Virus record (IMG/VR): IMGVR_UViG_3300036790_000209
Coordinates: 1 to 51,261 of that record
Source: a virus
Lineage: Duplodnaviria > Caudoviricetes
Length of the DNA: 51,261 nucleotides
Reading direction: 5' to 3' (one strand)
In this document: positions 1 through 51,261 of the stretch, one piece after another
How the letters are laid out: every line of letters begins with the position of its first letter
Position numbering within the stretch: position 1 is the first letter of the stretch
Made by a program: the position numbers and the translations under genes
The notes under the pieces: generated by a model
The model's input: the letters and a program-made list of their open reading frames with translations, nothing else
The model's database searches: none
What the model was told of the DNA's origin: nothing

Positions 1-77
1 CCACGTTGTGCAGGTTCGCAGCGTCGCCTTCCCACTTTTTTCGCCACTCAATTTTCGTCAGCGTCATAAACTTCATA
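1..77. repeat. Terminal direct repeat, left copy (circular assembly overlap)
   Basis: 1-77 is identical to 51181-51257; 77 is a common assembler k-mer length. Confidence 0.95.
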
Positions 78-100
78 TCTACCCCCCCCCCATCGCACTA

Positions 101-322
101 TTAGTTACTAAACCCAGTCGCGTCGGAAATCGTGTCAGCAGTACCACACTCGCTCGTCAAATGAATCCCCCCACGCATAACGATATGGCCTGCGCGTTCT
201 TTGGGGACATGAGCCGCACCCATGGAGGCAGCCAGGTCGCCTATCCCATCACCAAAACGCCGGGCGATGTCTTGCTCGCTATCCCCATCCACTTCCACAT
301 CCACTTCAAGCGTTATCAACAT
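101..322 (-). CDS. Hypothetical protein
   Basis: Co-oriented with the leftward operon; likely start MLITLEV. Confidence 0.5.
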   Translation of the reverse strand: MLITLEVDVEVDGDSEQDIARRFGDGIGDLAASMGAAHVPKERAGHIVMRGGIHLTSECGTADTISDATGFSN

Positions 323-752
323 GTGAAACCGTGGCATGGTTGGCCTCCCTCCTACCTGGCTTCCTTGCGCAACCCCTACCCAACACTCCTACCCATACTA
401 GTATTCAACATCCCCATGTTCGACGGCCCTGTGCCTGGCATCCATATTCGACAGGCACATCCGTACTCCCACACTGGACTCCTGTGCCCAACATTGGTAC
501 TCGGTGAGGTACTCGACAATTGTACCCGACAAGCACATTTTCAGGTACAACCTAAAAATGCTTACTACCCTCGACCTTCCCCTTCAAACTTTGGCAGCGG
601 GCCAGTGGCCGGCGTGGTACCGGTCCACCAGCCCGCGATCGTGATACGACGCAAATAACCTTGCCGGGAATCGGGAACGCTCCCGGCGGGCGTTCGACAG
701 GAGTCATGCTACGGATAGGCAACATGACTTCCCCTACTTCCCTCTTTGCCTA

Positions 753-1361
753 CTACCCCTTCGGCAATTTGTAAGACACGATCCGCACGCGGCCATACAC
801 CGTATCCCCGGACTCGGGAAATTTTACCGTCAGTTCATACCTGCCATCCACCCCTTTGGGCCACGGAATGTCCGTCTTCCCTGTCTTCTTGTTGGCCTTC
901 GAGCGTGGATTCGTGGTGATCCGCTCCCCGGTGTCCTTCGAGAATGCTTCCCACCCGAACACCGCCTCCCCCCCAGACCGTCCATCGGCCTGCTTGAGCG
1001 CCGCCACGATATCCCGTGGCGCATTCGTTGCTGGCTTGACTCCCAGGCACCGCAGCAACTCGCCCCCATCGGAGTTGGTCATCTTCGGATGCTTATAGAA
1101 ACTCGCCCGCTGAAAGTTCACCTTCACCGGCTCGACCTTCTCAGGCGTTTGTACCTCGGCGGTGAAAGTGGTATTGAGATAAGGCTTCCCTTCGACCTTG
1201 ATCGACCCGAACCCATCCTGCTCGGCAAGGTGGAAGATGAATGCATACCGCCCGGGGTAGATTTCGGGTGGAAATGCCCCACTTTCCGGGGCTTCGTAAT
1301 CGATCTCTACCTCCGGTTCGCTGTCGAGTGTTGCAAGAAGTGATTCCAAATCTTCAGCCAT
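753..1361 (-). CDS. Putative single-stranded DNA-binding protein of a Sak4 module
   Basis: Directly follows the Sak4-like ATPase (1-nt overlap); acidic N-terminus, PxGxY motif and beta-rich body; call rests mainly on context. Confidence 0.5.
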   Translation of the reverse strand: MAEDLESLLATLDSEPEVEIDYEAPESGAFPPEIYPGRYAFIFHLAEQDGFGSIKVEGKPYLNTTFTAEVQTPEKVEPVKVNFQRASFYKHPKMTNSDGGELLRCLGVKPATNAPRDIVAALKQADGRSGGEAVFGWEAFSKDTGERITTNPRSKANKKTGKTDIPWPKGVDGRYELTVKFPESGDTVYGRVRIVSYKLPKG

Positions 1362-2266
1362 TAGCGTGTGCTCTCCTTTTGTTGTGTGGTCTTGCGAAAG
1401 CTATCGAGTAAGTCATACAACCTTGCCGCGCTGGGCGGGTCCATATAAGGCTTCCCGTCAAGCGCCTTACTAAAATCCACCGCCCGGTCAAACGGCACTC
1501 TAACCTTGGCCGGAAAGGGAATCTTAGTCAGTGGATCGGCATGAGGTTGTAAATACATCACCCTGCGTTGATTGATATTGAGTTGCTTGGTCGCCGGATC
1601 GGCTACCTCCGTCACCAACATTTCCAGGTGGACCATATTCCCGAACCACTGTCCTGCCTTCCCTGTGGACTTCTTGCCGACGATTGAGGGACCATAGGTA
1701 GGCGCTTTAGTCCCTTCCTCCTCGCCCCTGCCTTCTAGGGCCGTCCAAATCACCCGCTCTACCGGCAGCACACTCGACTTGACCACCAGGTCGTAGATGC
1801 GGTTCTGTACTTCGCCATAGTAACTCATATTGGTGCCGCTGAATTCCGTTACTCCATCCTTGTAGGTATACGCGGGGTCTTGACTCAGGCGCGTCTTGGT
1901 GGCGCTTAGGTGCCGCATCATAATATCCCCAAAACTAGTCAGGCCCTCGAAGGCATAGAGTCCAATATCATCCATGGCTACCCTGCCGATCTTCCCTTCC
2001 GCGTCAGGCCACTGTCCCTGAGCGATCTTGTCAAGCGTCTCGATTGGGTGTGGATCATTGGCTACCACGAATGGTATAACAATGCCCTCATCGACCAAGG
2101 TACCAAGAGTGTCGAACCCCCCTGAGTCCCCTCCCACATAGCGAGTACGCTTGCCGAATTTGTCCCACACTCGCTTGGCAGCCTCAGCTACCGCATGGGT
2201 CTTCCCCGTGCCCGTTTGACCATAAAAACAGTCCGCCACAAATCGTGCCCTTGGTTGAAGTGTCAT
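1361..2266 (-). CDS. Sak4-like (AAA_24) recombination ATPase
   Basis: Walker A YGQTGTGKT, Walker B-like YAFEGLT, lies between exonuclease and SSB-like genes. Confidence 0.75.
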   Translation of the reverse strand: MTLQPRARFVADCFYGQTGTGKTHAVAEAAKRVWDKFGKRTRYVGGDSGGFDTLGTLVDEGIVIPFVVANDPHPIETLDKIAQGQWPDAEGKIGRVAMDDIGLYAFEGLTSFGDIMMRHLSATKTRLSQDPAYTYKDGVTEFSGTNMSYYGEVQNRIYDLVVKSSVLPVERVIWTALEGRGEEEGTKAPTYGPSIVGKKSTGKAGQWFGNMVHLEMLVTEVADPATKQLNINQRRVMYLQPHADPLTKIPFPAKVRVPFDRAVDFSKALDGKPYMDPPSAARLYDLLDSFRKTTQQKESTR

Positions 2267-2451
2267 TCAGCGATCTCCGTTGTATAAGGTATCCACCCCT
2301 CCTCAGTAATCGAGTAACAACAAACTCGCCCACTATTGTCGAGTGGGAGGAGGCTAAAACTTAGCCCATCATGTCCTTCCCACCACCCCACAACGATTTG
2401 CGTAGCCTTTAGTTTCCATTTCATCATGCTTACCCTCTTGCTAACCGTCAA
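2263..2451 (-). CDS. Hypothetical protein
   Basis: Fills the operon gap; ATGA overlap with the next gene. Confidence 0.45.
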   Translation of the reverse strand: MTVSKRVSMMKWKLKATQIVVGWWEGHDGLSFSLLPLDNSGRVCCYSITEEGWIPYTTEIAE

Positions 2452-2460
2452 CCCTGCGAG

Positions 2461-2955
2461 TTATCTTTCGATATCCGATCCTAGAATGGCTCGGACGTTC
2501 GTTGTGATATGTTGTGGATGATGTTTTCCAGTGCCGGTGTGCGACGTGCCCCCTCCATATGTTCCTATCTTATGCCCTTCCCTGGGAGCTTTCAGATCGT
2601 ACTTCCCCGGCTCAAACGATGCCCCTCTGTCAAACGAGACAATCTCCCTGGACACTGATTCAGGCACTTTATATCGCGTAGCCTTGTTATCTTTAATCAA
2701 ATATGCCGTCGAAGTGGCGATAATGACCCCTTCAAGGCTCATAGATCGCTTACAGGCCACCGCCATCGCGCACTCAGCGTGTTTCTTGCGCTTCGAGGTA
2801 GTCACGTCCCTAGGCGTCACTTCAATGTGAATCGGCTTCTCGGCGTCCTCGACTGAGGTGACATTTGGGAAGTACTTACGAACTTTACGGAGCGCCCCTG
2901 TTACTCTCTGCTTACTAACAATTGGTGTAACTCTACTACGCTTTGATCGCGTCAT
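2461..2955 (-). CDS. Phage hypothetical protein
   Basis: SD AGGAG upstream of ATG 2955; IEVTPRD...CAMAVAC motif. Confidence 0.65.
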   Translation of the reverse strand: MTRSKRSRVTPIVSKQRVTGALRKVRKYFPNVTSVEDAEKPIHIEVTPRDVTTSKRKKHAECAMAVACKRSMSLEGVIIATSTAYLIKDNKATRYKVPESVSREIVSFDRGASFEPGKYDLKAPREGHKIGTYGGGTSHTGTGKHHPQHITTNVRAILGSDIER

Positions 2956-2956
2956 T

Positions 2957-3124
2957 TTAGTTCTCCTTTTCCTTAGATAGACTCCCAACTCGTTGCTCCA
3001 CACTCCGTTCATCGACTACCCAAACTCTCCCCTGTTTGCGCGCCCGGAGCCTGCCCATGCGAATCAGACGCAGTACGTAATCGTATTCCACGCCCAGTCG
3101 CCGGGCTACCTCAGTTACCGTCAT
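2957..3124 (-). CDS. Excisionase-like HTH (HTH_17/MerR-type) DNA-binding protein
   Basis: MTVTEVARRLGV...LIRMGRLRARKQGRVWVV; GGAG SD. Confidence 0.85.
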   Translation of the reverse strand: MTVTEVARRLGVEYDYVLRLIRMGRLRARKQGRVWVVDERSVEQRVGSLSKEKEN

Positions 3125-4367
3125 CGAACGTCTCCGGATGATTTGGAGTGCGCGGGACGAACCCATGACCACCCAAGTCATCCCCGGCAACCCCCCAGCA
3201 GATTTCGCTAAACGGGCAAGTAGACGGCCAAACGCAATTTCCTTCGCTCGTGGTCATGGGGAACCAGCGATCTAACAAGGCGTCGTCGATGCCTTCCGGG
3301 CCGTCCTGCTCGATCACCCTGAGTCGATCGCGATGTTCCCGGATGGCTACCTCAATTGGAAGCCTTTGCCGCTTCCACCGTTCAACTTCATAAGGTGAGC
3401 GAAGGATCGAGGTCAGCTCCACGAACTGCTCCTCAAGCAACGCCCGATCGTTGACCGCTAGATAGCTAATCCATCCACTAACACCCCCCAGCCTCTCAGC
3501 CACCATAGCCTTATGTACCCCGCTCAGGCGATGTTGCTTCCCTCCAGGACACCTGCGTCCATTGCCCATGACGTGCGGCGCGGTACAGGACCATTCAAAC
3601 CTGGCGTACCACTCCTCCTCGGTCATGGGCGGCTCCCCTTCCCGCTTCCATGCCTGCACCAATGGTGAATCCCAGTGATAGTTCCCCGAGCCCTTAGGAT
3701 AATCCTGGCGGCTGCCCTTCACCAACCCAGCCATGATCGTTCCCGCGACAGGTTCCCTCAGGGCTTCCTCGACCGCCAAAGCCTCGGAAAACGTGGTCAT
3801 ATCGTAACGCCACTTGTCGCGCCATTTTTGATCGACGCGGCTGGTGGTCTTCAAATTCATAATGAACACCGAGCCATCGTCCAAACGCTTCATAACGATG
3901 TCCGGGCGGGTGAGTTGCCTGATCGTACGGCCTTCGCAATGATAGTCGTAAGTCAACTCCCGCTCGATCATAACTACCTGATAAGTCTGCAAGATACGAT
4001 CTAATCGAGCGGCGACCCATCCCCTCAGCAGGGCCTCCGCTAAACTCATCCCCTCGTTGAAGTCCACCTCGGGGTCCGGCCCTGGACGAAAGACATTAAT
4101 CGGTGTAACCCTCCGAGCGCTCAACATGGTTTCCCTGGCGATAGCCACACAGTCCTCAACCGGCTTGCGCCCCAGCGCCGCTTCAATCCCGTTATGCACC
4201 GCTGTACCAATCAATGGGTCAAGCCACTCCCCCGGCTTCTCGATGCCCCGGCCATCGTGTTCGTAGGACCAATAGCGCTTCCTCATACAGTGCTCGGCTA
4301 CTTCGATCCGGCTGCGATCGGTCGAGATAATGGCGTCCTCCGGCAGATCATCCTTCGTGCGAATCAC
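3111..4367 (-). CDS. PD-(D/E)XK Cas4/RecB-like exonuclease
   Basis: N-terminal Cys (HCMRK), GTAVH, PDIV...NLKT, C-terminal CxxxxxCPFxxxC Fe-S-type motif. Confidence 0.8.
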   Translation of the reverse strand: MIRTKDDLPEDAIISTDRSRIEVAEHCMRKRYWSYEHDGRGIEKPGEWLDPLIGTAVHNGIEAALGRKPVEDCVAIARETMLSARRVTPINVFRPGPDPEVDFNEGMSLAEALLRGWVAARLDRILQTYQVVMIERELTYDYHCEGRTIRQLTRPDIVMKRLDDGSVFIMNLKTTSRVDQKWRDKWRYDMTTFSEALAVEEALREPVAGTIMAGLVKGSRQDYPKGSGNYHWDSPLVQAWKREGEPPMTEEEWYARFEWSCTAPHVMGNGRRCPGGKQHRLSGVHKAMVAERLGGVSGWISYLAVNDRALLEEQFVELTSILRSPYEVERWKRQRLPIEVAIREHRDRLRVIEQDGPEGIDDALLDRWFPMTTSEGNCVWPSTCPFSEICWGVAGDDLGGHGFVPRTPNHPETFDDGN

Positions 4368-4645
4368 TTGGCCTCCTTCGACCGTTGCCCCAGCAGTATC
4401 CCAATTAACATGGCATCAAGCAGAGCGCGAGAGATGTCTTTGTTGAAAGCTGGGAGATGGTTCGACTCCAGGATGCTTAATACCACCATAGCTTGTATGT
4501 CGTCGGTCAAGCCTACTTCCGCGAACGCAGAGCCCACCTTACGATCCGGGGTGGGGGCAAGCAATTTTTGTATTAAATCGCTCGCATCGCGTGCTGCCTG
4601 CGTCATTTCTTCAAATGAATTGTACTGCTGCTTATTGTCTGTCAT
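4364..4645 (-). CDS. Hypothetical protein, first gene of the leftward operon
   Basis: GTGA overlap with the exonuclease gene; follows a putative promoter. Confidence 0.55.
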   Translation of the reverse strand: MTDNKQQYNSFEEMTQAARDASDLIQKLLAPTPDRKVGSAFAEVGLTDDIQAMVVLSILESNHLPAFNKDISRALLDAMLIGILLGQRSKEAK

Positions 4646-4657
4646 TGGAAGGCGCTC

Positions 4658-4686
4658 ACTTTCGCATAACACTGAAATTGTGTCAA
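4658..4686 (-). promoter_or_regulatory. Putative sigma70 promoter, leftward
   Basis: TTGACA-17 nt-GAAAGT with an extended -10 TG. Confidence 0.45.
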
Positions 4687-4758
4687 GTGTTTTTGGCATA
4701 CAAAATATGGGGGTGTGCCGACTGTCTTGACCACCATGGGTAGTAGTCAAATTAGGTA

Positions 4759-4787
4759 TTGACCCTCAGGTGTTTACCTGTTAGAGT
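4759..4787 (+). promoter_or_regulatory. Putative sigma70 promoter for the helicase gene
   Basis: TTGACC-17 nt-TAGAGT with an extended -10 TG. Confidence 0.6.
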
Positions 4788-4876
4788 GTAAAGGTATTTA
4801 GGCGGGTAACTTCTAGGGTGGGGGATGCCTTAACCATCCCTCGCCCTCCTATCCTGTTAAGGAGGATAGACTTATC

Positions 4877-6016
4877 ATGGCATGTTTAGACCGCTGGACC
4901 GATCTTTCCGATCACCTGAATCATTGGTTCTACAAGCCCGATCTTGAAGCCCTAGAATGCTGCCTCAGCGCGGCGGTAGCCCATTATGAATCTTGCGATC
5001 CAGTATGGCTGTTCATCCTTGGTCCGAGCGGCTCAGGCAAAACAAGTGTCTTGGTTACCTGCCTGTCTGCCCTGCCTGGTTCGACCATCCTTGGCGATTT
5101 AACCCCAAAAACATTCCTTTCCGGTTCCGGCCAAGGTGAAAAGAGTCTGCTATTCCAGGTTCAACGCCCGATGTTCCTGTTCAAAGACTTCACCACCATC
5201 ATGTCTAAGCGGGACGAGGACAAACGTGAGATCGCTAGCCAGCTTCGCGAGGTCTTCGACGGCCATTTCGTTAAGAATACCGGCAATGGTAAGCCCCTTG
5301 AATGGAAGGGGAAAGCAACAGTATTCGCGGCAGCCACCCCGGCTCTCGAACGTGCCTGGGCTATTCACCGGGAACTTGGTGAGCGTTTCATGCAGGTGCG
5401 TTGGGCTAAGAGCAACAGCTTAGCGATCGCCGCCGCCGCACGCCGTCAGATCGGCCACGAGAGCGAAATTCGCGCGACCATGCTCAAGCTAACCCATGAG
5501 TTCTTTATGGGAACCCCTCCCATGACGCGGCCCTTACCACATATCACCGATGTAATGGAACTCTGTATCGACCGCCTAGCTGCTTGTGTAGCCATGCTGC
5601 GCAGCCAGGTAATTCGCGATTCCCACGGCTCTAGAGACATTTTAAGCGCCGCGCAGACCGAGGAGCCCACCCGCATCGCCAAGGCGCTCACAACGCTTGC
5701 TAGGTGCCATAGCGCCCTGTTTAGGCGCGATGAGGTCGATTACTCAGACTATTTGATCGCGCGCCGCGTGGCTCTCGATTCTATCCCTCAAACCCGCAGC
5801 CAAATCATGCAGGCCCTCCCGGCTGAAGGCTCTATCGCCCTCACCGACCTTGCCAAGTTCTCTGGGGCCATACGAGCCACCGTCGAATGGAACCTCGACG
5901 AGATGGAAGCCCTGGGTATTATGGAGTTCGACCGCGATCCAATGAACCCGCTCCAACACCAATGGAAACTCACGGACTCCTTCCATTCCCTTTGGTCCCC
6001 AAGCGAGCTTACTTAA
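4877..6016 (+). CDS. MCM-like AAA+ ATPase, putative replicative helicase/initiator with C-terminal wHTH
   Basis: Walker A GPSGSGKT, Walker B FLFKDFT, LREVFDG, Arg finger GERF; strong SD AAGGAGG. Confidence 0.75.
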   Translation: MACLDRWTDLSDHLNHWFYKPDLEALECCLSAAVAHYESCDPVWLFILGPSGSGKTSVLVTCLSALPGSTILGDLTPKTFLSGSGQGEKSLLFQVQRPMFLFKDFTTIMSKRDEDKREIASQLREVFDGHFVKNTGNGKPLEWKGKATVFAAATPALERAWAIHRELGERFMQVRWAKSNSLAIAAAARRQIGHESEIRATMLKLTHEFFMGTPPMTRPLPHITDVMELCIDRLAACVAMLRSQVIRDSHGSRDILSAAQTEEPTRIAKALTTLARCHSALFRRDEVDYSDYLIARRVALDSIPQTRSQIMQALPAEGSIALTDLAKFSGAIRATVEWNLDEMEALGIMEFDRDPMNPLQHQWKLTDSFHSLWSPSELT

Positions 6017-6329
6017 TCATCCTACCCAAGCGCTCGTAGCAAAGGTGACCCCAGACCTCTTACTACTACCTCCAAACCTATAACCCCTTTACTTCTTTAA
6101 AACAAAAACAACAGGGCGAGGTATGCTATGTACGGTTGGGTTGGTTGTAAGGGGGTAATGGGGTAGGTAGGGAACATTCCCAACCGCGCTTTCGGGTATC
6201 CCCTCGCTTCCTTCTTGACAAGGCATGATATAGTTTAGGCATGGCCAATCAGTCCCAAGCTGACGCGATGAGGGCCATCCGGCGCTAAGCGCAAAGGGTG
6301 GCCCGTCGCACCCTGGATTTAGCGATCGT

Positions 6330-6527
6330 TTATGGAATCTTGGGGGCTGAGGTGATCGCGGGATCGGCAAGGGCATCGCCAATTCTTCCCAGCGCAGCCT
6401 CTAACCGCTCGCAGCGAGCGTCGAGTGCAACGATGGTGTCGCACAGGTCGAAGACGACGCCTGAACGCTTGCCGCCGACATTTTCGGCGCGCACGTAATC
6501 GACTTCTTGTTTTGACAACACACTCAT
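6330..6527 (-). CDS. Hypothetical protein
   Basis: GGAG SD; end of the leftward early cluster. Confidence 0.5.
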   Translation of the reverse strand: MSVLSKQEVDYVRAENVGGKRSGVVFDLCDTIVALDARCERLEAALGRIGDALADPAITSAPKIP

Positions 6528-6920
6528 CGTTTCTCTCCCCTCCTCTGCACGATTTCTTCGCCGCTTCTCCATTCCCACAATCCCAGTGCTCCACGGACGA
6601 GAACCGGAGTTCTGAACGGAATGGGATTTACGAGCTTCCACGCGAATCTACCTTCGTCTACTCATGTATCTTGAGAACCGATACTCCTATGGCAACTAAC
6701 CCGAGCATGCACAAGACGATTATGGCTAGAGCTACCCGGTCGGAAGGAGATGGAAACATGTCGGAAATCCAATCTTTTGCCCTGCGCGTCCAGCAACTAA
6801 GCGATGCCGTAGATTTCTGGAACCGCTGGATGCTCTGGGGTCTCGTCTTTGGGGCGCTCGCAGCGGTCTGGATCGGTCTTACGACGGCCCTTGTGATGCG
6901 TGGAAACACGCGCGCCAGCC

Positions 6921-7406
6921 TCACTTGGCCACCTTGCTCTGCGCGTATTCGCGGATCAGGTCTGCGGCTGTACGGAGCACGCCTTGCGGTTTCCAGTAAT
7001 TCCCCACAAAACTGTTCAACTCTATTGAGGACACCGGATTGTTCAGTACTCTCCTAGTCGATTCATCCCACACCTTTGAGGCATCCAGCTTCCCGGCTTC
7101 GTAGGCCATCCCCACCAACTCCTCCAGCTCCACGGCGGGTGCGGGTAGCTCCGACAATGCTTCCGCCAAATCATTCAAATCTGGGTCAGTACATAGATCG
7201 TCACTCCATGCCCTCTCTCGCACCTTTGCGACTAACCGTTCCTGCATCGCCCTAACCGCCAACTGGACTCGCGCGGCGACCAGTGGAGCGAGAATGGCGT
7301 TAATTCGTTCCGCCACATGGTTTTGCCAAAAGGGGGGCATTCCAATATTTAATATACACTCCTTGATAGCTTTCCCGCTCAGCAATCCGTTATCGTCGTC
7401 CATCAT
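6921..7406 (-). CDS. Hypothetical protein
   Basis: 161-aa ORF in a tightly packed leftward cluster. Confidence 0.6.
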   Translation of the reverse strand: MMDDDNGLLSGKAIKECILNIGMPPFWQNHVAERINAILAPLVAARVQLAVRAMQERLVAKVRERAWSDDLCTDPDLNDLAEALSELPAPAVELEELVGMAYEAGKLDASKVWDESTRRVLNNPVSSIELNSFVGNYWKPQGVLRTAADLIREYAQSKVAK

Positions 7407-7647
7407 TGACCTTCCTTTTCAGGCGGCTAATGCCGCACCGGCACACATGACAATTCCTGTGATTTAACTCAAGCGCACACACGTGAGTTACGGGCCTAAA
7501 TTTAGATGGTATTGACCATTCAAACGTGCAGCACTCGACGCCATCGGAGAAGCGCTTTCTTTCCTTCATCGCTGGCTTGATACGATTGCCCCCACGCTTT
7601 CCCACTTTTAGTTGTGGCTCATCACCCATTTGTATACCGTAGGTCAT
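7390..7647 (-). CDS. Small Cys/His-rich hypothetical protein
   Basis: C...HVCALELNHRNCHVCRCG; SD AAGGAG. Confidence 0.55.
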   Translation of the reverse strand: MTYGIQMGDEPQLKVGKRGGNRIKPAMKERKRFSDGVECCTFEWSIPSKFRPVTHVCALELNHRNCHVCRCGISRLKRKVNDGRR

Positions 7648-7984
7648 TTGCTTGGCTCCTTGGTGCGGCCCTCAACCTCTGCTTGCGCTCGGAATCCTTT
7701 ATCACAGCAGAGTCGTTAAGGGCATAGCATTTGTCAATGTCAGAGCCGGGGGACAACTTGTTTACCCACATCCATTCCGGCATTTTCTCTAACGAACGAG
7801 AAGGTAATTCTCTGGCCGTTAGCGTATTCATTGCGCCCGCATCCGACACTCCACACTGTTCTGCTACAAACCCGATACAGCAGCGTTGACCATCAGGCCG
7901 CAGCAAGCTGCTGTCTTCATCAGTCTTTCCTCGATACCACGTCTTGCGACTCACCGTATAAGTTGACATTTTTTGATCCTCCAT
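7622..7984 (-). CDS. Phage hypothetical protein
   Basis: WYRG...SLL...RCCIG motif; GGAGG SD before the second Met. Confidence 0.6.
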   Translation of the reverse strand: MEDQKMSTYTVSRKTWYRGKTDEDSSLLRPDGQRCCIGFVAEQCGVSDAGAMNTLTARELPSRSLEKMPEWMWVNKLSPGSDIDKCYALNDSAVIKDSERKQRLRAAPRSQANDLRYTNG

Positions 7985-8181
7985 TACGGCTTGCTCGGCT
8001 CCTGTTTGCGCTCACGCTCCATCCTGTAGGCGCAATTCAGAGCTTCGGATATTTGCAAGTTACTTTCGTAGTTTTTGTCAAGGCGAATGCGTTCTACAGC
8101 CCATGCCCGAATCGCGGCGGGGGCCGCAGGGTCGCGTCCCAGTAGGACGAACATCATTTCGTCATCTTTCGCACGGTTCAT
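7984..8181 (-). CDS. Conserved small phage protein (FVLLGRD motif)
   Basis: DEMMFVLLGRDPAAPAAIRAW; frame stays open upstream to 8217. Confidence 0.65.
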   Translation of the reverse strand: MNRAKDDEMMFVLLGRDPAAPAAIRAWAVERIRLDKNYESNLQISEALNCAYRMERERKQEPSKP

Positions 8182-8213
8182 GCAACTGTGCGGGTCGCTC
8201 AGTTCCTCAGACT

Positions 8214-8483
8214 TTATTCATGTAGCTCCTTTCTGCGCTCGGCAGCAGTTATGGCTGGTAGTTCCCAGTCACGCGATTTGCGTAGCAGCGCAATTGCAAA
8301 TTCAACGTCCTTTATTTCGCGTTTGAGCCATTCTTCATTTGTTTCTCTCTGCGCGACGGGAAGATTGGGATTCCACGAGTTCCATCCATATCTCACCGTT
8401 TTCCCGGCAGCAACGAGAACTTCTCCGCATTCCTCAATAAGGCGACCAAGCGCGTCGCCCTTGTATTTGTATCGCTTATTCAT
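8214..8483 (-). CDS. MazG-like nucleotide pyrophosphohydrolase
   Basis: LIEECGEV...EIKDV matches the EExxE...ExxD MazG signature. Confidence 0.65.
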   Translation of the reverse strand: MNKRYKYKGDALGRLIEECGEVLVAAGKTVRYGWNSWNPNLPVAQRETNEEWLKREIKDVEFAIALLRKSRDWELPAITAAERRKELHE

Positions 8484-8826
8484 GGTTCACCTTATTGTAG
8501 GGCTCGGCGGCAAGGGCGTCCCACGCTGCCAGGGCGCGTTCCGCACTCATGTAGGCATCGTTTACGACCCCCCAATTAGTAGCTCTCTTGTGCTGAATAA
8601 ATTCTATCGCAATTTCGTCGGCTGCCGTCTGCATCGCGCGAAGCGCCTCAGCCATCGCCTCCACCACCGGGCGCAGAGTGTCCAGTTCGTCGGCGCACTT
8701 TACCAGTCGATTGACGCGCCCTTGTTCATAAGCATTAAGCGTGGTGCCCCTGGATGATCCGGTGGTTGCGACGAACGGTGGGTCATTGCGCCACTTCTGA
8801 ATCAACCGCTCGATGGCGTTAGGCAT
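8476..8826 (-). CDS. Hypothetical protein
   Basis: Overlaps neighbours in operon fashion; likely start MPNAIE. Confidence 0.55.
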   Translation of the reverse strand: MPNAIERLIQKWRNDPPFVATTGSSRGTTLNAYEQGRVNRLVKCADELDTLRPVVEAMAEALRAMQTAADEIAIEFIQHKRATNWGVVNDAYMSAERALAAWDALAAEPYNKVNHE

Positions 8827-9106
8827 TGTTGCGCTCCCGCCCCTTAGCCCACTTACTCGCCACCTCAATCACTTCCTCAAACAGCAGTTGGCATAGTTCA
8901 CAGTCCTGCGGCTGCGCCCCATCATGAAAATTTCGATGTTTCACCACATGAGCGTTCAACTCGAATTGCTTAGTCAAGCGTTCAGATAGCGTCCGGGCGT
9001 CAAACGCGGTAAGGTTATGGGCCATGATGCAGTAGGCAGCCTCATCGTGGACGAGTCCTTCCATCCCTGAGTCATACACAATTACCGAGTTATAAGCTTC
9101 GAGCAT
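8819..9106 (-). CDS. Hypothetical protein, C-terminal H..H...CxxC
   Basis: SD AGGAG; immediately downstream of the JAB gene. Confidence 0.6.
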   Translation of the reverse strand: MLEAYNSVIVYDSGMEGLVHDEAAYCIMAHNLTAFDARTLSERLTKQFELNAHVVKHRNFHDGAQPQDCELCQLLFEEVIEVASKWAKGRERNNA

Positions 9107-9118
9107 TAGAGAGTTCTC

Positions 9119-9946
9119 CTATTCGTAGATTGTTACGCCGTCAAACGACAGGCCCTCGACCTTGGCATACGGGTTCGGCTTCATGGCCTGTTTCAGTTGA
9201 TCGATGTAGACTTGATTGGCGGACAGGCCGGTTAACATAACCTTCCCATGCACCCGGCTATAGCGGCCACACTCTAATCTAACTCGCATGACCATTTTGG
9301 ATTCCCCCCGCGCGTTGACTACGATTTCAATCGGCCAGTTCGCATGGTCCTCATCCGTCTTGCTGAAGAATGCTTCCATCTTGACATGGGAGTGAACCGC
9401 TGCGATGGTCTCTGGGCGAGCACGAAACCCTTCATCCGGCATTTCGACATGAGCACCACTTGCAGACTGAGGAGGGAAATACATCTCGGTAACCTTGCCT
9501 CGGCCCGTGATAGCATCGATTGTGCCGATGAGGTAAGCCATCCATTCGGTGTCGAATGAGTTGGCCAACTCAATCCAGGCTTGGTACATGCCGCAGGGTA
9601 TCTCGACGATTGGCTCCTTGACAATAGGACAGCCCTTCACATCGGCTACTTCGCAGGTCCAATCCAAGTTTAGCTTGGGTTCGATAACTACCGGTCGATT
9701 GTCGATGTCACGGTGGTTCCAGCCATCCCAATTAGAGCGCCTCCCATCACCACTCGCTCCGTTGCCATTATTCCCTTCGCTCACATAACTCGCGTTATGC
9801 AGCAGCGCCGCCGCCGCGACATCATGATTCAAGGGGGCGGGTTGTTCGAGTACCCTCAACCAACCTTCTTGCAGGATATGGCGAACTTTCTTGTCCTTCA
9901 TCTTCTTTGACACTGGATTCTCCCTTCGATTGAATATTGACCACAT
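9119..9946 (-). CDS. JAB/MPN+ (JAMM) metalloprotease, deubiquitinase-like
   Basis: EWMAYLIG (catalytic Glu) and HSHVKMEAFFSKTD = HxH-x7-S-x2-D. Confidence 0.9.
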   Translation of the reverse strand: MWSIFNRRENPVSKKMKDKKVRHILQEGWLRVLEQPAPLNHDVAAAALLHNASYVSEGNNGNGASGDGRRSNWDGWNHRDIDNRPVVIEPKLNLDWTCEVADVKGCPIVKEPIVEIPCGMYQAWIELANSFDTEWMAYLIGTIDAITGRGKVTEMYFPPQSASGAHVEMPDEGFRARPETIAAVHSHVKMEAFFSKTDEDHANWPIEIVVNARGESKMVMRVRLECGRYSRVHGKVMLTGLSANQVYIDQLKQAMKPNPYAKVEGLSFDGVTIYE

Positions 9947-9949
9947 AAG

Positions 9950-10048
9950 TTACCATCCCAACCAGTCGGCCAGGAACACTACCGCGCTCCAGAACACGTT
10001 CCAGATAATCAGAGCCGCTAGGATGGCTCCTACAATACTCCAAAACAT
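9950..10048 (-). CDS. 32-aa membrane peptide inside the Ub-like operon (not in ORF track)
   Basis: AGGAGG SD; MFWSIVGAILAALIIWNVFWSAVVFLADWLGW; fills the E1-JAB gap exactly. Confidence 0.7.
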   Translation of the reverse strand: MFWSIVGAILAALIIWNVFWSAVVFLADWLGW

Positions 10049-10049
10049 G

Positions 10050-10727
10050 TCAGACCTCCTGATACTGCCTAACCTGTAGACCGTCCTTCCAATCTACTCG
10101 AAAAGTGTCGCGGATCGGCTGATCTAGCAGGATGTAGTAGCAAGCCATGGAAGCAGCCATGGCGCATGGACCTACGAATTGAGGGACGCTTGTGTAGCCG
10201 GGTTGGCCTTCCAGCTCGCTCGCCCATTCCGCCGGGGTTCCCGAAATAGACATCCCTAAACCATCCGCGCCTAGTTCAATATAACGGCCAGCGCGGATGG
10301 CATCCACCTCTGGCTGCCTAAGATGCCCTGCAGGATGCCCTTTAACGGCCTTGTAGACCTCTCTGCGCGATCGGAGCGAATCGGTTGAGCAAACTACCCT
10401 ATTCGCGCTTGAAACCGCCTCACAATGGCTGGGAACCTCAAAATCGAAGTGTCCATAGGCTCGAATGGCTGTCTCCGGCCTGGCTTTGCGAATCAAAGCC
10501 GCCAGGGCTAAGGACTTAGGCTTACCGATGTCCTCCGGGGTGAATGGCAGGCGATTCAGGTTATGCTCGCTGATCTCATCCCCATCGAATAGAGCCAGCT
10601 CTCGCACCCCTGCCAGCCCGAGGAAGTACCCACACCATGCTCCAATTCCCCCACATCCTACCACTACGATCTTCTGATCCCTTTGGATGCCAAGGGATTC
10701 TTGACGTAGATAGATATTCTCACTCAT
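10050..10727 (-). CDS. ThiF/MoeB/E1-family adenylyltransferase
   Basis: VVVGCGGIG, FDGDEISEHNLNR, GKPKS, CSTDS..R; no CxxC zinc sites. Confidence 0.92.
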   Translation of the reverse strand: MSENIYLRQESLGIQRDQKIVVVGCGGIGAWCGYFLGLAGVRELALFDGDEISEHNLNRLPFTPEDIGKPKSLALAALIRKARPETAIRAYGHFDFEVPSHCEAVSSANRVVCSTDSLRSRREVYKAVKGHPAGHLRQPEVDAIRAGRYIELGADGLGMSISGTPAEWASELEGQPGYTSVPQFVGPCAMAASMACYYILLDQPIRDTFRVDWKDGLQVRQYQEV

Positions 10728-10942
10728 TTGCGTCCTCGCTTCCCGGCCTTCTTGGCCTTCCCCACTTTACGTTTTCTACCCTTGGGAGGTAACAACGTCA
10801 GACCTGTTCTTGGATCGGTCCACGGTAGCCCCTTGCGGTGATTCTGGCGCATGGCCTCTACTACCTCGTCAGCGTCTAGGGTAGCAGCCTCACTCGTCCA
10901 CTCATAAGTCATCTGACTCTCCTGGATTAGCGTTACTACCAT
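10724..10942 (-). CDS. Small protein with Lys/Arg-rich tail, within the Ub-like operon
   Basis: ATGA overlap with the E1 gene; AGGAG SD before the internal Met (MTYEW). Confidence 0.6.
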   Translation of the reverse strand: MVVTLIQESQMTYEWTSEAATLDADEVVEAMRQNHRKGLPWTDPRTGLTLLPPKGRKRKVGKAKKAGKRGRK

Positions 10943-11024
10943 CCCATACTATAGTAGGATATAGTATAGTATACTATAGTATATATGGTAGTCATGGTAG
11001 TCATGGTTACCGAGGCTACCGTCC

Positions 11025-12242
11025 CTACCGTCTCCGCGTAGTGCCCTCTTGAGTCCAAATTACTCCCGGTGCCTCCCGTTCAACGATCATGGGATGGTAG
11101 CTAGTGGGGTCGAAGTAATCCCCTTTACGGTCCCACTCAGTCATAAACTCCCCTACTTGTGGGGGCACAAACGCGCGTACTGCCGGGGACAAATTATATT
11201 CCCTAACCAGTAAACTCGACAGATTCACTTCCTTGAACGCTCGATTAATCATGACTTCAATGCGTACCAAATCATCTAGACTGGCTAGTCTCTCCGGCAA
11301 CCCTTGTGGCTGGCAGCAGAACCCTGAGTAATCCGCATGAGGCAGCTTCAACCCATATTGATCCAAACGGGCATTCTCTAATTGGAACGACCCATCAACC
11401 GGATTGAACGCTATCCAGAACGGCACCTTTACCATGCCAGCCGGAATCGCAGGCCACTCAAGGTTAACCTTTCGGGGAGGTGCGATTTCCTCGTTATCCT
11501 CGCCTAGGTTAGGTATGCTCCAATCCGGCCAAGTAAACTTAAGAGGGCAAAAGTTAATAACCCCTTGGACGGCAATCAACCCGTCATGAACGCGCTTAAC
11601 AGGAATGTTACCCACCCATGACGGGATAGCTAACTCCCTCCCGCGCGCTTGAGCGAACTCAATTCGCTGCCTTTGGACCGCAGCCATTTCCACTTCAGCC
11701 TGTTGACGAATAATGACCGCTTCACGCTGTGCCGCAGCGAGCAATGCGATCCGTTGCATGGCGATTGCCTGTGCGGCTGATTTGCGCATCCGGTTAAGCA
11801 GCTTCACCGGCGCGCCTGACTCCGCGATTGCGTTCAACCGGAATAATTTACCTCCTATCGACAAGAAGGACGGTTGGGAAGCGGCTAGGTTCTCCGCGAT
11901 GTCCATGTCTCCCATAATCTCGCTCACAGTCGATTCGCCGTTCAAAGTTGGCGCGATCTCCGTGAGATAGCAACGAATGGCGTCGGCCAGAGCGGATGGG
12001 GGGAGGGGATTCCCCCTGTGGGTAAACCCGTAAGAGCTCCCACTTAGATACGTCTGTAACGTTGTCCCCCGTTGCTGAGCGGGCCGCGTATAGTTCCGCA
12101 ATTCAGGAGGCAAATAACTCCTGAACGCCACCATGGGCTGCCTGAGCACATGATCGCTTACGTCTCGATCTCCGATGGTGGCAAGGAGCGATAAACTATT
12201 CCCATTGTCTTCTGGGGTGATCTCCACTCGTATCTCTTGCAT
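11025..12242 (-). CDS. Putative E2 (UBC-like) protein with N-terminal extension and coiled coil
   Basis: LPHADYSGFCC resembles the E2 HP(N/H)...GxxC active site and is followed by an amphipathic helix; lies between Ubl and E1. Confidence 0.55.
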   Translation of the reverse strand: MQEIRVEITPEDNGNSLSLLATIGDRDVSDHVLRQPMVAFRSYLPPELRNYTRPAQQRGTTLQTYLSGSSYGFTHRGNPLPPSALADAIRCYLTEIAPTLNGESTVSEIMGDMDIAENLAASQPSFLSIGGKLFRLNAIAESGAPVKLLNRMRKSAAQAIAMQRIALLAAAQREAVIIRQQAEVEMAAVQRQRIEFAQARGRELAIPSWVGNIPVKRVHDGLIAVQGVINFCPLKFTWPDWSIPNLGEDNEEIAPPRKVNLEWPAIPAGMVKVPFWIAFNPVDGSFQLENARLDQYGLKLPHADYSGFCCQPQGLPERLASLDDLVRIEVMINRAFKEVNLSSLLVREYNLSPAVRAFVPPQVGEFMTEWDRKGDYFDPTSYHPMIVEREAPGVIWTQEGTTRRR

Positions 12243-12313
12243 TACCTTACTCCCTTCCGTTTGAGGGTTATCATGCGCCCTTTGAGTCGCCCACAGTCTT
12301 AGTAGACCCCTCG

Positions 12314-12341
12314 ACTAGGGGACTGTCGCCAATCCCCTAGT
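12314..12341 (-). terminator. Stem-loop between Ubl and E2-like genes
   Basis: Perfect 9-bp stem ACTAGGGGA/TCCCCTAGT; no clear U tract. Confidence 0.4.
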
Positions 12342-12363
12342 GCGTGAGACCTTCCAAGGGCGG

Positions 12364-12609
12364 TTAGCCTCGCGCGTCCTTAGCCACCAACTCAACCAAG
12401 GTGGCTCCAAGATCGCTGAGGGTCTTGCCTCCCTGCGAGGTATCGGCCTTCGACCCGTTGACCAGCACATTAAACGTTTTCAGGCCATGTGAGGTGCTGT
12501 AGTACTTGGCGACATCGGCGAGCTTCTCGCTTCCGTCGGCATGGCCTACTATTTCCCCGTTTACCTTGACTTCGACTTCCAAAGCGTTGCTATCCCAAAC
12601 ATTATTCAT
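12364..12609 (-). CDS. Ubiquitin-like (beta-grasp) protein
   Basis: 81 aa; beta-beta-alpha-beta pattern (VEVKVNG, LADVAKYY, FNVLVNG, LVELVAK); ends ...KDARG; heads the E2-E1-JAB operon. Confidence 0.75.
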   Translation of the reverse strand: MNNVWDSNALEVEVKVNGEIVGHADGSEKLADVAKYYSTSHGLKTFNVLVNGSKADTSQGGKTLSDLGATLVELVAKDARG

Positions 12610-12924
12610 AACTTACCTTCCTTTCCTTCCATGGAATGTTACTGCAATCGACAAGGGTACCCCTGCCGAAACTCGTTAGTTTATCCGCGATCTTCTGGCC
12701 GGCCCCTTAGGCCGCTGTGGAACTTTGAACCGCTAAACTTTGGGGGACGCTCCCAGCTACCGCGCCCCCTCAGAGCTAGATTTAGTGGTCGCTGCTTCTT
12801 GAGCAATGCTGGCCGATCTGCGTTCTAGCTAGACGCTCCCCCTACTCTAGAGGGTTCGTTGCCAAGTTCGTTTGGGTTAATCTTCCCAAGCGAGCCTAGG
12901 ATGTAGCACTACAAAATACCTCTG

Positions 12925-13143
12925 TCAACAATTATCGCGCGGCTGGCCGCCATGCGGCCCGTTTTCACCGCGAATATAACCAAGCCAGCGTTCTCGCTTA
13001 AACTGCGGGTTACGTGAGGCGCAGAAGTCCGCAAGAGTGCCCAATTGTTCCTCATTAAATATTCCCCGCATAGTACCGGCACCCTCGAATCGATTGTTCT
13101 CGATAATCGCACTGGCGAGGGCGATAAAGTCCTTCTTCGTCAT
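12925..13143 (-). CDS. Conserved small phage early protein
   Basis: MTKKDFIALA...NPQFKRERW; GAGG SD. Confidence 0.7.
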   Translation of the reverse strand: MTKKDFIALASAIIENNRFEGAGTMRGIFNEEQLGTLADFCASRNPQFKRERWLGYIRGENGPHGGQPRDNC

Positions 13144-13151
13144 AGGGCCTC

Positions 13152-13376
13152 TCATATTCCGTGCATGTTATCCAGCATGGATGCCGCTGAATTAATTGCT
13201 TGAGCTAGCGCTTTGAGCGCGTCAAGGCGCGCGTCTTGTAACTTCATAGCTTGCGCTTTCCTAAATTCCTCAGTCGCTTGCGTTCGCCCTTCAGCCTGCC
13301 CTGCCTTAAAACCAAGTTCGTATGCCTGCATGTGCGCTAAAACTTGCTTGACCTTCTTACGCTTGCCGATGGGCAT
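13152..13376 (-). CDS. Hypothetical helical protein
   Basis: GGAGG SD; in operon. Confidence 0.6.
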   Translation of the reverse strand: MPIGKRKKVKQVLAHMQAYELGFKAGQAEGRTQATEEFRKAQAMKLQDARLDALKALAQAINSAASMLDNMHGI

Positions 13377-13444
13377 AACTCTATTTCCTCCCCTCGAATA
13401 TCAACAGCCAAACAATGAAAACGCAAATGAATCCCCCCACAATC

Positions 13445-13636
13445 TCAGTCACAGGCCGCCCCTTGATCTTCAACCGTTCGCTGCTTAACGATCCAATAGG
13501 CGTACCACTCAGCCCATTCCTTGTCCGGCCCTCCCAGGGTAGCTTCGTAGCGATGGTGCGCTTGAGCGGCTTCCCTGAGCGCGTCGGCTAGTTCATCTTG
13601 TGTGAGGGTAATCCGTGGCTGGATGGTCCGTGGCAT
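13445..13636 (-). CDS. Small protein with ALREAAQAHH..E...D.EWAEWYA motif
   Basis: Resembles a helical domain I recall appended to some glyoxalase-family proteins; SD present. Confidence 0.55.
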   Translation of the reverse strand: MPRTIQPRITLTQDELADALREAAQAHHRYEATLGGPDKEWAEWYAYWIVKQRTVEDQGAACD

Positions 13637-13788
13637 GTTAGTCTTTCCCCTGCGCCCATTGGTATAGGGCGTAACAGCCGGCAACCACAAACTGGATGGC
13701 GGGAACAAGGAATATCCACTCTATTCGCATGACTGCGCTCCTTAATGAGAAGGGGAAGGGTGAACCCCCCCCCCTAGTTGACACTCGT

Positions 13789-14022
13789 TTACGCCTCAAC
13801 TACTCCCTTATCCGCGAGTACTTCAATCAACTTGGTGAACGTTGTGGACAAGATCATCCCAACCCCGAATTCCTTGCCGATGAACACCACCCCAATAAAC
13901 ACCGCCGCAACCCCTACGCCGATCATGTGATGCTTGCGTATGCACAGACCACGCTGGGAATCAATGAGAGTGAGCGTAACAGTTTGACAGGGAGACGCTA
14001 TCCCTACCTCTCGCGCGTCCAT
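13789..14022 (-). CDS. Hypothetical hydrophobic protein
   Basis: Abuts the upstream gene; hydrophobic segment. Confidence 0.45.
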   Translation of the reverse strand: MDAREVGIASPCQTVTLTLIDSQRGLCIRKHHMIGVGVAAVFIGVVFIGKEFGVGMILSTTFTKLIEVLADKGVVEA

Positions 14023-14023
14023 G

Positions 14024-14311
14024 TCAGTTTACCGCTTTTGTGGCGGGAGCAATCGAGTGTCCAATCACTTCCTCGACTGCTTGGCGCAGTTCCGGCCCAT
14101 GCGATGCCACGATAAAATCCACATACGCCCAGAACGCCTCAATCGATTGCTTACAGGCGAGCGTCCACAAGCGATCCTGGTGCTCGCCGGGGCCTGCCAC
14201 TTGGATGGCTCTGATGATTTCCGGTACAGGAGCCTTCAACTGTGGCCCGTTGCGTACGATTGACCGCAGTTCAGGCGGGAGTTTACCGACCAACTCATTC
14301 ATATCCATCAT
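14024..14311 (-). CDS. Hypothetical protein
   Basis: AAGGAG SD. Confidence 0.65.
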   Translation of the reverse strand: MMDMNELVGKLPPELRSIVRNGPQLKAPVPEIIRAIQVAGPGEHQDRLWTLACKQSIEAFWAYVDFIVASHGPELRQAVEEVIGHSIAPATKAVN

Positions 14312-14410
14312 TTCTCCTTTCAGGGTAGAGTTGAAGCAATCTTATGCCTAGGACGGCCGCCTAAGAGCGCTTCAGAGGACACCAGCCAAACTGATGCCCT
14401 CTGCTGTGCT

Positions 14411-14617
14411 CTACAGTGCGTCGGGCTCAGAGGCGTCGTTCAAGCTATCTGAGTCTGACTCATCATTGAGTCCCAGCGAGTCATGAGGCTCGTTCACTTC
14501 CCGCGCCAGTTCCTCGGCCAGTTCTTCGAGAATGTCGCGCGGATCGGCGCTGACGGCCGGTGTGGTTGCAGGCTGCATTGCATTCGTTATGTCTGTTACC
14601 GTAGTCAAAGGGTCCAT
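14411..14617 (-). CDS. Small, highly acidic protein
   Basis: GAAAGGA SD; D/E-rich C-terminal half. Confidence 0.6.
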   Translation of the reverse strand: MDPLTTVTDITNAMQPATTPAVSADPRDILEELAEELAREVNEPHDSLGLNDESDSDSLNDASEPDAL

Positions 14618-14794
14618 GATATTTCCTTTCGAGTAGAGATAGGAGCAAGACGCTCCAAGGGACAGAGTACTCATCCACATCCCCGCTAGCTGAGCTACTA
14701 TGCGGGGTTCGACGTTATGTCGCGTGGTTTATTCTCTGTCCCTTGCAATGTCCTATGGCCACCACCCACTACCTAAGTAGAACCCTCCATTCCC

Positions 14795-15028
14795 TCATCC
14801 ATCGCGTTCGGTTATCTCTTTAACGAGATTGGCGATGGCCTCTTGCTCGCTGCTGCCCCGAACCCATCCCCATCCATAGTCCGTATCGCCGTCCTTGATT
14901 GCCGCATACCAACCATCCTCAAACCCTTGACATTCGGGCCAGAATCGCGGTAACTCCTGACTGAATACGCCGTTCACCATTTGCGCGGTGCGAACGTCGT
15001 ATTCCCGGCCTGCAATAGTAACTTTCAT
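14795..15028 (-). CDS. Hypothetical protein
   Basis: GGGAG SD; G.SEQEAIANL is reminiscent of HicB-like proteins. Confidence 0.6.
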   Translation of the reverse strand: MKVTIAGREYDVRTAQMVNGVFSQELPRFWPECQGFEDGWYAAIKDGDTDYGWGWVRGSSEQEAIANLVKEITERDG

Positions 15029-15052
15029 GGTGTGCTCCCTTGGAGGCTCTGC

Positions 15053-15178
15053 CTACCTCGCAAACACGTACATCACAATCCATACCTCATACAGAAACGC
15101 TCCCAGCAGCAATGCCCCGGCGGCTACCCGCAATCCCTGGCCTAACACACTCAAAGGCCGTTCATCGCTTCCACGCAC
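15053..15178 (-). CDS. 41-aa single-TM peptide (not in ORF track)
   Basis: GGAGGT SD with GTG start; ...VAAGALLLGAFLYEVWIVMYVFAR. Confidence 0.5.
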   Translation of the reverse strand: MRGSDERPLSVLGQGLRVAAGALLLGAFLYEVWIVMYVFAR

Positions 15179-15531
15179 GAATCACCTCCGATACCCTCCC
15201 GCTGATGTTCCAAGCGTCCACGACCGCGATAACCGTCACACTCAGACCGGACAGGACGGCTAGCATCCATGCAATCCATGCCCACATGATGCGCTCTCCC
15301 AAACTGGATTTTTATTGCCCCGGCCCGGCTCGCTTGCGCGTCAAACCTGCCCGCGCTGGCCTTGGCGACCGCCCTGGCGCACGCAAACGCGGCAATCGAT
15401 GCCAAACCGCATCCGCCCAGGCAAAATCGCTTAAATCGCCTGCCAACGCGAAATTGGCTACTTCGCGCGGGCTTGCAACCGCGCTGCCGCATTACAGCGG
15501 GATTGCTTACCCGCTGTGCTCTGCGATTGGC

Positions 15532-15777
15532 CTAGGCCAAATGGGGCTCTACATCGACCGCAACCTGTACCGCATGTTCTTTTATTTCAGACACATACAC
15601 GTCACCATATTCGCCGGTTGGAACGAATGGCGACGTGACAAAGCAATACCAGCGTGCGTATGGCTTGTTATCGTCCGCCTGCCACTTTTTGAGCACGTTC
15701 CACGTCCAATCGCCTGCTTTCCAGATTTCGTAGGGATTATCTTTGGAGCGCGTCTTAGCGCACAAATTCTTAGCCAT
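15532..15777 (-). CDS. Conserved phage early protein
   Basis: GGAGGT SD; WTWNVLK...WYCFVTSP...EYGDVYVSEI. Confidence 0.7.
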   Translation of the reverse strand: MAKNLCAKTRSKDNPYEIWKAGDWTWNVLKKWQADDNKPYARWYCFVTSPFVPTGEYGDVYVSEIKEHAVQVAVDVEPHLA

Positions 15778-15835
15778 TAGAGCACCTCCGTACAAGAGCG
15801 GCCTGCTTACCAGACCGCCCCTGTCCGCAATCGCC

Positions 15836-16135
15836 CTAAACGCTCGCAACCTTGGCGACCGTGGCGACCGTCGCCTTGACTTTCAACTCCGAATCATGCG
15901 CCTTGACGAAGTCAAGCACCGCAGGCATGGCCTCCCCCAACCTAGTCCACTGTTCTTTGTAGAACATGACAGGGAACCGTTGTAGTCCATACACACTCAC
16001 TCCCCCTTGTTTGCTCACGGCGAACGACAGTTTCATGGCCGCCCGCTGCGTGGCCTGCCGTTCCAAGTCCGCAATCCTCGCCTTGAGCGCGGCTACCTCA
16101 TCATTGCTAACCTGTGCTGCCTGTTTGATTTCCAT
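15836..16135 (-). CDS. Conserved protein, possibly PC4-like nucleic-acid binder
   Basis: Coiled coil followed by VSKQGGVSVYGLQRFPVMFYKEQW. Confidence 0.6.
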   Translation of the reverse strand: MEIKQAAQVSNDEVAALKARIADLERQATQRAAMKLSFAVSKQGGVSVYGLQRFPVMFYKEQWTRLGEAMPAVLDFVKAHDSELKVKATVATVAKVASV

Positions 16136-16331
16136 GCTGTTTATCCATTCGAGTAGGATAGGACGGATAACGCGCCGTCCACGCGGGAAACCGCTTTTCG
16201 TCGGTTCCAATCGAAGACTCTTATATGGTGGTCACACACCCAGAGCAATGCGCTCCGTTCGGTAGCCTGTTAAAGCTCCCCGACGCAGCGCGCTGCCAAT
16301 ACTCCCCTAAGAACGCGACACACTCAACACC

Positions 16332-16511
16332 CTACGATTCACACCGTTTCGTTTCCTCGCCAGCATGTTCCCGTCCGTAGCACCCGCATTCCATACCGTC
16401 CGGGTGTCCACAAGACACATACCGTCCGTCGATAACCCAGGCTTGATTGTCGTAGTCAAATCCCGCGATCAGCCTGCCATTATCGTACACGTTCTCGCTC
16501 ATCCGGCTCAT
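16332..16511 (-). CDS. 59-aa Cys/His protein (below ORF-track cutoff)
   Basis: MSRMSENVYDNGRLIAGFDYDNQAWVIDGRYVSCGHPDGMECGCYGREHAGEETKRCES; G-rich SD. Confidence 0.65.
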   Translation of the reverse strand: MSRMSENVYDNGRLIAGFDYDNQAWVIDGRYVSCGHPDGMECGCYGREHAGEETKRCES

Positions 16512-16958
16512 ATGGTGCCCCCCTTAGCGCTGACTAACTTCGCTGTCCCTTGAGTTCCCCATGTAACGAAATGTTACTGTTAGGGAGTATTTGTTACCGC
16601 TTATGACGTTCCGCACGCTGCCTCACTGGCTCTACGGCTTGCCAGCGCGTCGATTGCTCCACGATTCGCGTAGGGGATTAACATCCTCCGTTCCGCGATG
16701 CCTTATCGACGTGCTAACTGACTCTCGCCGTTACGTTTGCGGTTGCGTCCAGCAGCGCTTATTCCGCGTGCCAATCGCGGCTGCCCTGCCTTGCCGAGGC
16801 ATTTTTACCAGTTCCAACACCGGATTTCGGTGATTCGCCTATTTTCCGTTTATCGTGCCGAGCGAAAATGCCATGCGGCAGACTGGCCAGCAGGTCGTAT
16901 GCCAAGCGCGTTTGGCATGCTAACTTATTTATATATGTCATGTGCCGCCGCCGCGATC

Positions 16959-17018
16959 GGCAAAACATTTCCGTTGCGAGGCAAGCGTTTTCCACTTAAC
17001 GGAAAACATTTTCCCGTT
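16959..17018. repeat. Three imperfect palindromic repeats with 21-bp period (operator/iteron-like)
   Basis: GGCAAAACATTTCC (16959), GGCAAGCGTTTTCC (16980), GGAAAACATTTTCC (17001). Confidence 0.65.
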
Positions 17019-17418
17019 CTAGTACTGTGTCCGATTTGCCACACCACCCCACTCATCCACGTTGACAACGTCTCGCTCACCCTTTCTGCGTATCACGCGC
17101 GCGCACGCGCACGCGCGAGGGGGCCCCAGGACACGTATCGACGACCCACCCTCGCCATCGACATGAAGGGTGAGTTCCGTGGGGCTGAGCGTATGCAAAT
17201 AATAGGGGAATGGGATACTACCCAAGCGCGCTTCAGCCAGGGCGACACCCAAAAACTCCTCGGCCTGATTCGCTGCTACACCTCGCGCGGCGCCATCGAA
17301 TCCACTCGCTCCAGCTCGCCAGCGGAACGTGCGTTCGAAAGGAATGTGTGATGCAACTGAAAATAATACCAACTAGCTCCGTGCATCGTACCCACCATGC
17401 AGGGGGCGACAATCAGAA

Positions 17419-17461
17419 GCCCCAAATCACCCAGCCTTCGCGGGGATAAGTGATTTGGGGC
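17419..17461. repeat. 12-bp perfect inverted repeat / hairpin
   Basis: GCCCCAAATCAC ... GTGATTTGGGGC. Confidence 0.6.
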
Positions 17462-17680
17462 ATGGTGGAACAACAACACCGTTTTATAGACTTTAACCTT
17501 CAACCTTAGCCCAGTGTGCTTGCGCGGCACGTTGGGCTATTTCTCTCCTCTACTCTGACGACAATTTAGAAGCGCGTGCTTTCCCGCCCTTCATTCCGCC
17601 CAGTTTTCCAAGCGCGACCGCATCACCCATGCTCGAACGTTTACGCATCTAGGGCATTATGACACAAGTGAGGACTGAAA

Positions 17681-17841
17681 TTCAAACTGTACCACTACCC
17701 AACGGCGCCACCCTCAAGCATAATGTCCAGTATGAACCGTCTGAATAGTGCCCGCCAAATTCAGATCGTTGCGGCATTTGTTGAAGGTAATGGCGTCAGG
17801 GCAACGGCAAGGATGACCGACTGTTCTCCAGTCACAGTTCA
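17681..17841 (+). mobile_element. IS1-family remnant: terminal-IR-like sequence plus truncated transposase N-terminal HTH
   Basis: TTCAAACTGTACCACTACC followed by MNRLNSARQIQIVAAFVEGNGVRATARMTDCSPVTV; similarity ends where the opposite-strand gene ends. Confidence 0.55.
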
Positions 17842-18105
17842 TCAAGCGAGTGGAAGCCAACTCCCATCGGGAGTCCAGAACTTGCACCTTGCCTGGGCTG
17901 GGATGTCGGCCTCGGTCGGCAGCCTGACTATCTCGCAGACCTTGGCGTCCCGGGCTGGGTTGATAAACCAGTGCACGCAAGAGCAGCACACGTAGGTGTC
18001 GTCCGACTGTGGAGAGTAGTCCACCTCGTCGGGGCCGAACTTTCGCGGCCGGTCATCAAGGAGGGCGTTATAATCGCCGCGAGTCGCCCCTTTACCGTTG
18101 GTCAT
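17842..18105 (-). CDS. HiPIP-like (4-Cys Fe-S) small protein
   Basis: VDY...CCSCVHWF...CEIV...IPAQARCKFW matches HiPIP Cys and aromatic spacing; SD GAGGG. Confidence 0.55.
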   Translation of the reverse strand: MTNGKGATRGDYNALLDDRPRKFGPDEVDYSPQSDDTYVCCSCVHWFINPARDAKVCEIVRLPTEADIPAQARCKFWTPDGSWLPLA

Positions 18106-18277
18106 CGACGATCCCTCGCCGTTTGGCCATCCGCGAGGCGACCGCCTTTTTCTGGTTCTCCTGCGCGGCTTTGCGTTTGGCTTCGCTGCGGCTCTGGCCC
18201 CCCGCGCGGCCGAGGCGTTTAAAGGCATCCCGAACTGCTGGGTCGTTATAATCGATCGGCAATCCTGTCATTGACAT
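18092..18277 (-). CDS. Small basic protein (GRxGG-SRSEAK motif)
   Basis: AAGGGAGG SD; LGRAGGQSRSEAKRKAAQENQKK. Confidence 0.65.
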   Translation of the reverse strand: MSMTGLPIDYNDPAVRDAFKRLGRAGGQSRSEAKRKAAQENQKKAVASRMAKRRGIVDDQR

Positions 18278-18466
18278 CCTCCCTTGGTTACCATCCCTAC
18301 CTTCGGGTGCGTCCCCGGCTATTGCCGAGTCCACCCTTGCGCGGGCAATGGCGTCCCTATCCTCCTGGACACCATCCCTACCCTGTTTACACTCTACCCA
18401 CCTGCAAAGTTGCATGTCCCTGCCGCCAGGTGCGCCCGCCCCACCCCTCCGCCCTACCCGTCCCTC

Positions 18467-18496
18467 TTGACACCCTTCTAAGCGACGTGGTATATC
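18467..18496 (+). promoter_or_regulatory. Putative sigma70-like promoter at the start of the rightward arm
   Basis: TTGACA-18 nt-TATATC with a TG extension. Confidence 0.45.
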
Positions 18497-18516
18497 ATAA
18501 GCGCGGTTACAACGCA

Positions 18517-19020
18517 ATGACCAGTCATAAACCGAAGCCCCTGACAATCTTCAAACACCCCAAGCACCCCCGTTACAATTGGGATTCCCTGAATGCGACC
18601 ACCCACGAGGCCGCCATCAACCGCGCCATCGAACATGACGCCCAGGTCCGCGAGGGCCGCAAACAAAAGGGCTTCCCTTCCCTCAAGCGTTGCAGAAATA
18701 AGACCGGCGTCCGCTTCGGCTCCCTTCCCAAGCGAGACCGCCCCCAAGCTGAAATCGAGCTAACCCGTTTAGTCAACCGCTATATCGCCCACACCGGCAA
18801 GCTCCCGTCGGCCGCCAAAATGGGCTCCTTGATCGGCAACGCCACCTGGATCATCCGCCACGTCAAAAGCGGCAACCGCGCCAGATGGAGAATCCGTCAT
18901 ATCATCATGCGGCGCGTGCTCGACCAATTAGATGCGTCGCAAGCTCGCTTGGATACACCCGCCGACCCCTCCCTCAAAGTCCCTTCAAAGTCCTCCTGGC
19001 GTGGCCTGGACGGTATCTAA
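18517..19020 (+). CDS. Basic hypothetical protein
   Basis: ATG just after the promoter; first rightward gene. Confidence 0.6.
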   Translation: MTSHKPKPLTIFKHPKHPRYNWDSLNATTHEAAINRAIEHDAQVREGRKQKGFPSLKRCRNKTGVRFGSLPKRDRPQAEIELTRLVNRYIAHTGKLPSAAKMGSLIGNATWIIRHVKSGNRARWRIRHIIMRRVLDQLDASQARLDTPADPSLKVPSKSSWRGLDGI

Positions 19021-19204
19021 GGGCTTGTCCACCGCATGACGGGATACTCCACCCAGGTCGTCTAAGGCATCCACCTTACGAAATTCCTTGACAACCCCCC
19101 ACTCACCCGCGTATACGCTCGGGTATGGAAATACCGAAATTTCCTCTTGCGTACCCAGTCTGGACTGAGAAACCTTCCCGACACGCCCCCTTAGGAGGCC
19201 GCTG

Positions 19205-19456
19205 ATGGAAATCCCGAAATGCCCGGCCTTCGTCAAAGGGGACTGCCCCCGCTCAGACCCAATCTGCGTGAGCGAGTCGGACGCGGGCAACACGGCATAT
19301 ACCTTCTTTTGCCGAACCTGCAAACTCCCCTTCGTAATCACCAACCCTCGCGGGAAGGCCCAAGCCGCCCTGCACCGGGAGATCAGCCAAAAGAAATCGC
19401 TCCGGCCCACCGAGCGCGATCGCATCCACTTCGACCTGGGAAGGAATCAACGTTAA
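19205..19456 (+). CDS. Zn-ribbon protein
   Basis: AGGAGG SD; CP...C and FFCRTC. Confidence 0.7.
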   Translation: MEIPKCPAFVKGDCPRSDPICVSESDAGNTAYTFFCRTCKLPFVITNPRGKAQAALHREISQKKSLRPTERDRIHFDLGRNQR

Positions 19457-19499
19457 TGTTCCACCGCAACTACGACCTGAACGCAAAAAGGAAATCCTA

Positions 19500-20042
19500 A
19501 TGCCCCGCGCCCCACTGACCGAGGAACAAAAGCAGGTCCTTCGCGACCGGCTGGCCCGCGCCCGCGACGCCCGCAGTAAAAAGGCCGCCGACCGCAAGAC
19601 CGATAAAGCCAGCGCCCCTAGCGTCCTCCCGACCTCCCCCGTCCACTTCTCCCCCTACGTCCCCTGGACTGAGGGCATCTGGATGAGCGCCCCGATCGAC
19701 GCCTGCCGTACACGCCTCGCCCTCCTAAAGCGCGACTTCGAGTTAGGCTCCCGCATCACCGGCCAACGGCCCGACGTAAACGACCCCTCCACCTATCGCT
19801 GTTTCGTCTGCCACAAAGCGGTCCCCGAGCGCGCTCCCTCCGGTCAAGGCTCCGGTTGGGTATGGAAGCATGATTACCTCGATCCCCTGACCGGCCTGTT
19901 TAAGTCCGTCGTTATCGACACGCAATCGTGCCACATGGTCTACATCAACGACACGCGGCTCCAACAGACGCTCAAAGATTTGATTGCCGGCAAAGTAGCC
20001 GCCTCAGTAGAAGACGTAAAGAAGTCCAAGGTTGCTTCTTGA
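19500..20042 (+). CDS. Hypothetical protein with CxxC
   Basis: AAGGA SD; CFVCH. Confidence 0.65.
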   Translation: MPRAPLTEEQKQVLRDRLARARDARSKKAADRKTDKASAPSVLPTSPVHFSPYVPWTEGIWMSAPIDACRTRLALLKRDFELGSRITGQRPDVNDPSTYRCFVCHKAVPERAPSGQGSGWVWKHDYLDPLTGLFKSVVIDTQSCHMVYINDTRLQQTLKDLIAGKVAASVEDVKKSKVAS

Positions 20043-20266
20043 CTCGTGAACTCACCCCCGTCGAAGTCGATAACCTTCCCTCTAAGGTCTTGATGGCGAT
20101 CGGACGAGGCCAATGGAACGACCGGTCCAGTACTCGCTTCAGCTTACTTGTCGGCCAGATGCGCCGTGACAATGCGCGAATCCATACCACTCTCTGCTAC
20201 CTCCATGGACTGGCATCTCTCGACTCCGAGGACATCGATATCCTACGCGGGTTGCTTACCTTATGA
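20039..20266 (+). CDS. Hypothetical protein upstream of TerL
   Basis: TTGA and ATGA overlaps with both neighbours. Confidence 0.5.
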   Translation: MTRELTPVEVDNLPSKVLMAIGRGQWNDRSSTRFSLLVGQMRRDNARIHTTLCYLHGLASLDSEDIDILRGLLTL

Positions 20267-21996
20267 ACCTCGCGCGGGCCGAACAACTCCTCGCCAAACT
20301 CCCGGTAAAAGACCGCGACTCGGGCTTGATCGTCCCTTTTGTCTTCAACGCGAACCAGCAGATATTCATGGGCCGTCTCAAACGTCAATATGCCTCGATC
20401 GGCATGGTCCGTGCGATCGTACTCAAAGCCCGCCGCGTGGGCATCAGCTCAGCCAGCGACGGTCTATTAGTCCCTCACTGTCTCAGCCGCGCGCAAGCCC
20501 ATGCGAAAATCGTCGCCCACCGCGCGGACACCGCAGAGGGCCTTTTTCGTGTTCCCCGCGACTTGGCTCGCGCCCTCCCCTTCCCAGTCGGTGAAGTTAT
20601 GACCCGAAAAATTATCTTCCACCACCCGCAAGGCCATAGTGTCATGGACATCGCAACCGCGGGAGCCGTGAGCGGTGGGCGCGGCTTGACTCTCTCGGCC
20701 CTGCACCTCTCCGAGGCCGCCCAGTTTACCGGCGAAGACAGCTTTCTCAGCCTGCTTCCTGCGGTGCAAAATGGCCCCGGCTCGATGGTTTTCGTCGAAT
20801 CGACGGCCTTTGGCCGGGTAGGCGTGGGTCGCGCGTTTTATGAGTTCTGGACCAACAGCGTTAAGGGTAAGACCGGCTACATCCCCATCTTCCTCTCTTG
20901 GCTGGACGACCCAGCTTGTATCCGCGACCCCGCCGAAGCGGTTGACGCCCCCATGAACGACATCGAGAAGACTCTCATGGGCCGACCCTTCCGCGCCACC
21001 AAGTCCCAAGTTGCTTGGTTTCGTCACACCCTCGAATCTCAGTGTCAGGGCCTCTTGCCTAAGATGATGCAGGAATATCCTCACACCCCCGAGGTCGCCT
21101 TCGTATCGAGCGGCGACCCAGCCTTCACCGAGGAAGAAATAGCCTACGTCCGCTCGACCATCGAGCCCCCGCACATCGTCGGCCACATCGACTTAGTCGA
21201 TGGCAAGCCGGGGATGGTTAAAGCCCGCCAAGGGAGCCTGCTCATCTGGGAACTCCCTCAGCCGGGCCACCACTACTACATCGGTGCCGACGCTGCAACC
21301 GGCATCGAAGATGGTGACTTTGCCGCCTACTGCGTACTCGACGGCACAACCGGCCATCTAGTAGCCCGCTACGCCGAGCGAGTTCACCCAGAGCACCTGG
21401 CGCGCCAACTGTGGCTCGCCGGGACATTTTACCACCAAGCCAAAATAAACATCGAACTCACCGGCCACCTCGGTCGCGTGATCCAGCGCATCCTCAGGGA
21501 CGACTACCGCTACTGGAATCTCTACGGTTGGAAAGGCAAAGACGATCGCCTGCCTTCCCCCAACAGCAGCAATGGTCCCCGCGCCGGAGGTTGGGAAACC
21601 ACTCCGAACTCCCGCCGCCTCCTGTTCGATACCTTCCGCACCTGCCTGCGAGCAGGCATTCGTGGCGACGAGGCCGACGGCATCGAAGTCCCCGACGAGG
21701 CCATCATCGAGCAGATGGACTTAGCTACCCTCACCGAAGGCATGAGTTGGGAAGTCGAACGCGGACACGACGACATCCTATTTTCCTGTATGTTATCCGT
21801 GATTACTTTCGTTCAATACCCGCCACCCAGAGTCGGCCGCCGTAGCCGTAGGCCCGACCCCGAACAGGCCGACAGGACGAATGGCCTGCCGATGCTGGTC
21901 AAAAACGAACTCCCCATCTCGCTTGGTGACCACCTTCGTCAACTCGAACGCCAGATGAAGCGTGCTGGCAAGCCCGAATCGTTAGATGGAATATAA
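20263..21996 (+). CDS. terL: Terminase large subunit
   Basis: LKARRVGIS (Walker A variant), LHLSEAA (Walker B), VESTA coupling motif, nuclease IGADAATG...D...HDD. Confidence 0.92.
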   Translation: MNLARAEQLLAKLPVKDRDSGLIVPFVFNANQQIFMGRLKRQYASIGMVRAIVLKARRVGISSASDGLLVPHCLSRAQAHAKIVAHRADTAEGLFRVPRDLARALPFPVGEVMTRKIIFHHPQGHSVMDIATAGAVSGGRGLTLSALHLSEAAQFTGEDSFLSLLPAVQNGPGSMVFVESTAFGRVGVGRAFYEFWTNSVKGKTGYIPIFLSWLDDPACIRDPAEAVDAPMNDIEKTLMGRPFRATKSQVAWFRHTLESQCQGLLPKMMQEYPHTPEVAFVSSGDPAFTEEEIAYVRSTIEPPHIVGHIDLVDGKPGMVKARQGSLLIWELPQPGHHYYIGADAATGIEDGDFAAYCVLDGTTGHLVARYAERVHPEHLARQLWLAGTFYHQAKINIELTGHLGRVIQRILRDDYRYWNLYGWKGKDDRLPSPNSSNGPRAGGWETTPNSRRLLFDTFRTCLRAGIRGDEADGIEVPDEAIIEQMDLATLTEGMSWEVERGHDDILFSCMLSVITFVQYPPPRVGRRSRRPDPEQADRTNGLPMLVKNELPISLGDHLRQLERQMKRAGKPESLDGI

Positions 21997-22008
21997 TGGA
22001 GGAAGTCA

Positions 22009-22395
22009 ATGCCTGCCCACGAACGACGCCCAGATCAGCCCCTTGACGCTTACCTATGCCGCATCCTGTTAGCGATCGCCAAGCAAAATGGCGGCGAGGT
22101 GCGTGTCAAGGAAGACGCGATAGAGATTGACACGCGGCAACTGCTCGTGAGAGATTTCGATTCAGCCACGGGTGAAATCATTTTTAGAGTGGCAAGCCGC
22201 TATGCGGAACCGATTTGGGTTGAGCCGGTTCAATCCGCCTGGACCATTCCCTTCGAGGAACGCGCCCGCCAACTCGGCCTAGCCGAGCCGTCGCGTTCCC
22301 ACATCCCGACCGATGAAGAACTCGCGGCCAAGGAGCAACAACGCAACCTGAGACGCCAAACTCGCCCGATAGCCCCACCGACTCCGACCGCTTAA
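22009..22395 (+). CDS. Hypothetical protein
   Basis: GGAGG SD; between TerL and portal. Confidence 0.65.
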   Translation: MPAHERRPDQPLDAYLCRILLAIAKQNGGEVRVKEDAIEIDTRQLLVRDFDSATGEIIFRVASRYAEPIWVEPVQSAWTIPFEERARQLGLAEPSRSHIPTDEELAAKEQQRNLRRQTRPIAPPTPTA

Positions 22396-22415
22396 CCGCT
22401 AAAGACATCCAGCGG

Positions 22416-22679
22416 ATGATCGGTGAGGAATTCGTGCGTCTACGCAAGGAATCCCGCGCTGGAGCTTGGTCCGCCCTGCAAGAAAAACTCATGCTCAACT
22501 TTGGCGTGCTGGTGCCCGAGGCGGCCTCCATGACCGACTTCTTCAAACTGTCGATGGCCATCGAGGACTTCTTGCGTACCGAACAGGGCAGCGAATCCTT
22601 GCACCCCATCGAAGCCCTGGCGAAGTTTCTCAACGAACCCATCCCTGTCGAGCCCGACGACAACGAGGTCATCCAGTGA
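22416..22679 (+). CDS. Hypothetical protein
   Basis: GTGA overlap with the portal start. Confidence 0.55.
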   Translation: MIGEEFVRLRKESRAGAWSALQEKLMLNFGVLVPEAASMTDFFKLSMAIEDFLRTEQGSESLHPIEALAKFLNEPIPVEPDDNEVIQ

Positions 22680-24388
22680 GCCGACGAATCCGTTATTCAG
22701 CCGCCTCCGTTGCCCGCCGCGAGGCCCAACAAGACCCCGACCTTCGGCTAATCGCCCAACTTGACGCTCTCCAAGACGCCGCCGATCAAGAACGCGATCG
22801 CCGCCTCGGTGCCGGGTGGTTTGACGAAGTGCGCTCTTTCTACAACATCGACCCGGCGACCTATAGCGCCCCTACCTTCCGCCCGCGCATCGTGATCCCT
22901 GAACTTCAAGTCTTAATGCTTAACGAGGCGACCGATTTATCCGACTCCATCCCCAAAATCTATATTACTCACAAGACCGATCGCGAGAAGGATCGCGAGA
23001 AAGCCTATCAGGAAAACTGGCGCTCCTCCTTCTACAACAACCGCATCCTCGAAGCGGAAATCTGGGCGCTGTTTGGCGGTACCGGCTTCATCCAAGTAGG
23101 TTTCGACCCCCACGCCCGCCTTGGCAAAGGGGAAGTCTACATTGAATCCCGCGACCCTGATACCGTCCACCCCGACCCCGGCACAAAAGACTGGAAGCGT
23201 TGGGCTTACGTTCAATTCGACGACCGCATGTATATCGACGAGGTTCGCTCTCGGTGGCCCGACACCGGCTATAAAGTCATCCCCCGCCGTGGCCCCGCTC
23301 CGGGACTTGCAGGTGCGGCAGGCACCCTTGGTAACGGCCTCCAAATGCCTCCCGGCCCGATGTCGATCGGTCCCGGCATGGTTTCCAAACTGATCGCAGC
23401 CGATTCAATCGTGGGTGTCCGGCATACTTTCATTCGCGACTACACGGTTGAGGAAATCCCCAAGGATGAACGCGAGCGAATGCGTGAAGCCCTGGACCCT
23501 TTGGTTGCCATCCCCGGTTACAAACGCATGTATCCAAACGGCCGCTGGATCGTTGACTGCGAAGGGATTATACTATCGGATGGCCCGAATCCCTTCCCCC
23601 TGGGCTTATTCCCGATCATCCCCTACCGGGCCATGCCTTCGCTTGGCTGGTTCTGGGGCATCCCGCCGATCCGCTACACGCGCACTTTGCAACAGATCGC
23701 CGAGCGGATGTATACGCAAACTTTCGAAAACGCCGTGCGCCTAAACAACGGTATCTGGTTCATCGACGAATCGACCGGACTCGACGCGGACTCCTTCGGC
23801 GGCCTCCCGGCGGAAATCACGGTGATCCATGCGAACTCCCGCATCCCCGAAGTCCGCTGGCCCGCTCCCATGCCCTCTCAAATGATCCAATTCCCAAGCT
23901 CCCTACTCGACCTCCAGCGCAGACTCCAGGGCCACAGCGCAGCGCGTTCCGGCAACACTTCTCCCGGCAACCAGTCGGCCGACCTATACGACTCAACAAT
24001 TTACCAGGCTCAGTTCCTTACCCGCTTGCGTTCCCGATTAATGTCCGAACCCACTCAGGCGACCGCCGAAATGGTCTTCTACACCATGTGCCGCTTCTAC
24101 AAAGATGGCGCCGCCTTCGCGGGCATCGATGGCGGCGATGTCAAGTGGTCCAAATGGGAAGCCATGGATGAAGACCTTGACGCCTATACCGTGATCCTCG
24201 ACCCAGGATCGCTCAAACCAGTATCGATGTCAGCCCTCCGCTCACTCGCAGTCGAACTCTTGAAAGTAGGACTCCCCATTAAATACGCCCTCGAATGGAT
24301 GGACGTTCCCGAGGCTGACGAGATCGCGCAGGAAGTCCAACAGAACCTAGAGCTTAGCGCCCTTTCGAAAGTGAAGCGCCCCCGATGA
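22676..24388 (+). CDS. Portal protein
   Basis: ~570 aa after TerL; GTGFIQVGFD, DPDTVHPDP, FPIIPY...FWG resemble P22/podovirus-type portals; GTG start with GAGG SD. Confidence 0.82.
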   Translation: MSRRIRYSAASVARREAQQDPDLRLIAQLDALQDAADQERDRRLGAGWFDEVRSFYNIDPATYSAPTFRPRIVIPELQVLMLNEATDLSDSIPKIYITHKTDREKDREKAYQENWRSSFYNNRILEAEIWALFGGTGFIQVGFDPHARLGKGEVYIESRDPDTVHPDPGTKDWKRWAYVQFDDRMYIDEVRSRWPDTGYKVIPRRGPAPGLAGAAGTLGNGLQMPPGPMSIGPGMVSKLIAADSIVGVRHTFIRDYTVEEIPKDERERMREALDPLVAIPGYKRMYPNGRWIVDCEGIILSDGPNPFPLGLFPIIPYRAMPSLGWFWGIPPIRYTRTLQQIAERMYTQTFENAVRLNNGIWFIDESTGLDADSFGGLPAEITVIHANSRIPEVRWPAPMPSQMIQFPSSLLDLQRRLQGHSAARSGNTSPGNQSADLYDSTIYQAQFLTRLRSRLMSEPTQATAEMVFYTMCRFYKDGAAFAGIDGGDVKWSKWEAMDEDLDAYTVILDPGSLKPVSMSALRSLAVELLKVGLPIKYALEWMDVPEADEIAQEVQQNLELSALSKVKRPR

Positions 24389-24615
24389 ACACTCAATCGA
24401 TCCAACTCCCTTGGGAAGCCGATCCTGCTACCCATTGGTATAATCTCTACGACTTCTCGCAAAAATGGCGTCGTACAACCCGCTGTGTCCGCCGCTGGTG
24501 CGCCGATGGCACTCTCGTCCGCTGGGGCTATCGCGTCTATAAAGACCCCCAGGAACGCTGGTGGATTGGCGAACGTAGCGGAAACACCGGACACTCCGAC
24601 ACTATTCCGTCCTGA
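24385..24615 (+). CDS. Small HTH-like protein
   Basis: LYDFSQKWRRTTRCVRRWCADG; ATGA overlap. Confidence 0.5.
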   Translation: MNTQSIQLPWEADPATHWYNLYDFSQKWRRTTRCVRRWCADGTLVRWGYRVYKDPQERWWIGERSGNTGHSDTIPS

Positions 24616-24655
24616 CATATTGACATCCCTCCCCTTCTAACCTCACAGTCCCCCT

Positions 24656-24883
24656 GTGATCGCTACACGCTACGAACTGATGCGCATGGAGTCTCACGGT
24701 GAGTGGTGGCTTGCTCAACTCGCCGTCTCCGGCACTCCTACCGAACCCTTCTGGGTTCACAAGTCCGTCCGTGACGATCCTCGCTACCACACCGAGGACG
24801 GCTTCATGGTTTATCTGTGTAGCTCCGCCGACTCCATGCTCGAACAGTTCGGCGACGCTCGAAAGGCTACCTATGCGGCATAA
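24656..24883 (+). CDS. Hypothetical protein
   Basis: Co-oriented; fills the gap in the head module. Confidence 0.5.
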   Translation: MIATRYELMRMESHGEWWLAQLAVSGTPTEPFWVHKSVRDDPRYHTEDGFMVYLCSSADSMLEQFGDARKATYAA

Positions 24884-25004
24884 GCGCGACAAGGAACCAA
24901 TGAACGACGAGGGAATGGATTCCCCGATGTTTGCCGGTCGCAAAAGCAAGCGAGGCGGCGGGCGCAAGAAGTCCCGCAAAAGTCATCGCAAAGGAATGCG
25001 TTAA
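24873..25004 (+). CDS. 43-aa basic peptide
   Basis: GAAAGG SD; ...GRKSKRGGGRKKSRKSHRKGMR. Confidence 0.6.
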   Translation: MRHKRDKEPMNDEGMDSPMFAGRKSKRGGGRKKSRKSHRKGMR

Positions 25005-25082
25005 TAACCACCCGATTTTACCCGGTGGGGCTCTCCCCAGAGAATCTATCCTGGGTACCCACCGAGAAAGGAGAGCCCGATT

Positions 25083-25133
25083 ATGGCGCGTGGACGACAT
25101 CGCAAACACAGTCGCAAGGGTCACCGGAAGTAG
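25083..25133 (+). CDS. 16-aa protamine-like peptide MARGRHRKHSRKGHRK
   Basis: Strong SD GAAAGGAG about 9 nt upstream; similar to the tail of the preceding peptide. Confidence 0.6.
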   Translation: MARGRHRKHSRKGHRK

Positions 25134-25221
25134 TTCCGGGACCGCTCGCGATTGACAAATAACCGAGCCTGGAGGGGGAGCTGGCGCGAACTGGCTCCCC
25201 TACTTTAGCGGGGAGGAAGCA

Positions 25222-25443
25222 ATGGCACGACGGTCTAAAGACGCAAAGACGCCTGAATCGCGCGACCAAGACAACTGGCGCGACCTGCGTATCACGCATC
25301 AAGAGGGACCGCCTCCACGCCGTTTCGCCTCTCCCATGATGGAACCCATGACGCCCATCCAGCATGGCACCTTCGACGCAGTAACCGGGTTATCCGAACC
25401 GGAAGACTCACTCGGTTTCACCCCGCGACGCAACAAACGATAG
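25222..25443 (+). CDS. Small head-module protein
   Basis: GGAGG SD. Confidence 0.65.
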   Translation: MARRSKDAKTPESRDQDNWRDLRITHQEGPPPRRFASPMMEPMTPIQHGTFDAVTGLSEPEDSLGFTPRRNKR

Positions 25444-25453
25444 GAGACCTGAA

Positions 25454-25657
25454 ATGGCAAAGTCCCGCAAAAGCGGTTGGCCTGAAAAGAATCCTGAAAC
25501 CGGCGCATTCCCGGCCTTGACTACCCCTCTTTCCACCACCGAACCTTCGGGCGACCCGCGCCCCGGCTTCAACAAGACCGTTCCCGACAACGCCGAGCCC
25601 GGCAATCCTGTCGGCTACTCCGGCATGGAACGCGGCGGCCGAAAAGGACGGAAGTAA
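25454..25657 (+). CDS. Small head-module protein with basic termini
   Basis: AGGAG SD. Confidence 0.65.
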   Translation: MAKSRKSGWPEKNPETGAFPALTTPLSTTEPSGDPRPGFNKTVPDNAEPGNPVGYSGMERGGRKGRK

Positions 25658-25663
25658 ACTCCC

Positions 25664-26089
25664 TTGGCAACCGCCCCCAACCCGCTAGTCACCGCCATTC
25701 AGAGCCGCCTCGCGCAAATGCAGGGCGGCGGCGAGCCAGGTGCGCCCATGGCTCCCGGTTCGAATGGAGGGGGTGGGAATAGCTCCGGTGTGGGGGCGCA
25801 ACTCTCCCAGCAATCCGCCGAACTCCATGGTGCCGACCCTGGCTTGTTGATGAAGCAGGTACAGAAGATTCGCGATGCAGTCGGAGTGATGTTCATTCAA
25901 ACTTTCCAGTCCATGCCTAACGCGGCCGGGCATCTCTCAAAAGCCCTTGCCCCGCTCGACCGCGCCCTGAAAGAAATCCAAAACGCTGCCCAAGTCGCAA
26001 GCGCCGTCCGCCCGCCGGTAGGCTTCTCGCTTGCCCAACAGGGACCGGCCGGACCATCCGGCCCTTCGTCCCAGAGCCCAGTATCTTAG
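25664..26089 (+). CDS. Gly/Pro/Gln-rich hypothetical protein
   Basis: Directly upstream of the scaffold gene. Confidence 0.6.
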   Translation: MATAPNPLVTAIQSRLAQMQGGGEPGAPMAPGSNGGGGNSSGVGAQLSQQSAELHGADPGLLMKQVQKIRDAVGVMFIQTFQSMPNAAGHLSKALAPLDRALKEIQNAAQVASAVRPPVGFSLAQQGPAGPSGPSSQSPVS

Positions 26090-26100
26090 GAGCCTAGACA

Positions 26101-26898
26101 ATGCCCACACTCGACGAACTGTTGACCGACACCGCCCTCACCGATGACATCAAGATCACTCTGCCTGGAGGAAAGGAAGTCACTGTAGGCGCCCTGCGCA
26201 CCTTTGCCACCCAGCAGAAAGAAATCGCCACCGCCGCCCAACGTGAATATGAAGCCAAGCGCAAAGAGTCCGACGCCGCTAAGGCCAGAGCGGAAGCCCT
26301 CGCCAAGGACGCTCTGCAACTTTGGGAAGCCGCTGATAAGCGCAGAGCCAGCCCGAGCGAGGCCGCTCCCAATCCCAACGAGCCGGACTGGGATAACGAC
26401 CCTGTCTACCGTCCCATCGGCCAACGCCTGACGAAGCTCGAAAAGGAAGTTCTAGCCGCGCAGCAAGCCGAAATCAAGCAGCTCAGCTCGGCTCTGGCGG
26501 AAGGCTTCAAATTTGTCACCGAGGACTACAACCAGCGTCGCTGGGACGCCCTCCCGAAAGATCAACGCCCCAAGGATAAGACCTGGCGCGATTTCATGGA
26601 GTCCGCCAAGACGCAAAACATCCGCGACTCTTATGGCCTATTCGACCCGATCGAAGCTTACACCCGCTCGACCTCCGACGACCGGCGCGCCGCCGATATC
26701 AAAGCCGCCGAAGCGCGTGGTGCCAAAGCCGCCGAGGAGCGCTTGAAGCAAACCATGATCCCGCGCCCCGGTTCAACTCCGCAGGCTTCTTCAAAGCGCG
26801 AGCCCGCTCCTTTCAAAGACCTGAGCGAAGCGCTAAACGCGGCCAAGATGGACCCGGAAATTTTACGAATTGCGAACGGCGAGGATGCACTCGCCTAA
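26101..26898 (+). CDS. Capsid scaffolding protein (putative)
   Basis: Helical, charged, directly upstream of the major capsid gene; AGGAG SD. Confidence 0.7.
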   Translation: MPTLDELLTDTALTDDIKITLPGGKEVTVGALRTFATQQKEIATAAQREYEAKRKESDAAKARAEALAKDALQLWEAADKRRASPSEAAPNPNEPDWDNDPVYRPIGQRLTKLEKEVLAAQQAEIKQLSSALAEGFKFVTEDYNQRRWDALPKDQRPKDKTWRDFMESAKTQNIRDSYGLFDPIEAYTRSTSDDRRAADIKAAEARGAKAAEERLKQTMIPRPGSTPQASSKREPAPFKDLSEALNAAKMDPEILRIANGEDALA

Positions 26899-26919
26899 CT
26901 TCGTCACTAGGAGACTCAA

Positions 26920-27903
26920 ATGGCTTTCGGCACAATCGGAACTGGAGTTAGTCAGCCTTCAGCACAGTTAGTCGGTACGCTGAACGCCATTACCCAGAAG
27001 TATATTTATCCCACGATCGGCGATCAGGTCTTCGTCCCCTCCCCTCTATTCTGGGGCTTGACGAAGCGCGGTAAGGACATTCGCGAGGGCGCTGAGATTG
27101 TTTACCCCTTGGCGACCGCCGAGGAAATGACCGGCGGCTCCTACTACGGCGACCAGCTCCTCAACACCACCGTAGTGGATACCATTCAGCCTGCAAACCA
27201 GGTATGGCGTCCTTACTATCAATCCATAGCGGTCCCGGTTACCGACATCATCCTGGGGCGAGGCGGCCCGATGGGCCTCGACCTCGTGCGCTCCAAGATG
27301 GAAATCGGCGCGGGTTCCTTCCTCCAGAAGCTCTGCCGCGCCCTGTGGCACACCTCTCCGCAGAACACCTCGACCGATATCGACGACTTGACTTCTTGGG
27401 TGGCCGACACTTCGAATACCATCGCAGGTATCAACCGCTCGACCTCGACCTTCTGGCAACCAGCGGCTCCAGTTACCGGCGGAGCCGCCGCGCTGTCCCC
27501 GGCGGTCTTCGAAACGGCCTACCAGTCGATTGTCTACGGTTATGACGAGCCCGACCTCTGCGTGATGGACAACGAGCGTTACGGGGCCTTCAAAAATAAC
27601 TACACTCAGTTGATCCGCTATATGGACTTAGAACAGGACGACACCGCTCTCCAGGCCGGGTTCCGCTACCACTTCGTGGTCAACAACGCGGTCATCATGG
27701 CCGACCGTTACACCCCGGCGCAAACCGCTTACATCCTGAACTCCAAATATATCTTCCCGATCTTCAACGCCAACGACTACTTCAAGATCGACCCGTGGAT
27801 GCAGCCGTCGAATCAGCGCGTGGTGGTCTCGAAGATTTATCTTACTTGGCAACTCGCTTGCATCAGCCCGCGCATGAACGTGGAAATTTACGACCTGCAA
27901 TAA
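26920..27903 (+). CDS. Major capsid protein (HK97 fold)
   Basis: 327 aa after the scaffold; SPLF, AGINRST..FWQ, PDLCVM, AYILNSKY pattern; AGGAG SD. Confidence 0.85.
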   Translation: MAFGTIGTGVSQPSAQLVGTLNAITQKYIYPTIGDQVFVPSPLFWGLTKRGKDIREGAEIVYPLATAEEMTGGSYYGDQLLNTTVVDTIQPANQVWRPYYQSIAVPVTDIILGRGGPMGLDLVRSKMEIGAGSFLQKLCRALWHTSPQNTSTDIDDLTSWVADTSNTIAGINRSTSTFWQPAAPVTGGAAALSPAVFETAYQSIVYGYDEPDLCVMDNERYGAFKNNYTQLIRYMDLEQDDTALQAGFRYHFVVNNAVIMADRYTPAQTAYILNSKYIFPIFNANDYFKIDPWMQPSNQRVVVSKIYLTWQLACISPRMNVEIYDLQ

Positions 27904-27915
27904 AGGAGACCGACA

Positions 27916-28347
27916 GTGAGTATCGTCAACTCAATTCAACGTATTATGGCAGGTTACGGGGCCGGTGCCGGTCTCAGCCAAGCGGTAACCCCCGGTGGAT
28001 ACGCCACCGCCAACGCTGTAGCCCTATCGACTACCTCTCCGGTGACCACCGCCGTCGCTCTAGGCACTCAAGGCTACACCAACGGCTTGATCCGAGTGAA
28101 GATTTATCATGGCGGGGGCACCTCGCCGACCGTCGAACTTCAAATCACGGTAACCGACGGCACCAACACCTACACGGTCTTGTTGCCTACCACAGCCTTC
28201 GCGGTGCCCGCCGGGGCCAACAGCGGTATCGACATTGTCGTCGATGTGAATGTGGACATCGAGATCGCTACCGTGGACATCATCACCACCTTGGGGGGCA
28301 CCACGCCGACCGCGAGCATGGACTACGAAATCGATCTTAACCCGTAG
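27916..28347 (+). CDS. Capsid decoration/cement-like protein
   Basis: Beta-rich, T/G/V-rich 143 aa after MCP; strong SD. Confidence 0.55.
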   Translation: MSIVNSIQRIMAGYGAGAGLSQAVTPGGYATANAVALSTTSPVTTAVALGTQGYTNGLIRVKIYHGGGTSPTVELQITVTDGTNTYTVLLPTTAFAVPAGANSGIDIVVDVNVDIEIATVDIITTLGGTTPTASMDYEIDLNP

Positions 28348-28400
28348 GAATAAAAGAGTTCGCAGTAAACAATGTTGTTGGCTGTTCGCGTCAGTGGGCC

Positions 28401-28445
28401 GGGGCAGAGTCGAAGCTGGGCACTTCGGCTTTGCCCCTTCGTTTT
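28401..28445 (+). terminator. Intrinsic terminator after the capsid genes
   Basis: GGGGCAGAGTCGAAG/CTTCGGCTTTGCCCC stem followed by TTCGTTTT. Confidence 0.65.
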
Positions 28446-28459
28446 AGAGGAGTGTACCG

Positions 28460-29701
28460 TTGCCGCTCGTAGGCGATATAATTCAACGATTCCGCGACTT
28501 GGCGCTCGACCAGTCTCAGTCGCTCGCTGCCCCGACGTTGTTAACCTTGACCCCTGTCGCAGGGGGGACTTTCCCGGCGAATACCTACTATGTAGTCATT
28601 ACCACCATCACTCCCTGGGGTGAAACGATCGCATCAAACGAAGTGAGTGTGACTCTAAGCGGGGGCAATGGTTCCTTCCAAGTTGGATGGTCTGGAGGTC
28701 AGGGAGTATCCGCGACCGGGCTTAATGTTTATGCAGGCGTTGCCACGGGGGCGGAAAACGAAGTTACTCGCTTTTCTACCCCGCTTGTAAACCCTACCAT
28801 TTCCGCCTACGAAGCCCAGGCGGCGGCAACTCCTCCTCCCACCAACAGCGCCTACCTTCCCGATACCGACGGCAGCTACCTGCGAGCATCAACCGTCTTC
28901 CGGTGGCTCTCAAGCGCTCTCCACGAGTCTAGCCGCATCGCGGGCGGCCTGCCCGACTACGGCGGTTTCCCCTCGGTTATCAACTGGGCTACCTACGTCG
29001 TCCCGGGGGAGTGGACGCGCATGATTCAGCCTTGGTATGACGGCTACCCGGTTTCCTTCTCTAACACCGGCGCGTTCTTCAAACGAAACATTGTAACCTC
29101 GTCGATCCTGGCAGGCTGGGCGGTTTCCTTCTACAACAACCAACTCGGCGTGGAATTATGGCCGCAGCCCGCGCGGACAGCCACCCAGACAACCCTAGCA
29201 TCCGCGATGACCGTGGCGGACACCTCGGCCACTTTAACTTCCACTGGCGGCTTCCTCCTGCCTACCTACGGCATGGTACGCTTCGGCACGGAAATCTGCG
29301 CCTACAACGGCATCAGCGGCAATCAACTAGTCGGCCTTATTCGCGGCCTCGGCGGCACCGTGCCTGCCGCATGGGCGAGTACCACGCAAGTTAACGAACT
29401 CAACGCTTTCTTTCAGGGACGCCGGGTATTCTCGGCTGACTACACTCCAGGCCAGTCAAACGTCAGCCTGCCGATCCCTTCCGGCTGGGGCGACACTTTG
29501 GTTGATTTCATGCTGGCCAAGTTCTATGAAACCGAACGCGACGCGGGCGCGGTGACTTCGCACATGAAAAGTTTCACCGACCGCATCGCCCTGTACATGC
29601 GCATGAACCGGCAGATCGCCGGGCCGCAACAGGTTGGGAATCGCGATTACCAGTTCGTGGTATTTGGCGGCACCAGATTTGGCGGAAACGTGATCCCTTA
29701 G
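28460..29701 (+). CDS. Head-tail adaptor/tail tubular A-like protein with inserted Fn3-like domain
   Basis: Position; LWPQP motif, C-terminal LVDFMLAKFY helix; GGTFPANTYYVVIT...GETIASNE. Confidence 0.55.
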   Translation: MPLVGDIIQRFRDLALDQSQSLAAPTLLTLTPVAGGTFPANTYYVVITTITPWGETIASNEVSVTLSGGNGSFQVGWSGGQGVSATGLNVYAGVATGAENEVTRFSTPLVNPTISAYEAQAAATPPPTNSAYLPDTDGSYLRASTVFRWLSSALHESSRIAGGLPDYGGFPSVINWATYVVPGEWTRMIQPWYDGYPVSFSNTGAFFKRNIVTSSILAGWAVSFYNNQLGVELWPQPARTATQTTLASAMTVADTSATLTSTGGFLLPTYGMVRFGTEICAYNGISGNQLVGLIRGLGGTVPAAWASTTQVNELNAFFQGRRVFSADYTPGQSNVSLPIPSGWGDTLVDFMLAKFYETERDAGAVTSHMKSFTDRIALYMRMNRQIAGPQQVGNRDYQFVVFGGTRFGGNVIP

Positions 29702-29716
29702 ATCAGGAGGGTTACC

Positions 29717-29950
29717 ATGGCACATCATGGTGGACGACGTAAGAACTTCAAGCCGGTCAAGCGCCCCGGCGCAGCCACTCGCAAGGCCCACAAAGCAGGC
29801 GAGTCCGTGGGCACTTGGGCCAAGGATAACTATCATGCCCCCGGCCTCAAGGGCGAACAAGCCCGCTTCGCTGTGATCGCAAAGAAGTGGCATCATCGCG
29901 GTGGCCACCGTAAGGGCCGCCGGGGCAGCAGCCGGGGAGCGCGGAGGTAA
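29717..29950 (+). CDS. Very basic small protein
   Basis: AGGAGG SD; VKRPGA...A...K...HH motif; R/K/H-rich. Confidence 0.7.
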   Translation: MAHHGGRRKNFKPVKRPGAATRKAHKAGESVGTWAKDNYHAPGLKGEQARFAVIAKKWHHRGGHRKGRRGSSRGARR

Positions 29951-29953
29951 CGC

Positions 29954-32581
29954 GTGGCCCTCAAGCCCATTAGGCAGTCCCAGTTCTTGAAGGGACTCAA
30001 TGCCTCGGTCGCGTACAACACGCAGCCGAAAGGCACCGTCCCACGTTTGTCTAACATGGTCTTGACCAGCCGAGGCGCATTGCGGTCGTGCGATCAAAAC
30101 CTCGGCATCTGCACCCGTGGCGGCACCGGCCCCATTACCGACGCAAACCCCTTTCTGGCAATTCAAACCTATCAACCTTCCCCCGTTTTACGCCAAATAC
30201 TGGCCCTGCAAAACGCGCCTGTCGGCTCGCTTACTCCCCCTACCGGGTTGACAGCCACCTTAGCTTCCGGGGGCACTCTACCGGTAGGCGACACTTTCTA
30301 TTATGTAGTTACTTCCATCGATGGAGCCGGTGGCGAGTCGATTGCTTCGAGCGAGGCCAGTCAGACTACCACCAGCGGTAATCAAACTATTAACCTCGCT
30401 TGGACAGCCATACCAGGCGCGGTGTCCTACAATGTTTATCGCGCCACTTCCAGCGGCAATGAAGTGTTGCTGGCGGGTAGCGGACTTCCCGCCACGGTTA
30501 CTGGTTATTCCGACAACGGCTCGGCAACGGTGGTTTCCTCCGGTTATACCATCACTCGCGCTTCTGCCGTAGGTTCGCGCTATCCTAACCCTTCTGGTGG
30601 AGGGTATAGTTACAATACCGCGTTCTTTTTCTACCTTGCTTCCGCGCCGCCTATCGGGCCAACCGGCCCTTTCACCGTGACCGGCAGCTCAAACGCCTTG
30701 TTCAATGCCAACTATCCTTCGGGAGTCGCCACGGCAGGCGCGACAATTACTTATTCACTCCCAGGAAGCTACATTAACGAGACCGGAACAGGGGGAACAC
30801 TCACCTTGGCGAGCGGTGGGGGCGGCGGAAGCATTCGCCCTCCCACTTCAGGGACTTCTTCACTACTCGATTTACTCGATGTGTCGGGGGCATCTTACTC
30901 CTTCCCCGATAGTGTGATTGCGAGCTTCCCCACCGGCTCTATCATACCAATGCCGGTATTCCCGGTAGGCAGCGCTGGAGGCAGCTCGCAAGCCCCGGGA
31001 GGAGGTACCGCGCTCAACCCGGCCGCTGGCAACGTAGCCGGGGCAACCTGTGTGATCCCCGATATGGTCGCGTTCTCGGGGTTGCTGATCTTGGCGCTCG
31101 GCAATGGTTACGCCCCCTATCAAAGCGATGGCACTAACGGCGGGACGGTGGCCCTCACAAATACCTTTACCGGAGCCTTCCCAGGTTGGGTAGCCACAAC
31201 CGCTTACAACCTAGGCGACATAATCGAGCCTGACACTCCGAACGGCCATATCTACAAATGTATCCAAGCAGGCATCAGCAACACGAGTGAGCCGACCTGG
31301 CCTACCGGCAGCGGTCAAACTGTCCAAGATCACACCTGCATCTGGCAGGAGAATGGCTCAAACGCCACCCCAGCCCCGCGTGGGGCCGCCCATGCCATTA
31401 GCCACGCTGGCTCATTATGGCTGTGGAACACTTCCCCTGCCAACACCTCCGATAACCTCGATGGCCCTTCCGTCCTCAAGATGAGCGACGCTAATAACCC
31501 GGACTCATGGAATCCACTCAACGTGAGTTACGTCGGCAAGGATGACGGCCAGCAGGGCATGGGCCTGGCGAGTTTCACCATCGCCGAGGCGGGCATCGAG
31601 CCGACCGAGTCCCTGGTGTTATTCAAAGAGTTCTCAACCTATCAAGTGATCGGTGTGTTTGGCGCATCGGACTTCGAAATCCAGCAGGCTCAAACGAACC
31701 TTGGATGCATCGCTCCAAGGACCATTAAATTCGTCCCCGGCTTCGGCATCGTGCGCCTAACCCACTTGGGATTCGCGGTATTCGATGGGGTCCGCGATAG
31801 ACTCATCAGCGAGGAAATCAGACCATACCTATTTGGTGGAGTAGCCGACATTGTAGCCATGGACCAAAGCTACAGCTACATGGCCAAGGCTGACTTGACT
31901 GCGGTGCCTCCGATGTACGTGGCGGCAATTCCAGTGCTGGGGAATGGCCAAAATGGCAGCTTAACGCGCTTGTGTTGCTACGATCTGGTCCTCAAGGCGT
32001 GGACCATCATCGACATCCCTTTCGCGATTGAATCCTTGAAGCAACTCAACATCCCCGGCAGCTTGCCGCTAACGGTCTTTGGCGGCTGGGCTGATTCGAT
32101 GATTTCAAGGTGGCAGGTGGGCGACCAGCAAGGATGGCAGGCATGGCTTGATCCCACGCAGATCATCCACCAAGGAACGCAGCTTGTGTGGAGCATTCGT
32201 ACTCCATCCGCGCTTGGAGCGCAAGCAACCGATCGCGTTACCTTCCGCCGCCTAATCGTTCGAGGCCAGTGGCAGGGGACGAACACGAGCGGTCCAGGAC
32301 AGCCGTTGATCCCCACCAATTCGACCGGGACCGCTTCGTTTTCAACCTCAATCACCATCGACAAGGCAAACTGGCCGAACGCTCCGGCGCGTAATCTACT
32401 CACTCCCACTGGAGGGGTAGGAGATGCCTCTTTCGAACTGGTTTGCGAAATAGGCCAAACAGGACTTGACGCCTATGCTACAGTAGGCGGCATCCAGGCG
32501 CTTAGCGGCGCTCCCGTCGAAATCATCGAAACAGACTGGCTTGCGATCGCCCGCCCCACCGGGGCTCTATCGAGGGTATGA
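29954..32581 (+). CDS. Tail nozzle/tubular B-like protein with Fn3-like and carbohydrate-binding-like insertions
   Basis: FLKGLN N-terminus; propeller-like LVLFKE, GCIAPRTI, ISEEI; WVATTAYNLGD...EPTWP module. Confidence 0.65.
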   Translation: MALKPIRQSQFLKGLNASVAYNTQPKGTVPRLSNMVLTSRGALRSCDQNLGICTRGGTGPITDANPFLAIQTYQPSPVLRQILALQNAPVGSLTPPTGLTATLASGGTLPVGDTFYYVVTSIDGAGGESIASSEASQTTTSGNQTINLAWTAIPGAVSYNVYRATSSGNEVLLAGSGLPATVTGYSDNGSATVVSSGYTITRASAVGSRYPNPSGGGYSYNTAFFFYLASAPPIGPTGPFTVTGSSNALFNANYPSGVATAGATITYSLPGSYINETGTGGTLTLASGGGGGSIRPPTSGTSSLLDLLDVSGASYSFPDSVIASFPTGSIIPMPVFPVGSAGGSSQAPGGGTALNPAAGNVAGATCVIPDMVAFSGLLILALGNGYAPYQSDGTNGGTVALTNTFTGAFPGWVATTAYNLGDIIEPDTPNGHIYKCIQAGISNTSEPTWPTGSGQTVQDHTCIWQENGSNATPAPRGAAHAISHAGSLWLWNTSPANTSDNLDGPSVLKMSDANNPDSWNPLNVSYVGKDDGQQGMGLASFTIAEAGIEPTESLVLFKEFSTYQVIGVFGASDFEIQQAQTNLGCIAPRTIKFVPGFGIVRLTHLGFAVFDGVRDRLISEEIRPYLFGGVADIVAMDQSYSYMAKADLTAVPPMYVAAIPVLGNGQNGSLTRLCCYDLVLKAWTIIDIPFAIESLKQLNIPGSLPLTVFGGWADSMISRWQVGDQQGWQAWLDPTQIIHQGTQLVWSIRTPSALGAQATDRVTFRRLIVRGQWQGTNTSGPGQPLIPTNSTGTASFSTSITIDKANWPNAPARNLLTPTGGVGDASFELVCEIGQTGLDAYATVGGIQALSGAPVEIIETDWLAIARPTGALSRV

Positions 32582-32976
32582 TGCACGTTCGCCATTTGCG
32601 TCCTGGGGAAGACTGGCCCGATACCCTGTTCATGGGTTTCGAAGGATCAGCGCTTGACCGGGAATGGTGCTGGGTAGCCGAGGAAGGCTCTATGGTCGAA
32701 GCAGGGCTGCTGGCCTGCCCGATGCATGGGGTTGTCTTCCTGATGCGCCTGGCGACCGCCGCAGGGGCTTCCAGGCTAGCTCTGCGAACCATCCTAAGTG
32801 CGGCCCTGGCCGAATCGAAAGAACGAGGCTTCGTCGGTTACACCACCCTCACCGATCCAACCACGCTTGAGGGGCGTAAGCTCGAACGTTTGGTCAAGCA
32901 CCTTGGCGGTCTTCAGTGGCCCCGCCCAAACGTGCTCTCATTTGGCCTGCTTACCCAGGCCGGGGAGAAACTCTAA
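32578..32976 (+). CDS. GNAT-like protein preceding ejection genes
   Basis: VRHLRPGED...WVAEE...pattern; typical podovirus position. Confidence 0.45.
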   Translation: MMHVRHLRPGEDWPDTLFMGFEGSALDREWCWVAEEGSMVEAGLLACPMHGVVFLMRLATAAGASRLALRTILSAALAESKERGFVGYTTLTDPTTLEGRKLERLVKHLGGLQWPRPNVLSFGLLTQAGEKL

Positions 32977-33440
32977 TGCCTCCCGTATTCGCTGCCATCC
33001 CCGGAATCCTAGCCGCGATCGGCGGGGGAAGCGCCGCCGCAGGGGCGGCTACGGCGGGAAGCCTTGCGCTTGGAGGGACAGAACTGGTAAAGTCACTCAC
33101 AGCGGGTGGTGCTCCTGCTGCATCCCCCTTCCCAACCACCACTCAGACCGCCGCGACCAAGAACAACTTGGCTCAAATTGTATCGGCGGGCAGCGGCAAC
33201 GTGCAGCAGGCTACCGGAGGCGGCACCAGCCCTGGCTACCTCGCTGAACTTCTAGGCTCCCAGAGTGGCAGCTTGAGTAACCTAAATCAGCTCCAAGACC
33301 TCTTGAGCGCCTCGCCCAGCCTAACAAGTGGAGGGACACCGGCCAATCCCGCCGATTTGTCGATCCCCCCTCAAAGCAACGCCTCGCTCAGCGGCGGCTC
33401 GGGGCTGGCCGACTACGGCAACATCTTTGGAGGGGGCTAA
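32976..33440 (+). CDS. Internal virion/ejection protein
   Basis: G/A-rich hydrophobic N-terminus; TAATG overlaps. Confidence 0.6.
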   Translation: MPPVFAAIPGILAAIGGGSAAAGAATAGSLALGGTELVKSLTAGGAPAASPFPTTTQTAATKNNLAQIVSAGSGNVQQATGGGTSPGYLAELLGSQSGSLSNLNQLQDLLSASPSLTSGGTPANPADLSIPPQSNASLSGGSGLADYGNIFGGG

Positions 33441-34051
33441 TGGATGCCTTCGCACAACTCGGACAGATTTTCCAAAACTCCAGTGGAGGAGCAAACTGGG
33501 GTAACATCGCTAAGACCGGCCTGACCGGCTTCGGCCTAATCGGTAACATTCTGGCTCAGCAGAAGCAGAATGCGGCCCTCAACCGCATCGCTTACTATCA
33601 GAAGAATCCGGCCGCCGCCGCGCAGCAGATCAACTCCCTCACTCAGCCTCTCAGCCAAGGGCTGACTCAAGATGTTGGCAACAACGTCCAAGGCTACCTT
33701 GCCGAACGTGGCCTCAGCGGCAGCCCCAACGTAACCGCTGAAGTCCTGGCGCAAGCCTTGGCCCCCTACCAACAACAAAATCAGCAAACCGCCACGCAGG
33801 AGTTTATGAGTCTCCTAAATCCAGCGGGGGCCACCTATGGCAAGCCTGGCGACTTGAGTTCCCTATTAAAACTCTGGAGCCCCGCGACCGCGATCAGCTC
33901 ACCCACCGCCGGCCCCGGCGGGCAGGCTTACAACCCCATCTATGGCGGGCAGCCTGGAACTCCACCCACTTTTAATCTGCCATCGAACAACCCTGGCGCT
34001 CCACCCGACATTGACGCTTCCCCAGGACTCGACTTGTTTGGGAGCTACTAA
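33440..34051 (+). CDS. Internal virion/ejection protein
   Basis: Q/N/G-rich; LAERGLSGS motif. Confidence 0.6.
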   Translation: MDAFAQLGQIFQNSSGGANWGNIAKTGLTGFGLIGNILAQQKQNAALNRIAYYQKNPAAAAQQINSLTQPLSQGLTQDVGNNVQGYLAERGLSGSPNVTAEVLAQALAPYQQQNQQTATQEFMSLLNPAGATYGKPGDLSSLLKLWSPATAISSPTAGPGGQAYNPIYGGQPGTPPTFNLPSNNPGAPPDIDASPGLDLFGSY

Positions 34052-34359
34052 TGGCGGACTATTCGCTTGAATCGTTGGGAGCTAAATTTACCGAGTATGG
34101 AGGAAAGCGCCTTGGCATGTTAATCCCGTGTCCCAACTGTGGGGTCAATGTAGGTGTATATTTCGCCCCATTATCCGAGGACTTCAAAGCCAACTTCGGT
34201 GATAAAGGCCCAACATGGACGGCGACTGGCGACACGCTTAACGCGGTTACTTTACACCCCAGCGTGCGCGTGCTTGGCCACTTTCATTCGTGGGTCCGTA
34301 ATGGGATGCTCTGCGTAGATTCCCCCTTTGAGTGCAAAAAGGACGAGGAGTTTAAATAG
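34051..34359 (+). CDS. DUF6527-like protein
   Basis: CPNCG...WTATGDT...TLHPSV...HFHSWVRNG. Confidence 0.6.
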   Translation: MADYSLESLGAKFTEYGGKRLGMLIPCPNCGVNVGVYFAPLSEDFKANFGDKGPTWTATGDTLNAVTLHPSVRVLGHFHSWVRNGMLCVDSPFECKKDEEFK

Positions 34360-35621
34360 TGGGCGCGTTATTCCAATCCGTGTCTTCGCAACTCGGCAAC
34401 CTGGGAGGCTCCTACGCGGCCGCGCGCGACGCAGGCATCGAGCAGAAGAACCAGGCGGAGACCCAACAGTTCGATCAGGCTCAGAAACTCCGCGACTACC
34501 TCGAAACGCAGCGGATGGATAACCTCTACGGGCAAGTCCAGAAGGCCAACTTAGCTCGCCAACAGGCCGGTCAATGGGACATCGTTGGCCAACCTATGCA
34601 GACGAACAGTGGCGGCTATGGCGTCGTTGAGCGCAACACAGTCACGGGCGACATCCGTACACGCCCCCTCCCCGCCGACATTCAGCCTCGAAACGAAGAC
34701 GAGGTTAAGTGGGATCAATTCCGTTCCACCTACAAACAAGCATTCGGCACCGACCCATCGCCCGATCTCAAAACAGCCTTCTTCGATAAATTAGGCGGCG
34801 TTGCCGCGCCCAAAATGGACGACTTCACGGCCTGGCGCGAGGCGTTCAAGGTGCAACATGGCCGTTACCCCAACGCCACGGAGATTAGTGAGTTCCACCG
34901 CGCCCCACGGGCAAATATCATCCTCAGCGGGGATGCCCTCGACAACATGGCTGAAGCCGTAGCGGGTGGACAGACAAAACTTCCTTCTGGCAACCTTGGA
35001 GTTCAAGTACTCAATCGCCTGAAAGGGCTAAACTTAAAACTCCCCACCCAGTTAACCCCGTCCGTCCAGGCTAACCTATCCACTCGCGCTGACGCTCTCT
35101 CAACGGCCATCGACACTATTGAGCGCATTAAGCCGAACTTACCGCTACTGCAATCGCTTCCGGCCGCCTCTCTCGTCGATCTGGCGCAGCATCCCGACAG
35201 TGTGGCCCAGTTTTTAACCCGCATGCTCTCAAAGCCTTATTCAGCGGATAAGCAGGCCCAAATCGCTCAACTCGCAGGCGATCTTCGCTCCCTTCAAGAA
35301 CAGGTGAATATCCTGCGGCAGCCTCTTGGAGCCACTGGCTTCCGGGGCAAGGAAGGGTGGGAAGCCCTGCAAATGCAGATTGTCAAGGCCATGGGGAATC
35401 CGCAAATGAGCGCGGTCACCCTCAACAACACCGAATCCACCATGCACAAACTCCTCAACTCCACCCTCGCAACACTGGGGGAAGCACCTGCCTCGGACGG
35501 TCAAGCCCCCACGTCCGGGGTATCCCCCAGCCCACCCCCCGGCGCTACAATGAAAGTGCCGGGAAGCGATGGTAAGTTACATTGGAGTGACGGCGCGCAT
35601 GACCTCGGGGTGGTCCAATAA
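34359..35621 (+). CDS. Internal virion/ejection protein
   Basis: Helical, Q-rich, 420 aa; position in the ejection cluster. Confidence 0.55.
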   Translation: MGALFQSVSSQLGNLGGSYAAARDAGIEQKNQAETQQFDQAQKLRDYLETQRMDNLYGQVQKANLARQQAGQWDIVGQPMQTNSGGYGVVERNTVTGDIRTRPLPADIQPRNEDEVKWDQFRSTYKQAFGTDPSPDLKTAFFDKLGGVAAPKMDDFTAWREAFKVQHGRYPNATEISEFHRAPRANIILSGDALDNMAEAVAGGQTKLPSGNLGVQVLNRLKGLNLKLPTQLTPSVQANLSTRADALSTAIDTIERIKPNLPLLQSLPAASLVDLAQHPDSVAQFLTRMLSKPYSADKQAQIAQLAGDLRSLQEQVNILRQPLGATGFRGKEGWEALQMQIVKAMGNPQMSAVTLNNTESTMHKLLNSTLATLGEAPASDGQAPTSGVSPSPPPGATMKVPGSDGKLHWSDGAHDLGVVQ

Positions 35622-36997
35622 TGGCTAATGGAACGCCGGTCAAACTGGACTTCTCGAAAGCACAGCCGATCGCCCTGGACTTCTCAAAGGCGCAGCCAAT
35701 GACTCCAGCCTCGTTGCAAACACAAGGGATCGGTCCCGAGTTGCCGACCAACATGAGCATCCAGAATTACCCTCTGGCCACGCGCGTAAAGGACTCCCTC
35801 AAGCGCATGTTAATGGGTACTGAAGCGAGCTTGCCCGCGCTTGGAGCCGGGACCGCCGTTGCCTTAACTCCAGCCACGGGAGGTGCCAGTGACGCACTCC
35901 TGGCAGCCATCCTGGGCGGCGCGGCGGGCACCAATCTAAAACAACTCACCGCTCACTTTATGCATCAGCCAAACGCCCCCAAGGACATGAAGCAGGCTAT
36001 CGGCGAGGAGGAACTAGGCGGCCTTGAACAAGGCGAGTATGAAGCGGGAGGCCGCGTACTCGACTCAATCCTAGGCCGCTGGGCCGGATCGCGCGTGGCC
36101 GCCGCCTCACGTAAACGCCTCGCTGATTTAACCGCCATGGCCGGGCCCGCCGAAGAAACCAGTTCCAACATCACTAAAGTGCTGCCCGATCTCGACCAGA
36201 CAGTTGCTACGCTAGGCCACAATCCACGTACTCCGCGAGATGTGCTGAATGTAGTCCAGCGGACAAGCGACCGCCTCGATCAACAATTTAACCAGGAACT
36301 TTTCCGCATCGGCAAAGCGCGCGTGATGCCCAAGGAGATTGCCGACCGCATTCGTGCCGAGATCACCCCCGACATGCGCATGACCGCCGAAGGGCGCGCG
36401 GAAGCAAAAGAACTCCAACAGGCTGCCCTTGAGTATGAGCGTCCATGGACGCTTAACCAACTCAACTCTAAACGCATGACCAACAACGCTCGCTTGAGCG
36501 CTTTCTACAAACGCGAGTCTCAAGGACAAGCTACCGCCCTATCGGCCGCGCAAACCAAAATTATGAAGTCCGTCCGCGACGGGGCCGCCGAGATCGTCTA
36601 CGACGTGATGAACTCGCTACCGAACTCATCGATTGACGCTCGCCTGCTCAAGCAGAAACAGGGAGCGCTATGGGACTTGAGCGATCAACTCGATGAGCGA
36701 ATCGATAAACTCACCAACGCCCAACTCAACTTCGAGGGTCGTACACTACGGCAGAAAGTTCAACCTTCCGCCTACCTGTCAGACCGCAACATTCACGGGT
36801 ACTTTCGCGGCCTGGGCGACCTGATCCCCGGCGGCGGCCCCGAACGGCAGGCCATAACTCAAGCGCGCAAAGGGTTCCGTCCTTCTCGTGCTCTTAGTCG
36901 GCAGGCCGTGATCGCGGCTACCCCTCTCGCAAACTTTCTACGGGCCAGCGGAGTATATTCGAATCTGAACGACCAAGAGGGCCAAGATGCCCATTGA
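35621..36997 (+). CDS. Internal virion/ejection protein
   Basis: Tandem LDFSKAQP repeat, G/A-rich hydrophobic segment, helical body. Confidence 0.55.
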   Translation: MANGTPVKLDFSKAQPIALDFSKAQPMTPASLQTQGIGPELPTNMSIQNYPLATRVKDSLKRMLMGTEASLPALGAGTAVALTPATGGASDALLAAILGGAAGTNLKQLTAHFMHQPNAPKDMKQAIGEEELGGLEQGEYEAGGRVLDSILGRWAGSRVAAASRKRLADLTAMAGPAEETSSNITKVLPDLDQTVATLGHNPRTPRDVLNVVQRTSDRLDQQFNQELFRIGKARVMPKEIADRIRAEITPDMRMTAEGRAEAKELQQAALEYERPWTLNQLNSKRMTNNARLSAFYKRESQGQATALSAAQTKIMKSVRDGAAEIVYDVMNSLPNSSIDARLLKQKQGALWDLSDQLDERIDKLTNAQLNFEGRTLRQKVQPSAYLSDRNIHGYFRGLGDLIPGGGPERQAITQARKGFRPSRALSRQAVIAATPLANFLRASGVYSNLNDQEGQDAH

Positions 36998-37190
36998 GCG
37001 CTTTGTGTCCAAGGAAGCCGAGCGGCGTAACCTGGCCTACCGCCACATGCACGGTATCCCTTACACCGCAACCACCGCCATCGTGGCTGGCCGCGCCCAC
37101 AAAGTTAAACACTCACGCAACGCTAAGCGCCGCAAGATCGACGCGCGCCAGCGGCGTAAGGTAGCCCACCAAAGGGGGAGCCGCCGTTGA
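36987..37190 (+). CDS. Small basic protein
   Basis: MPIERFVSKEAERR..AY.H; R/K-rich. Confidence 0.6.
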   Translation: MPIERFVSKEAERRNLAYRHMHGIPYTATTAIVAGRAHKVKHSRNAKRRKIDARQRRKVAHQRGSRR

Positions 37191-39739
37191 AACTACGATG
37201 GATTATTGGAACATGGACACTTTTGCTGTTATCGGCGATCCCTGCGCGGGCTCAATTTACGCAAGTCAGCGCGACGGTTACAGACCCCAACGGGGCTCCT
37301 TTCGCGAACGGCACATTCACCGCTCAATTCTATGATCCCGGCACCAGTGGTCAGCTTCCACTCATCAATGGTTCCACCTTTCAAAAGGTAATGGCCGGAT
37401 CGCTAACCTCTTTTGGTTCCTTTACCGTAACGCTGGCTGACAACAACTACGTAGCCACTTCATCCGGTGCCACAGGTACTCAATGGCGCTTCACGATCTG
37501 CTCGCAACCCTACACCACCCTTGGCGGCCGAACCTACTGCACCACCGTCTACCAGACCACTATCACCGGCGCATCGATGGACATCAGCGCGGGGATTGAC
37601 GCTAACGCTCCTACCCTCCCATCGACCAATGGCACCTATGTTTATGTCGGCCCGCTTTCAGGGATTCCAGCTACCTGCACGGTAAGCCAACTCTCTTTTA
37701 TTACCGATGCTGCCGCAGGCCAAAATGTTTACCTTTGCACCACGACGAATACCTGGACGCAACAATCAGGTGGTGGTGGAGGAGGCAATCCAGCCGGGAA
37801 CGTCGGCGACCTCCAAACCAAAGCCACCTCCACGACCTTTGGGGCTTCGCATATCAACGATTCGAACGGCGCAATGATCGCTTCGGAATCGCTCTCGATT
37901 GCAGGCCCACACCCTTTCGTGGACGTAAACGCGTATGGCGCGGACCCCACAGGGACGACTGACTCCACAACGGCGATTCAGACGGCGATTACCGCATCGT
38001 GCGCCAATTCAACGCATCCGACCATTCTTTTTAGCGGGCACTATAAAGTAAGCCAGCCGCAGACCCCTTCCACATCGCCCGTTTTCACGATCTGTAACGC
38101 GCTGACGTTGATGGGACTCTCCGACCCCACGGCGGATCAATTCGCCTTTGCACCCCAATCGCGGATTGTAGTGAGCGCCGGATCATCGCCTAACACGGCA
38201 CCAGTGTTCGATTTCGGAAACGAAAACACGCTTAAAAACATTGAAGTGGATGGCTACAACCAAGCCGTGAAAGCGGACGGCGCATTTATCAGCATCGACG
38301 GTTCGTGTTTGTCGTCGGCGGTAACCGGGCAGTCTTTAAATTCGCCCCTGGTGATCGACGGGAATTCGATCTGGATATGGGTGGAGAAGCATAGCTGCCT
38401 GGACAGCAATTCGGTATCCGTGCCGGACATGATCTTCAATTCCAACGACCCTAGCGGCGCGATGGGACTGTATTACATCCAAGACGTGCTGATGAGCGGC
38501 GGCGGCGTGGAGTGGCTCGCCACGGATGACACCACCTCAGGTGTAGCTGGCACCATGGAGTTCTCACGCATCCAGCAGGAAAACTGCGGATCGTCAAGCT
38601 TTCTGAGTTTTACCGGATCGGCTCCCACCGTAATCGGTCCGATCACCATGGATCAAGTAGGACAGGCGGACTGTTCTGGCGGCTACTTAGTGAACTATGA
38701 CGCGGGAGGGTCGATCAGCGGATTAACGATCAATCAAAGCTTGGGCGGATCAGGAGCCGTGGATATGCAGACCGGCTCCATCAGCGACTTTAAAGCGTCG
38801 CAGGGGAGCGGATTGATCGTTGGAAACGGCGGCGTTGCGCGCACAAATTCGAATGGATGGGATTATTACGTTCCAACTACCGCAGCAAATCGACTTCTCA
38901 ATGTCAGGAGCACTGGCGATTCAGGAGCCCCACTACTGCGCGGATTCTCGACTTCCTCATCATATGCATCACTGGCGCTCGACCCCACGTATGGATTGCT
39001 CCTGGGAGACGGCGCAAGCTACGGCTATAACGCGGGCATTGATGAGACCACGCAAGGCGATGCGGATGTCAGCTTCGCGGGGAACCTGCCGCCCACCGGA
39101 TTGACTGCCACGGCAACGACCGGTGGAACGCTCGCGGCGGGAACTTACTATATCTGGGTGCGAACGGTAAAGAGCGGCGCTCAATGCGCCTCTGCGGCAG
39201 GGAATGACGTATCCGCATTCTCGCAGGCTGCAAGCGTGGTGCTCAGCGGCTCGAACGATGCGATCGCCACAAGTTGGACTGCACCATTATTCGCGCCATA
39301 CTCTACCCCGCATTACTGTGAAGTATGGGCCAACACCGCCGTAGTTACCGGAAATGACGGCGTCAACTATGCAAACGTTGCAATCTCCAGTACGTCTTTC
39401 ACCTTGACCGGCTCTAATACGACCTGTTGCGGATACTCTTCAAGCCATCCCAACGTCGCCTATATGTACAGCGCGCATCGCTTCACGCCCGACGCGCTGG
39501 GAATCAACACGCTCACGCCCCAGTATGATCTGGATGTGGCGCACACGCTGGCCGCCAATTCCGGCATCCGCTCAACCGCCATCACGCTGACCGCCAACCA
39601 AGGATTGCTTGAGCCTCTTTCGACTCCTGGCAGTTCCAGCAGCACATGCACGGCAGGCCAGATATGGGCGGACGCAAGTTACGTATACGTATGCACGGCA
39701 ACCAACACGATCGAGCGGGCGGCACTCAGCACATTTTAG
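37187..39739 (+). CDS. Tailspike/fibre-like beta-helix protein with Sec signal peptide
   Basis: VNAYGADPTGTTDSTTAIQTAI is a pectate_lyase_3-like start; N-terminus MKLRWIIGTWTLLLLSAIPARA|Q. Confidence 0.75.
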   Translation: MKLRWIIGTWTLLLLSAIPARAQFTQVSATVTDPNGAPFANGTFTAQFYDPGTSGQLPLINGSTFQKVMAGSLTSFGSFTVTLADNNYVATSSGATGTQWRFTICSQPYTTLGGRTYCTTVYQTTITGASMDISAGIDANAPTLPSTNGTYVYVGPLSGIPATCTVSQLSFITDAAAGQNVYLCTTTNTWTQQSGGGGGGNPAGNVGDLQTKATSTTFGASHINDSNGAMIASESLSIAGPHPFVDVNAYGADPTGTTDSTTAIQTAITASCANSTHPTILFSGHYKVSQPQTPSTSPVFTICNALTLMGLSDPTADQFAFAPQSRIVVSAGSSPNTAPVFDFGNENTLKNIEVDGYNQAVKADGAFISIDGSCLSSAVTGQSLNSPLVIDGNSIWIWVEKHSCLDSNSVSVPDMIFNSNDPSGAMGLYYIQDVLMSGGGVEWLATDDTTSGVAGTMEFSRIQQENCGSSSFLSFTGSAPTVIGPITMDQVGQADCSGGYLVNYDAGGSISGLTINQSLGGSGAVDMQTGSISDFKASQGSGLIVGNGGVARTNSNGWDYYVPTTAANRLLNVRSTGDSGAPLLRGFSTSSSYASLALDPTYGLLLGDGASYGYNAGIDETTQGDADVSFAGNLPPTGLTATATTGGTLAAGTYYIWVRTVKSGAQCASAAGNDVSAFSQAASVVLSGSNDAIATSWTAPLFAPYSTPHYCEVWANTAVVTGNDGVNYANVAISSTSFTLTGSNTTCCGYSSSHPNVAYMYSAHRFTPDALGINTLTPQYDLDVAHTLAANSGIRSTAITLTANQGLLEPLSTPGSSSSTCTAGQIWADASYVYVCTATNTIERAALSTF

Positions 39740-39754
39740 CGGAAGGGAGGTTCG

Positions 39755-41989
39755 ATGAAGCTCAAACTAAGCGCGCTCTTGTTGTTCATCCTCCTGATGG
39801 GAGGGTGGCAGGCAGCCGAAGCGCAGTATCTCGGTGGAGGTTCAATTACTGCTTCAGGGAGTGGATGCGTCACTACAAACTGCGTATTCGGTAACCTTGG
39901 GCAGGATACCGCAAGCGTTTCCTTTACCGTGTCTGGAACCTATAGCGGAACCCTGCAATTCGAAGTTAGTCAAGACGGCACGCACTTTGTTAATATCAAT
40001 GCATACCCTCCAAACAGCACCACGGCGGTTACCGGCACGACCGGCACTGGTACTTGGACCGCGGGAGTCGCCGGGATGACCATCTTCCGCATTCGCTGTT
40101 CAGCTTACACTAGTGGAACAGCTTTGGTGACCATCAATGGGTCTCATGCGGTAGCAACTTCCACCATTACCGCTGGTGGTGGAGGGGGCGGCGGAGGAAG
40201 TTACTATCAAACAATCGAGAATGATGGTTCAGCGCAGGACCAGGAACCTGCGTTGAATCTCATTCCCGGCAGCAACGTCACTTTGGGATTCACCGATACC
40301 CCCGGGGTGTCAACTAATGTGACAGTGAATGCGAGTGGAGGCGGCGGCGATACGATCACAAGCCCCAATAGCACGCTGGCCGTGGGAGGAACCTCGACGA
40401 ATACGACCCTAGACCTGGAAGGCGCTGCCGGGAAAATTATGGCCGGGGCCACTCCCGCATTGACCCCCACGCCGACGCTAGGGGTAAGCGGAACGGCCGG
40501 TAATATTTCATTCTTCCCCGCTTCCGGCAACTTTGAGACCACCCTTGGAAGCGCTGCCACGGCCAGTAATACGATCTTGTTCCCCGCCACGGTCCCGACA
40601 ACCCTTTATGGCTTCCATTGCGTCGTTGCGAGCACAACTTGCACGCTGACGAGTAACGGTTATGCGTACAATGCGATCCCCATCGCAGACCTCGCGAGTT
40701 CGGCGATTACCATTGCCGGTACTTCCGTGTCGCTCGGCGGTTCCACATCGTCGCTGCCTTCTCCGGGCGTCATTGGCGGAACGACTCCCGCAGCCATTAC
40801 CGGAACGACGCTCACAGCCAACACATCGATTACCGACAGCGGGCTCACCGCCTCCTTGCCGATCTGCACGACATCCGGTAAGGTTCTCAGCTCAACCTGC
40901 ACGGCCTTGGTAACCATCGCCGATCTAAATGCCAGCGGCACTCCAGGCAGCACCACCTACCTGCGAGGAGACGGAAGCTGGAGCACCCCGTCAGGTAGCG
41001 GAACGGTCAATAGCGGAACATCCGGGCAGGATTCCTATTACGCATCCACTGGAGCGGCCGTCAGCGGAATCAATACCGCAGGCGGCGGCTCAAACCCGCT
41101 GTGGGGTTCGATTACCTCTCTTGCGCAAGGGCAACAGATATGCGCCGACGCGACACCCAAGCTTATCAATTGCACGCCGGGGGTGGTGCCTAATCCGCAG
41201 ACCGGCACGACTTATCCAGTGGTGCAGGGGGACAACGGGAAGTACCTAAGCTTCTCCAATGCGTCCTCGATTGCCGTAACAGTTCCCTCGGCTGCGAGCT
41301 TAAGCGCTAACTTCGCCTTTCGCGCCTGCGACATCGGGACGGGGACCGCAACCCTCACGCCCACTACCTCCACGATCAGCTACACGACCGGAAACTCCTA
41401 CACTTCGGCTGCCTCCAGCATGGCGCTGACGACCGGCGAATGCGCCAACGTCTATAGCGACAACACGAATTATTTTGCCAATCAGACCATCGGCGGCAGC
41501 GGGACCGGACTCTCTGGAATGACGAGTGGTCAGGTTCCTGTTGCAGCGTCCGCCACTACCGTCACGTCTTCAAAGGCCCTGGCAGGCAGCGGCTCTGGGA
41601 TCACCACCGGCCCGACAAGCGCGACCTCGCTCGACGTGGCGGAGATGACCGGAACAAGTGGACAGATCGCTGATGGCGGCGTATTGGTCTCCAAGCTGAC
41701 GCAAACGATTTGCAGCGGGACAATTGCGTTGGGAACCTCGGCCATCGCATCGGGTGCGGCGGCTACCACAGTCACAGCCACATGCACCGGCCTCGCCACC
41801 ACCGACACGATGATGCTCTCCTTCAATGGCAGCCCACTTGCCGTCACCGGCTACGTGCCGAGCGCCAGTGGCATGCTGACAATCATCGACTGGCCCACAT
41901 CGAATACGATTAACGTGTCCGTGGTGAACAACACAGCTTCCAGCGTCACGCCGGGAGCCATCACGCTGAATTACCGGGTGACCCGGTGA
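39755..41989 (+). CDS. Fibre/adhesin-like T/S/G-rich protein with Sec signal peptide
   Basis: MKLKLSALLLFILLMGGWQAAEA|Q; TTYLRGDGSW fibre motif. Confidence 0.7.
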   Translation: MKLKLSALLLFILLMGGWQAAEAQYLGGGSITASGSGCVTTNCVFGNLGQDTASVSFTVSGTYSGTLQFEVSQDGTHFVNINAYPPNSTTAVTGTTGTGTWTAGVAGMTIFRIRCSAYTSGTALVTINGSHAVATSTITAGGGGGGGGSYYQTIENDGSAQDQEPALNLIPGSNVTLGFTDTPGVSTNVTVNASGGGGDTITSPNSTLAVGGTSTNTTLDLEGAAGKIMAGATPALTPTPTLGVSGTAGNISFFPASGNFETTLGSAATASNTILFPATVPTTLYGFHCVVASTTCTLTSNGYAYNAIPIADLASSAITIAGTSVSLGGSTSSLPSPGVIGGTTPAAITGTTLTANTSITDSGLTASLPICTTSGKVLSSTCTALVTIADLNASGTPGSTTYLRGDGSWSTPSGSGTVNSGTSGQDSYYASTGAAVSGINTAGGGSNPLWGSITSLAQGQQICADATPKLINCTPGVVPNPQTGTTYPVVQGDNGKYLSFSNASSIAVTVPSAASLSANFAFRACDIGTGTATLTPTTSTISYTTGNSYTSAASSMALTTGECANVYSDNTNYFANQTIGGSGTGLSGMTSGQVPVAASATTVTSSKALAGSGSGITTGPTSATSLDVAEMTGTSGQIADGGVLVSKLTQTICSGTIALGTSAIASGAAATTVTATCTGLATTDTMMLSFNGSPLAVTGYVPSASGMLTIIDWPTSNTINVSVVNNTASSVTPGAITLNYRVTR

Positions 41990-42606
41990 TCCGCAGACTT
42001 GCATCCATTGCCCTCCTCCTGGGCCTGATCGCGCTAGGAATGCGAGCGCATCAACTTAGCGGTCCGATGTTTCCCGGCCCGGGAATGCCAGCGTCCAGTG
42101 GAAGCTACACCGGGATCACCTGTCAAAACTCCACCACGCATGATACGAACGACGGCGGTGGAGACACTACGGCTACGGTTGGAAACTACTGTACAACGGG
42201 AAACGATCCATCTGGCTATACACTGACTAATTTGAATGCCGATTTGCGTGTGGCGGCGCTGAGCACGCTTTATTTAGCTCTCTATACCGACACCACCAGC
42301 GGATGCACGGGAAGCGTCCCGCATTGTCAAAACACGCTAATCTGCGATGCCTCCCTCGGCCCTAGTATAATCGTAGGAACGAATTCCGTGCTCCCCACTG
42401 GATGCGGGACGCTCGCCGCCAATACGATTTATTGGATAAATTACCAAACAGGGGACGGAACTGATGCCCTGGGAGTTAATTCAACAGGACCAACGGACTT
42501 GCCATGGAGAAGCGGTACAACAGCCGGAACCTGGCCCAGCCCATTCGCGGCGGATAACGCAGACAACGTAGACGACCAACTTTGGATGACAGGGACCAAC
42601 AATTAA
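41986..42606 (+). CDS. Cys-rich beta-sandwich-like protein with signal peptide
   Basis: MIRRLASIALLLGLIALGMRA; LALYTD, TLAANTIYWI. Confidence 0.65.
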   Translation: MIRRLASIALLLGLIALGMRAHQLSGPMFPGPGMPASSGSYTGITCQNSTTHDTNDGGGDTTATVGNYCTTGNDPSGYTLTNLNADLRVAALSTLYLALYTDTTSGCTGSVPHCQNTLICDASLGPSIIVGTNSVLPTGCGTLAANTIYWINYQTGDGTDALGVNSTGPTDLPWRSGTTAGTWPSPFAADNADNVDDQLWMTGTNN

Positions 42607-44567
42607 TGCGTCGATGTCTCCTGTTGGCTCTGATCCTTGCCGCGCCAATCACCCATGCGCAATCCGTATTCCCAGGGCAGAGCGGTGATCCGGTAGGATA
42701 TGCGGCCATCGGCTCGCTGGGAACGTCGGCGTGTCCGTCAGTCACCAGCGGAACGTCCGGCAGTCCAAACTTCATCTCTAACTGTAAATACAGCACGTGT
42801 CCGTCGCTGACTGGAATCTCCTACGTGGTGTTTATGTCCGTGGATTTCAACTGCGGGACGGACACTCTAACCGTGGACGGCAGCCACATCACCTTCTACG
42901 GCTCGCGCATACAGTCAAACAACTCCTGCACAACAGGCTGCTTCGGCGTTAATACCTATGTGACGGGCGCCTACGAGACTTTCATGTACACGTCGATCAC
43001 GCCGCTCGCGTCCCAAAACGCGACTCCTCCCGGCTACACATGGCCGTCGGCGGGAGCGGGCGAGAATACGACCGATTGCACATCAGACGCCTATTGTACG
43101 CCGGGGGCACACAGTTATCAGTACGGCATCCAGCTAGGTTCATCCGCCGCGCAGCATGTTTACATCGACCACGCCGACGTGTGGGGCTTTGGAAATTCCA
43201 TTGACCTGTATCAAGCTACCGTTGGACCCACCACGATCGCGGGCAGTCAGATTCACGATGCCGCCGACCCGGACACTTACAGTTACCACACCGACGGCCC
43301 GGGCTATCTAAACAGCGGCGCGGGCGTCAACAACGTCATCGTTCAGGGGAACACAATTGCTTCGCTTGGGAACACCAACGGGATTGCATTCCAGGCGGCC
43401 ACGAGCGGTTATAGCGGACTGCTTATCAATTTTAACTACCTCAGCGGCTTCGGTAAAAACTTCGCCGGCTGCGATCCAGGCTCGACGCCCTGCACCAACT
43501 CGACGGCCTACGGCAACGTCTTTGGCACCGATGTGATGCCTTACTACGGCCCGAATTACGGCTGGCAGGGGGGCACAAATTCCGTGTGGGCCTGCAACAA
43601 AATTGCTTTCGCCACGGGCACCACATGGACCGGCGGCGACGGCTGGACGCCCGTTTCGGGCGACAATGGGAAATACTGGCTCTATAGTTCAGATAGCGCG
43701 CCCAGCAGCTCGACCGACCAAGGAGGCAATACTATCTGCGGAATTTTGAATCCAGGCGATCTTGCTTTCAAGGCGGAAGGAACAGGCACAACTTCATCGG
43801 CCCAGACCGTCACGTTGACCAACGGGAACAGCGCCACGCTGACCATCAGTTCGGTGGCGCTCGAAACGGGAACGCAGTTTACGATCTCAGCCAACACCTG
43901 CGGATCATCGCTCACGTCTGGAAGCAGCTGCACGATTTCAGTCGAGTTCACCCCCGGCGCGCAGGGTCCGCAAACCGATCAGTTGCAGATCACCGACAAC
44001 TCGCCGTCATCCAGCAGCCCCGAATTCGTGCCGCTGATCGGACTGGGCACGAGTGGCAGCGGTTCAGCCAGCACTCCCACGTTCTCTCCGGGCGCGGGGA
44101 CGTATGTCGGAACGCAAACGGTCGCAATTTCTACCTCGGCAGGAACAGTGATCTGTTGGAACACGACAGGCTCGCCAGCCACGAACGGCGCGACCGGCTG
44201 CACCACTGGAACGCTCATCAGCGGGACATCGGGGAATATTACCGTATCGTCCAGCGAGACAGTCTACGCCGTGGCGGGCGGAACGGGATATACGGACAGT
44301 TCGGCAGGCAGCGCGGCCTATGTGATTGTGACCATCCCCGCGACGCCTAACATGAATATGTTAGCAATGTTTGGGAGGGATGGTAAACCTTTTAGCCTTA
44401 GTGGGTTCGTGCTCTCCGGTGACGGCGAAGCGCAGCACGCAGTAGGACGCCACGATAACCACGAAAATCAGGAATGGCATGTCATTTCTCCTATCGATCA
44501 AATTGTGGGCATACAGAATAGCACACTTTCTGGATTGAGCGCGCTGCTATTTGGTGTCCCCTGGTGA
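42606..44567 (+). CDS. Secreted-type beta-helix protein with choice-of-anchor-D/ASH Ig and chitobiase/Fn3-associated domains
   Basis: MRRCLLLALILAAPITHA|Q; SAQTVTLTN...NTCGSSL..GSSCTISVEFTP; TPTFSPGAGTY. Confidence 0.75.
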   Translation: MRRCLLLALILAAPITHAQSVFPGQSGDPVGYAAIGSLGTSACPSVTSGTSGSPNFISNCKYSTCPSLTGISYVVFMSVDFNCGTDTLTVDGSHITFYGSRIQSNNSCTTGCFGVNTYVTGAYETFMYTSITPLASQNATPPGYTWPSAGAGENTTDCTSDAYCTPGAHSYQYGIQLGSSAAQHVYIDHADVWGFGNSIDLYQATVGPTTIAGSQIHDAADPDTYSYHTDGPGYLNSGAGVNNVIVQGNTIASLGNTNGIAFQAATSGYSGLLINFNYLSGFGKNFAGCDPGSTPCTNSTAYGNVFGTDVMPYYGPNYGWQGGTNSVWACNKIAFATGTTWTGGDGWTPVSGDNGKYWLYSSDSAPSSSTDQGGNTICGILNPGDLAFKAEGTGTTSSAQTVTLTNGNSATLTISSVALETGTQFTISANTCGSSLTSGSSCTISVEFTPGAQGPQTDQLQITDNSPSSSSPEFVPLIGLGTSGSGSASTPTFSPGAGTYVGTQTVAISTSAGTVICWNTTGSPATNGATGCTTGTLISGTSGNITVSSSETVYAVAGGTGYTDSSAGSAAYVIVTIPATPNMNMLAMFGRDGKPFSLSGFVLSGDGEAQHAVGRHDNHENQEWHVISPIDQIVGIQNSTLSGLSALLFGVPW

Positions 44568-44769
44568 GTTTTTGCCATTTACCTGCAACTGGCGGCACGG
44601 GGCGGGACAATGCAAGGGACTCGGCACGCGGACAGTCGAAAGCGGGTTGATGTACTGCCAAGAGCATTACGAAGCAGTGCTGAGGCTGCGAAAATGGGTA
44701 CTCGACTATTTTGAGTGGGTGCGGCAAAGGAACATCCGGGATTGATCTAAATACACAGGAGGGGTAGAC

Positions 44770-44973
44770 ATGCATCATCACTGGATCAGCCAAGGGATCG
44801 GATACGGGGCAGCCGGGATGTGGGTTCTGTCATCCGCGGTAACCACAATGCCGCCGTATACCGGATCGAATTACGGCATGAAGTGGCTCTATGCATTCTT
44901 GCACCTGCTAGCTGCTAATCTCGACAAGGTGCACATCCCCGGAAGCGCTGGCGACAAGACTGCGCAGCCGTGA
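44770..44973 (+). CDS. Holin-like membrane protein
   Basis: Two hydrophobic segments; AGGAGG SD; upstream of the endolysin. Confidence 0.55.
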   Translation: MHHHWISQGIGYGAAGMWVLSSAVTTMPPYTGSNYGMKWLYAFLHLLAANLDKVHIPGSAGDKTAQP

Positions 44974-45269
44974 CGCGCTTCACTCTTCACGATGAGAAGG
45001 ACAAAGTGCCGCATATGGTTCCCGAGATTTGGCGCTACATCGCGATTCTGGTGATCGGCATCCTCTGTGGAGGGGCACCGGAATATGCGGTGATGACCAT
45101 GGATACCCATAATGCGATTACGGTCCCCATCGTGGACCATGAAATCGACGTGAAGAATGCGGCGTTACAGCAGGAACTCGAAGACATGAAAGAACAGTTG
45201 TCGTCCATCGAGGGCAAGGTAGACGGCTTGGTGACATTTGAATACCAAGGGAATCGACACGGAAAATGA
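44970..45269 (+). CDS. Single-TM coiled-coil protein (lysis module)
   Basis: IAILVIGILCGG followed by a coiled coil. Confidence 0.55.
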   Translation: MTRFTLHDEKDKVPHMVPEIWRYIAILVIGILCGGAPEYAVMTMDTHNAITVPIVDHEIDVKNAALQQELEDMKEQLSSIEGKVDGLVTFEYQGNRHGK

Positions 45270-45685
45270 AGCTGACCCTGCAACGCCGAGCGTTCGATTC
45301 CGCCGGTACGCCTGGGCAGCTATCGGTCAATGGCCGGTCATTCTGCTTCACCCTCGAACGGGCTAAAGATGACGCGGTCCATCCCTGCATTCCAGCGGGC
45401 GTTTACCGGATTTTGTTGCAGAATTCACCCCACTTTGGTAGGTTAATGCCGCATTTACAGGACATTCCAGGCCGCACAGACATTTTGATCCACTGGGGCA
45501 ACTACGTCATGGACTCGGAAGGGTGCATTTTGGTGGGCATAGACCCCGCGATGAAGGGCATGGCTGGGTATTTTCTAGGCCTGTCGCGGGCCGCCTTTGA
45601 TGATCTTTGGAAGCAACTCGAACCCGCGCAAGAGGCGGGAATTGAAATCGAAGTAATCAACGCGCCGACGGAGGCGCAATCCTGA
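45266..45685 (+). CDS. DUF5675-family putative endolysin
   Basis: TPGQL...CFTLE...CIPAGVY...SPHF...ILIHWGN...SEGCILVG. Confidence 0.85.
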   Translation: MKLTLQRRAFDSAGTPGQLSVNGRSFCFTLERAKDDAVHPCIPAGVYRILLQNSPHFGRLMPHLQDIPGRTDILIHWGNYVMDSEGCILVGIDPAMKGMAGYFLGLSRAAFDDLWKQLEPAQEAGIEIEVINAPTEAQS

Positions 45686-45698
45686 GGAGGGAACCAAA

Positions 45699-45986
45699 AT
45701 GGCGAATATAGCGGCTGTGGTTATTGGAGACGTAGAGGTAGGCGCGGAGAAGGTGCTGGACTGGCTCAAGGATGCCGGGAAAGTGGTTACCAAGGCAGGA
45801 GCGGCTGAGCCCCAAGTGATCGCCGCACTCGGCACGCTGCTGGGAGCGGTGGGGATTGCAGTGGCGGACACGGCGGCGGATGCGGCGGCCCCATCGTTCG
45901 CACTGACCTCGGAGACCTTTAACGCAGTCAAGGCGGTGTGGCCGGACATCACCGCGTTCATGGCCACGCTGGGTGTGAAGCTCTGA
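45699..45986 (+). CDS. Hydrophobic lysis-region protein
   Basis: GAGGAGG SD. Confidence 0.6.
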   Translation: MANIAAVVIGDVEVGAEKVLDWLKDAGKVVTKAGAAEPQVIAALGTLLGAVGIAVADTAADAAAPSFALTSETFNAVKAVWPDITAFMATLGVKL

Positions 45987-45997
45987 TCGGCACCAAC

Positions 45998-46318
45998 ATG
46001 AGCGACACGCCGCTAACTCCAACCCAACTGTCTGTCGCCGAACTGCGCGCCGCCAAAGAAGGCTACGCTCATCGCGTGCTGGTGGGATTCGATCAGTTTG
46101 TAGGCTCCATCTTGGGCGAGCAGAACGATCAAACCATATCCTCGCAGACGGAAATCGACGCGCACAAGAAAGTCTGGTTCCACGCCTTCGCGGTTGCGCT
46201 GAATGATGGACTAGACCTGATACAGAAGTCTCATGGCCAGTTAGCTCAGGCCGGGGACGTAGAACGGGCCAAAGAAGCGATTGCCACCGATACGAAGGCG
46301 CTCGATCAGGGCCATTGA
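45998..46318 (+). CDS. Phage hypothetical protein (D....G..DQTISS motif)
   Basis: VLVGFDQFVGSILGEQNDQTISS. Confidence 0.6.
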   Translation: MSDTPLTPTQLSVAELRAAKEGYAHRVLVGFDQFVGSILGEQNDQTISSQTEIDAHKKVWFHAFAVALNDGLDLIQKSHGQLAQAGDVERAKEAIATDTKALDQGH

Positions 46319-46414
46319 TCTTGCCGGGACCGCTGATACCGGCAGGGACGGAGGGTATCTGGCTGGGGCTCGCGTTCTGCCGCTGGGAAAGCAAGAGGAC
46401 GCGAGCCTTTCCTT

Positions 46415-47077
46415 ATGAACCGCTTCAAGCAAATCCTCGAATGTGGAGCGCTGATCGCACTGACCGTGGCCATGATCGGCCTGATTGCCATCGAAGGCAG
46501 TCTGCGAAAGGCCCTCCCAGACATCCTCGCTAGCGCCGCGCGCGGGGCAGCGAAGTTCGCCGATGCTTCGGATGCCCTCAATACCGCCGCACAGAACGAA
46601 ACCAAATACCTGGCCAACGGATCGCGCGAGCTAAACAAGACGGTTGCCGACGCGCACGACCTGTTGATTCATACCGATCTCTCGCTTAATGGGCCGGAAG
46701 GGCTATTACCTACGCAGACTAAACAACTAGCCCTGATGGAATCCCAAGCCAATCAGGCCATCGCCGATCTGGATGCGGCGGTGAAGCAGGCTCAGCCAAT
46801 CCTCGCGAATCTGTCTGTGGCGGCTTTTGGCGCATCGCAGGCTGCGAATGACCCCAACATAGCCAAATCTCTCGCTGGGCTCGCCGAGGCCACCCGGAAG
46901 GCCAACATCGCCCTATTAAACCTCGACGCCATCTCGGCTAGCGGGAATCGGGATGCCCAAGCGCTCGAAGCACGGTTGAAACAGGTACTCAAACCGGCTA
47001 GCCTTCTGAAGACCGCCTTGTACCGTGCGCTCGGGATCGCTGTCCCGGCAGCGGAGATTGCAGGGGCTTTACGATAG
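46415..47077 (+). CDS. Membrane-anchored coiled-coil protein (spanin-like?)
   Basis: N-terminal TM and long Ala-rich helix at the end of the lysis cassette. Confidence 0.55.
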   Translation: MNRFKQILECGALIALTVAMIGLIAIEGSLRKALPDILASAARGAAKFADASDALNTAAQNETKYLANGSRELNKTVADAHDLLIHTDLSLNGPEGLLPTQTKQLALMESQANQAIADLDAAVKQAQPILANLSVAAFGASQAANDPNIAKSLAGLAEATRKANIALLNLDAISASGNRDAQALEARLKQVLKPASLLKTALYRALGIAVPAAEIAGALR

Positions 47078-47240
47078 GCCCACTCATCGATTGCCTAACC
47101 TGGCGGGCGCGTTCCATATCGACCATTTCAATCACCCGATCCAGTTTCGCACGGTAAACCCCTCGTGCGTTTGTATCGATGTGTTTAACTTCCAAGATGT
47201 CTTCGATATCCTGCCACACGCACTCGCGTAACTCAATCAT
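46998..47240 (-). CDS. Hypothetical protein
   Basis: TGATG overlap with the polA end; AAGGGAG SD. Confidence 0.5.
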   Translation of the reverse strand: MIELRECVWQDIEDILEVKHIDTNARGVYRAKLDRVIEMVDMERARQVRQSMSGPIVKPLQSPLPGQRSRAHGTRRSSEG

Positions 47241-48493
47241 CAGCTGACTCCCTTCATTCCCAGTGGATTAGTAGATTCATCAAACGGTCCCCAATTCCCC
47301 CCTTCGGCGGACATCGAAACCTCGGCACCGATCGTCAAACCGTCCAGCTCAAAAATAGGGGAAGTAAAAACGCTCTGGAACGCCTCCACGACCTCCTGAG
47401 CGCGCCCCATGGGCGGTACGGCCAGCAGGCTGTCGTGCACCGGCAGACGCAGCCAGGGCGCGATTGGCGACCCCCATAGGGCGATGATGAAATTATCCTG
47501 GATCATCGAAGCGGCTGTTTGCGGCCTGCACGCAATCGCTCGCTTAGCGTCATCCCCCAGCACGTAACACTGTCTGCGCCGATCCCACCCAAATACGTGA
47601 AAGAAGCGGTGCCGGGTGCCGAAAGGAGTAGTAAGATACCGATCGTGGGCAGCCTGCTTCAAGGTAGCGTCCCACCAACGCTTCAAGTCCTCCCCCGGCT
47701 CCGTCGCAAGGAGTGTATTCTGTAACCTTCTTGCCACGGCCGTAGTCGGGAACTCATCGGGATACTCATCGTGCATCCGCTCCGGGGTGCCCCGATACGC
47801 CGTTAAGTGCACAACTCGTTTGGCTACTTCCCTTGATTCCTTGGAGTATCGTTTCTTAGCCGCTCGACAGGAAGCCCGGAGGGTTTCAATGTCTGTGTCA
47901 AGCGAAATTGGTTCACCATGTACGACGGAGTTGAACCAATCGTGAATGCCGCATTTGGCGAGCCGTATGTAACGCTCAGATCGAGCGAAGTACCCCACCA
48001 GGACGGCCTCAATAGCCGAACTGTCAACCTCAACAATAACGTGGCCAGGAGGAGCGACAACCATGCGGCGGAATTCATTCGCAAGTTCCGAGCGCTTGGG
48101 AATGTTTTGCAGGTTATAGTCCCTTGCGGATTTCCTCCAGGTAGAAGGATGATGTCCGATTGTTGTGTGAACCCTGTTGTCATGGTCCAGGCTCCATTTA
48201 TAAGTGGAAACCATCTTCCAGCGCTCGCGACAGTCGAGTATGAGTCGAAAGACAGGATGTTTCTTAGCGGCCTGCTTCAGATACTTCTTCTCGGTCGAGA
48301 GGGCGTCTTCGGAGTCGCTGTCCCGGCGCTTGGGCAAGCGCACGCCTAAATGGCCAGCCAACCGAATCACGTCGTCTTGAGAGTCAGGGTTGAACGGCTC
48401 AATGCGCATGAAGCGGTCAGGCAGCGAAGGGCGTTTACGTTTAGGCTGCTCTGCCGCGTCTAACTCATCCAGCAGTTTAGCGAGATCAGTCAA
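47240..48493 (-). CDS. polA: Family A DNA polymerase, C-terminal polymerase part
   Basis: FNPDS, NLQNIPKR, motif A VDSSAIE, motif B REVAKRVVHLTAY, motif C VHDS. Confidence 0.9.
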   Translation of the reverse strand: MTDLAKLLDELDAAEQPKRKRPSLPDRFMRIEPFNPDSQDDVIRLAGHLGVRLPKRRDSDSEDALSTEKKYLKQAAKKHPVFRLILDCRERWKMVSTYKWSLDHDNRVHTTIGHHPSTWRKSARDYNLQNIPKRSELANEFRRMVVAPPGHVIVEVDSSAIEAVLVGYFARSERYIRLAKCGIHDWFNSVVHGEPISLDTDIETLRASCRAAKKRYSKESREVAKRVVHLTAYRGTPERMHDEYPDEFPTTAVARRLQNTLLATEPGEDLKRWWDATLKQAAHDRYLTTPFGTRHRFFHVFGWDRRRQCYVLGDDAKRAIACRPQTAASMIQDNFIIALWGSPIAPWLRLPVHDSLLAVPPMGRAQEVVEAFQSVFTSPIFELDGLTIGAEVSMSAEGGNWGPFDESTNPLGMKGVS

Positions 48494-48511
48494 TGTAATT
48501 CCATCCCTTCG

Positions 48512-49939
48512 CTATGAGGATGCGTCCTTCGTCGTTGATGAAGGCGAGTGGGATGGTTCCGCTGGAATTCCACAAGATGACTTGCCACCCAGACTCGGGA
48601 ATAACTCGATCACCCCGGTCAAGTCCTTGGGTGCCCGCTTCCAAAACTTTCGCTTTTTTACACTGTCCGGGACCGCGAGTTGCAGCCTTGCGTTGGCGTC
48701 TTCCCATTCATCCTCCAACCGGTCCATGAAAACCTTCTGCCGCTCCACGTCCACGTTAAGCCCGCGCTCACCCATGACTCTTAGGGGCTCATCAACGAGG
48801 ATGCAATGGCGTTCGAAGCCTTCCCACCTGCCATCCTTCACAAGAATTGCCTTGGTGCCCATGTAGACATCCATCGTAACGGCGTTATCCATTGCGTTAT
48901 ACCACGCAGGCCGCGCTTGGGACTCCGACTTCCACGGCGGTCCACCATAGAAGAAAGGGGCGACCAAGCCCAAGCCCTTTCGGAGGTCCGATTCAAGCCA
49001 GTGCCACGCCCACATACTCGACACGATGCGAGCTGGCAGTCGCAGGCCCGCGTGACGCAATCGTCGGCTATCAAAGTGATTGTCGGCATGTTCAACCATT
49101 TCGTCTGCTGCATCCAGGGCCTCCTGCAAGATGCCGATATAAGGCTCCATCCACGGGAAGGAAATCGCGGTGCCCTGACGCACGCTAAAGCCCGCTCTCA
49201 CGATCGTCCAACTGGCTCCTTCCTGTTCGATTTCTTCTTCGTCCAGGCGATCGCTCTCGGGAGTTTCAATGTCCACGATGAGCGTCGGTATGCGTCCTGT
49301 AGCCAGCAGGCCGCTGCGCAGGTAAACTCTAGCCTCCTCGATGGGAGGGTCAAGCAAGAGGTCATAATGCGTAGGCTCGAATGTTCCATGAGCAATGGTT
49401 CTTGCGCGGTTGAGCGCGAACAGCACGGCCGCGTTTAACTTTTGCTGTCCTCGCTGAACGAAGGATGGATGATAGGTTGGCACAGCGAACACTCCATAGG
49501 GAGTGGGCAATACATAACCGGCAGCGGCCTCGATTCCACTGATTCCGCATATGCGGCGCAGTGCGACATTGCCCATCGGCACAATGACTTTCGGGGACAT
49601 TCGTTCGATGAGGCCGTCCAGGTTGGGCCTACAGTGTTCGATGGCCGCATTGGCGTCCTTATAGCGATTGGGGTAATCCATCCACCCAAGCCGAGTGGGT
49701 TTACACCAAATACTATTGGCTACCATAGTGTCGCCCCGGTCGATATTCACTAATTGAAGTTGGCGATTGAGCATCCCCCCGGCTGCGCCTACAAAGGGCC
49801 TTCCTTCCTTGATCTCATCGATCCATGGAGAGTCCCCAATTATCAGGATGCCGCTGGTCCCGGCGCCGTCGGGGGGAATGAAGCGGATTCCCAGGTCACG
49901 ATGAGGGCAATCTACACAGAATGGTCCGTTAGGAGTCAA
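48512..49939 (-). CDS. Uracil-DNA glycosylase (family 4-like) fused to 3'-5' exonuclease; N-terminal part of PolA
   Basis: CxxC, GRPFVGAAG, NSIWCKP, YHPS; exonuclease VDIET, FD, YNAMD. Confidence 0.88.
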   Translation of the reverse strand: MTPNGPFCVDCPHRDLGIRFIPPDGAGTSGILIIGDSPWIDEIKEGRPFVGAAGGMLNRQLQLVNIDRGDTMVANSIWCKPTRLGWMDYPNRYKDANAAIEHCRPNLDGLIERMSPKVIVPMGNVALRRICGISGIEAAAGYVLPTPYGVFAVPTYHPSFVQRGQQKLNAAVLFALNRARTIAHGTFEPTHYDLLLDPPIEEARVYLRSGLLATGRIPTLIVDIETPESDRLDEEEIEQEGASWTIVRAGFSVRQGTAISFPWMEPYIGILQEALDAADEMVEHADNHFDSRRLRHAGLRLPARIVSSMWAWHWLESDLRKGLGLVAPFFYGGPPWKSESQARPAWYNAMDNAVTMDVYMGTKAILVKDGRWEGFERHCILVDEPLRVMGERGLNVDVERQKVFMDRLEDEWEDANARLQLAVPDSVKKRKFWKRAPKDLTGVIELFPSLGGKSSCGIPAEPSHSPSSTTKDASS

Positions 49940-50376
49940 AAGGGTAGATCGTCCTCTCTGACTGGAGCACTTCCCTCGGTTATGCGATCGTCAGGGTCGC
50001 TGCCATTAGAGTCTAACCTTCTTCGTACCGGGGGAGATGGTGGCGTCGTCGCCGTCCAAGCATCCCTGAGGAGTGGTTGTCCATTCTCAGTAGCGAGTCC
50101 TATGGCAGCGAGAGGAGGGTTATGATCGACGTAGTAGGGGACGCTACCAATAGTGGAGACAGTATCAACGAGAACATTAAGTAGTTGGGATGATGTTTGA
50201 GGGTTGGTCAACCCCTCGCGCTCCCCAACTTGATCCCCCAACTGCTCCAGCGCCTCCGCGCACCGCTCCACGGCCGTAATCAACCGCTCCCGATCAAGAG
50301 CCGCGTCGTCCCCGCTTAGCTCAAAATTACTCCACAACTCACTGATTACCCTAGCTACCTTCCCTGTATTTGACAT
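49936..50376 (-). CDS. Hypothetical acidic protein
   Basis: GGAGG SD; TTGA overlap with the UDG-Pol gene; ends DDLPF. Confidence 0.6.
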   Translation of the reverse strand: MSNTGKVARVISELWSNFELSGDDAALDRERLITAVERCAEALEQLGDQVGEREGLTNPQTSSQLLNVLVDTVSTIGSVPYYVDHNPPLAAIGLATENGQPLLRDAWTATTPPSPPVRRRLDSNGSDPDDRITEGSAPVREDDLPF

Positions 50377-50395
50377 CGCTTAATCCCTCCACTCT

Positions 50396-50581
50396 CTAGG
50401 CTGGCGTCCCCTTCCAATGACCTATATGCCAGCCACCACAGAAGCCGCAATGATACACCTTCACATTCGACTCCCCGATGCCGTAGCGCAAGCGGGCGTA
50501 ATGCCGCATGGCGGCAGCCTCGGTAGAGTGTCTAATCTTGCCGTCGCACGCCTTCCTCCTAAGTCGGCGTTTAGAGGCCAT
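50396..50581 (-). CDS. Small Zn-finger protein
   Basis: C.GK...YHCGFCGGWHIG; AGGAGG SD. Confidence 0.7.
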   Translation of the reverse strand: MASKRRLRRKACDGKIRHSTEAAAMRHYARLRYGIGESNVKVYHCGFCGGWHIGHWKGTPA

Positions 50582-50590
50582 AATGGCCTC

Positions 50591-50941
50591 CTAAGTGAGA
50601 TACGGCGCGATAAATTTACGGGTTTCCGGTTTGAGGGCCGCATAGATTTCAACCAACCGAAGCAGCTTCACTAGCTCATCGGCCGGTTGAGTATCCTCGC
50701 GTGCTTCGGCGCGGCCGTCAACCTTTTTGCCGCTGTGCATCTGAAACTTATGCGACCCGAGCTTCTGGTTGCGTGTCGGGCCGTAGAAGCGCCGTTTGCA
50801 GTCCTTGCAGACTACGAATGGCCCTCGACTCTTGCGGGTACGTTTGACTGGATTCACCATGGAGCCGCCAAACTCACCCGACTCCGGCGGCGGTCCAGGA
50901 ATTGCTTGTGTCGTCGATGCTGCGGTCAAACTATCCATCAT
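50591..50941 (-). CDS. C2H2-type zinc-finger protein
   Basis: FVVCKDCKRRF...LGSHKFQMH; AGGAG SD. Confidence 0.65.
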   Translation of the reverse strand: MMDSLTAASTTQAIPGPPPESGEFGGSMVNPVKRTRKSRGPFVVCKDCKRRFYGPTRNQKLGSHKFQMHSGKKVDGRAEAREDTQPADELVKLLRLVEIYAALKPETRKFIAPYLT

Positions 50942-50974
50942 TGTTCTCCTCGTTGAGTTAGTTACTAAATCCAG

Positions 50975-51256
50975 CTACAACAGACGCGTGATGTCCTCAG
51001 GGGTTTCTTCAACCTCCAACTGAAAGCGGCCGTTAGATAGCCATACAGTCGTGGACTCGATAGCGAACTTGATGGCTGGACGCTCACTGCCATCTTCGAA
51101 GGCCACCTGGCGGCGAGTGCGATACAAAAAATCCACCTTTTCCAGGTCCAAGGTGACCGGCTCACGCCTGCAATACCCTTCCACGTTGTGCAGGTTCGCA
51201 GCGTCGCCTTCCCACTTTTTTCGCCACTCAATTTTCGTCAGCGTCATAAACTTCAT
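50975..51256 (-). CDS. FlbD-like small protein at the circular junction
   Basis: MKFMTLT...TTVWLSNG...VEETPEDITRLL; its G-rich SD lies at about 83-90 on the circle. Confidence 0.55.
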   Translation of the reverse strand: MKFMTLTKIEWRKKWEGDAANLHNVEGYCRREPVTLDLEKVDFLYRTRRQVAFEDGSERPAIKFAIESTTVWLSNGRFQLEVEETPEDITRLL

Positions 51257-51257
51257 A
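51181..51257. repeat. Terminal direct repeat, right copy
   Basis: Identical to 1-77, then 4 divergent nt (ACTT). Confidence 0.95.
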
Positions 51258-51261
51258 ACTT

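What the first reader, a model, noticed from the sequence alone, without database searches (positions are those of the whole stretch)
9119..12609. Phage-encoded ubiquitin-like conjugation operon (Ubl-E2-E1-JAB)
Seen: one minus-strand cluster with an 81-aa protein ending in Gly, a 405-aa protein with PHADYSGFCC, a ThiF/E1 adenylyltransferase and a JAMM protease with intact E/HxH/S/D. Established: E1-E2-JAB(-Ubl) sets are known from bacterial anti-phage systems (Bil, CBASS Cap2/Cap3) and from Bub and PRTRC loci. Inference: here a virus carries the full writer and eraser among its early host-takeover genes, with no sulfur-cofactor genes nearby. It may tag host proteins, counter host Ubl-based defence, or exclude competing phages. 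The E1 and JAB calls are strong; the Ubl and especially the E2 folds are inferred.
Basis: partly seen in the sequence, partly recalled or inferred. Interest (0 to 1): 0.93.

Follow-up and report, generated by a model that had tools for sequence, protein, structure and literature searches.

The report
Phage-encoded ubiquitin-like conjugation gene cassette
An uncultured bacteriophage carries a compact gene set for a ubiquitin-like tag, its activating enzyme, a probable conjugating enzyme of a new family and a tag-removing protease, and related sets turn up in many other uncultured phages, which suggests that phages themselves use ubiquitin-style protein tagging.

Summary
All four ORFs exist as described, on the minus strand of a 51-kb IMG/VR phage record with terminase, portal, capsid and DNA polymerase genes.

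- **E1 (10050-10727):** a ThiF-type adenylation domain with every adenylation residue intact. It has no conserved catalytic cysteine.
- **JAB (9119-9946):** a Prok-JAB protease with an intact JAMM motif.
- **Ubl (12364-12609):** the 81-aa protein has no Pfam match. It folds confidently as a beta-grasp and matches ubiquitin, SUMO and ISG15. Its C-terminus is a conserved ...ARG.

The order Ubl, E2-like, E1, JAB recurs in 17 of 38 E1-anchored viral loci. These include a sister family linked by profile comparison.

The cassette fails the tests for PRTRC, Bil, Bub and CBASS membership. I read it as a new phage-borne variant of Ubl conjugation. Its target and biological role are unknown. The co-folding test gave no verdict.

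The parts
12364..12609 (-). Ubiquitin-like modifier (81 aa), beta-grasp fold with a flexible tail ending ...KDARG
   Evidence: ORF. No Pfam, NCBIfam, PHROG or PADLOC hit. Eleven database matches at 61-100% identity, one of them the window's own protein; the aligned C-terminal Gly is invariant, and 3 of the 10 relatives carry 2 extra residues after it. AF2 model pLDDT 84.1 with order b-b-a-b-b-(a)-b and a disordered tail at 77-81. Foldseek PDB: 22 hits at E<=1e-3, TM 0.55-0.64 over the rows shown, to ubiquitin, SUMO1, ISG15, NEDD8 and the Ubl of a bacterial E1-E2-Ubl complex, 8tyz_B. The ESM Atlas's own model has Rad60-SLD, ubiquitin and UBX neighbours at TM 0.60-0.71.
11025..12242 (-). E2-like protein (405 aa): N-terminal alpha/beta domain (1-136), a 57-residue helix (145-201), and a C-terminal UBC-like domain (about 205-390) with invariant His302 and Cys309
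10724..10942 (-). Small ORF (72 aa) with a Lys/Arg-rich C-terminal tail; uncertain member of the cassette
   Evidence: ORF; it overlaps the E1 start by 4 bases. No family hit. L002 has an 82-aa ORF with a basic tail at the same position, but the two show no detectable similarity. L005 and L012 have no such ORF; there the Ubl itself carries a basic N-terminal extension.
10050..10727 (-). E1-like adenylating enzyme (225 aa), a single ThiF/MoeB-type domain with no catalytic-cysteine domain
   Evidence: PF00899 at E 6.6e-22. In 19 viral homologues R8, Q9, GCGGxG, D48, D50, N56, N58, R59, K71, T115 and D116 are invariant, and the only invariant Cys is the one inside GCGG. All NCBIfam equivalog matches (ThiF, MoeB, PRTRC_ThiF) fall far below their cut-offs.
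9119..9946 (-). JAB/JAMM metallopeptidase (275 aa) with a roughly 125-residue N-terminal extension
   Evidence: PF14464 at E 3.2e-7. E134, H185-x-H187, S195 and D198 are invariant. The gene lies immediately downstream of the E1 gene in the window and in the related loci.
8819..9106 (-). Conserved 95-aa ORF just downstream of the JAB gene; possible accessory protein with a Cys/His pattern
   Evidence: ORF. 43% identical (E 1e-24) to the ORF in the same position in L002 and L004. The shared pattern C-x3-H ... H-x3-H ... C-x2-C was read by eye. No family hit. Membership of the cassette is not shown.

Best explanation
The cassette encodes a minimal ubiquitin-like protein-conjugation pathway that belongs to the phage. 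The steps below are inferred from the anatomy; none has been demonstrated.

1. **Activation.** The ThiF-type E1, probably a homodimer like ThiF and MoeB, uses ATP to adenylate the C-terminal Gly81 of the 81-aa beta-grasp protein.
2. **Transfer.** The E1 has no conserved catalytic cysteine. The activated Ubl would therefore pass directly to Cys309 of the 405-aa protein, forming a thioester helped by His302. This residue pair sits where the HPN...Cys site of E2 enzymes sits, between the beta-meander and the crossover helix of a UBC-like domain.
3. **Target choice.** The N-terminal domain and long helix of the 405-aa protein vary greatly in length across the family. They would choose the target, which receives the Ubl on a lysine. 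No separate E3 is evident.
4. **Processing and removal.** The JAMM peptidase trims residues that follow the terminal Gly in precursor forms, and probably removes the Ubl from conjugates.

The target and the benefit to the phage are not known. My rough split of odds is: action on host proteins or host defences 40%, modification of the phage's own proteins 30%, exclusion of competing phages 20%, no conjugation at all 10%.
For: **Individual parts**
- The E1 adenylation residues are all invariant.
- The JAMM motif is intact and invariant.
- The 81-aa protein is a confident beta-grasp. It resembles ubiquitin, SUMO, ISG15 and the Ubl of a bacterial E1-E2-Ubl complex, and it has a disordered C-terminal tail.
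- The aligned terminal Gly is kept in 23 of 24 Ubl-family sequences. Six of the 24 have 1-2 extra residues after it, which implies peptidase maturation.
- In the 405-aa protein, His302 and Cys309 are invariant in 87 sequences. 143 of 152 held members carry [PT]H-x5-8-C, and 6 more carry H-x5-8-C.
- The AF2 model gives a helix, then five strands (a short one and four long ones), then a loop with His and Cys (pLDDT 96), then a helix and further helices.

**Conserved gene order**
- The order Ubl, E2-like, E1, JAB is kept in L002 (same contig as L007; L004 is a near-identical locus on a metagenome contig), L005 (same contig as L008) and L012.
- In all, 17 of 38 E1-anchored IMG/VR loci show it.
- A sister family is linked to the window's by hhalign. 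For the E2-like proteins the probability is 92.9% at E 3.8e-7, and the alignment places the His/Cys and IN..S motifs in register. For the Ubls it is 85.2% at E 6e-6.

**Context**
- No sulfur-pathway genes were found in the window.
Against: - Foldseek found no PDB or BFVD hit at E<=1e-3 for the 405-aa model.
- The independent wide VIA search returned only coiled-coil matches to the long helix.
- No sequence profile links the family to UQ_con or any Prok-E2 family. A thin Prok-E2_D profile gave only a local match to the sister family at 9.9% probability.
- I could not see a residue-level superposition, so the equivalence of Cys309 with the E2 catalytic Cys is inferred from topology alone.
- The Ubl ends in Arg-Gly, not Gly-Gly.
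- No conjugate, target or expression data exist, and the host is unknown.
- The HMMs for the sister family were built from the same loci that were then counted. Several loci are near-identical duplicates.
Confidence: 0.68

Rival explanations
1. The chemistry is the same, but the cassette is an anti-phage or superinfection-exclusion system carried by the phage, comparable to Bil. It would tag structural proteins of competing phages rather than act for this phage's own infection cycle.
For: Every bacterial Ubl, E2, E1 and JAB set with a known function is an anti-phage system. [quoted passage not shown] The best PADLOC matches of the E1 are CBASS E1-E2 models. Phages often carry defence genes (recalled).
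Against: Pfam scans of 53 window ORFs of 62 aa or more found no integrase, repressor or other lysogeny gene. The phage therefore looks virulent, and a standing defence system is less useful to a virulent phage. The E2-like and Ubl families look mostly viral. The pattern-limited scan of species-representative bacterial genomes returned 11 loci, none with an E2-like or Ubl gene. None of the four proteins matches a Bil-specific or Bub-specific PADLOC model.
Confidence: 0.15
2. The 405-aa protein is not a catalytic E2. It would be a scaffold, a substrate or an adaptor, and the E1 alone would activate the Ubl and hand it to targets, with JAB as the maturation and removal peptidase.
For: The E2 fold evidence is weak. 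E1-only conjugation without an E2 is known from archaeal SAMP/UbaA (recalled; the NCBIfam SAMP-activating E1 model matches the E1 at E 1.2e-9 but far below its cut-off). The long helix and the variable N-terminal region resemble an adaptor.
Against: His302 and Cys309 are invariant across 87 sequences that share only 17% mean column identity. The sister family keeps H-Y-H-x-DCWG at the aligned place. That pattern is what a catalytic dyad would show; a scaffold has no need for it. The domain's only structural neighbours are E2 and UEV folds.
Confidence: 0.1
3. The Ubl is a sulfur carrier. The E1 would adenylate it, it would be converted to a thiocarboxylate, and it would donate sulfur to a metabolite or a nucleic-acid modification. 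JAB would only trim the precursor, as in the CysO/Mec+ and QbsE/QbsD systems.
For: The E1's best family matches are ThiF and MoeB. Two of 11 Ubl relatives hit the ThiS Pfam model weakly at E 0.019, and one source names a relative 'sulfur carrier protein ThiS'. Sets of JAB, E1 and ThiS/MoaD-like proteins in sulfur assimilation are described in Iyer et al. 2006 (PMC1779556, passages read).
Against: The C-terminus is Arg-Gly, or Ala-Gly / Val-Gly in the sister family, and not the Gly-Gly of known sulfur carriers (the Gly-Gly rule is recalled). No rhodanese, cysteine desulfurase, PP-loop or cofactor-synthesis gene was found in the window. The 50 Foldseek rows shown for the Ubl model are ubiquitin-like modifier chains and none is titled ThiS or MoaD. 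An invariant His/Cys protein with UBC-like topology always sits between the Ubl and E1 genes.
Confidence: 0.07

Closest known systems
Bil (bacterial ISG15-like) anti-phage systems: BilA Ubl, BilB E2, BilC JAB, BilD E1
   Same: It has the same four activities as four separate genes: Ubl, E2, JAB and E1. The Ubl ends in Gly. There is no E3, and the E2 is thought to pick the target (PMC11601596, section 5 read). The window's Ubl model matches the Ubl chain of a bacterial E1-E2-Ubl complex, 8tyz_B.
   Different: [quoted passage not shown] Here the E1 is a single 225-aa domain with no conserved Cys outside GCGG. The E2-like protein is 405 aa, has an extra N-terminal domain and a 57-residue helix, and matches no E2 profile. 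This cassette is encoded by a phage rather than a bacterium. No PADLOC match was found for the Ubl, the E2-like protein or the JAB.
Operon type 6d of Iyer, Burroughs and Aravind 2006 (Ubl, alpha-helical protein, E2-like, E1-like, JAB with JAB-N); equated with the NCBIfam PRTRC system from recall
   Same: It has a small Ubl with a conserved C-terminal Gly, a separate E2-like protein, a separate E1, and a JAB with an N-terminal extension. It sits on mobile DNA (PMC1779556, section 14 read).
   Different: Type 6d E2-like proteins lack the His upstream of the Cys and have one downstream instead (PMC1779556, section 14). Here the His is 7 residues upstream of the Cys. PRTRC_A scores 19.8 bits against a 101.8 cut-off, and PRTRC_ThiF scores 29.4 against 144.75. 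No NCBIfam model, so no PRTRC_B or PRTRC_C model, matches the 405-aa or the 81-aa protein. No ParB family appeared in the Pfam scans.
Bub (bacterial ubiquitination-like, 6E/DUF6527) operons
   Same: It has a Ubl, E2, E1, a JAB peptidase, and an E1 without a catalytic cysteine (PMC11601596, abstract and sections 5 and 12 read). The window also encodes a DUF6527 protein, but about 21 kb away at 34051-34359.
   Different: Bub uses Ubl-E2 and JAB-E1 fusions (Type I) or an E2-E1 fusion (Type II). It works through Ser and Tyr oxyesters, and it always includes DUF6527 (BubE) in the operon (PMC11601596). Here the genes are separate, the E2-like protein has an invariant Cys, and DUF6527 lies outside the cassette. 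DUF6527 reached its cut-off in 0 of 10 related viral records searched, including a 100% complete record that carries the same cassette order.
Type II CBASS Cap2 (E2-E1 fusion) and Cap3 (JAB)
   Same: It combines E1 adenylation, E2-like and JAB activities. The E1's best PADLOC and NCBIfam defence matches are of this kind.
   Different: Cap2 is a fusion protein that conjugates a CD-NTase rather than a free Ubl. No nucleotidyltransferase or effector gene was seen in the Pfam scans here. The matches cover only the nucleotide-binding part of the E1 (residues 8-127 over the rows shown).
Lambdoid and T1-like phage tail-assembly Ubl (TAPI) with JAB (TAPK)
   Same: It is a phage-encoded beta-grasp protein with a C-terminal Gly, next to a JAB peptidase (PMC1779556, section 13 passages read).
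   Different: That pair has no E1 or E2 and lies in the tail module. Here the cassette has an E1 and an E2-like protein and lies in the non-structural minus-strand arm, 7.6 kb from the terminase gene.

Membership tests
Ubiquitin-like beta-grasp modifiers | Beta-grasp fold | tested here: met
   AF2 pLDDT 84.1 with order b-b-a-b-b-(a)-b. Foldseek PDB gave 22 hits at E<=1e-3, probability 1.00, TM 0.55-0.64 over the rows shown, to ubiquitin, SUMO1, NEDD8 and ISG15. The ESM Atlas model has ubiquitin, Rad60-SLD and UBX neighbours.
Ubiquitin-like beta-grasp modifiers | Exposed flexible C-terminal tail ending in Gly, used for adenylation | tested here: met
   The tail 77-81 is disordered in the model. 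The terminal Gly is kept in 23 of 24 aligned family members, and 6 of the 24 have 1-2 residues after it. The tail ends in Arg-Gly, not Gly-Gly.
Ubiquitin-like beta-grasp modifiers | Covalent conjugation to targets | not testable with these tools
   This needs biochemistry or mass spectrometry.
E1 / ThiF / MoeB adenylating enzymes | Rossmann-type ATP-binding domain with GxGxxG, the Arg/Gln N-terminal motif, NxNR, Lys, and the Mg-binding Asp | tested here: met
   PF00899 at E 6.6e-22. R8, Q9, GCGGxG, D48, D50, N56, N58, R59, K71, T115 and D116 are invariant in 19 sequences. The functional roles of these residues are recalled from MoeB and ThiF.
Canonical E1 (Uba1, BilD type) | Catalytic cysteine domain that forms an E1~Ubl thioester | tested here: not met
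   The protein is 225 aa with a single domain. The only invariant Cys lies inside GCGG.
E2 / UBC fold | UBC fold: N-terminal helix, four-strand beta-meander, active-site loop, crossover helix, C-terminal helices | tested here: inconclusive
E2 / UBC fold | Catalytic Cys preceded by a conserved His (HPN-type) in the loop after the beta-meander | tested here: met
   H302 and C309 are invariant in 87 sequences. 143 of 152 held members carry [PT]H-x5-8-C. Both residues lie between strand 271-279 and helix 322-335, at pLDDT 96. Equivalence with the E2 site follows from topology; no superposition was seen.
E2 / UBC fold | Sequence-profile match to UQ_con or a Prok-E2 family | tested here: not met
   No such Pfam hit was found for the window protein, for 9 close relatives, for 89 distant relatives or for 87 aligned members. 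No PDB sequence hit was found. hhalign against a thin Prok-E2_D profile gave 0.1% probability for A3 and 9.9% for A8. The ESM Atlas gave only a lead: a cluster with Prok-E2_D on 14% of members, score 0.88.
JAB/JAMM metallopeptidases | E ... HxH-x7-S-x2-D zinc site | tested here: met
   PF14464 at E 3.2e-7, above its cut-off. E134, H185, H187, S195 and D198 are invariant.
PRTRC system (NCBIfam TIGR03735-03738 and others) | Proteins score above the curated cut-offs of PRTRC_A (JAB), PRTRC_ThiF, PRTRC_B and PRTRC_C, and a ParB homologue is present | tested here: not met
   PRTRC_A scores 19.8 bits against 101.8. PRTRC_ThiF scores 29.4 against 144.75. No NCBIfam model matches the 405-aa or the 81-aa protein. 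No ParB family appeared in the Pfam scans of the window.
Bub operons | Ubl-E2 and JAB-E1 fusions or an E2-E1 fusion; Ser/Tyr oxyester chemistry; DUF6527 (BubE) inside the operon | tested here: not met
   The genes are separate. The E2-like protein has an invariant Cys. DUF6527 lies about 21 kb away and reached its cut-off in 0 of 10 related viral records. The chemistry itself could not be tested.
Bil systems | [quoted passage not shown] | tested here: not met
   The E1 is a single domain of 225 aa with no catalytic Cys. The E2-like protein is 405 aa and has extra domains. The definition is taken from PMC11601596, section 5.
Sulfur-carrier systems (ThiS/MoaD with ThiF/MoeB; CysO/Mec+) | Gly-Gly C-terminus; a rhodanese or other sulfur donor; a cognate synthase nearby | tested here: not met
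   The C-terminus is Arg-Gly. No such genes were found in the window. All ThiF and MoeB equivalog scores fall far below their cut-offs. The Gly-Gly rule is recalled.

The most novel reading that the evidence does not exclude
Tailed phages carry their own widespread ubiquitin-like conjugation machinery. It would consist of a ubiquitin/SUMO-like tag, a cysteine-less minimal E1, a previously unrecognised E2-like family (a UBC-like domain with a PH-x6-7-C site, fused to a long helix and variable N-terminal targeting modules) and a JAMM eraser. A virulent phage would use it during infection to tag host or phage proteins. This would be the first writer-and-eraser Ubl system described for viruses of prokaryotes, mirroring the bacterial Bil, Bub and CBASS defences.
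Probability: 0.5. Interest if true: 0.9.

Novelty: new variant of a known kind. Interest (0 to 1): 0.78.

Why it matters
In prokaryotes, ubiquitin-like conjugation has so far been tied to sulfur transfer and, more recently, to bacterial anti-phage defence (Bil, Bub, type II CBASS). This finding puts a complete candidate pathway on the virus side.

The pathway is not confined to one genome:
- Its E2-like family has 213 representatives at 50% clustering in 1.84 billion proteins.
- The four-gene order recurs in 17 of 38 E1-anchored IMG/VR loci.
- tblastn with the window's E2-like protein and two sister-family E2-like proteins found nothing in 50,697 GenBank phage records, so the cassette has gone unnoticed.

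If the pathway is active, three things follow:
- Phages would be using ubiquitin-style tagging as a tool, as eukaryotic viruses exploit host ubiquitin.
- It would offer a minimal model in which an E1 without a catalytic Cys passes the Ubl to an E2.
- It would add a new E2-like architecture with built-in targeting domains.

Five full-text searches and the papers I read turned up no description of such a phage cassette. Papers outside that library cannot be excluded.

Tried and rejected
**Co-folding**
- I co-folded the E1, the Ubl and the 405-aa protein, with the 405-aa protein as the scored partner. The verdict was 'no answer'. It is evidence neither for nor against binding.

**Fold searches with the 405-aa model**
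- Foldseek against PDB and BFVD gave no hit at E<=1e-3.
- The wide VIA search returned only coiled-coil matches to helix 142-204, so the other domains were barely tested.

**Sequence and profile searches for the 405-aa and 81-aa proteins**
- The window proteins had no hit in Pfam, NCBIfam, PHROGs or PADLOC.
- Pfam scans of each family's aligned members gave only weak matches. Two of the 11 Ubl relatives hit ThiS at E 0.019.
- PDB sequence searches with three profiles gave only a LecB lectin or coiled-coil noise.

**Prok-E2_D link**
- I built a thin profile of 8 rows. One row, from L059, was a wrongly chosen ORF that did not align.
- hhalign gave 0.1% probability against A3 and 9.9% against A8. 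The link is not established.

**Scope of some scans**
- One search scanned 89 of the 136 distant family proteins I held.
- A3 used the window protein plus 86 of the 152 family proteins I held. I left out fragments and the 21-member long-form cluster. That cluster was aligned separately as A5 and keeps the His and Cys.

**Searches for related loci**
- A3 was too divergent for the locus finder.
- Single distant members and A4 found no viral locus.
- blastn and tblastn against GenBank phages found nothing for the region, the 405-aa protein, two sister E2-like proteins or the DUF6527 protein. The E1 found only distant ThiF and MoeB genes.
- The genome-contig scan was limited to two E1 peptide patterns. 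It returned 11 loci, none with an E2-like or Ubl gene.

**Other checks that gave nothing**
- Promoter and terminator scans were not above chance.
- No tRNA genes were found.
- The window's 72-aa ORF and its positional analogue in L002 show no similarity.
- The window's 76-aa ORF upstream of the Ubl gene is not detectably similar to the one in L005.
- DUF6527 as a cassette partner is rejected. It reached its cut-off in 0 of 10 related records, with one weak hit.
- The sliding-clamp lead for the roughly 245-aa protein of the sister cassette rests on one PHROG hit at E 5e-4. A PDB sequence search found nothing.

Full report
**1. What is in the sequence**

One search lists five tightly packed minus-strand ORFs in the region:
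- 12364-12609: 81 aa, ending ...VAKDARG.
- 11025-12242: 405 aa, containing LPHADYSGFCC.
- 10724-10942: 72 aa, with a Lys/Arg-rich tail.
- 10050-10727: 225 aa.
- 9119-9946: 275 aa.

A sixth ORF of 95 aa, at 8819-9106, follows after a 12-base gap.

The window is one whole IMG/VR virus record of 51,261 bases, estimated 93% complete by CheckV. PHROG matches identify a large terminase (20263-21996), portal (22466-24388), major head protein (26920-27903), tail proteins, a Sak4-like annealing protein and a DNA polymerase. Pfam adds a PD-(D/E)XK nuclease, and a family A polymerase with a UDG-superfamily domain on the neighbouring ORF. Pfam scans of 53 window ORFs of 62 aa or more found no integrase, repressor, tRNA gene, sulfur-cofactor gene, rhodanese or PP-loop enzyme.

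**2. The two firm calls**

The 225-aa protein matches Pfam ThiF at E 6.6e-22. I aligned it with 18 E1 homologues from related viral loci, at 27-68% identity. R8, Q9, GCGGxG, D48, D50, N56, N58, R59, K71, T115 and D116 are invariant. From recall, these are the nucleotide-binding and Mg-binding residues of MoeB and ThiF. The only invariant cysteine sits inside the GCGG motif. The protein is a single domain, so there is no E1 catalytic-cysteine domain. All NCBIfam equivalogs (ThiF, MoeB, SAMP E1, PRTRC_ThiF) match far below their curated cut-offs.

The 275-aa protein matches Prok-JAB above its cut-off, at E 3.2e-7. It keeps E134, H185-x-H187, S195 and D198 in an alignment that reaches 32% identity. 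It also has a roughly 125-residue N-terminal extension of unknown fold.

**3. The 81-aa protein is a ubiquitin-like beta-grasp**

The protein matches nothing in Pfam, NCBIfam, PHROGs or PADLOC. It has ten relatives at 61-75% identity. All share ...(K/E)(D/E)ARG, and three continue for two more residues after the Gly.

I folded it with a 24-row alignment that includes more distant members. AlphaFold2 gave pLDDT 84.1, the order b-b-a-b-b-(a)-b, and a disordered tail at 77-81. Foldseek against the PDB returned 22 hits at E<=1e-3 with probability 1.00 and TM 0.55-0.64 over the rows shown. They include ubiquitin, SUMO1, ISG15, NEDD8, Caldiarchaeum ubiquitin and the Ubl chain of a bacterial E1-E2-Ubl complex, 8tyz_B. 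The ESM Atlas holds its own model of this exact sequence. That model's nearest structural clusters include Rad60-SLD, ubiquitin and UBX families at TM 0.60-0.71.

The tail ends in Arg-Gly and not Gly-Gly. From recall, single-Gly ends occur in Atg8, Atg12 and Ufm1, whereas sulfur carriers end in Gly-Gly.

**4. The 405-aa protein: a new family with an E2-like core**

A word-indexed search found only eight relatives. A profile search of 1.84 billion cluster representatives found 213 proteins at E<=1e-3, of which 179 are at E<=1e-10. None of the 89 distant members I scanned has a real Pfam domain. The only matches are weak coiled-coil ones, DivIVA and ATP-synt_B. The ten members I looked up all come from metagenomic contigs, and the nearest ESM Atlas clusters are mostly viral.

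In an 87-sequence alignment with 17% mean column identity, H302, C309 and S343 are invariant, and P301, P316, W263, P207, A88 and P360 are nearly so. Of 152 family proteins I held, 143 carry [PT]H-x5-8-C. Six more carry H-x5-8-C. The remaining three comprise one 85-aa fragment and two long forms.

AlphaFold2 gave pLDDT 87.4, and 92-98 over residues 211-390. The model has three parts:
- An alpha/beta N-terminal domain (1-136).
- One helix of 57 residues (145-201).
- A C-terminal domain built of strands 215-217, 223-231, 235-246, 252-264 and 271-279, then a loop that carries H302 and C309, then helix 322-335 and three short helices.

From recall, this is the order of elements in the UBC fold: a helix, a four-strand meander, the HPN...Cys loop, the crossover helix and the C-terminal helices.

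The structure searches were less decisive:
- Foldseek against the PDB gave no hit at E<=1e-3. Ubc9 and TSG101-UEV chains stand among the top weak rows, at E 0.2-0.9.
- The Foldseek-independent VIA search was swamped by coiled-coil matches to the long helix, so it says little about the other domains.

**5. The gene order is conserved, and a sister cassette exists**

The order Ubl, E2-like, E1, JAB occurs in three further viral contigs of the window's type:
- A 56.8-kb viral contig holding L002 and L007, with a near-identical locus (L004) on a metagenome contig. Identities by BLASTP are Ubl 63%, E2-like 40%, E1 64% and JAB 53%.
- A far more distant 22-kb contig holding L005 and L008. The Ubl ends ...KETRG and the E2-like protein has THIGRTGC. 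In alignment, the E1 is 41-42% identical and the JAB 32%.
- L012, where the Ubl ends ...SKDARG and the E2-like protein has PHISYRSSC.

I then searched IMG/VR with an E1 alignment, which returned 38 loci. They fall into these groups:
- 17 have the full four-gene order.
- 2 are cut by a contig end (L022, L025).
- 1 has a Ubl-like gene, a 594-aa E1 and a JAB (L033).
- 4 pair E1 and JAB with an Amidoligase_2 and a RimK-type ATP-grasp enzyme instead.
- 2 have a weak JAB match upstream of the E1.
- 12 have the E1 only.

Fourteen of the 17 belong to a sister type. That type has a Ubl of 78-131 aa ending ...YDEAG...YDVAG or ...YDKVG, and a protein of 286-347 aa (L025 adds one of 356 aa) with F-x-HYH-x3-5-DCWG and ...IN-x2-S. 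hhalign links the sister E2-like family to the window's at 92.9% probability and E 3.8e-7 over 207 columns, with the His/Cys and IN..S motifs in register. It links the two Ubl families at 85.2% probability and E 6e-6.

Three caveats apply:
- The sister-family HMMs were built from the same loci that were then counted.
- L007 and L008 repeat L002 and L005.
- Several loci have identical scores (L014 and L026; L016 and L017; L021, L022 and L023). About 3 window-type and 11 sister-type cassettes are distinct.

The pattern-limited scan of one genome per bacterial or archaeal species returned 11 E1 loci, none with an E2-like or Ubl gene. tblastn with the window's E2-like protein and two sister proteins found nothing in 50,697 GenBank phage records.

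**6. How it most likely works**

Four things are shown: an intact adenylation site, an intact JAMM site, a ubiquitin-like fold with a free Gly tail, and an invariant His/Cys pair in a UBC-like setting. All four are genetically linked across deep divergence.

The rest is inferred:
- The E1 adenylates Gly81.
- Because the E1 lacks a catalytic Cys, the Ubl passes directly to Cys309 of the 405-aa protein.
- The variable N-terminal part and the long helix of that protein select the target. Distant members range from about 350 to 786 aa, and the homologous core sits at their C-terminal end.
- The JAB matures precursors that continue past the Gly, which is 6 of 24 family members, and probably reverses conjugation.

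The co-folding job gave no verdict and is not used as evidence.

The biological role is open. The cassette lies in the minus-strand, non-structural arm, among small ORFs of unknown function and near recombination and replication genes. This fits early or middle expression but does not prove it. The promoter and terminator scans were not above chance.

**7. Comparison with known systems**

In function, the cassette most resembles Bil: separate Ubl, E2, JAB and E1 genes and no E3. It also resembles operon type 6d of Iyer et al. 2006. It fails the membership test for each known system:
- **Bil:** its E1 has tandem adenylation domains plus a Cys domain (PMC11601596, section 5).
- **Type 6d:** its E2-like proteins have their His downstream of the Cys (PMC1779556, section 14).
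- **PRTRC:** the NCBIfam models score far below their cut-offs or not at all.
- **Bub:** it uses fusions, oxyester chemistry and an in-operon DUF6527 (PMC11601596).
- **CBASS Cap2:** it is an E2-E1 fusion that acts on a CD-NTase.

The lambda-type TAPI/TAPK pair has no E1 or E2.

Five full-text searches, and term searches inside the Bil preprints, found no description of a phage-encoded cassette of Ubl, E2, E1 and JAB. Subscription-only papers and bioRxiv supplements were not visible, so prior mention cannot be excluded.

**8. Verdict**

This is a real, conserved phage gene cassette. It is best read as a new phage-borne variant of ubiquitin-like conjugation, with a previously unannotated E2-like family and Ubl family. 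My confidence in the mechanism is 0.68. Most of the uncertainty concerns whether the 405-aa protein acts as a catalytic E2, and what the system targets.

Noticed in passing
window 34051-34359 (+): A 102-aa protein in the structural module matches Pfam DUF6527 (E 1e-6, 29 bits against a 23.6 cut-off). This is the BubE family, shown to be a Ser-His peptidase that removes Ubl conjugates in Bub operons (PMC11601596, section 11). By eye it has CxxC ... Cx5C and an HPS ... GHFHS stretch. It also matches phrog_15183 and phrog_33338, both of unknown function. It is absent from the complete related record G001, and over its cut-off in 0 of 10 related viral records. It could be a second eraser, or a counter to host Bub-type tagging.
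   Followed up: partly
L010, L011, L013, L009 (E1 at about 5000 in L010): A different phage E1-JAB pairing. In L010 the E1 and JAB genes follow an ATP-grasp (RimK) protein, an Amidoligase_2 protein and an HNH endonuclease, with no Ubl or E2-like gene. L009, L011 and L013 show the same E1-JAB pairing without a Ubl or E2-like match; their upstream genes were not scanned.
   Followed up: partly
L021:2775-3524 and equivalents in L014, L016, L018, L019, L024, L027: In the sister cassette, a conserved protein of about 245 aa lies just upstream of the Ubl gene. One member has a weak PHROG match to a DNA polymerase processivity factor (E 5e-4). A PDB sequence search with a 7-row profile found nothing. 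If it is a sliding clamp, it would be an obvious candidate target.
   Followed up: partly
L012:3140-3556, L005:4377-4655; window 10724-10942; L002:2714-2962: Basic Lys/Ala/Pro-rich segments travel with the cassette in two forms. In L012 (138 aa) and L005 (92 aa) they form an N-terminal extension of the Ubl. In the window and L002 they form the C-terminal tail of a separate small ORF between the E2-like and E1 genes. These could be DNA-binding tails or lysine acceptor sites.
   Followed up: no
window 8819-9106 (-): A 95-aa ORF directly after the JAB gene is conserved in L002 and L004 (43% identity). By eye it has a shared C-x3-H ... H-x3-H ... C-x2-C pattern, which could be a small zinc-binding accessory protein. 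It has no family hit.
   Followed up: no
L014 and L026, 3231-4220 and 4227-4973: These loci have two tandem E2-like paralogues (329 and 248 aa) between the Ubl and E1 genes.
   Followed up: no
L033:4071-5855: An E1 homologue of 594 aa follows a Ubl-like gene and precedes a JAB gene, with no separate E2-like gene. It may be an E2-E1 fusion. This was not examined.
   Followed up: no
L054 (MAG contig), 2689-5699: In a bacterial MAG, a Prok-E2_D protein (PF14460, E 5.5e-10) lies 1.6 kb upstream of the E1 homologue. Between them is an ORF that carries an HSH ... S..D motif, read by eye. The E2_D active-site stretch ...GRLCWG resembles the DCWG motif of the sister family, but the profile comparison was not significant.
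   Followed up: partly
window 47240-49939 (-): The family A DNA polymerase region is split over two ORFs. The upstream ORF (48512-49939) carries a uracil-DNA-glycosylase-superfamily domain (PF03167, E 2.6e-20), and the downstream ORF (47240-48493) carries DNA_pol_A.
   Followed up: no
window 11025-12242 (-): The public protein collection holds this gene only as a 296-aa product that starts at an internal codon (P0001). Six of the 8 relatives share the full N-terminus M-x-x-IRVE, so the 405-aa reading is the better one.
   Followed up: yes

Follow-up and report, generated by a model that had tools for sequence, protein, structure and literature searches.

Tailed phages are, in the textbook account, assembled wholly in the cytoplasm. 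In the window (the whole stretch of DNA analysed, 51,261 nt), four consecutive late genes stand where receptor-binding proteins are expected, and a preliminary description had claimed that all four fibre/spike-like products carry Sec signal peptides. We asked whether these leaders are genuine, whether the proteins are exported, and whether they then become part of the particle. The phage is a short-tailed soil phage, probably with an Acidobacteriota (Acidiferrales-type) host. Literature searches returned no paper describing Sec leaders on tailed-phage fibres as an assembly route.

Four consecutive late genes encode Sec-type leaders

Leaders of the Sec/signal-peptidase-I type were found on 4/4 products of the consecutive plus-strand genes ORF1 to ORF4 at 37187-44567 (Table 1). 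Each showed the type I pattern, with a basic n-region, an h-region of 7-15 residues and small residues at -3/-1, as judged by a home-made n/h/c-region heuristic. ORF1 begins with MKLRWIIGTWTLLLLSAIPARA↓Q, ORF2 with MKLKLSALLLFILLMGGWQAAEA↓Q, ORF3 with MIRRLASIALLLGLIALGMRA↓H and ORF4 with MRRCLLLALILAAPITHA↓Q (arrows, predicted cleavage sites); the -3/-1 site of ORF3 is ambiguous and could be ALG↓M or MRA↓H. The lipobox Cys at +1 of type II leaders was absent in all four. The Tat consensus is S/T-R-R-x-F-L-K in a long, weakly hydrophobic leader. ORF3 and ORF4 contain RR, but the rest of the Tat motif is absent, and Tat export was rejected; the window leaders are 18-23 aa and Leu-rich, and RR is not kept in ORF4 homologues.

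The starts of ORF3 and ORF4 are coupled to the stop codon of the preceding gene (GTGA and TAATG, respectively). For ORF4, a start at the ATG at 42606 appears more likely; this codon overlaps with the ORF3 stop (TAA), and translation from it yields a 653-aa protein. In public gene calls both leaders are lost, as ORF1 begins there at codon 13 (838 aa) and ORF3 begins at codon 34 (173 aa). The 206-aa form of ORF3 is present in Atlas, where its nearest clusters are ~210-aa Acidobacteriota hypothetical proteins. The ORF3 start is uncertain; comparison does not confirm it, because among proteins of 113-361 aa no homologue was found besides ORF3 itself.

The heuristic flagged five of the 35 window ORFs of at least 150 aa, namely ORF1 to ORF4 and the signal-anchor protein, and it found no leader on any other large virion gene of the window. 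It is a crude tool, flagging 43 of the 75 loci of an Acidobacteriota element (see below) in which a motif count found the leader in 68. In lambda, it flagged Lom, Rz and one false positive, and none of the fibre genes. It flagged 0/11 ORFs of at least 400 aa in Tunturi 3 and 0/8 of the same size class in Tunturi 4. Among the ten Mx8 ORFs of at least 400 aa it picked out two, both at internal starts (codons 37 and 28) and one on the strand opposite to the annotated genes there; we read both as false positives. Results for lambda, Tunturi 3 and Tunturi 4 agreed with the premise that fibres usually have no leader, and the claim of four consecutive fibre/spike-like ORFs with Sec signal peptides was confirmed, by the heuristic and with plausible starts.

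Table 1. Features of the window around the four leader-bearing genes
Feature	Position	Strand	Description
Upstream tail and ejection-protein genes	28460-36997	+	413, 875 (nozzle-like), 203, 102, 420 and 458 aa
ORF1	37187-39739	+	850 aa; TTG start, Shine-Dalgarno GGGGGAG
ORF1 leader	37187-37252	+	residues 1-22
ORF1 domains			leader; conserved ~125-aa beta-sandwich N-domain; right-handed beta-helix, ~residues 244-540; FN3-like, ~635-720; then Cys-stapled C-terminal motif
ORF2	39755-41989	+	744 aa; ATG start, Shine-Dalgarno GGGAGG
ORF2 leader	39755-39823	+	residues 1-23
ORF2 domains			fibre-like, modular; highly conserved shuffled module, residues ~195-345; C-terminal knob
ORF3	41986-42606	+	206 aa; GTG start overlaps ORF2 stop (GTGA); small Cys-containing protein without detectable sequence homologue
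ORF3 leader	41986-42048	+	residues 1-21, if the GTG start is used
ORF4 (as listed)	42582-44567	+	661 aa from TTG at 42582
ORF4 leader	42606-42659	+	residues 1-18, from ATG 42606
ORF4 domains			beta-helix-like N-part, then ASH/Ig-like domains
Putative lysis region	44770-47077	+	small membrane proteins, hydrophobic N-termini
DUF5675 protein	45266-45685	+	Pfam, E = 6e-27
N-terminal signal-anchor protein	46415-47077	+	hydrophobic N-terminus

Genomic setting and predicted domains

The tail and ejection-protein genes upstream are leaderless and Cys-poor (Cys 0-1%), have PHROG matches and are syntenic with those of a related phage, G001 (42-63% identity). The four genes are therefore in the receptor-binding-protein slot. 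We infer a lysis function for the region downstream. Pfam and PHROG scans of 48 window ORFs, which left out ORFs under about 60 aa and some ORFs of the crude list, revealed no other fibre candidate; with a completeness of about 93%, the record could lack a gene for a leaderless fibre. Lysogenic-conversion morons were judged unlikely: the genes belong to the late operon, and the Pfam matches of 31 further ORFs included no integrase.

ORF1 appears to be a tailspike/depolymerase-like protein, as judged from sequence and model. It matched Pfam Pect-lyase_RHGA_epim at 25.5 bits, under the 27-bit cut-off, and PHROG tail protein 17312 (E = 1e-11). Its residues 244-540 were modelled by AF2 with a pLDDT of 70-90, and Foldseek matched AlgE epimerases, phage tailspikes, WceF and RbmB; a right-handed parallel beta-helix was thus found by AF2 and Foldseek in ORF1, the only one of the four proteins that was folded. 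The ORF2 module occurs at 70-84% identity and at varying positions in other proteins, and the nearest Atlas clusters of ORF2 are viral and tail-fibre-like, which we treat as leads only. ORF4 matched Pfam ASH (E = 3.5e-9).

The N-domain of ORF1 was modelled confidently (pLDDT 82.5). Foldseek against PDB gave no match at E ≤ 0.001; the weak matches were prealbumin-like sandwiches, including some phage neck, collar and tail-tip chains. All matches being weak, the N-domain was not assignable as a tail anchor by fold. A predicted complex of the 413-aa tail protein (28460-29701, A4) with the mature ORF1 N-domain (A3, residues 23-172) scored 0.00, which is no verdict and evidence neither way.

These domains are also compatible with a role outside the virion. 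The four proteins might be exported and never enter the particle, acting late in infection as soluble or cell-surface enzymes and adhesins that would cut or coat host exopolysaccharide or LPS, with the tail hub as receptor binder; they might free progeny, prevent re-adsorption to debris or block superinfection. The ORF1 fold matches the secreted AlgE, RbmB and WceF as well as tailspikes, the Ig-like repeats of ORF4 are those of giant bacterial surface proteins, and FN3-like and CBM5/12-like parts of the 875-aa nozzle-like protein could serve in host binding. We consider this unlikely, though it deserves serious weight. The four genes fill 7.4 kb of a 51-kb genome (with up to six such genes in relatives), and their place is exactly that of fibre genes, with ejection-protein genes before them, lysis genes after them and translational coupling. 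The scanned ORFs offer no other fibre candidate, and N-domains track the phage lineage while beta-helix cores are exchanged, as in receptor-binding proteins.

Cysteine statistics are consistent with disulfide-bonded exported proteins

Cysteine accounts for 52 of the 2453 residues of the four proteins (2.1%), versus 34 of 5551 (0.6%) in a set of 19 other late window proteins (Fisher p = 1e-8), so the earlier remark that the proteins have many Cys was correct. The mature Cys count was even in 34 and odd in 5 of the leader-bearing ORFs of at least 300 aa (n = 39), and even in 24 and odd in 32 of the other ORFs (n = 56; one-sided Fisher p = 8.7e-6); ORF2, with 13 mature Cys, is odd. As far as composition can tell, even counts together with enrichment are what marks exported proteins with disulfide bonds. 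These sequence data support export well, and the four proteins probably fold outside the cytoplasm, where the rest of the particle is built.

The same statistics bear on a scheme with two forms of each protein, in which a cytoplasmic form, made from an internal start or left by incomplete export, builds the virion and the exported form works on the envelope. In-frame starts do lie in or just after the hydrophobic regions (TTG at codon 13 in ORF1, ATG at codon 15 in ORF2, ATG at codon 19 in ORF3 and TTG at codon 15 in ORF4), and public gene callers picked such downstream starts for ORF1 and ORF3. However, the internal starts lack a well-spaced Shine-Dalgarno sequence and are not conserved among homologues, and the even-Cys signature suggests that the functional form is disulfide-bonded, unlike any cytoplasmic form. 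We regard this scheme as improbable.

Leaders recur in homologues and related phages

A leader was present at the N-terminus of 16 of 18 non-self ORF1 homologues fetched; the remaining two were an upstream-extended call and a truncated sequence. Alignment A3 (16 rows) covers the N-domain family of ORF1; its leaders varied in sequence and length, Gln23 was nearly invariant, and a conserved mature N-domain was followed by unrelated C-terminal parts. The ORF2 set comprised 82 proteins including the query, 61 of which were flagged as leader-bearing. For ORF4, all 12 N-terminally aligned homologues carried a leader, followed by a conserved mature start, (P)WPGQ.GN. Across homologues, the character of the leader was kept and its sequence was not, and the junction with the mature protein was fixed, usually at A↓Q (ORF3, an orphan, was outside this comparison).

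Related phages gave a similar picture. G001 encodes six consecutive leader-bearing proteins in the same slot, and 12 of 14 further IMG/VR loci contained one to six leader-bearing ORFs, some directly 3' of genes taken for baseplate J/I, a label given from N-terminal sequences alone and not from a search. Tblastn of ORF1 and ORF2 against GenBank phages gave no match, nor did IMG/VR scans with whole ORF2, the upstream 458-aa protein or the ORF1 N-domain alone. The trait is not universal, as Tunturi 3 and Tunturi 4 lack it.

The leaders are very unlikely to be chance or mis-called starts, because three of the four proteins have homologues with leaders, and other phages have them too. If the hydrophobic N-termini were mis-called starts, or uncleaved helices in the tail or tethering to a membrane, the fibres would fold in the cytoplasm. 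The leader calls do come from a heuristic predictor only, and gene callers disagree on two starts. But the frame is open and the same n/h/c pattern occurs in dozens of homologues whose residues themselves are not conserved; a structural helix would have kept its residues, and in non-coding DNA the frame would have closed. The junction at A↓Q is fixed, and Cys enrichment and even parity are confined to leader-bearing proteins. We therefore hold a non-exported origin of these N-termini to be very improbable.

A phage-like element in Acidobacteriota genomes carries the same kind of leader

Homologues of the ORF1 beta-helix core were found at 75 loci in MAGs labelled mostly Acidobacteriota, and at the loci examined they sit within a capsid-tail gene module. 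MCP-like proteins were found at 50 of these loci, adaptor-like proteins at 68 and nozzle-like proteins at 48, counts from loci most of which hold only 10 kb either side. A terminase lay within about 20 kb in 5/5 element genomes tested. Capture of ordinary secreted bacterial enzymes by the phage was rejected, since PHROG and terminase searches indicated that the loci are phage-like capsid-tail modules. Identity across the loci was 63% for the N-domain, 70% for the adaptor, 69% for the nozzle and only 34% for the beta-helix. Hhalign of the tail and head proteins of the window against those of the Acidiferrales element found a shared FN3-like domain only; judged by these comparisons, the window phage and the element are different lineages.

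Comparison with known systems

Tailspike/depolymerase receptor-binding proteins (P22 gp9 type; CBA120 TSP1-4; Acinetobacter and Klebsiella phage depolymerases) share with the window proteins the right-handed beta-helix core, a slot after the tail and ejection genes, the occurrence of several such proteins in a row, and a conserved N-terminal domain with exchangeable distal parts. Those proteins are leaderless, and they fold and join the particle in the cytoplasm, whereas the window's four all bear leaders of the Sec type and have paired cysteines.

Leaders with Gln at +1 were found in gp091-gp094 of Cellulophaga phage phi10:1 (KC821618) and gp087 of phi18:3 (KC821620), which are annotated in GenBank as 'structural protein ... 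experimental MS/MS proteomics'. Like the window genes, these are consecutive, late, next to a pectate-lyase-like gene and before lysis genes. The host phylum differs (Bacteroidota), no sequence relationship with the window proteins was found, their Cys are few (0-3), and the MS/MS virion notes are theirs, not those of the window phage. That leader-bearing proteins are annotated as MS/MS-detected structural proteins argues against a purely non-virion role, although the detection could reflect co-purifying envelope material in virion preparations. Lambda offers the opposite precedent in lom, an exported non-virion gene among tail fibre genes. Lom and Bor are phage proteins with signal peptides; unlike the large late-operon fibre/beta-helix proteins of the window, they are small, belong to the outer membrane and are expressed from the prophage.

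The cultured Acidobacteriota podovirus Tunturi 2 (PP885685; PMC11924767) also has a leader-bearing, Cys-rich run before its lysis genes. Leaders were found on gp12, gp13, gp14, gp16 and gp17, with 10-34 Cys in the large gp12, gp13, gp14 and gp17 and 2 in gp16 (149 aa); annotations in gp12-gp17 include tail fiber, pectin lyase and virion structural protein. The Ig-like part of ORF4 resembles gp17, whereas Tunturi 2 belongs to another phage lineage, linked to the window by a weak terminase match only. A term search of the text of the Tunturi 2 paper (PMC11924767) found no mention of signal peptides. Because the fibres of Tunturi 3 and Tunturi 4, which have the same host genus as Tunturi 2, are leaderless, export is not needed for infecting Acidobacteriota. 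The accession of Tunturi 1 is PP887698.

Two exported bacterial systems show comparable designs. PMC10769870 describes the mosaic adhesive trimer (MAT) fibres of Bdellovibrio bacteriovorus, which have a signal peptide, a conserved ~130-aa beta-rich domain and variable phage-like trimeric modules, some with disulfides, and are exported and displayed outside the cytoplasm. Compared by architecture, leader, conserved N-domain and variable fibre are arranged as in the window proteins, and a cell-surface location of such fibres favours a non-virion role; the MAT genes are bacterial and their products stand on the predator's own surface, whereas those of the window are phage genes in a virion module. 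Many MAT-type members carry an S74 chaperone-protease domain, and none was found among the window Pfam matches. WceF of Pantoea stewartii, one of the Foldseek matches of ORF1, is an exported trimeric beta-helix with the tailspike fold that acts on exopolysaccharide, and its leader is of the Tat type, hence it is exported already folded (PMC7949094). Sec export fits the window proteins because their leaders are short and Leu-rich and lack the Tat consensus, and because they show the disulfide signature.

A possible assembly route in two compartments

The preliminary description had proposed that the proteins are exported, fold with disulfides in the periplasm, and either join virions or remodel the host surface. 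Its first part is well supported by conserved-type leaders, the fixed junction and the Cys statistics. Of the two fates, we favour virion association as the more probable. Attachment to the virion is suggested by the gene slot, the modular N-terminal domains and the Cellulophaga MS/MS notes. A conserved N-domain with variable distal parts in the ORF1 family would fit a particle-binding role; modularity alone would not prove virion docking, as the MAT fibres share the leader and conserved N-domain.

On balance, we lean towards reading the four genes as a receptor-binding and polysaccharide-cutting module whose products carry leaders, fold in the periplasm and dock at lysis. Each protein would be synthesised as a Sec pre-protein and leave the cytoplasm unfolded; signal peptidase I would then remove the leader, in most cases exposing Gln. 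Folding and oligomerisation with structural disulfides would follow in the periplasm, as the cysteine statistics suggest. The leaderless, Cys-poor capsid, tail hub and ejection proteins would meanwhile assemble in the cytoplasm, as is established for tailed phages. Not until lysis breaches the inner membrane would the two sets come together; ORF1 may then use its conserved N-domain to dock on the tail, and ORF2 to ORF4 may join ORF1 or the tail. Until lysis, the exported enzymes may in addition work on the nascent envelope polysaccharide of the host.

A wider proposal, to which we give slightly less than even weight, is that particle building is divided between two compartments in a widespread tailed-phage group, with capsid and tail made in the cytoplasm, every receptor-binding protein Sec-exported, cleaved and disulfide-locked in the periplasm, and the virion completed only just after holin opening of the inner membrane. 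This group would include Acidobacteriota soil phages, relatives in other phyla and possibly a domesticated phage-like element of Acidiferrales genomes. If true, such a route would be new among tailed phages and would explain how soil phages come by extra-stable host-recognition gear. Were export and oxidative folding the rule for host-recognition proteins, a post-holin docking step would have to enter models of assembly order and lysis timing, and recombinant fibres or depolymerases of such phages would need periplasmic or oxidising conditions for folding. Annotation pipelines that trim leaders hide the trait, as for ORF1 and ORF3 here. Cultured systems make a direct test feasible: Tunturi 2 on Tunturiibacter psychrotolerans X5P2, and phi10:1 and phi18:3 on Cellulophaga. 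The style of the leader, for instance Gln at +1, would also be a clue to the host. PMC10367356 describes Q-rule leader proteins of unknown function in Porphyromonas phages.

Gene order and leader predictions

Completeness of the window, an entire IMG/VR virus record of 51,261 bp, was about 93%, and its Pfam and PHROG matches revealed the layout of a short-tailed phage. Its head protein showed a distant likeness to that of podovirus Mx8, and no integrase was present among the Pfam matches of the window ORFs scanned. The source names of homologues suggested an Acidobacteriota host of the Acidiferrales type.

Features of the window, with positions in bp
Feature	Position (strand)	Remarks
Prok-JAB gene	9119-9946 (-)	Early region; E = 3e-7
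ThiF-family E1-like gene	10050-10727 (-)	Adjoins Prok-JAB gene; E = 7e-22
Family-A DNA polymerase	(opposite strand)	
Terminase	20263-21996	
Portal	22466-24388	
Major head protein	26920-27903	
413-aa tail protein, then 875-aa nozzle-like protein		Between head protein and ejection-type genes
FN3-like domain (GGTL..GTYYY)	28505-28750	In leaderless 413-aa protein
FN3-like domain	30236-30523	In 875-aa nozzle-like protein
FN3-like domain	39089-39346	In ORF1
Five to six leaderless proteins	up to 36997	Probably internal/ejection proteins
Four leader genes, then putative lysis region	3' of 36997	
ORF1	start TTG 37187 (+)	Strong Shine-Dalgarno
Two-Cys hairpin, first copy	37676-37756	ORF1 residues 164-190
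Two-Cys hairpin, second copy	39647-39736	ORF1 residues 821-850
ORF2	start ATG 39755 (+)	Strong Shine-Dalgarno
Recurrent ORF2 module	40337-40789	Residues ~195-345
ORF3	start GTG 41986 (+)	Shares bases with ORF2 stop (GTGA)
ORF4	start ATG 42606 (+)	Most likely start, rather than TTG 42582; overlaps ORF3 stop (TAATG)
220-aa protein	46415-47077 (+)	3' of DUF5675 gene

The Prok-JAB and ThiF-family genes are a ubiquitin-like conjugation/deconjugation pair. In the 220-aa protein, the N-terminal membrane anchor looks uncleaved and a long helical part follows it; this protein may be the inner-membrane spanin or another lysis/ejection factor.

The preliminary description had reported Sec signal peptides on four consecutive fibre-like genes, and translation of ORF1 to ORF4 yielded the same ORFs and N-termini. 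Predicted leaders were 22, 23, 21 and 18 residues long, followed by Gln in three ORFs and His in one. Leaders were called with a home-made heuristic, which flagged 5 of the 35 window ORFs of at least 150 aa, namely the four ORFs and the signal-anchor protein at 46415. As controls, the heuristic flagged Lom, Rz and one false positive in lambda, but not J, Stf or Tfa; among ORFs of at least 400 aa, it flagged 0/11 in Tunturi 3, 0/8 in Tunturi 4 and 2/10 in Mx8. Both Mx8 calls used internal starts, one of them antisense to annotated genes, and were read as false positives. Given these controls, four consecutive positives in the fibre slot are therefore not due to chance. In the public gene calls for the window's own contig, codon 13 is the start of ORF1 (838 aa) and codon 34 that of ORF3 (173 aa), with loss of both leaders; standard annotation would therefore mask the trait, and automated start calling can conceal exported phage proteins.

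Leaders recur in homologues and in the same gene slot

The comparison of homologous sequences provides the strongest argument that the predicted leaders are real. An N-terminal leader was found in 16 of the 18 non-self ORF1 homologues fetched, the other two being an upstream-extended call and a truncated protein. In an alignment of the ORF1 N-domain family (16 rows), leaders varied in sequence and length, Gln23 was nearly invariant, the following ~125 residues were well conserved (FYDPGTSGKLPLLNGSTFQ, SSGATGTQW), and later parts were unrelated. The ORF2 search gave 61 flagged proteins out of 82, query included, a count with at least one false positive and with many negatives that look N-terminally truncated. 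All 12 ORF4 homologues aligning from the N-terminus had a leader, and in each the mature part opened with (P)WPGQ.GN. No ORF3 homologue was found, so that its leader rests on its own sequence.

Six ORF2 homologues (P0061, P0064, P0066, P0085, P0094 and P0107) carried 5-10 Gly right after the predicted cleavage site (…A|QQGGGGGGGG…), and ORF1 and ORF2 contained internal runs of G6-G9. These glycine runs may be flexible tethers.

A survey of related phages, proposed in the preliminary description, showed that leader-bearing runs recur in the receptor-binding-protein slot. The related phage G001, which shares 42-87% identity with the window over head and tail proteins (42-63% for tail/ejection genes), encodes six consecutive leader-bearing proteins (1094, 702, 317, 1024, 463 and 555 aa) 3' of a homologous 474-aa protein, and the first two contain the ORF1 N-domain. 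Three leader-bearing proteins were found in L002, an IMG/VR phage unrelated to the window. Among 14 further IMG/VR loci, found through the conserved ORF2 module, 12 had one to six leader ORFs (minimum length 150 aa), in runs of up to six; some lay directly 3' of putative baseplate J/I genes, named by N-terminal sequence alone. The cultured Acidobacteriota podovirus Tunturi 2 had leaders on gp12, gp13 ('tail fiber protein'), gp14 ('pectin lyase'), gp16 and gp17 ('virion structural protein'); a search for the term 'signal peptide' in the main text of its paper gave no match. No leader was found on the annotated fibres of Tunturi 3 and 4, phages of the same host genus, which counts against generality of the trait.

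Cysteine content and probable export route

ORF1 to ORF4 contained 52 Cys in 2453 residues, versus 34 in 5551 residues of 19 other late proteins (Fisher p = 1e-8). A bias towards even cysteine numbers is a recognised mark of disulfide-bonded exported proteins. We combined the ORFs of the window, of Tunturi 2 and of 17 viral loci, omitting those where loci L081 and L003 overlap, and counted Cys in the mature parts of leader-bearing ORFs with 300 aa or more. Thirty-four of the 40 leader ORFs had an even number, five an odd number and one none; other pooled ORFs were 24 even and 32 odd (one-sided Fisher p = 8.7e-6, Cys-free ORFs excluded). Gln occupied +1 in 24 of the 40, resembling the Q-rule described for Bacteroidetes in PMC5837995, in which a term search returned no mention of Acidobacteria. 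WceF, the best-studied exported tailspike-like enzyme, has a Tat leader (PMC7949094), whereas the window leaders are short and Leu-rich and lack a Tat motif; these features, with the disulfide signature, point to Sec as the predicted route. It is highly probable that the four proteins are exported.

Domain composition

The ORF1 model contained a leader helix, a beta-sandwich N-domain (pLDDT 82.5) and a predicted right-handed beta-helix (residues 244-540, pLDDT 70-90), with Foldseek matches including alginate epimerases and lyases, phage tailspikes, WceF and RbmB. Next comes an FN3-like domain that also occurs in the 413-aa and 875-aa tail proteins; at the C-terminus lies a Cys-stapled motif that matches the end of a PHROG tail protein. 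The two-Cys hairpin (C..G/SQ..[FW]..D....Y.C...N.[WI]) also occurs in up to three copies in other proteins (P0024), and PHROG 17312 'tail protein' matches it at the C-terminus. ORF2 matched no Pfam family and is a mosaic; its ~150-aa module recurs at 70-84% identity, in N-terminal, middle or C-terminal placement, in dozens of leader-bearing fibre proteins that are otherwise unrelated. Such strong conservation is unusual in a fibre part that has been shuffled; the module may serve in docking or branching. The nearest Atlas clusters of ORF2, taken as leads only, were viral and tail-fibre-like. ORF4 combines a beta-helix-like N-terminal part with ASH/Ig-like repeats.

Virion components or secreted enzymes

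The four proteins could alternatively be secreted enzymes and not virion parts; the ORF1 fold is common to secreted bacterial enzymes, and Bdellovibrio MAT fibres, which stand on a cell surface, have the same layout of leader, conserved ~130-aa domain and variable fibre, according to passages of PMC10769870. Four findings favour a virion part. No other fibre candidate was detected among the 48 window ORFs, of about 60 aa or more and taken from a longer crude list, that were scanned against Pfam and PHROGs. Homologues of the ORF1 core were encoded at 75 loci in MAGs labelled mostly Acidobacteriota, alongside MCP-like (PHROG 14242), SU10-adaptor-like and nozzle-like (PHROG 3287) genes, each identified at one or two loci and then by similarity at most others; a terminase lay within about 1-20 kb in 5/5 genomes tested. 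A first impression that these were ordinary chromosomal genes was dropped, and the loci are phage-like modules. In 68 of the 75 spikes, an N-terminal hydrophobic stretch preceded QGSRxDD. Identity across loci was 85% for the MCP-like protein, 70% for the adaptor, 69% for the nozzle, 63% for the spike N-domain and 34% for the beta-helix. Receptor-binding proteins that the particle holds by the N-terminus usually show this contrast between a conserved N-domain and a variable beta-helix. Different phage lineages also carry one beta-helix core on different N-domains. Finally, gp091-094 of Cellulophaga phage phi10:1 and gp087 of phi18:3 have classic leaders with Gln at +1 and the GenBank note 'structural protein, annotation based on experimental MS/MS proteomics analysis'; other MS-detected proteins checked in the same stretches were leaderless. 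This detection, known through the GenBank notes, may reflect co-purifying envelope material.

Proposed assembly route

For virion parts, we propose a route whose first two steps are supported by the data: the proteins would be co-expressed late with virion genes and exported by Sec, then cleaved mostly before Gln, and in the periplasm they would undergo DsbA-type oxidative folding and oligomerise. They might also act on nascent envelope polysaccharide. Holin triggering would mix cytoplasm and periplasm within the still-intact outer membrane, and fibreless particles would gain ORF1 through its N-domain, the other three proteins attaching to ORF1 or the tail. We lean moderately towards this full sequence, from export through post-holin docking. 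The literature searched contained no description of such a route; the sole related remarks found, in passages of PMC10367356, concern genes of unknown function in Porphyromonas phages.

A conserved phage-like element in MAGs labelled mostly Acidobacteriota

The MAG loci (L004-L078) belong to a conserved ~34-kb phage-like element, seen in contig G004:C13 at ~20,300-54,000 (L101, L065, L102). Its order is terminase, portal-like, two PilZ/response-regulator genes (opposite strand), scaffold-like, MCP-like, Zn-ribbon protein, leader-bearing beta-helix spike, SU10-adaptor-like, leader-bearing NHL protein, nozzle-like and SLT transglycosylase. The MCP-like gene had a median identity of 85% in 50 of the 75 species-level loci. 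In one element examined whole, Pfam detected no integrase or replication genes, and the flanks were host genes (MacB/FtsX at one end, DsbA-like and NAD synthase at the other). Possible readings are a highly successful family of prophages and a domesticated element akin to a GTA.
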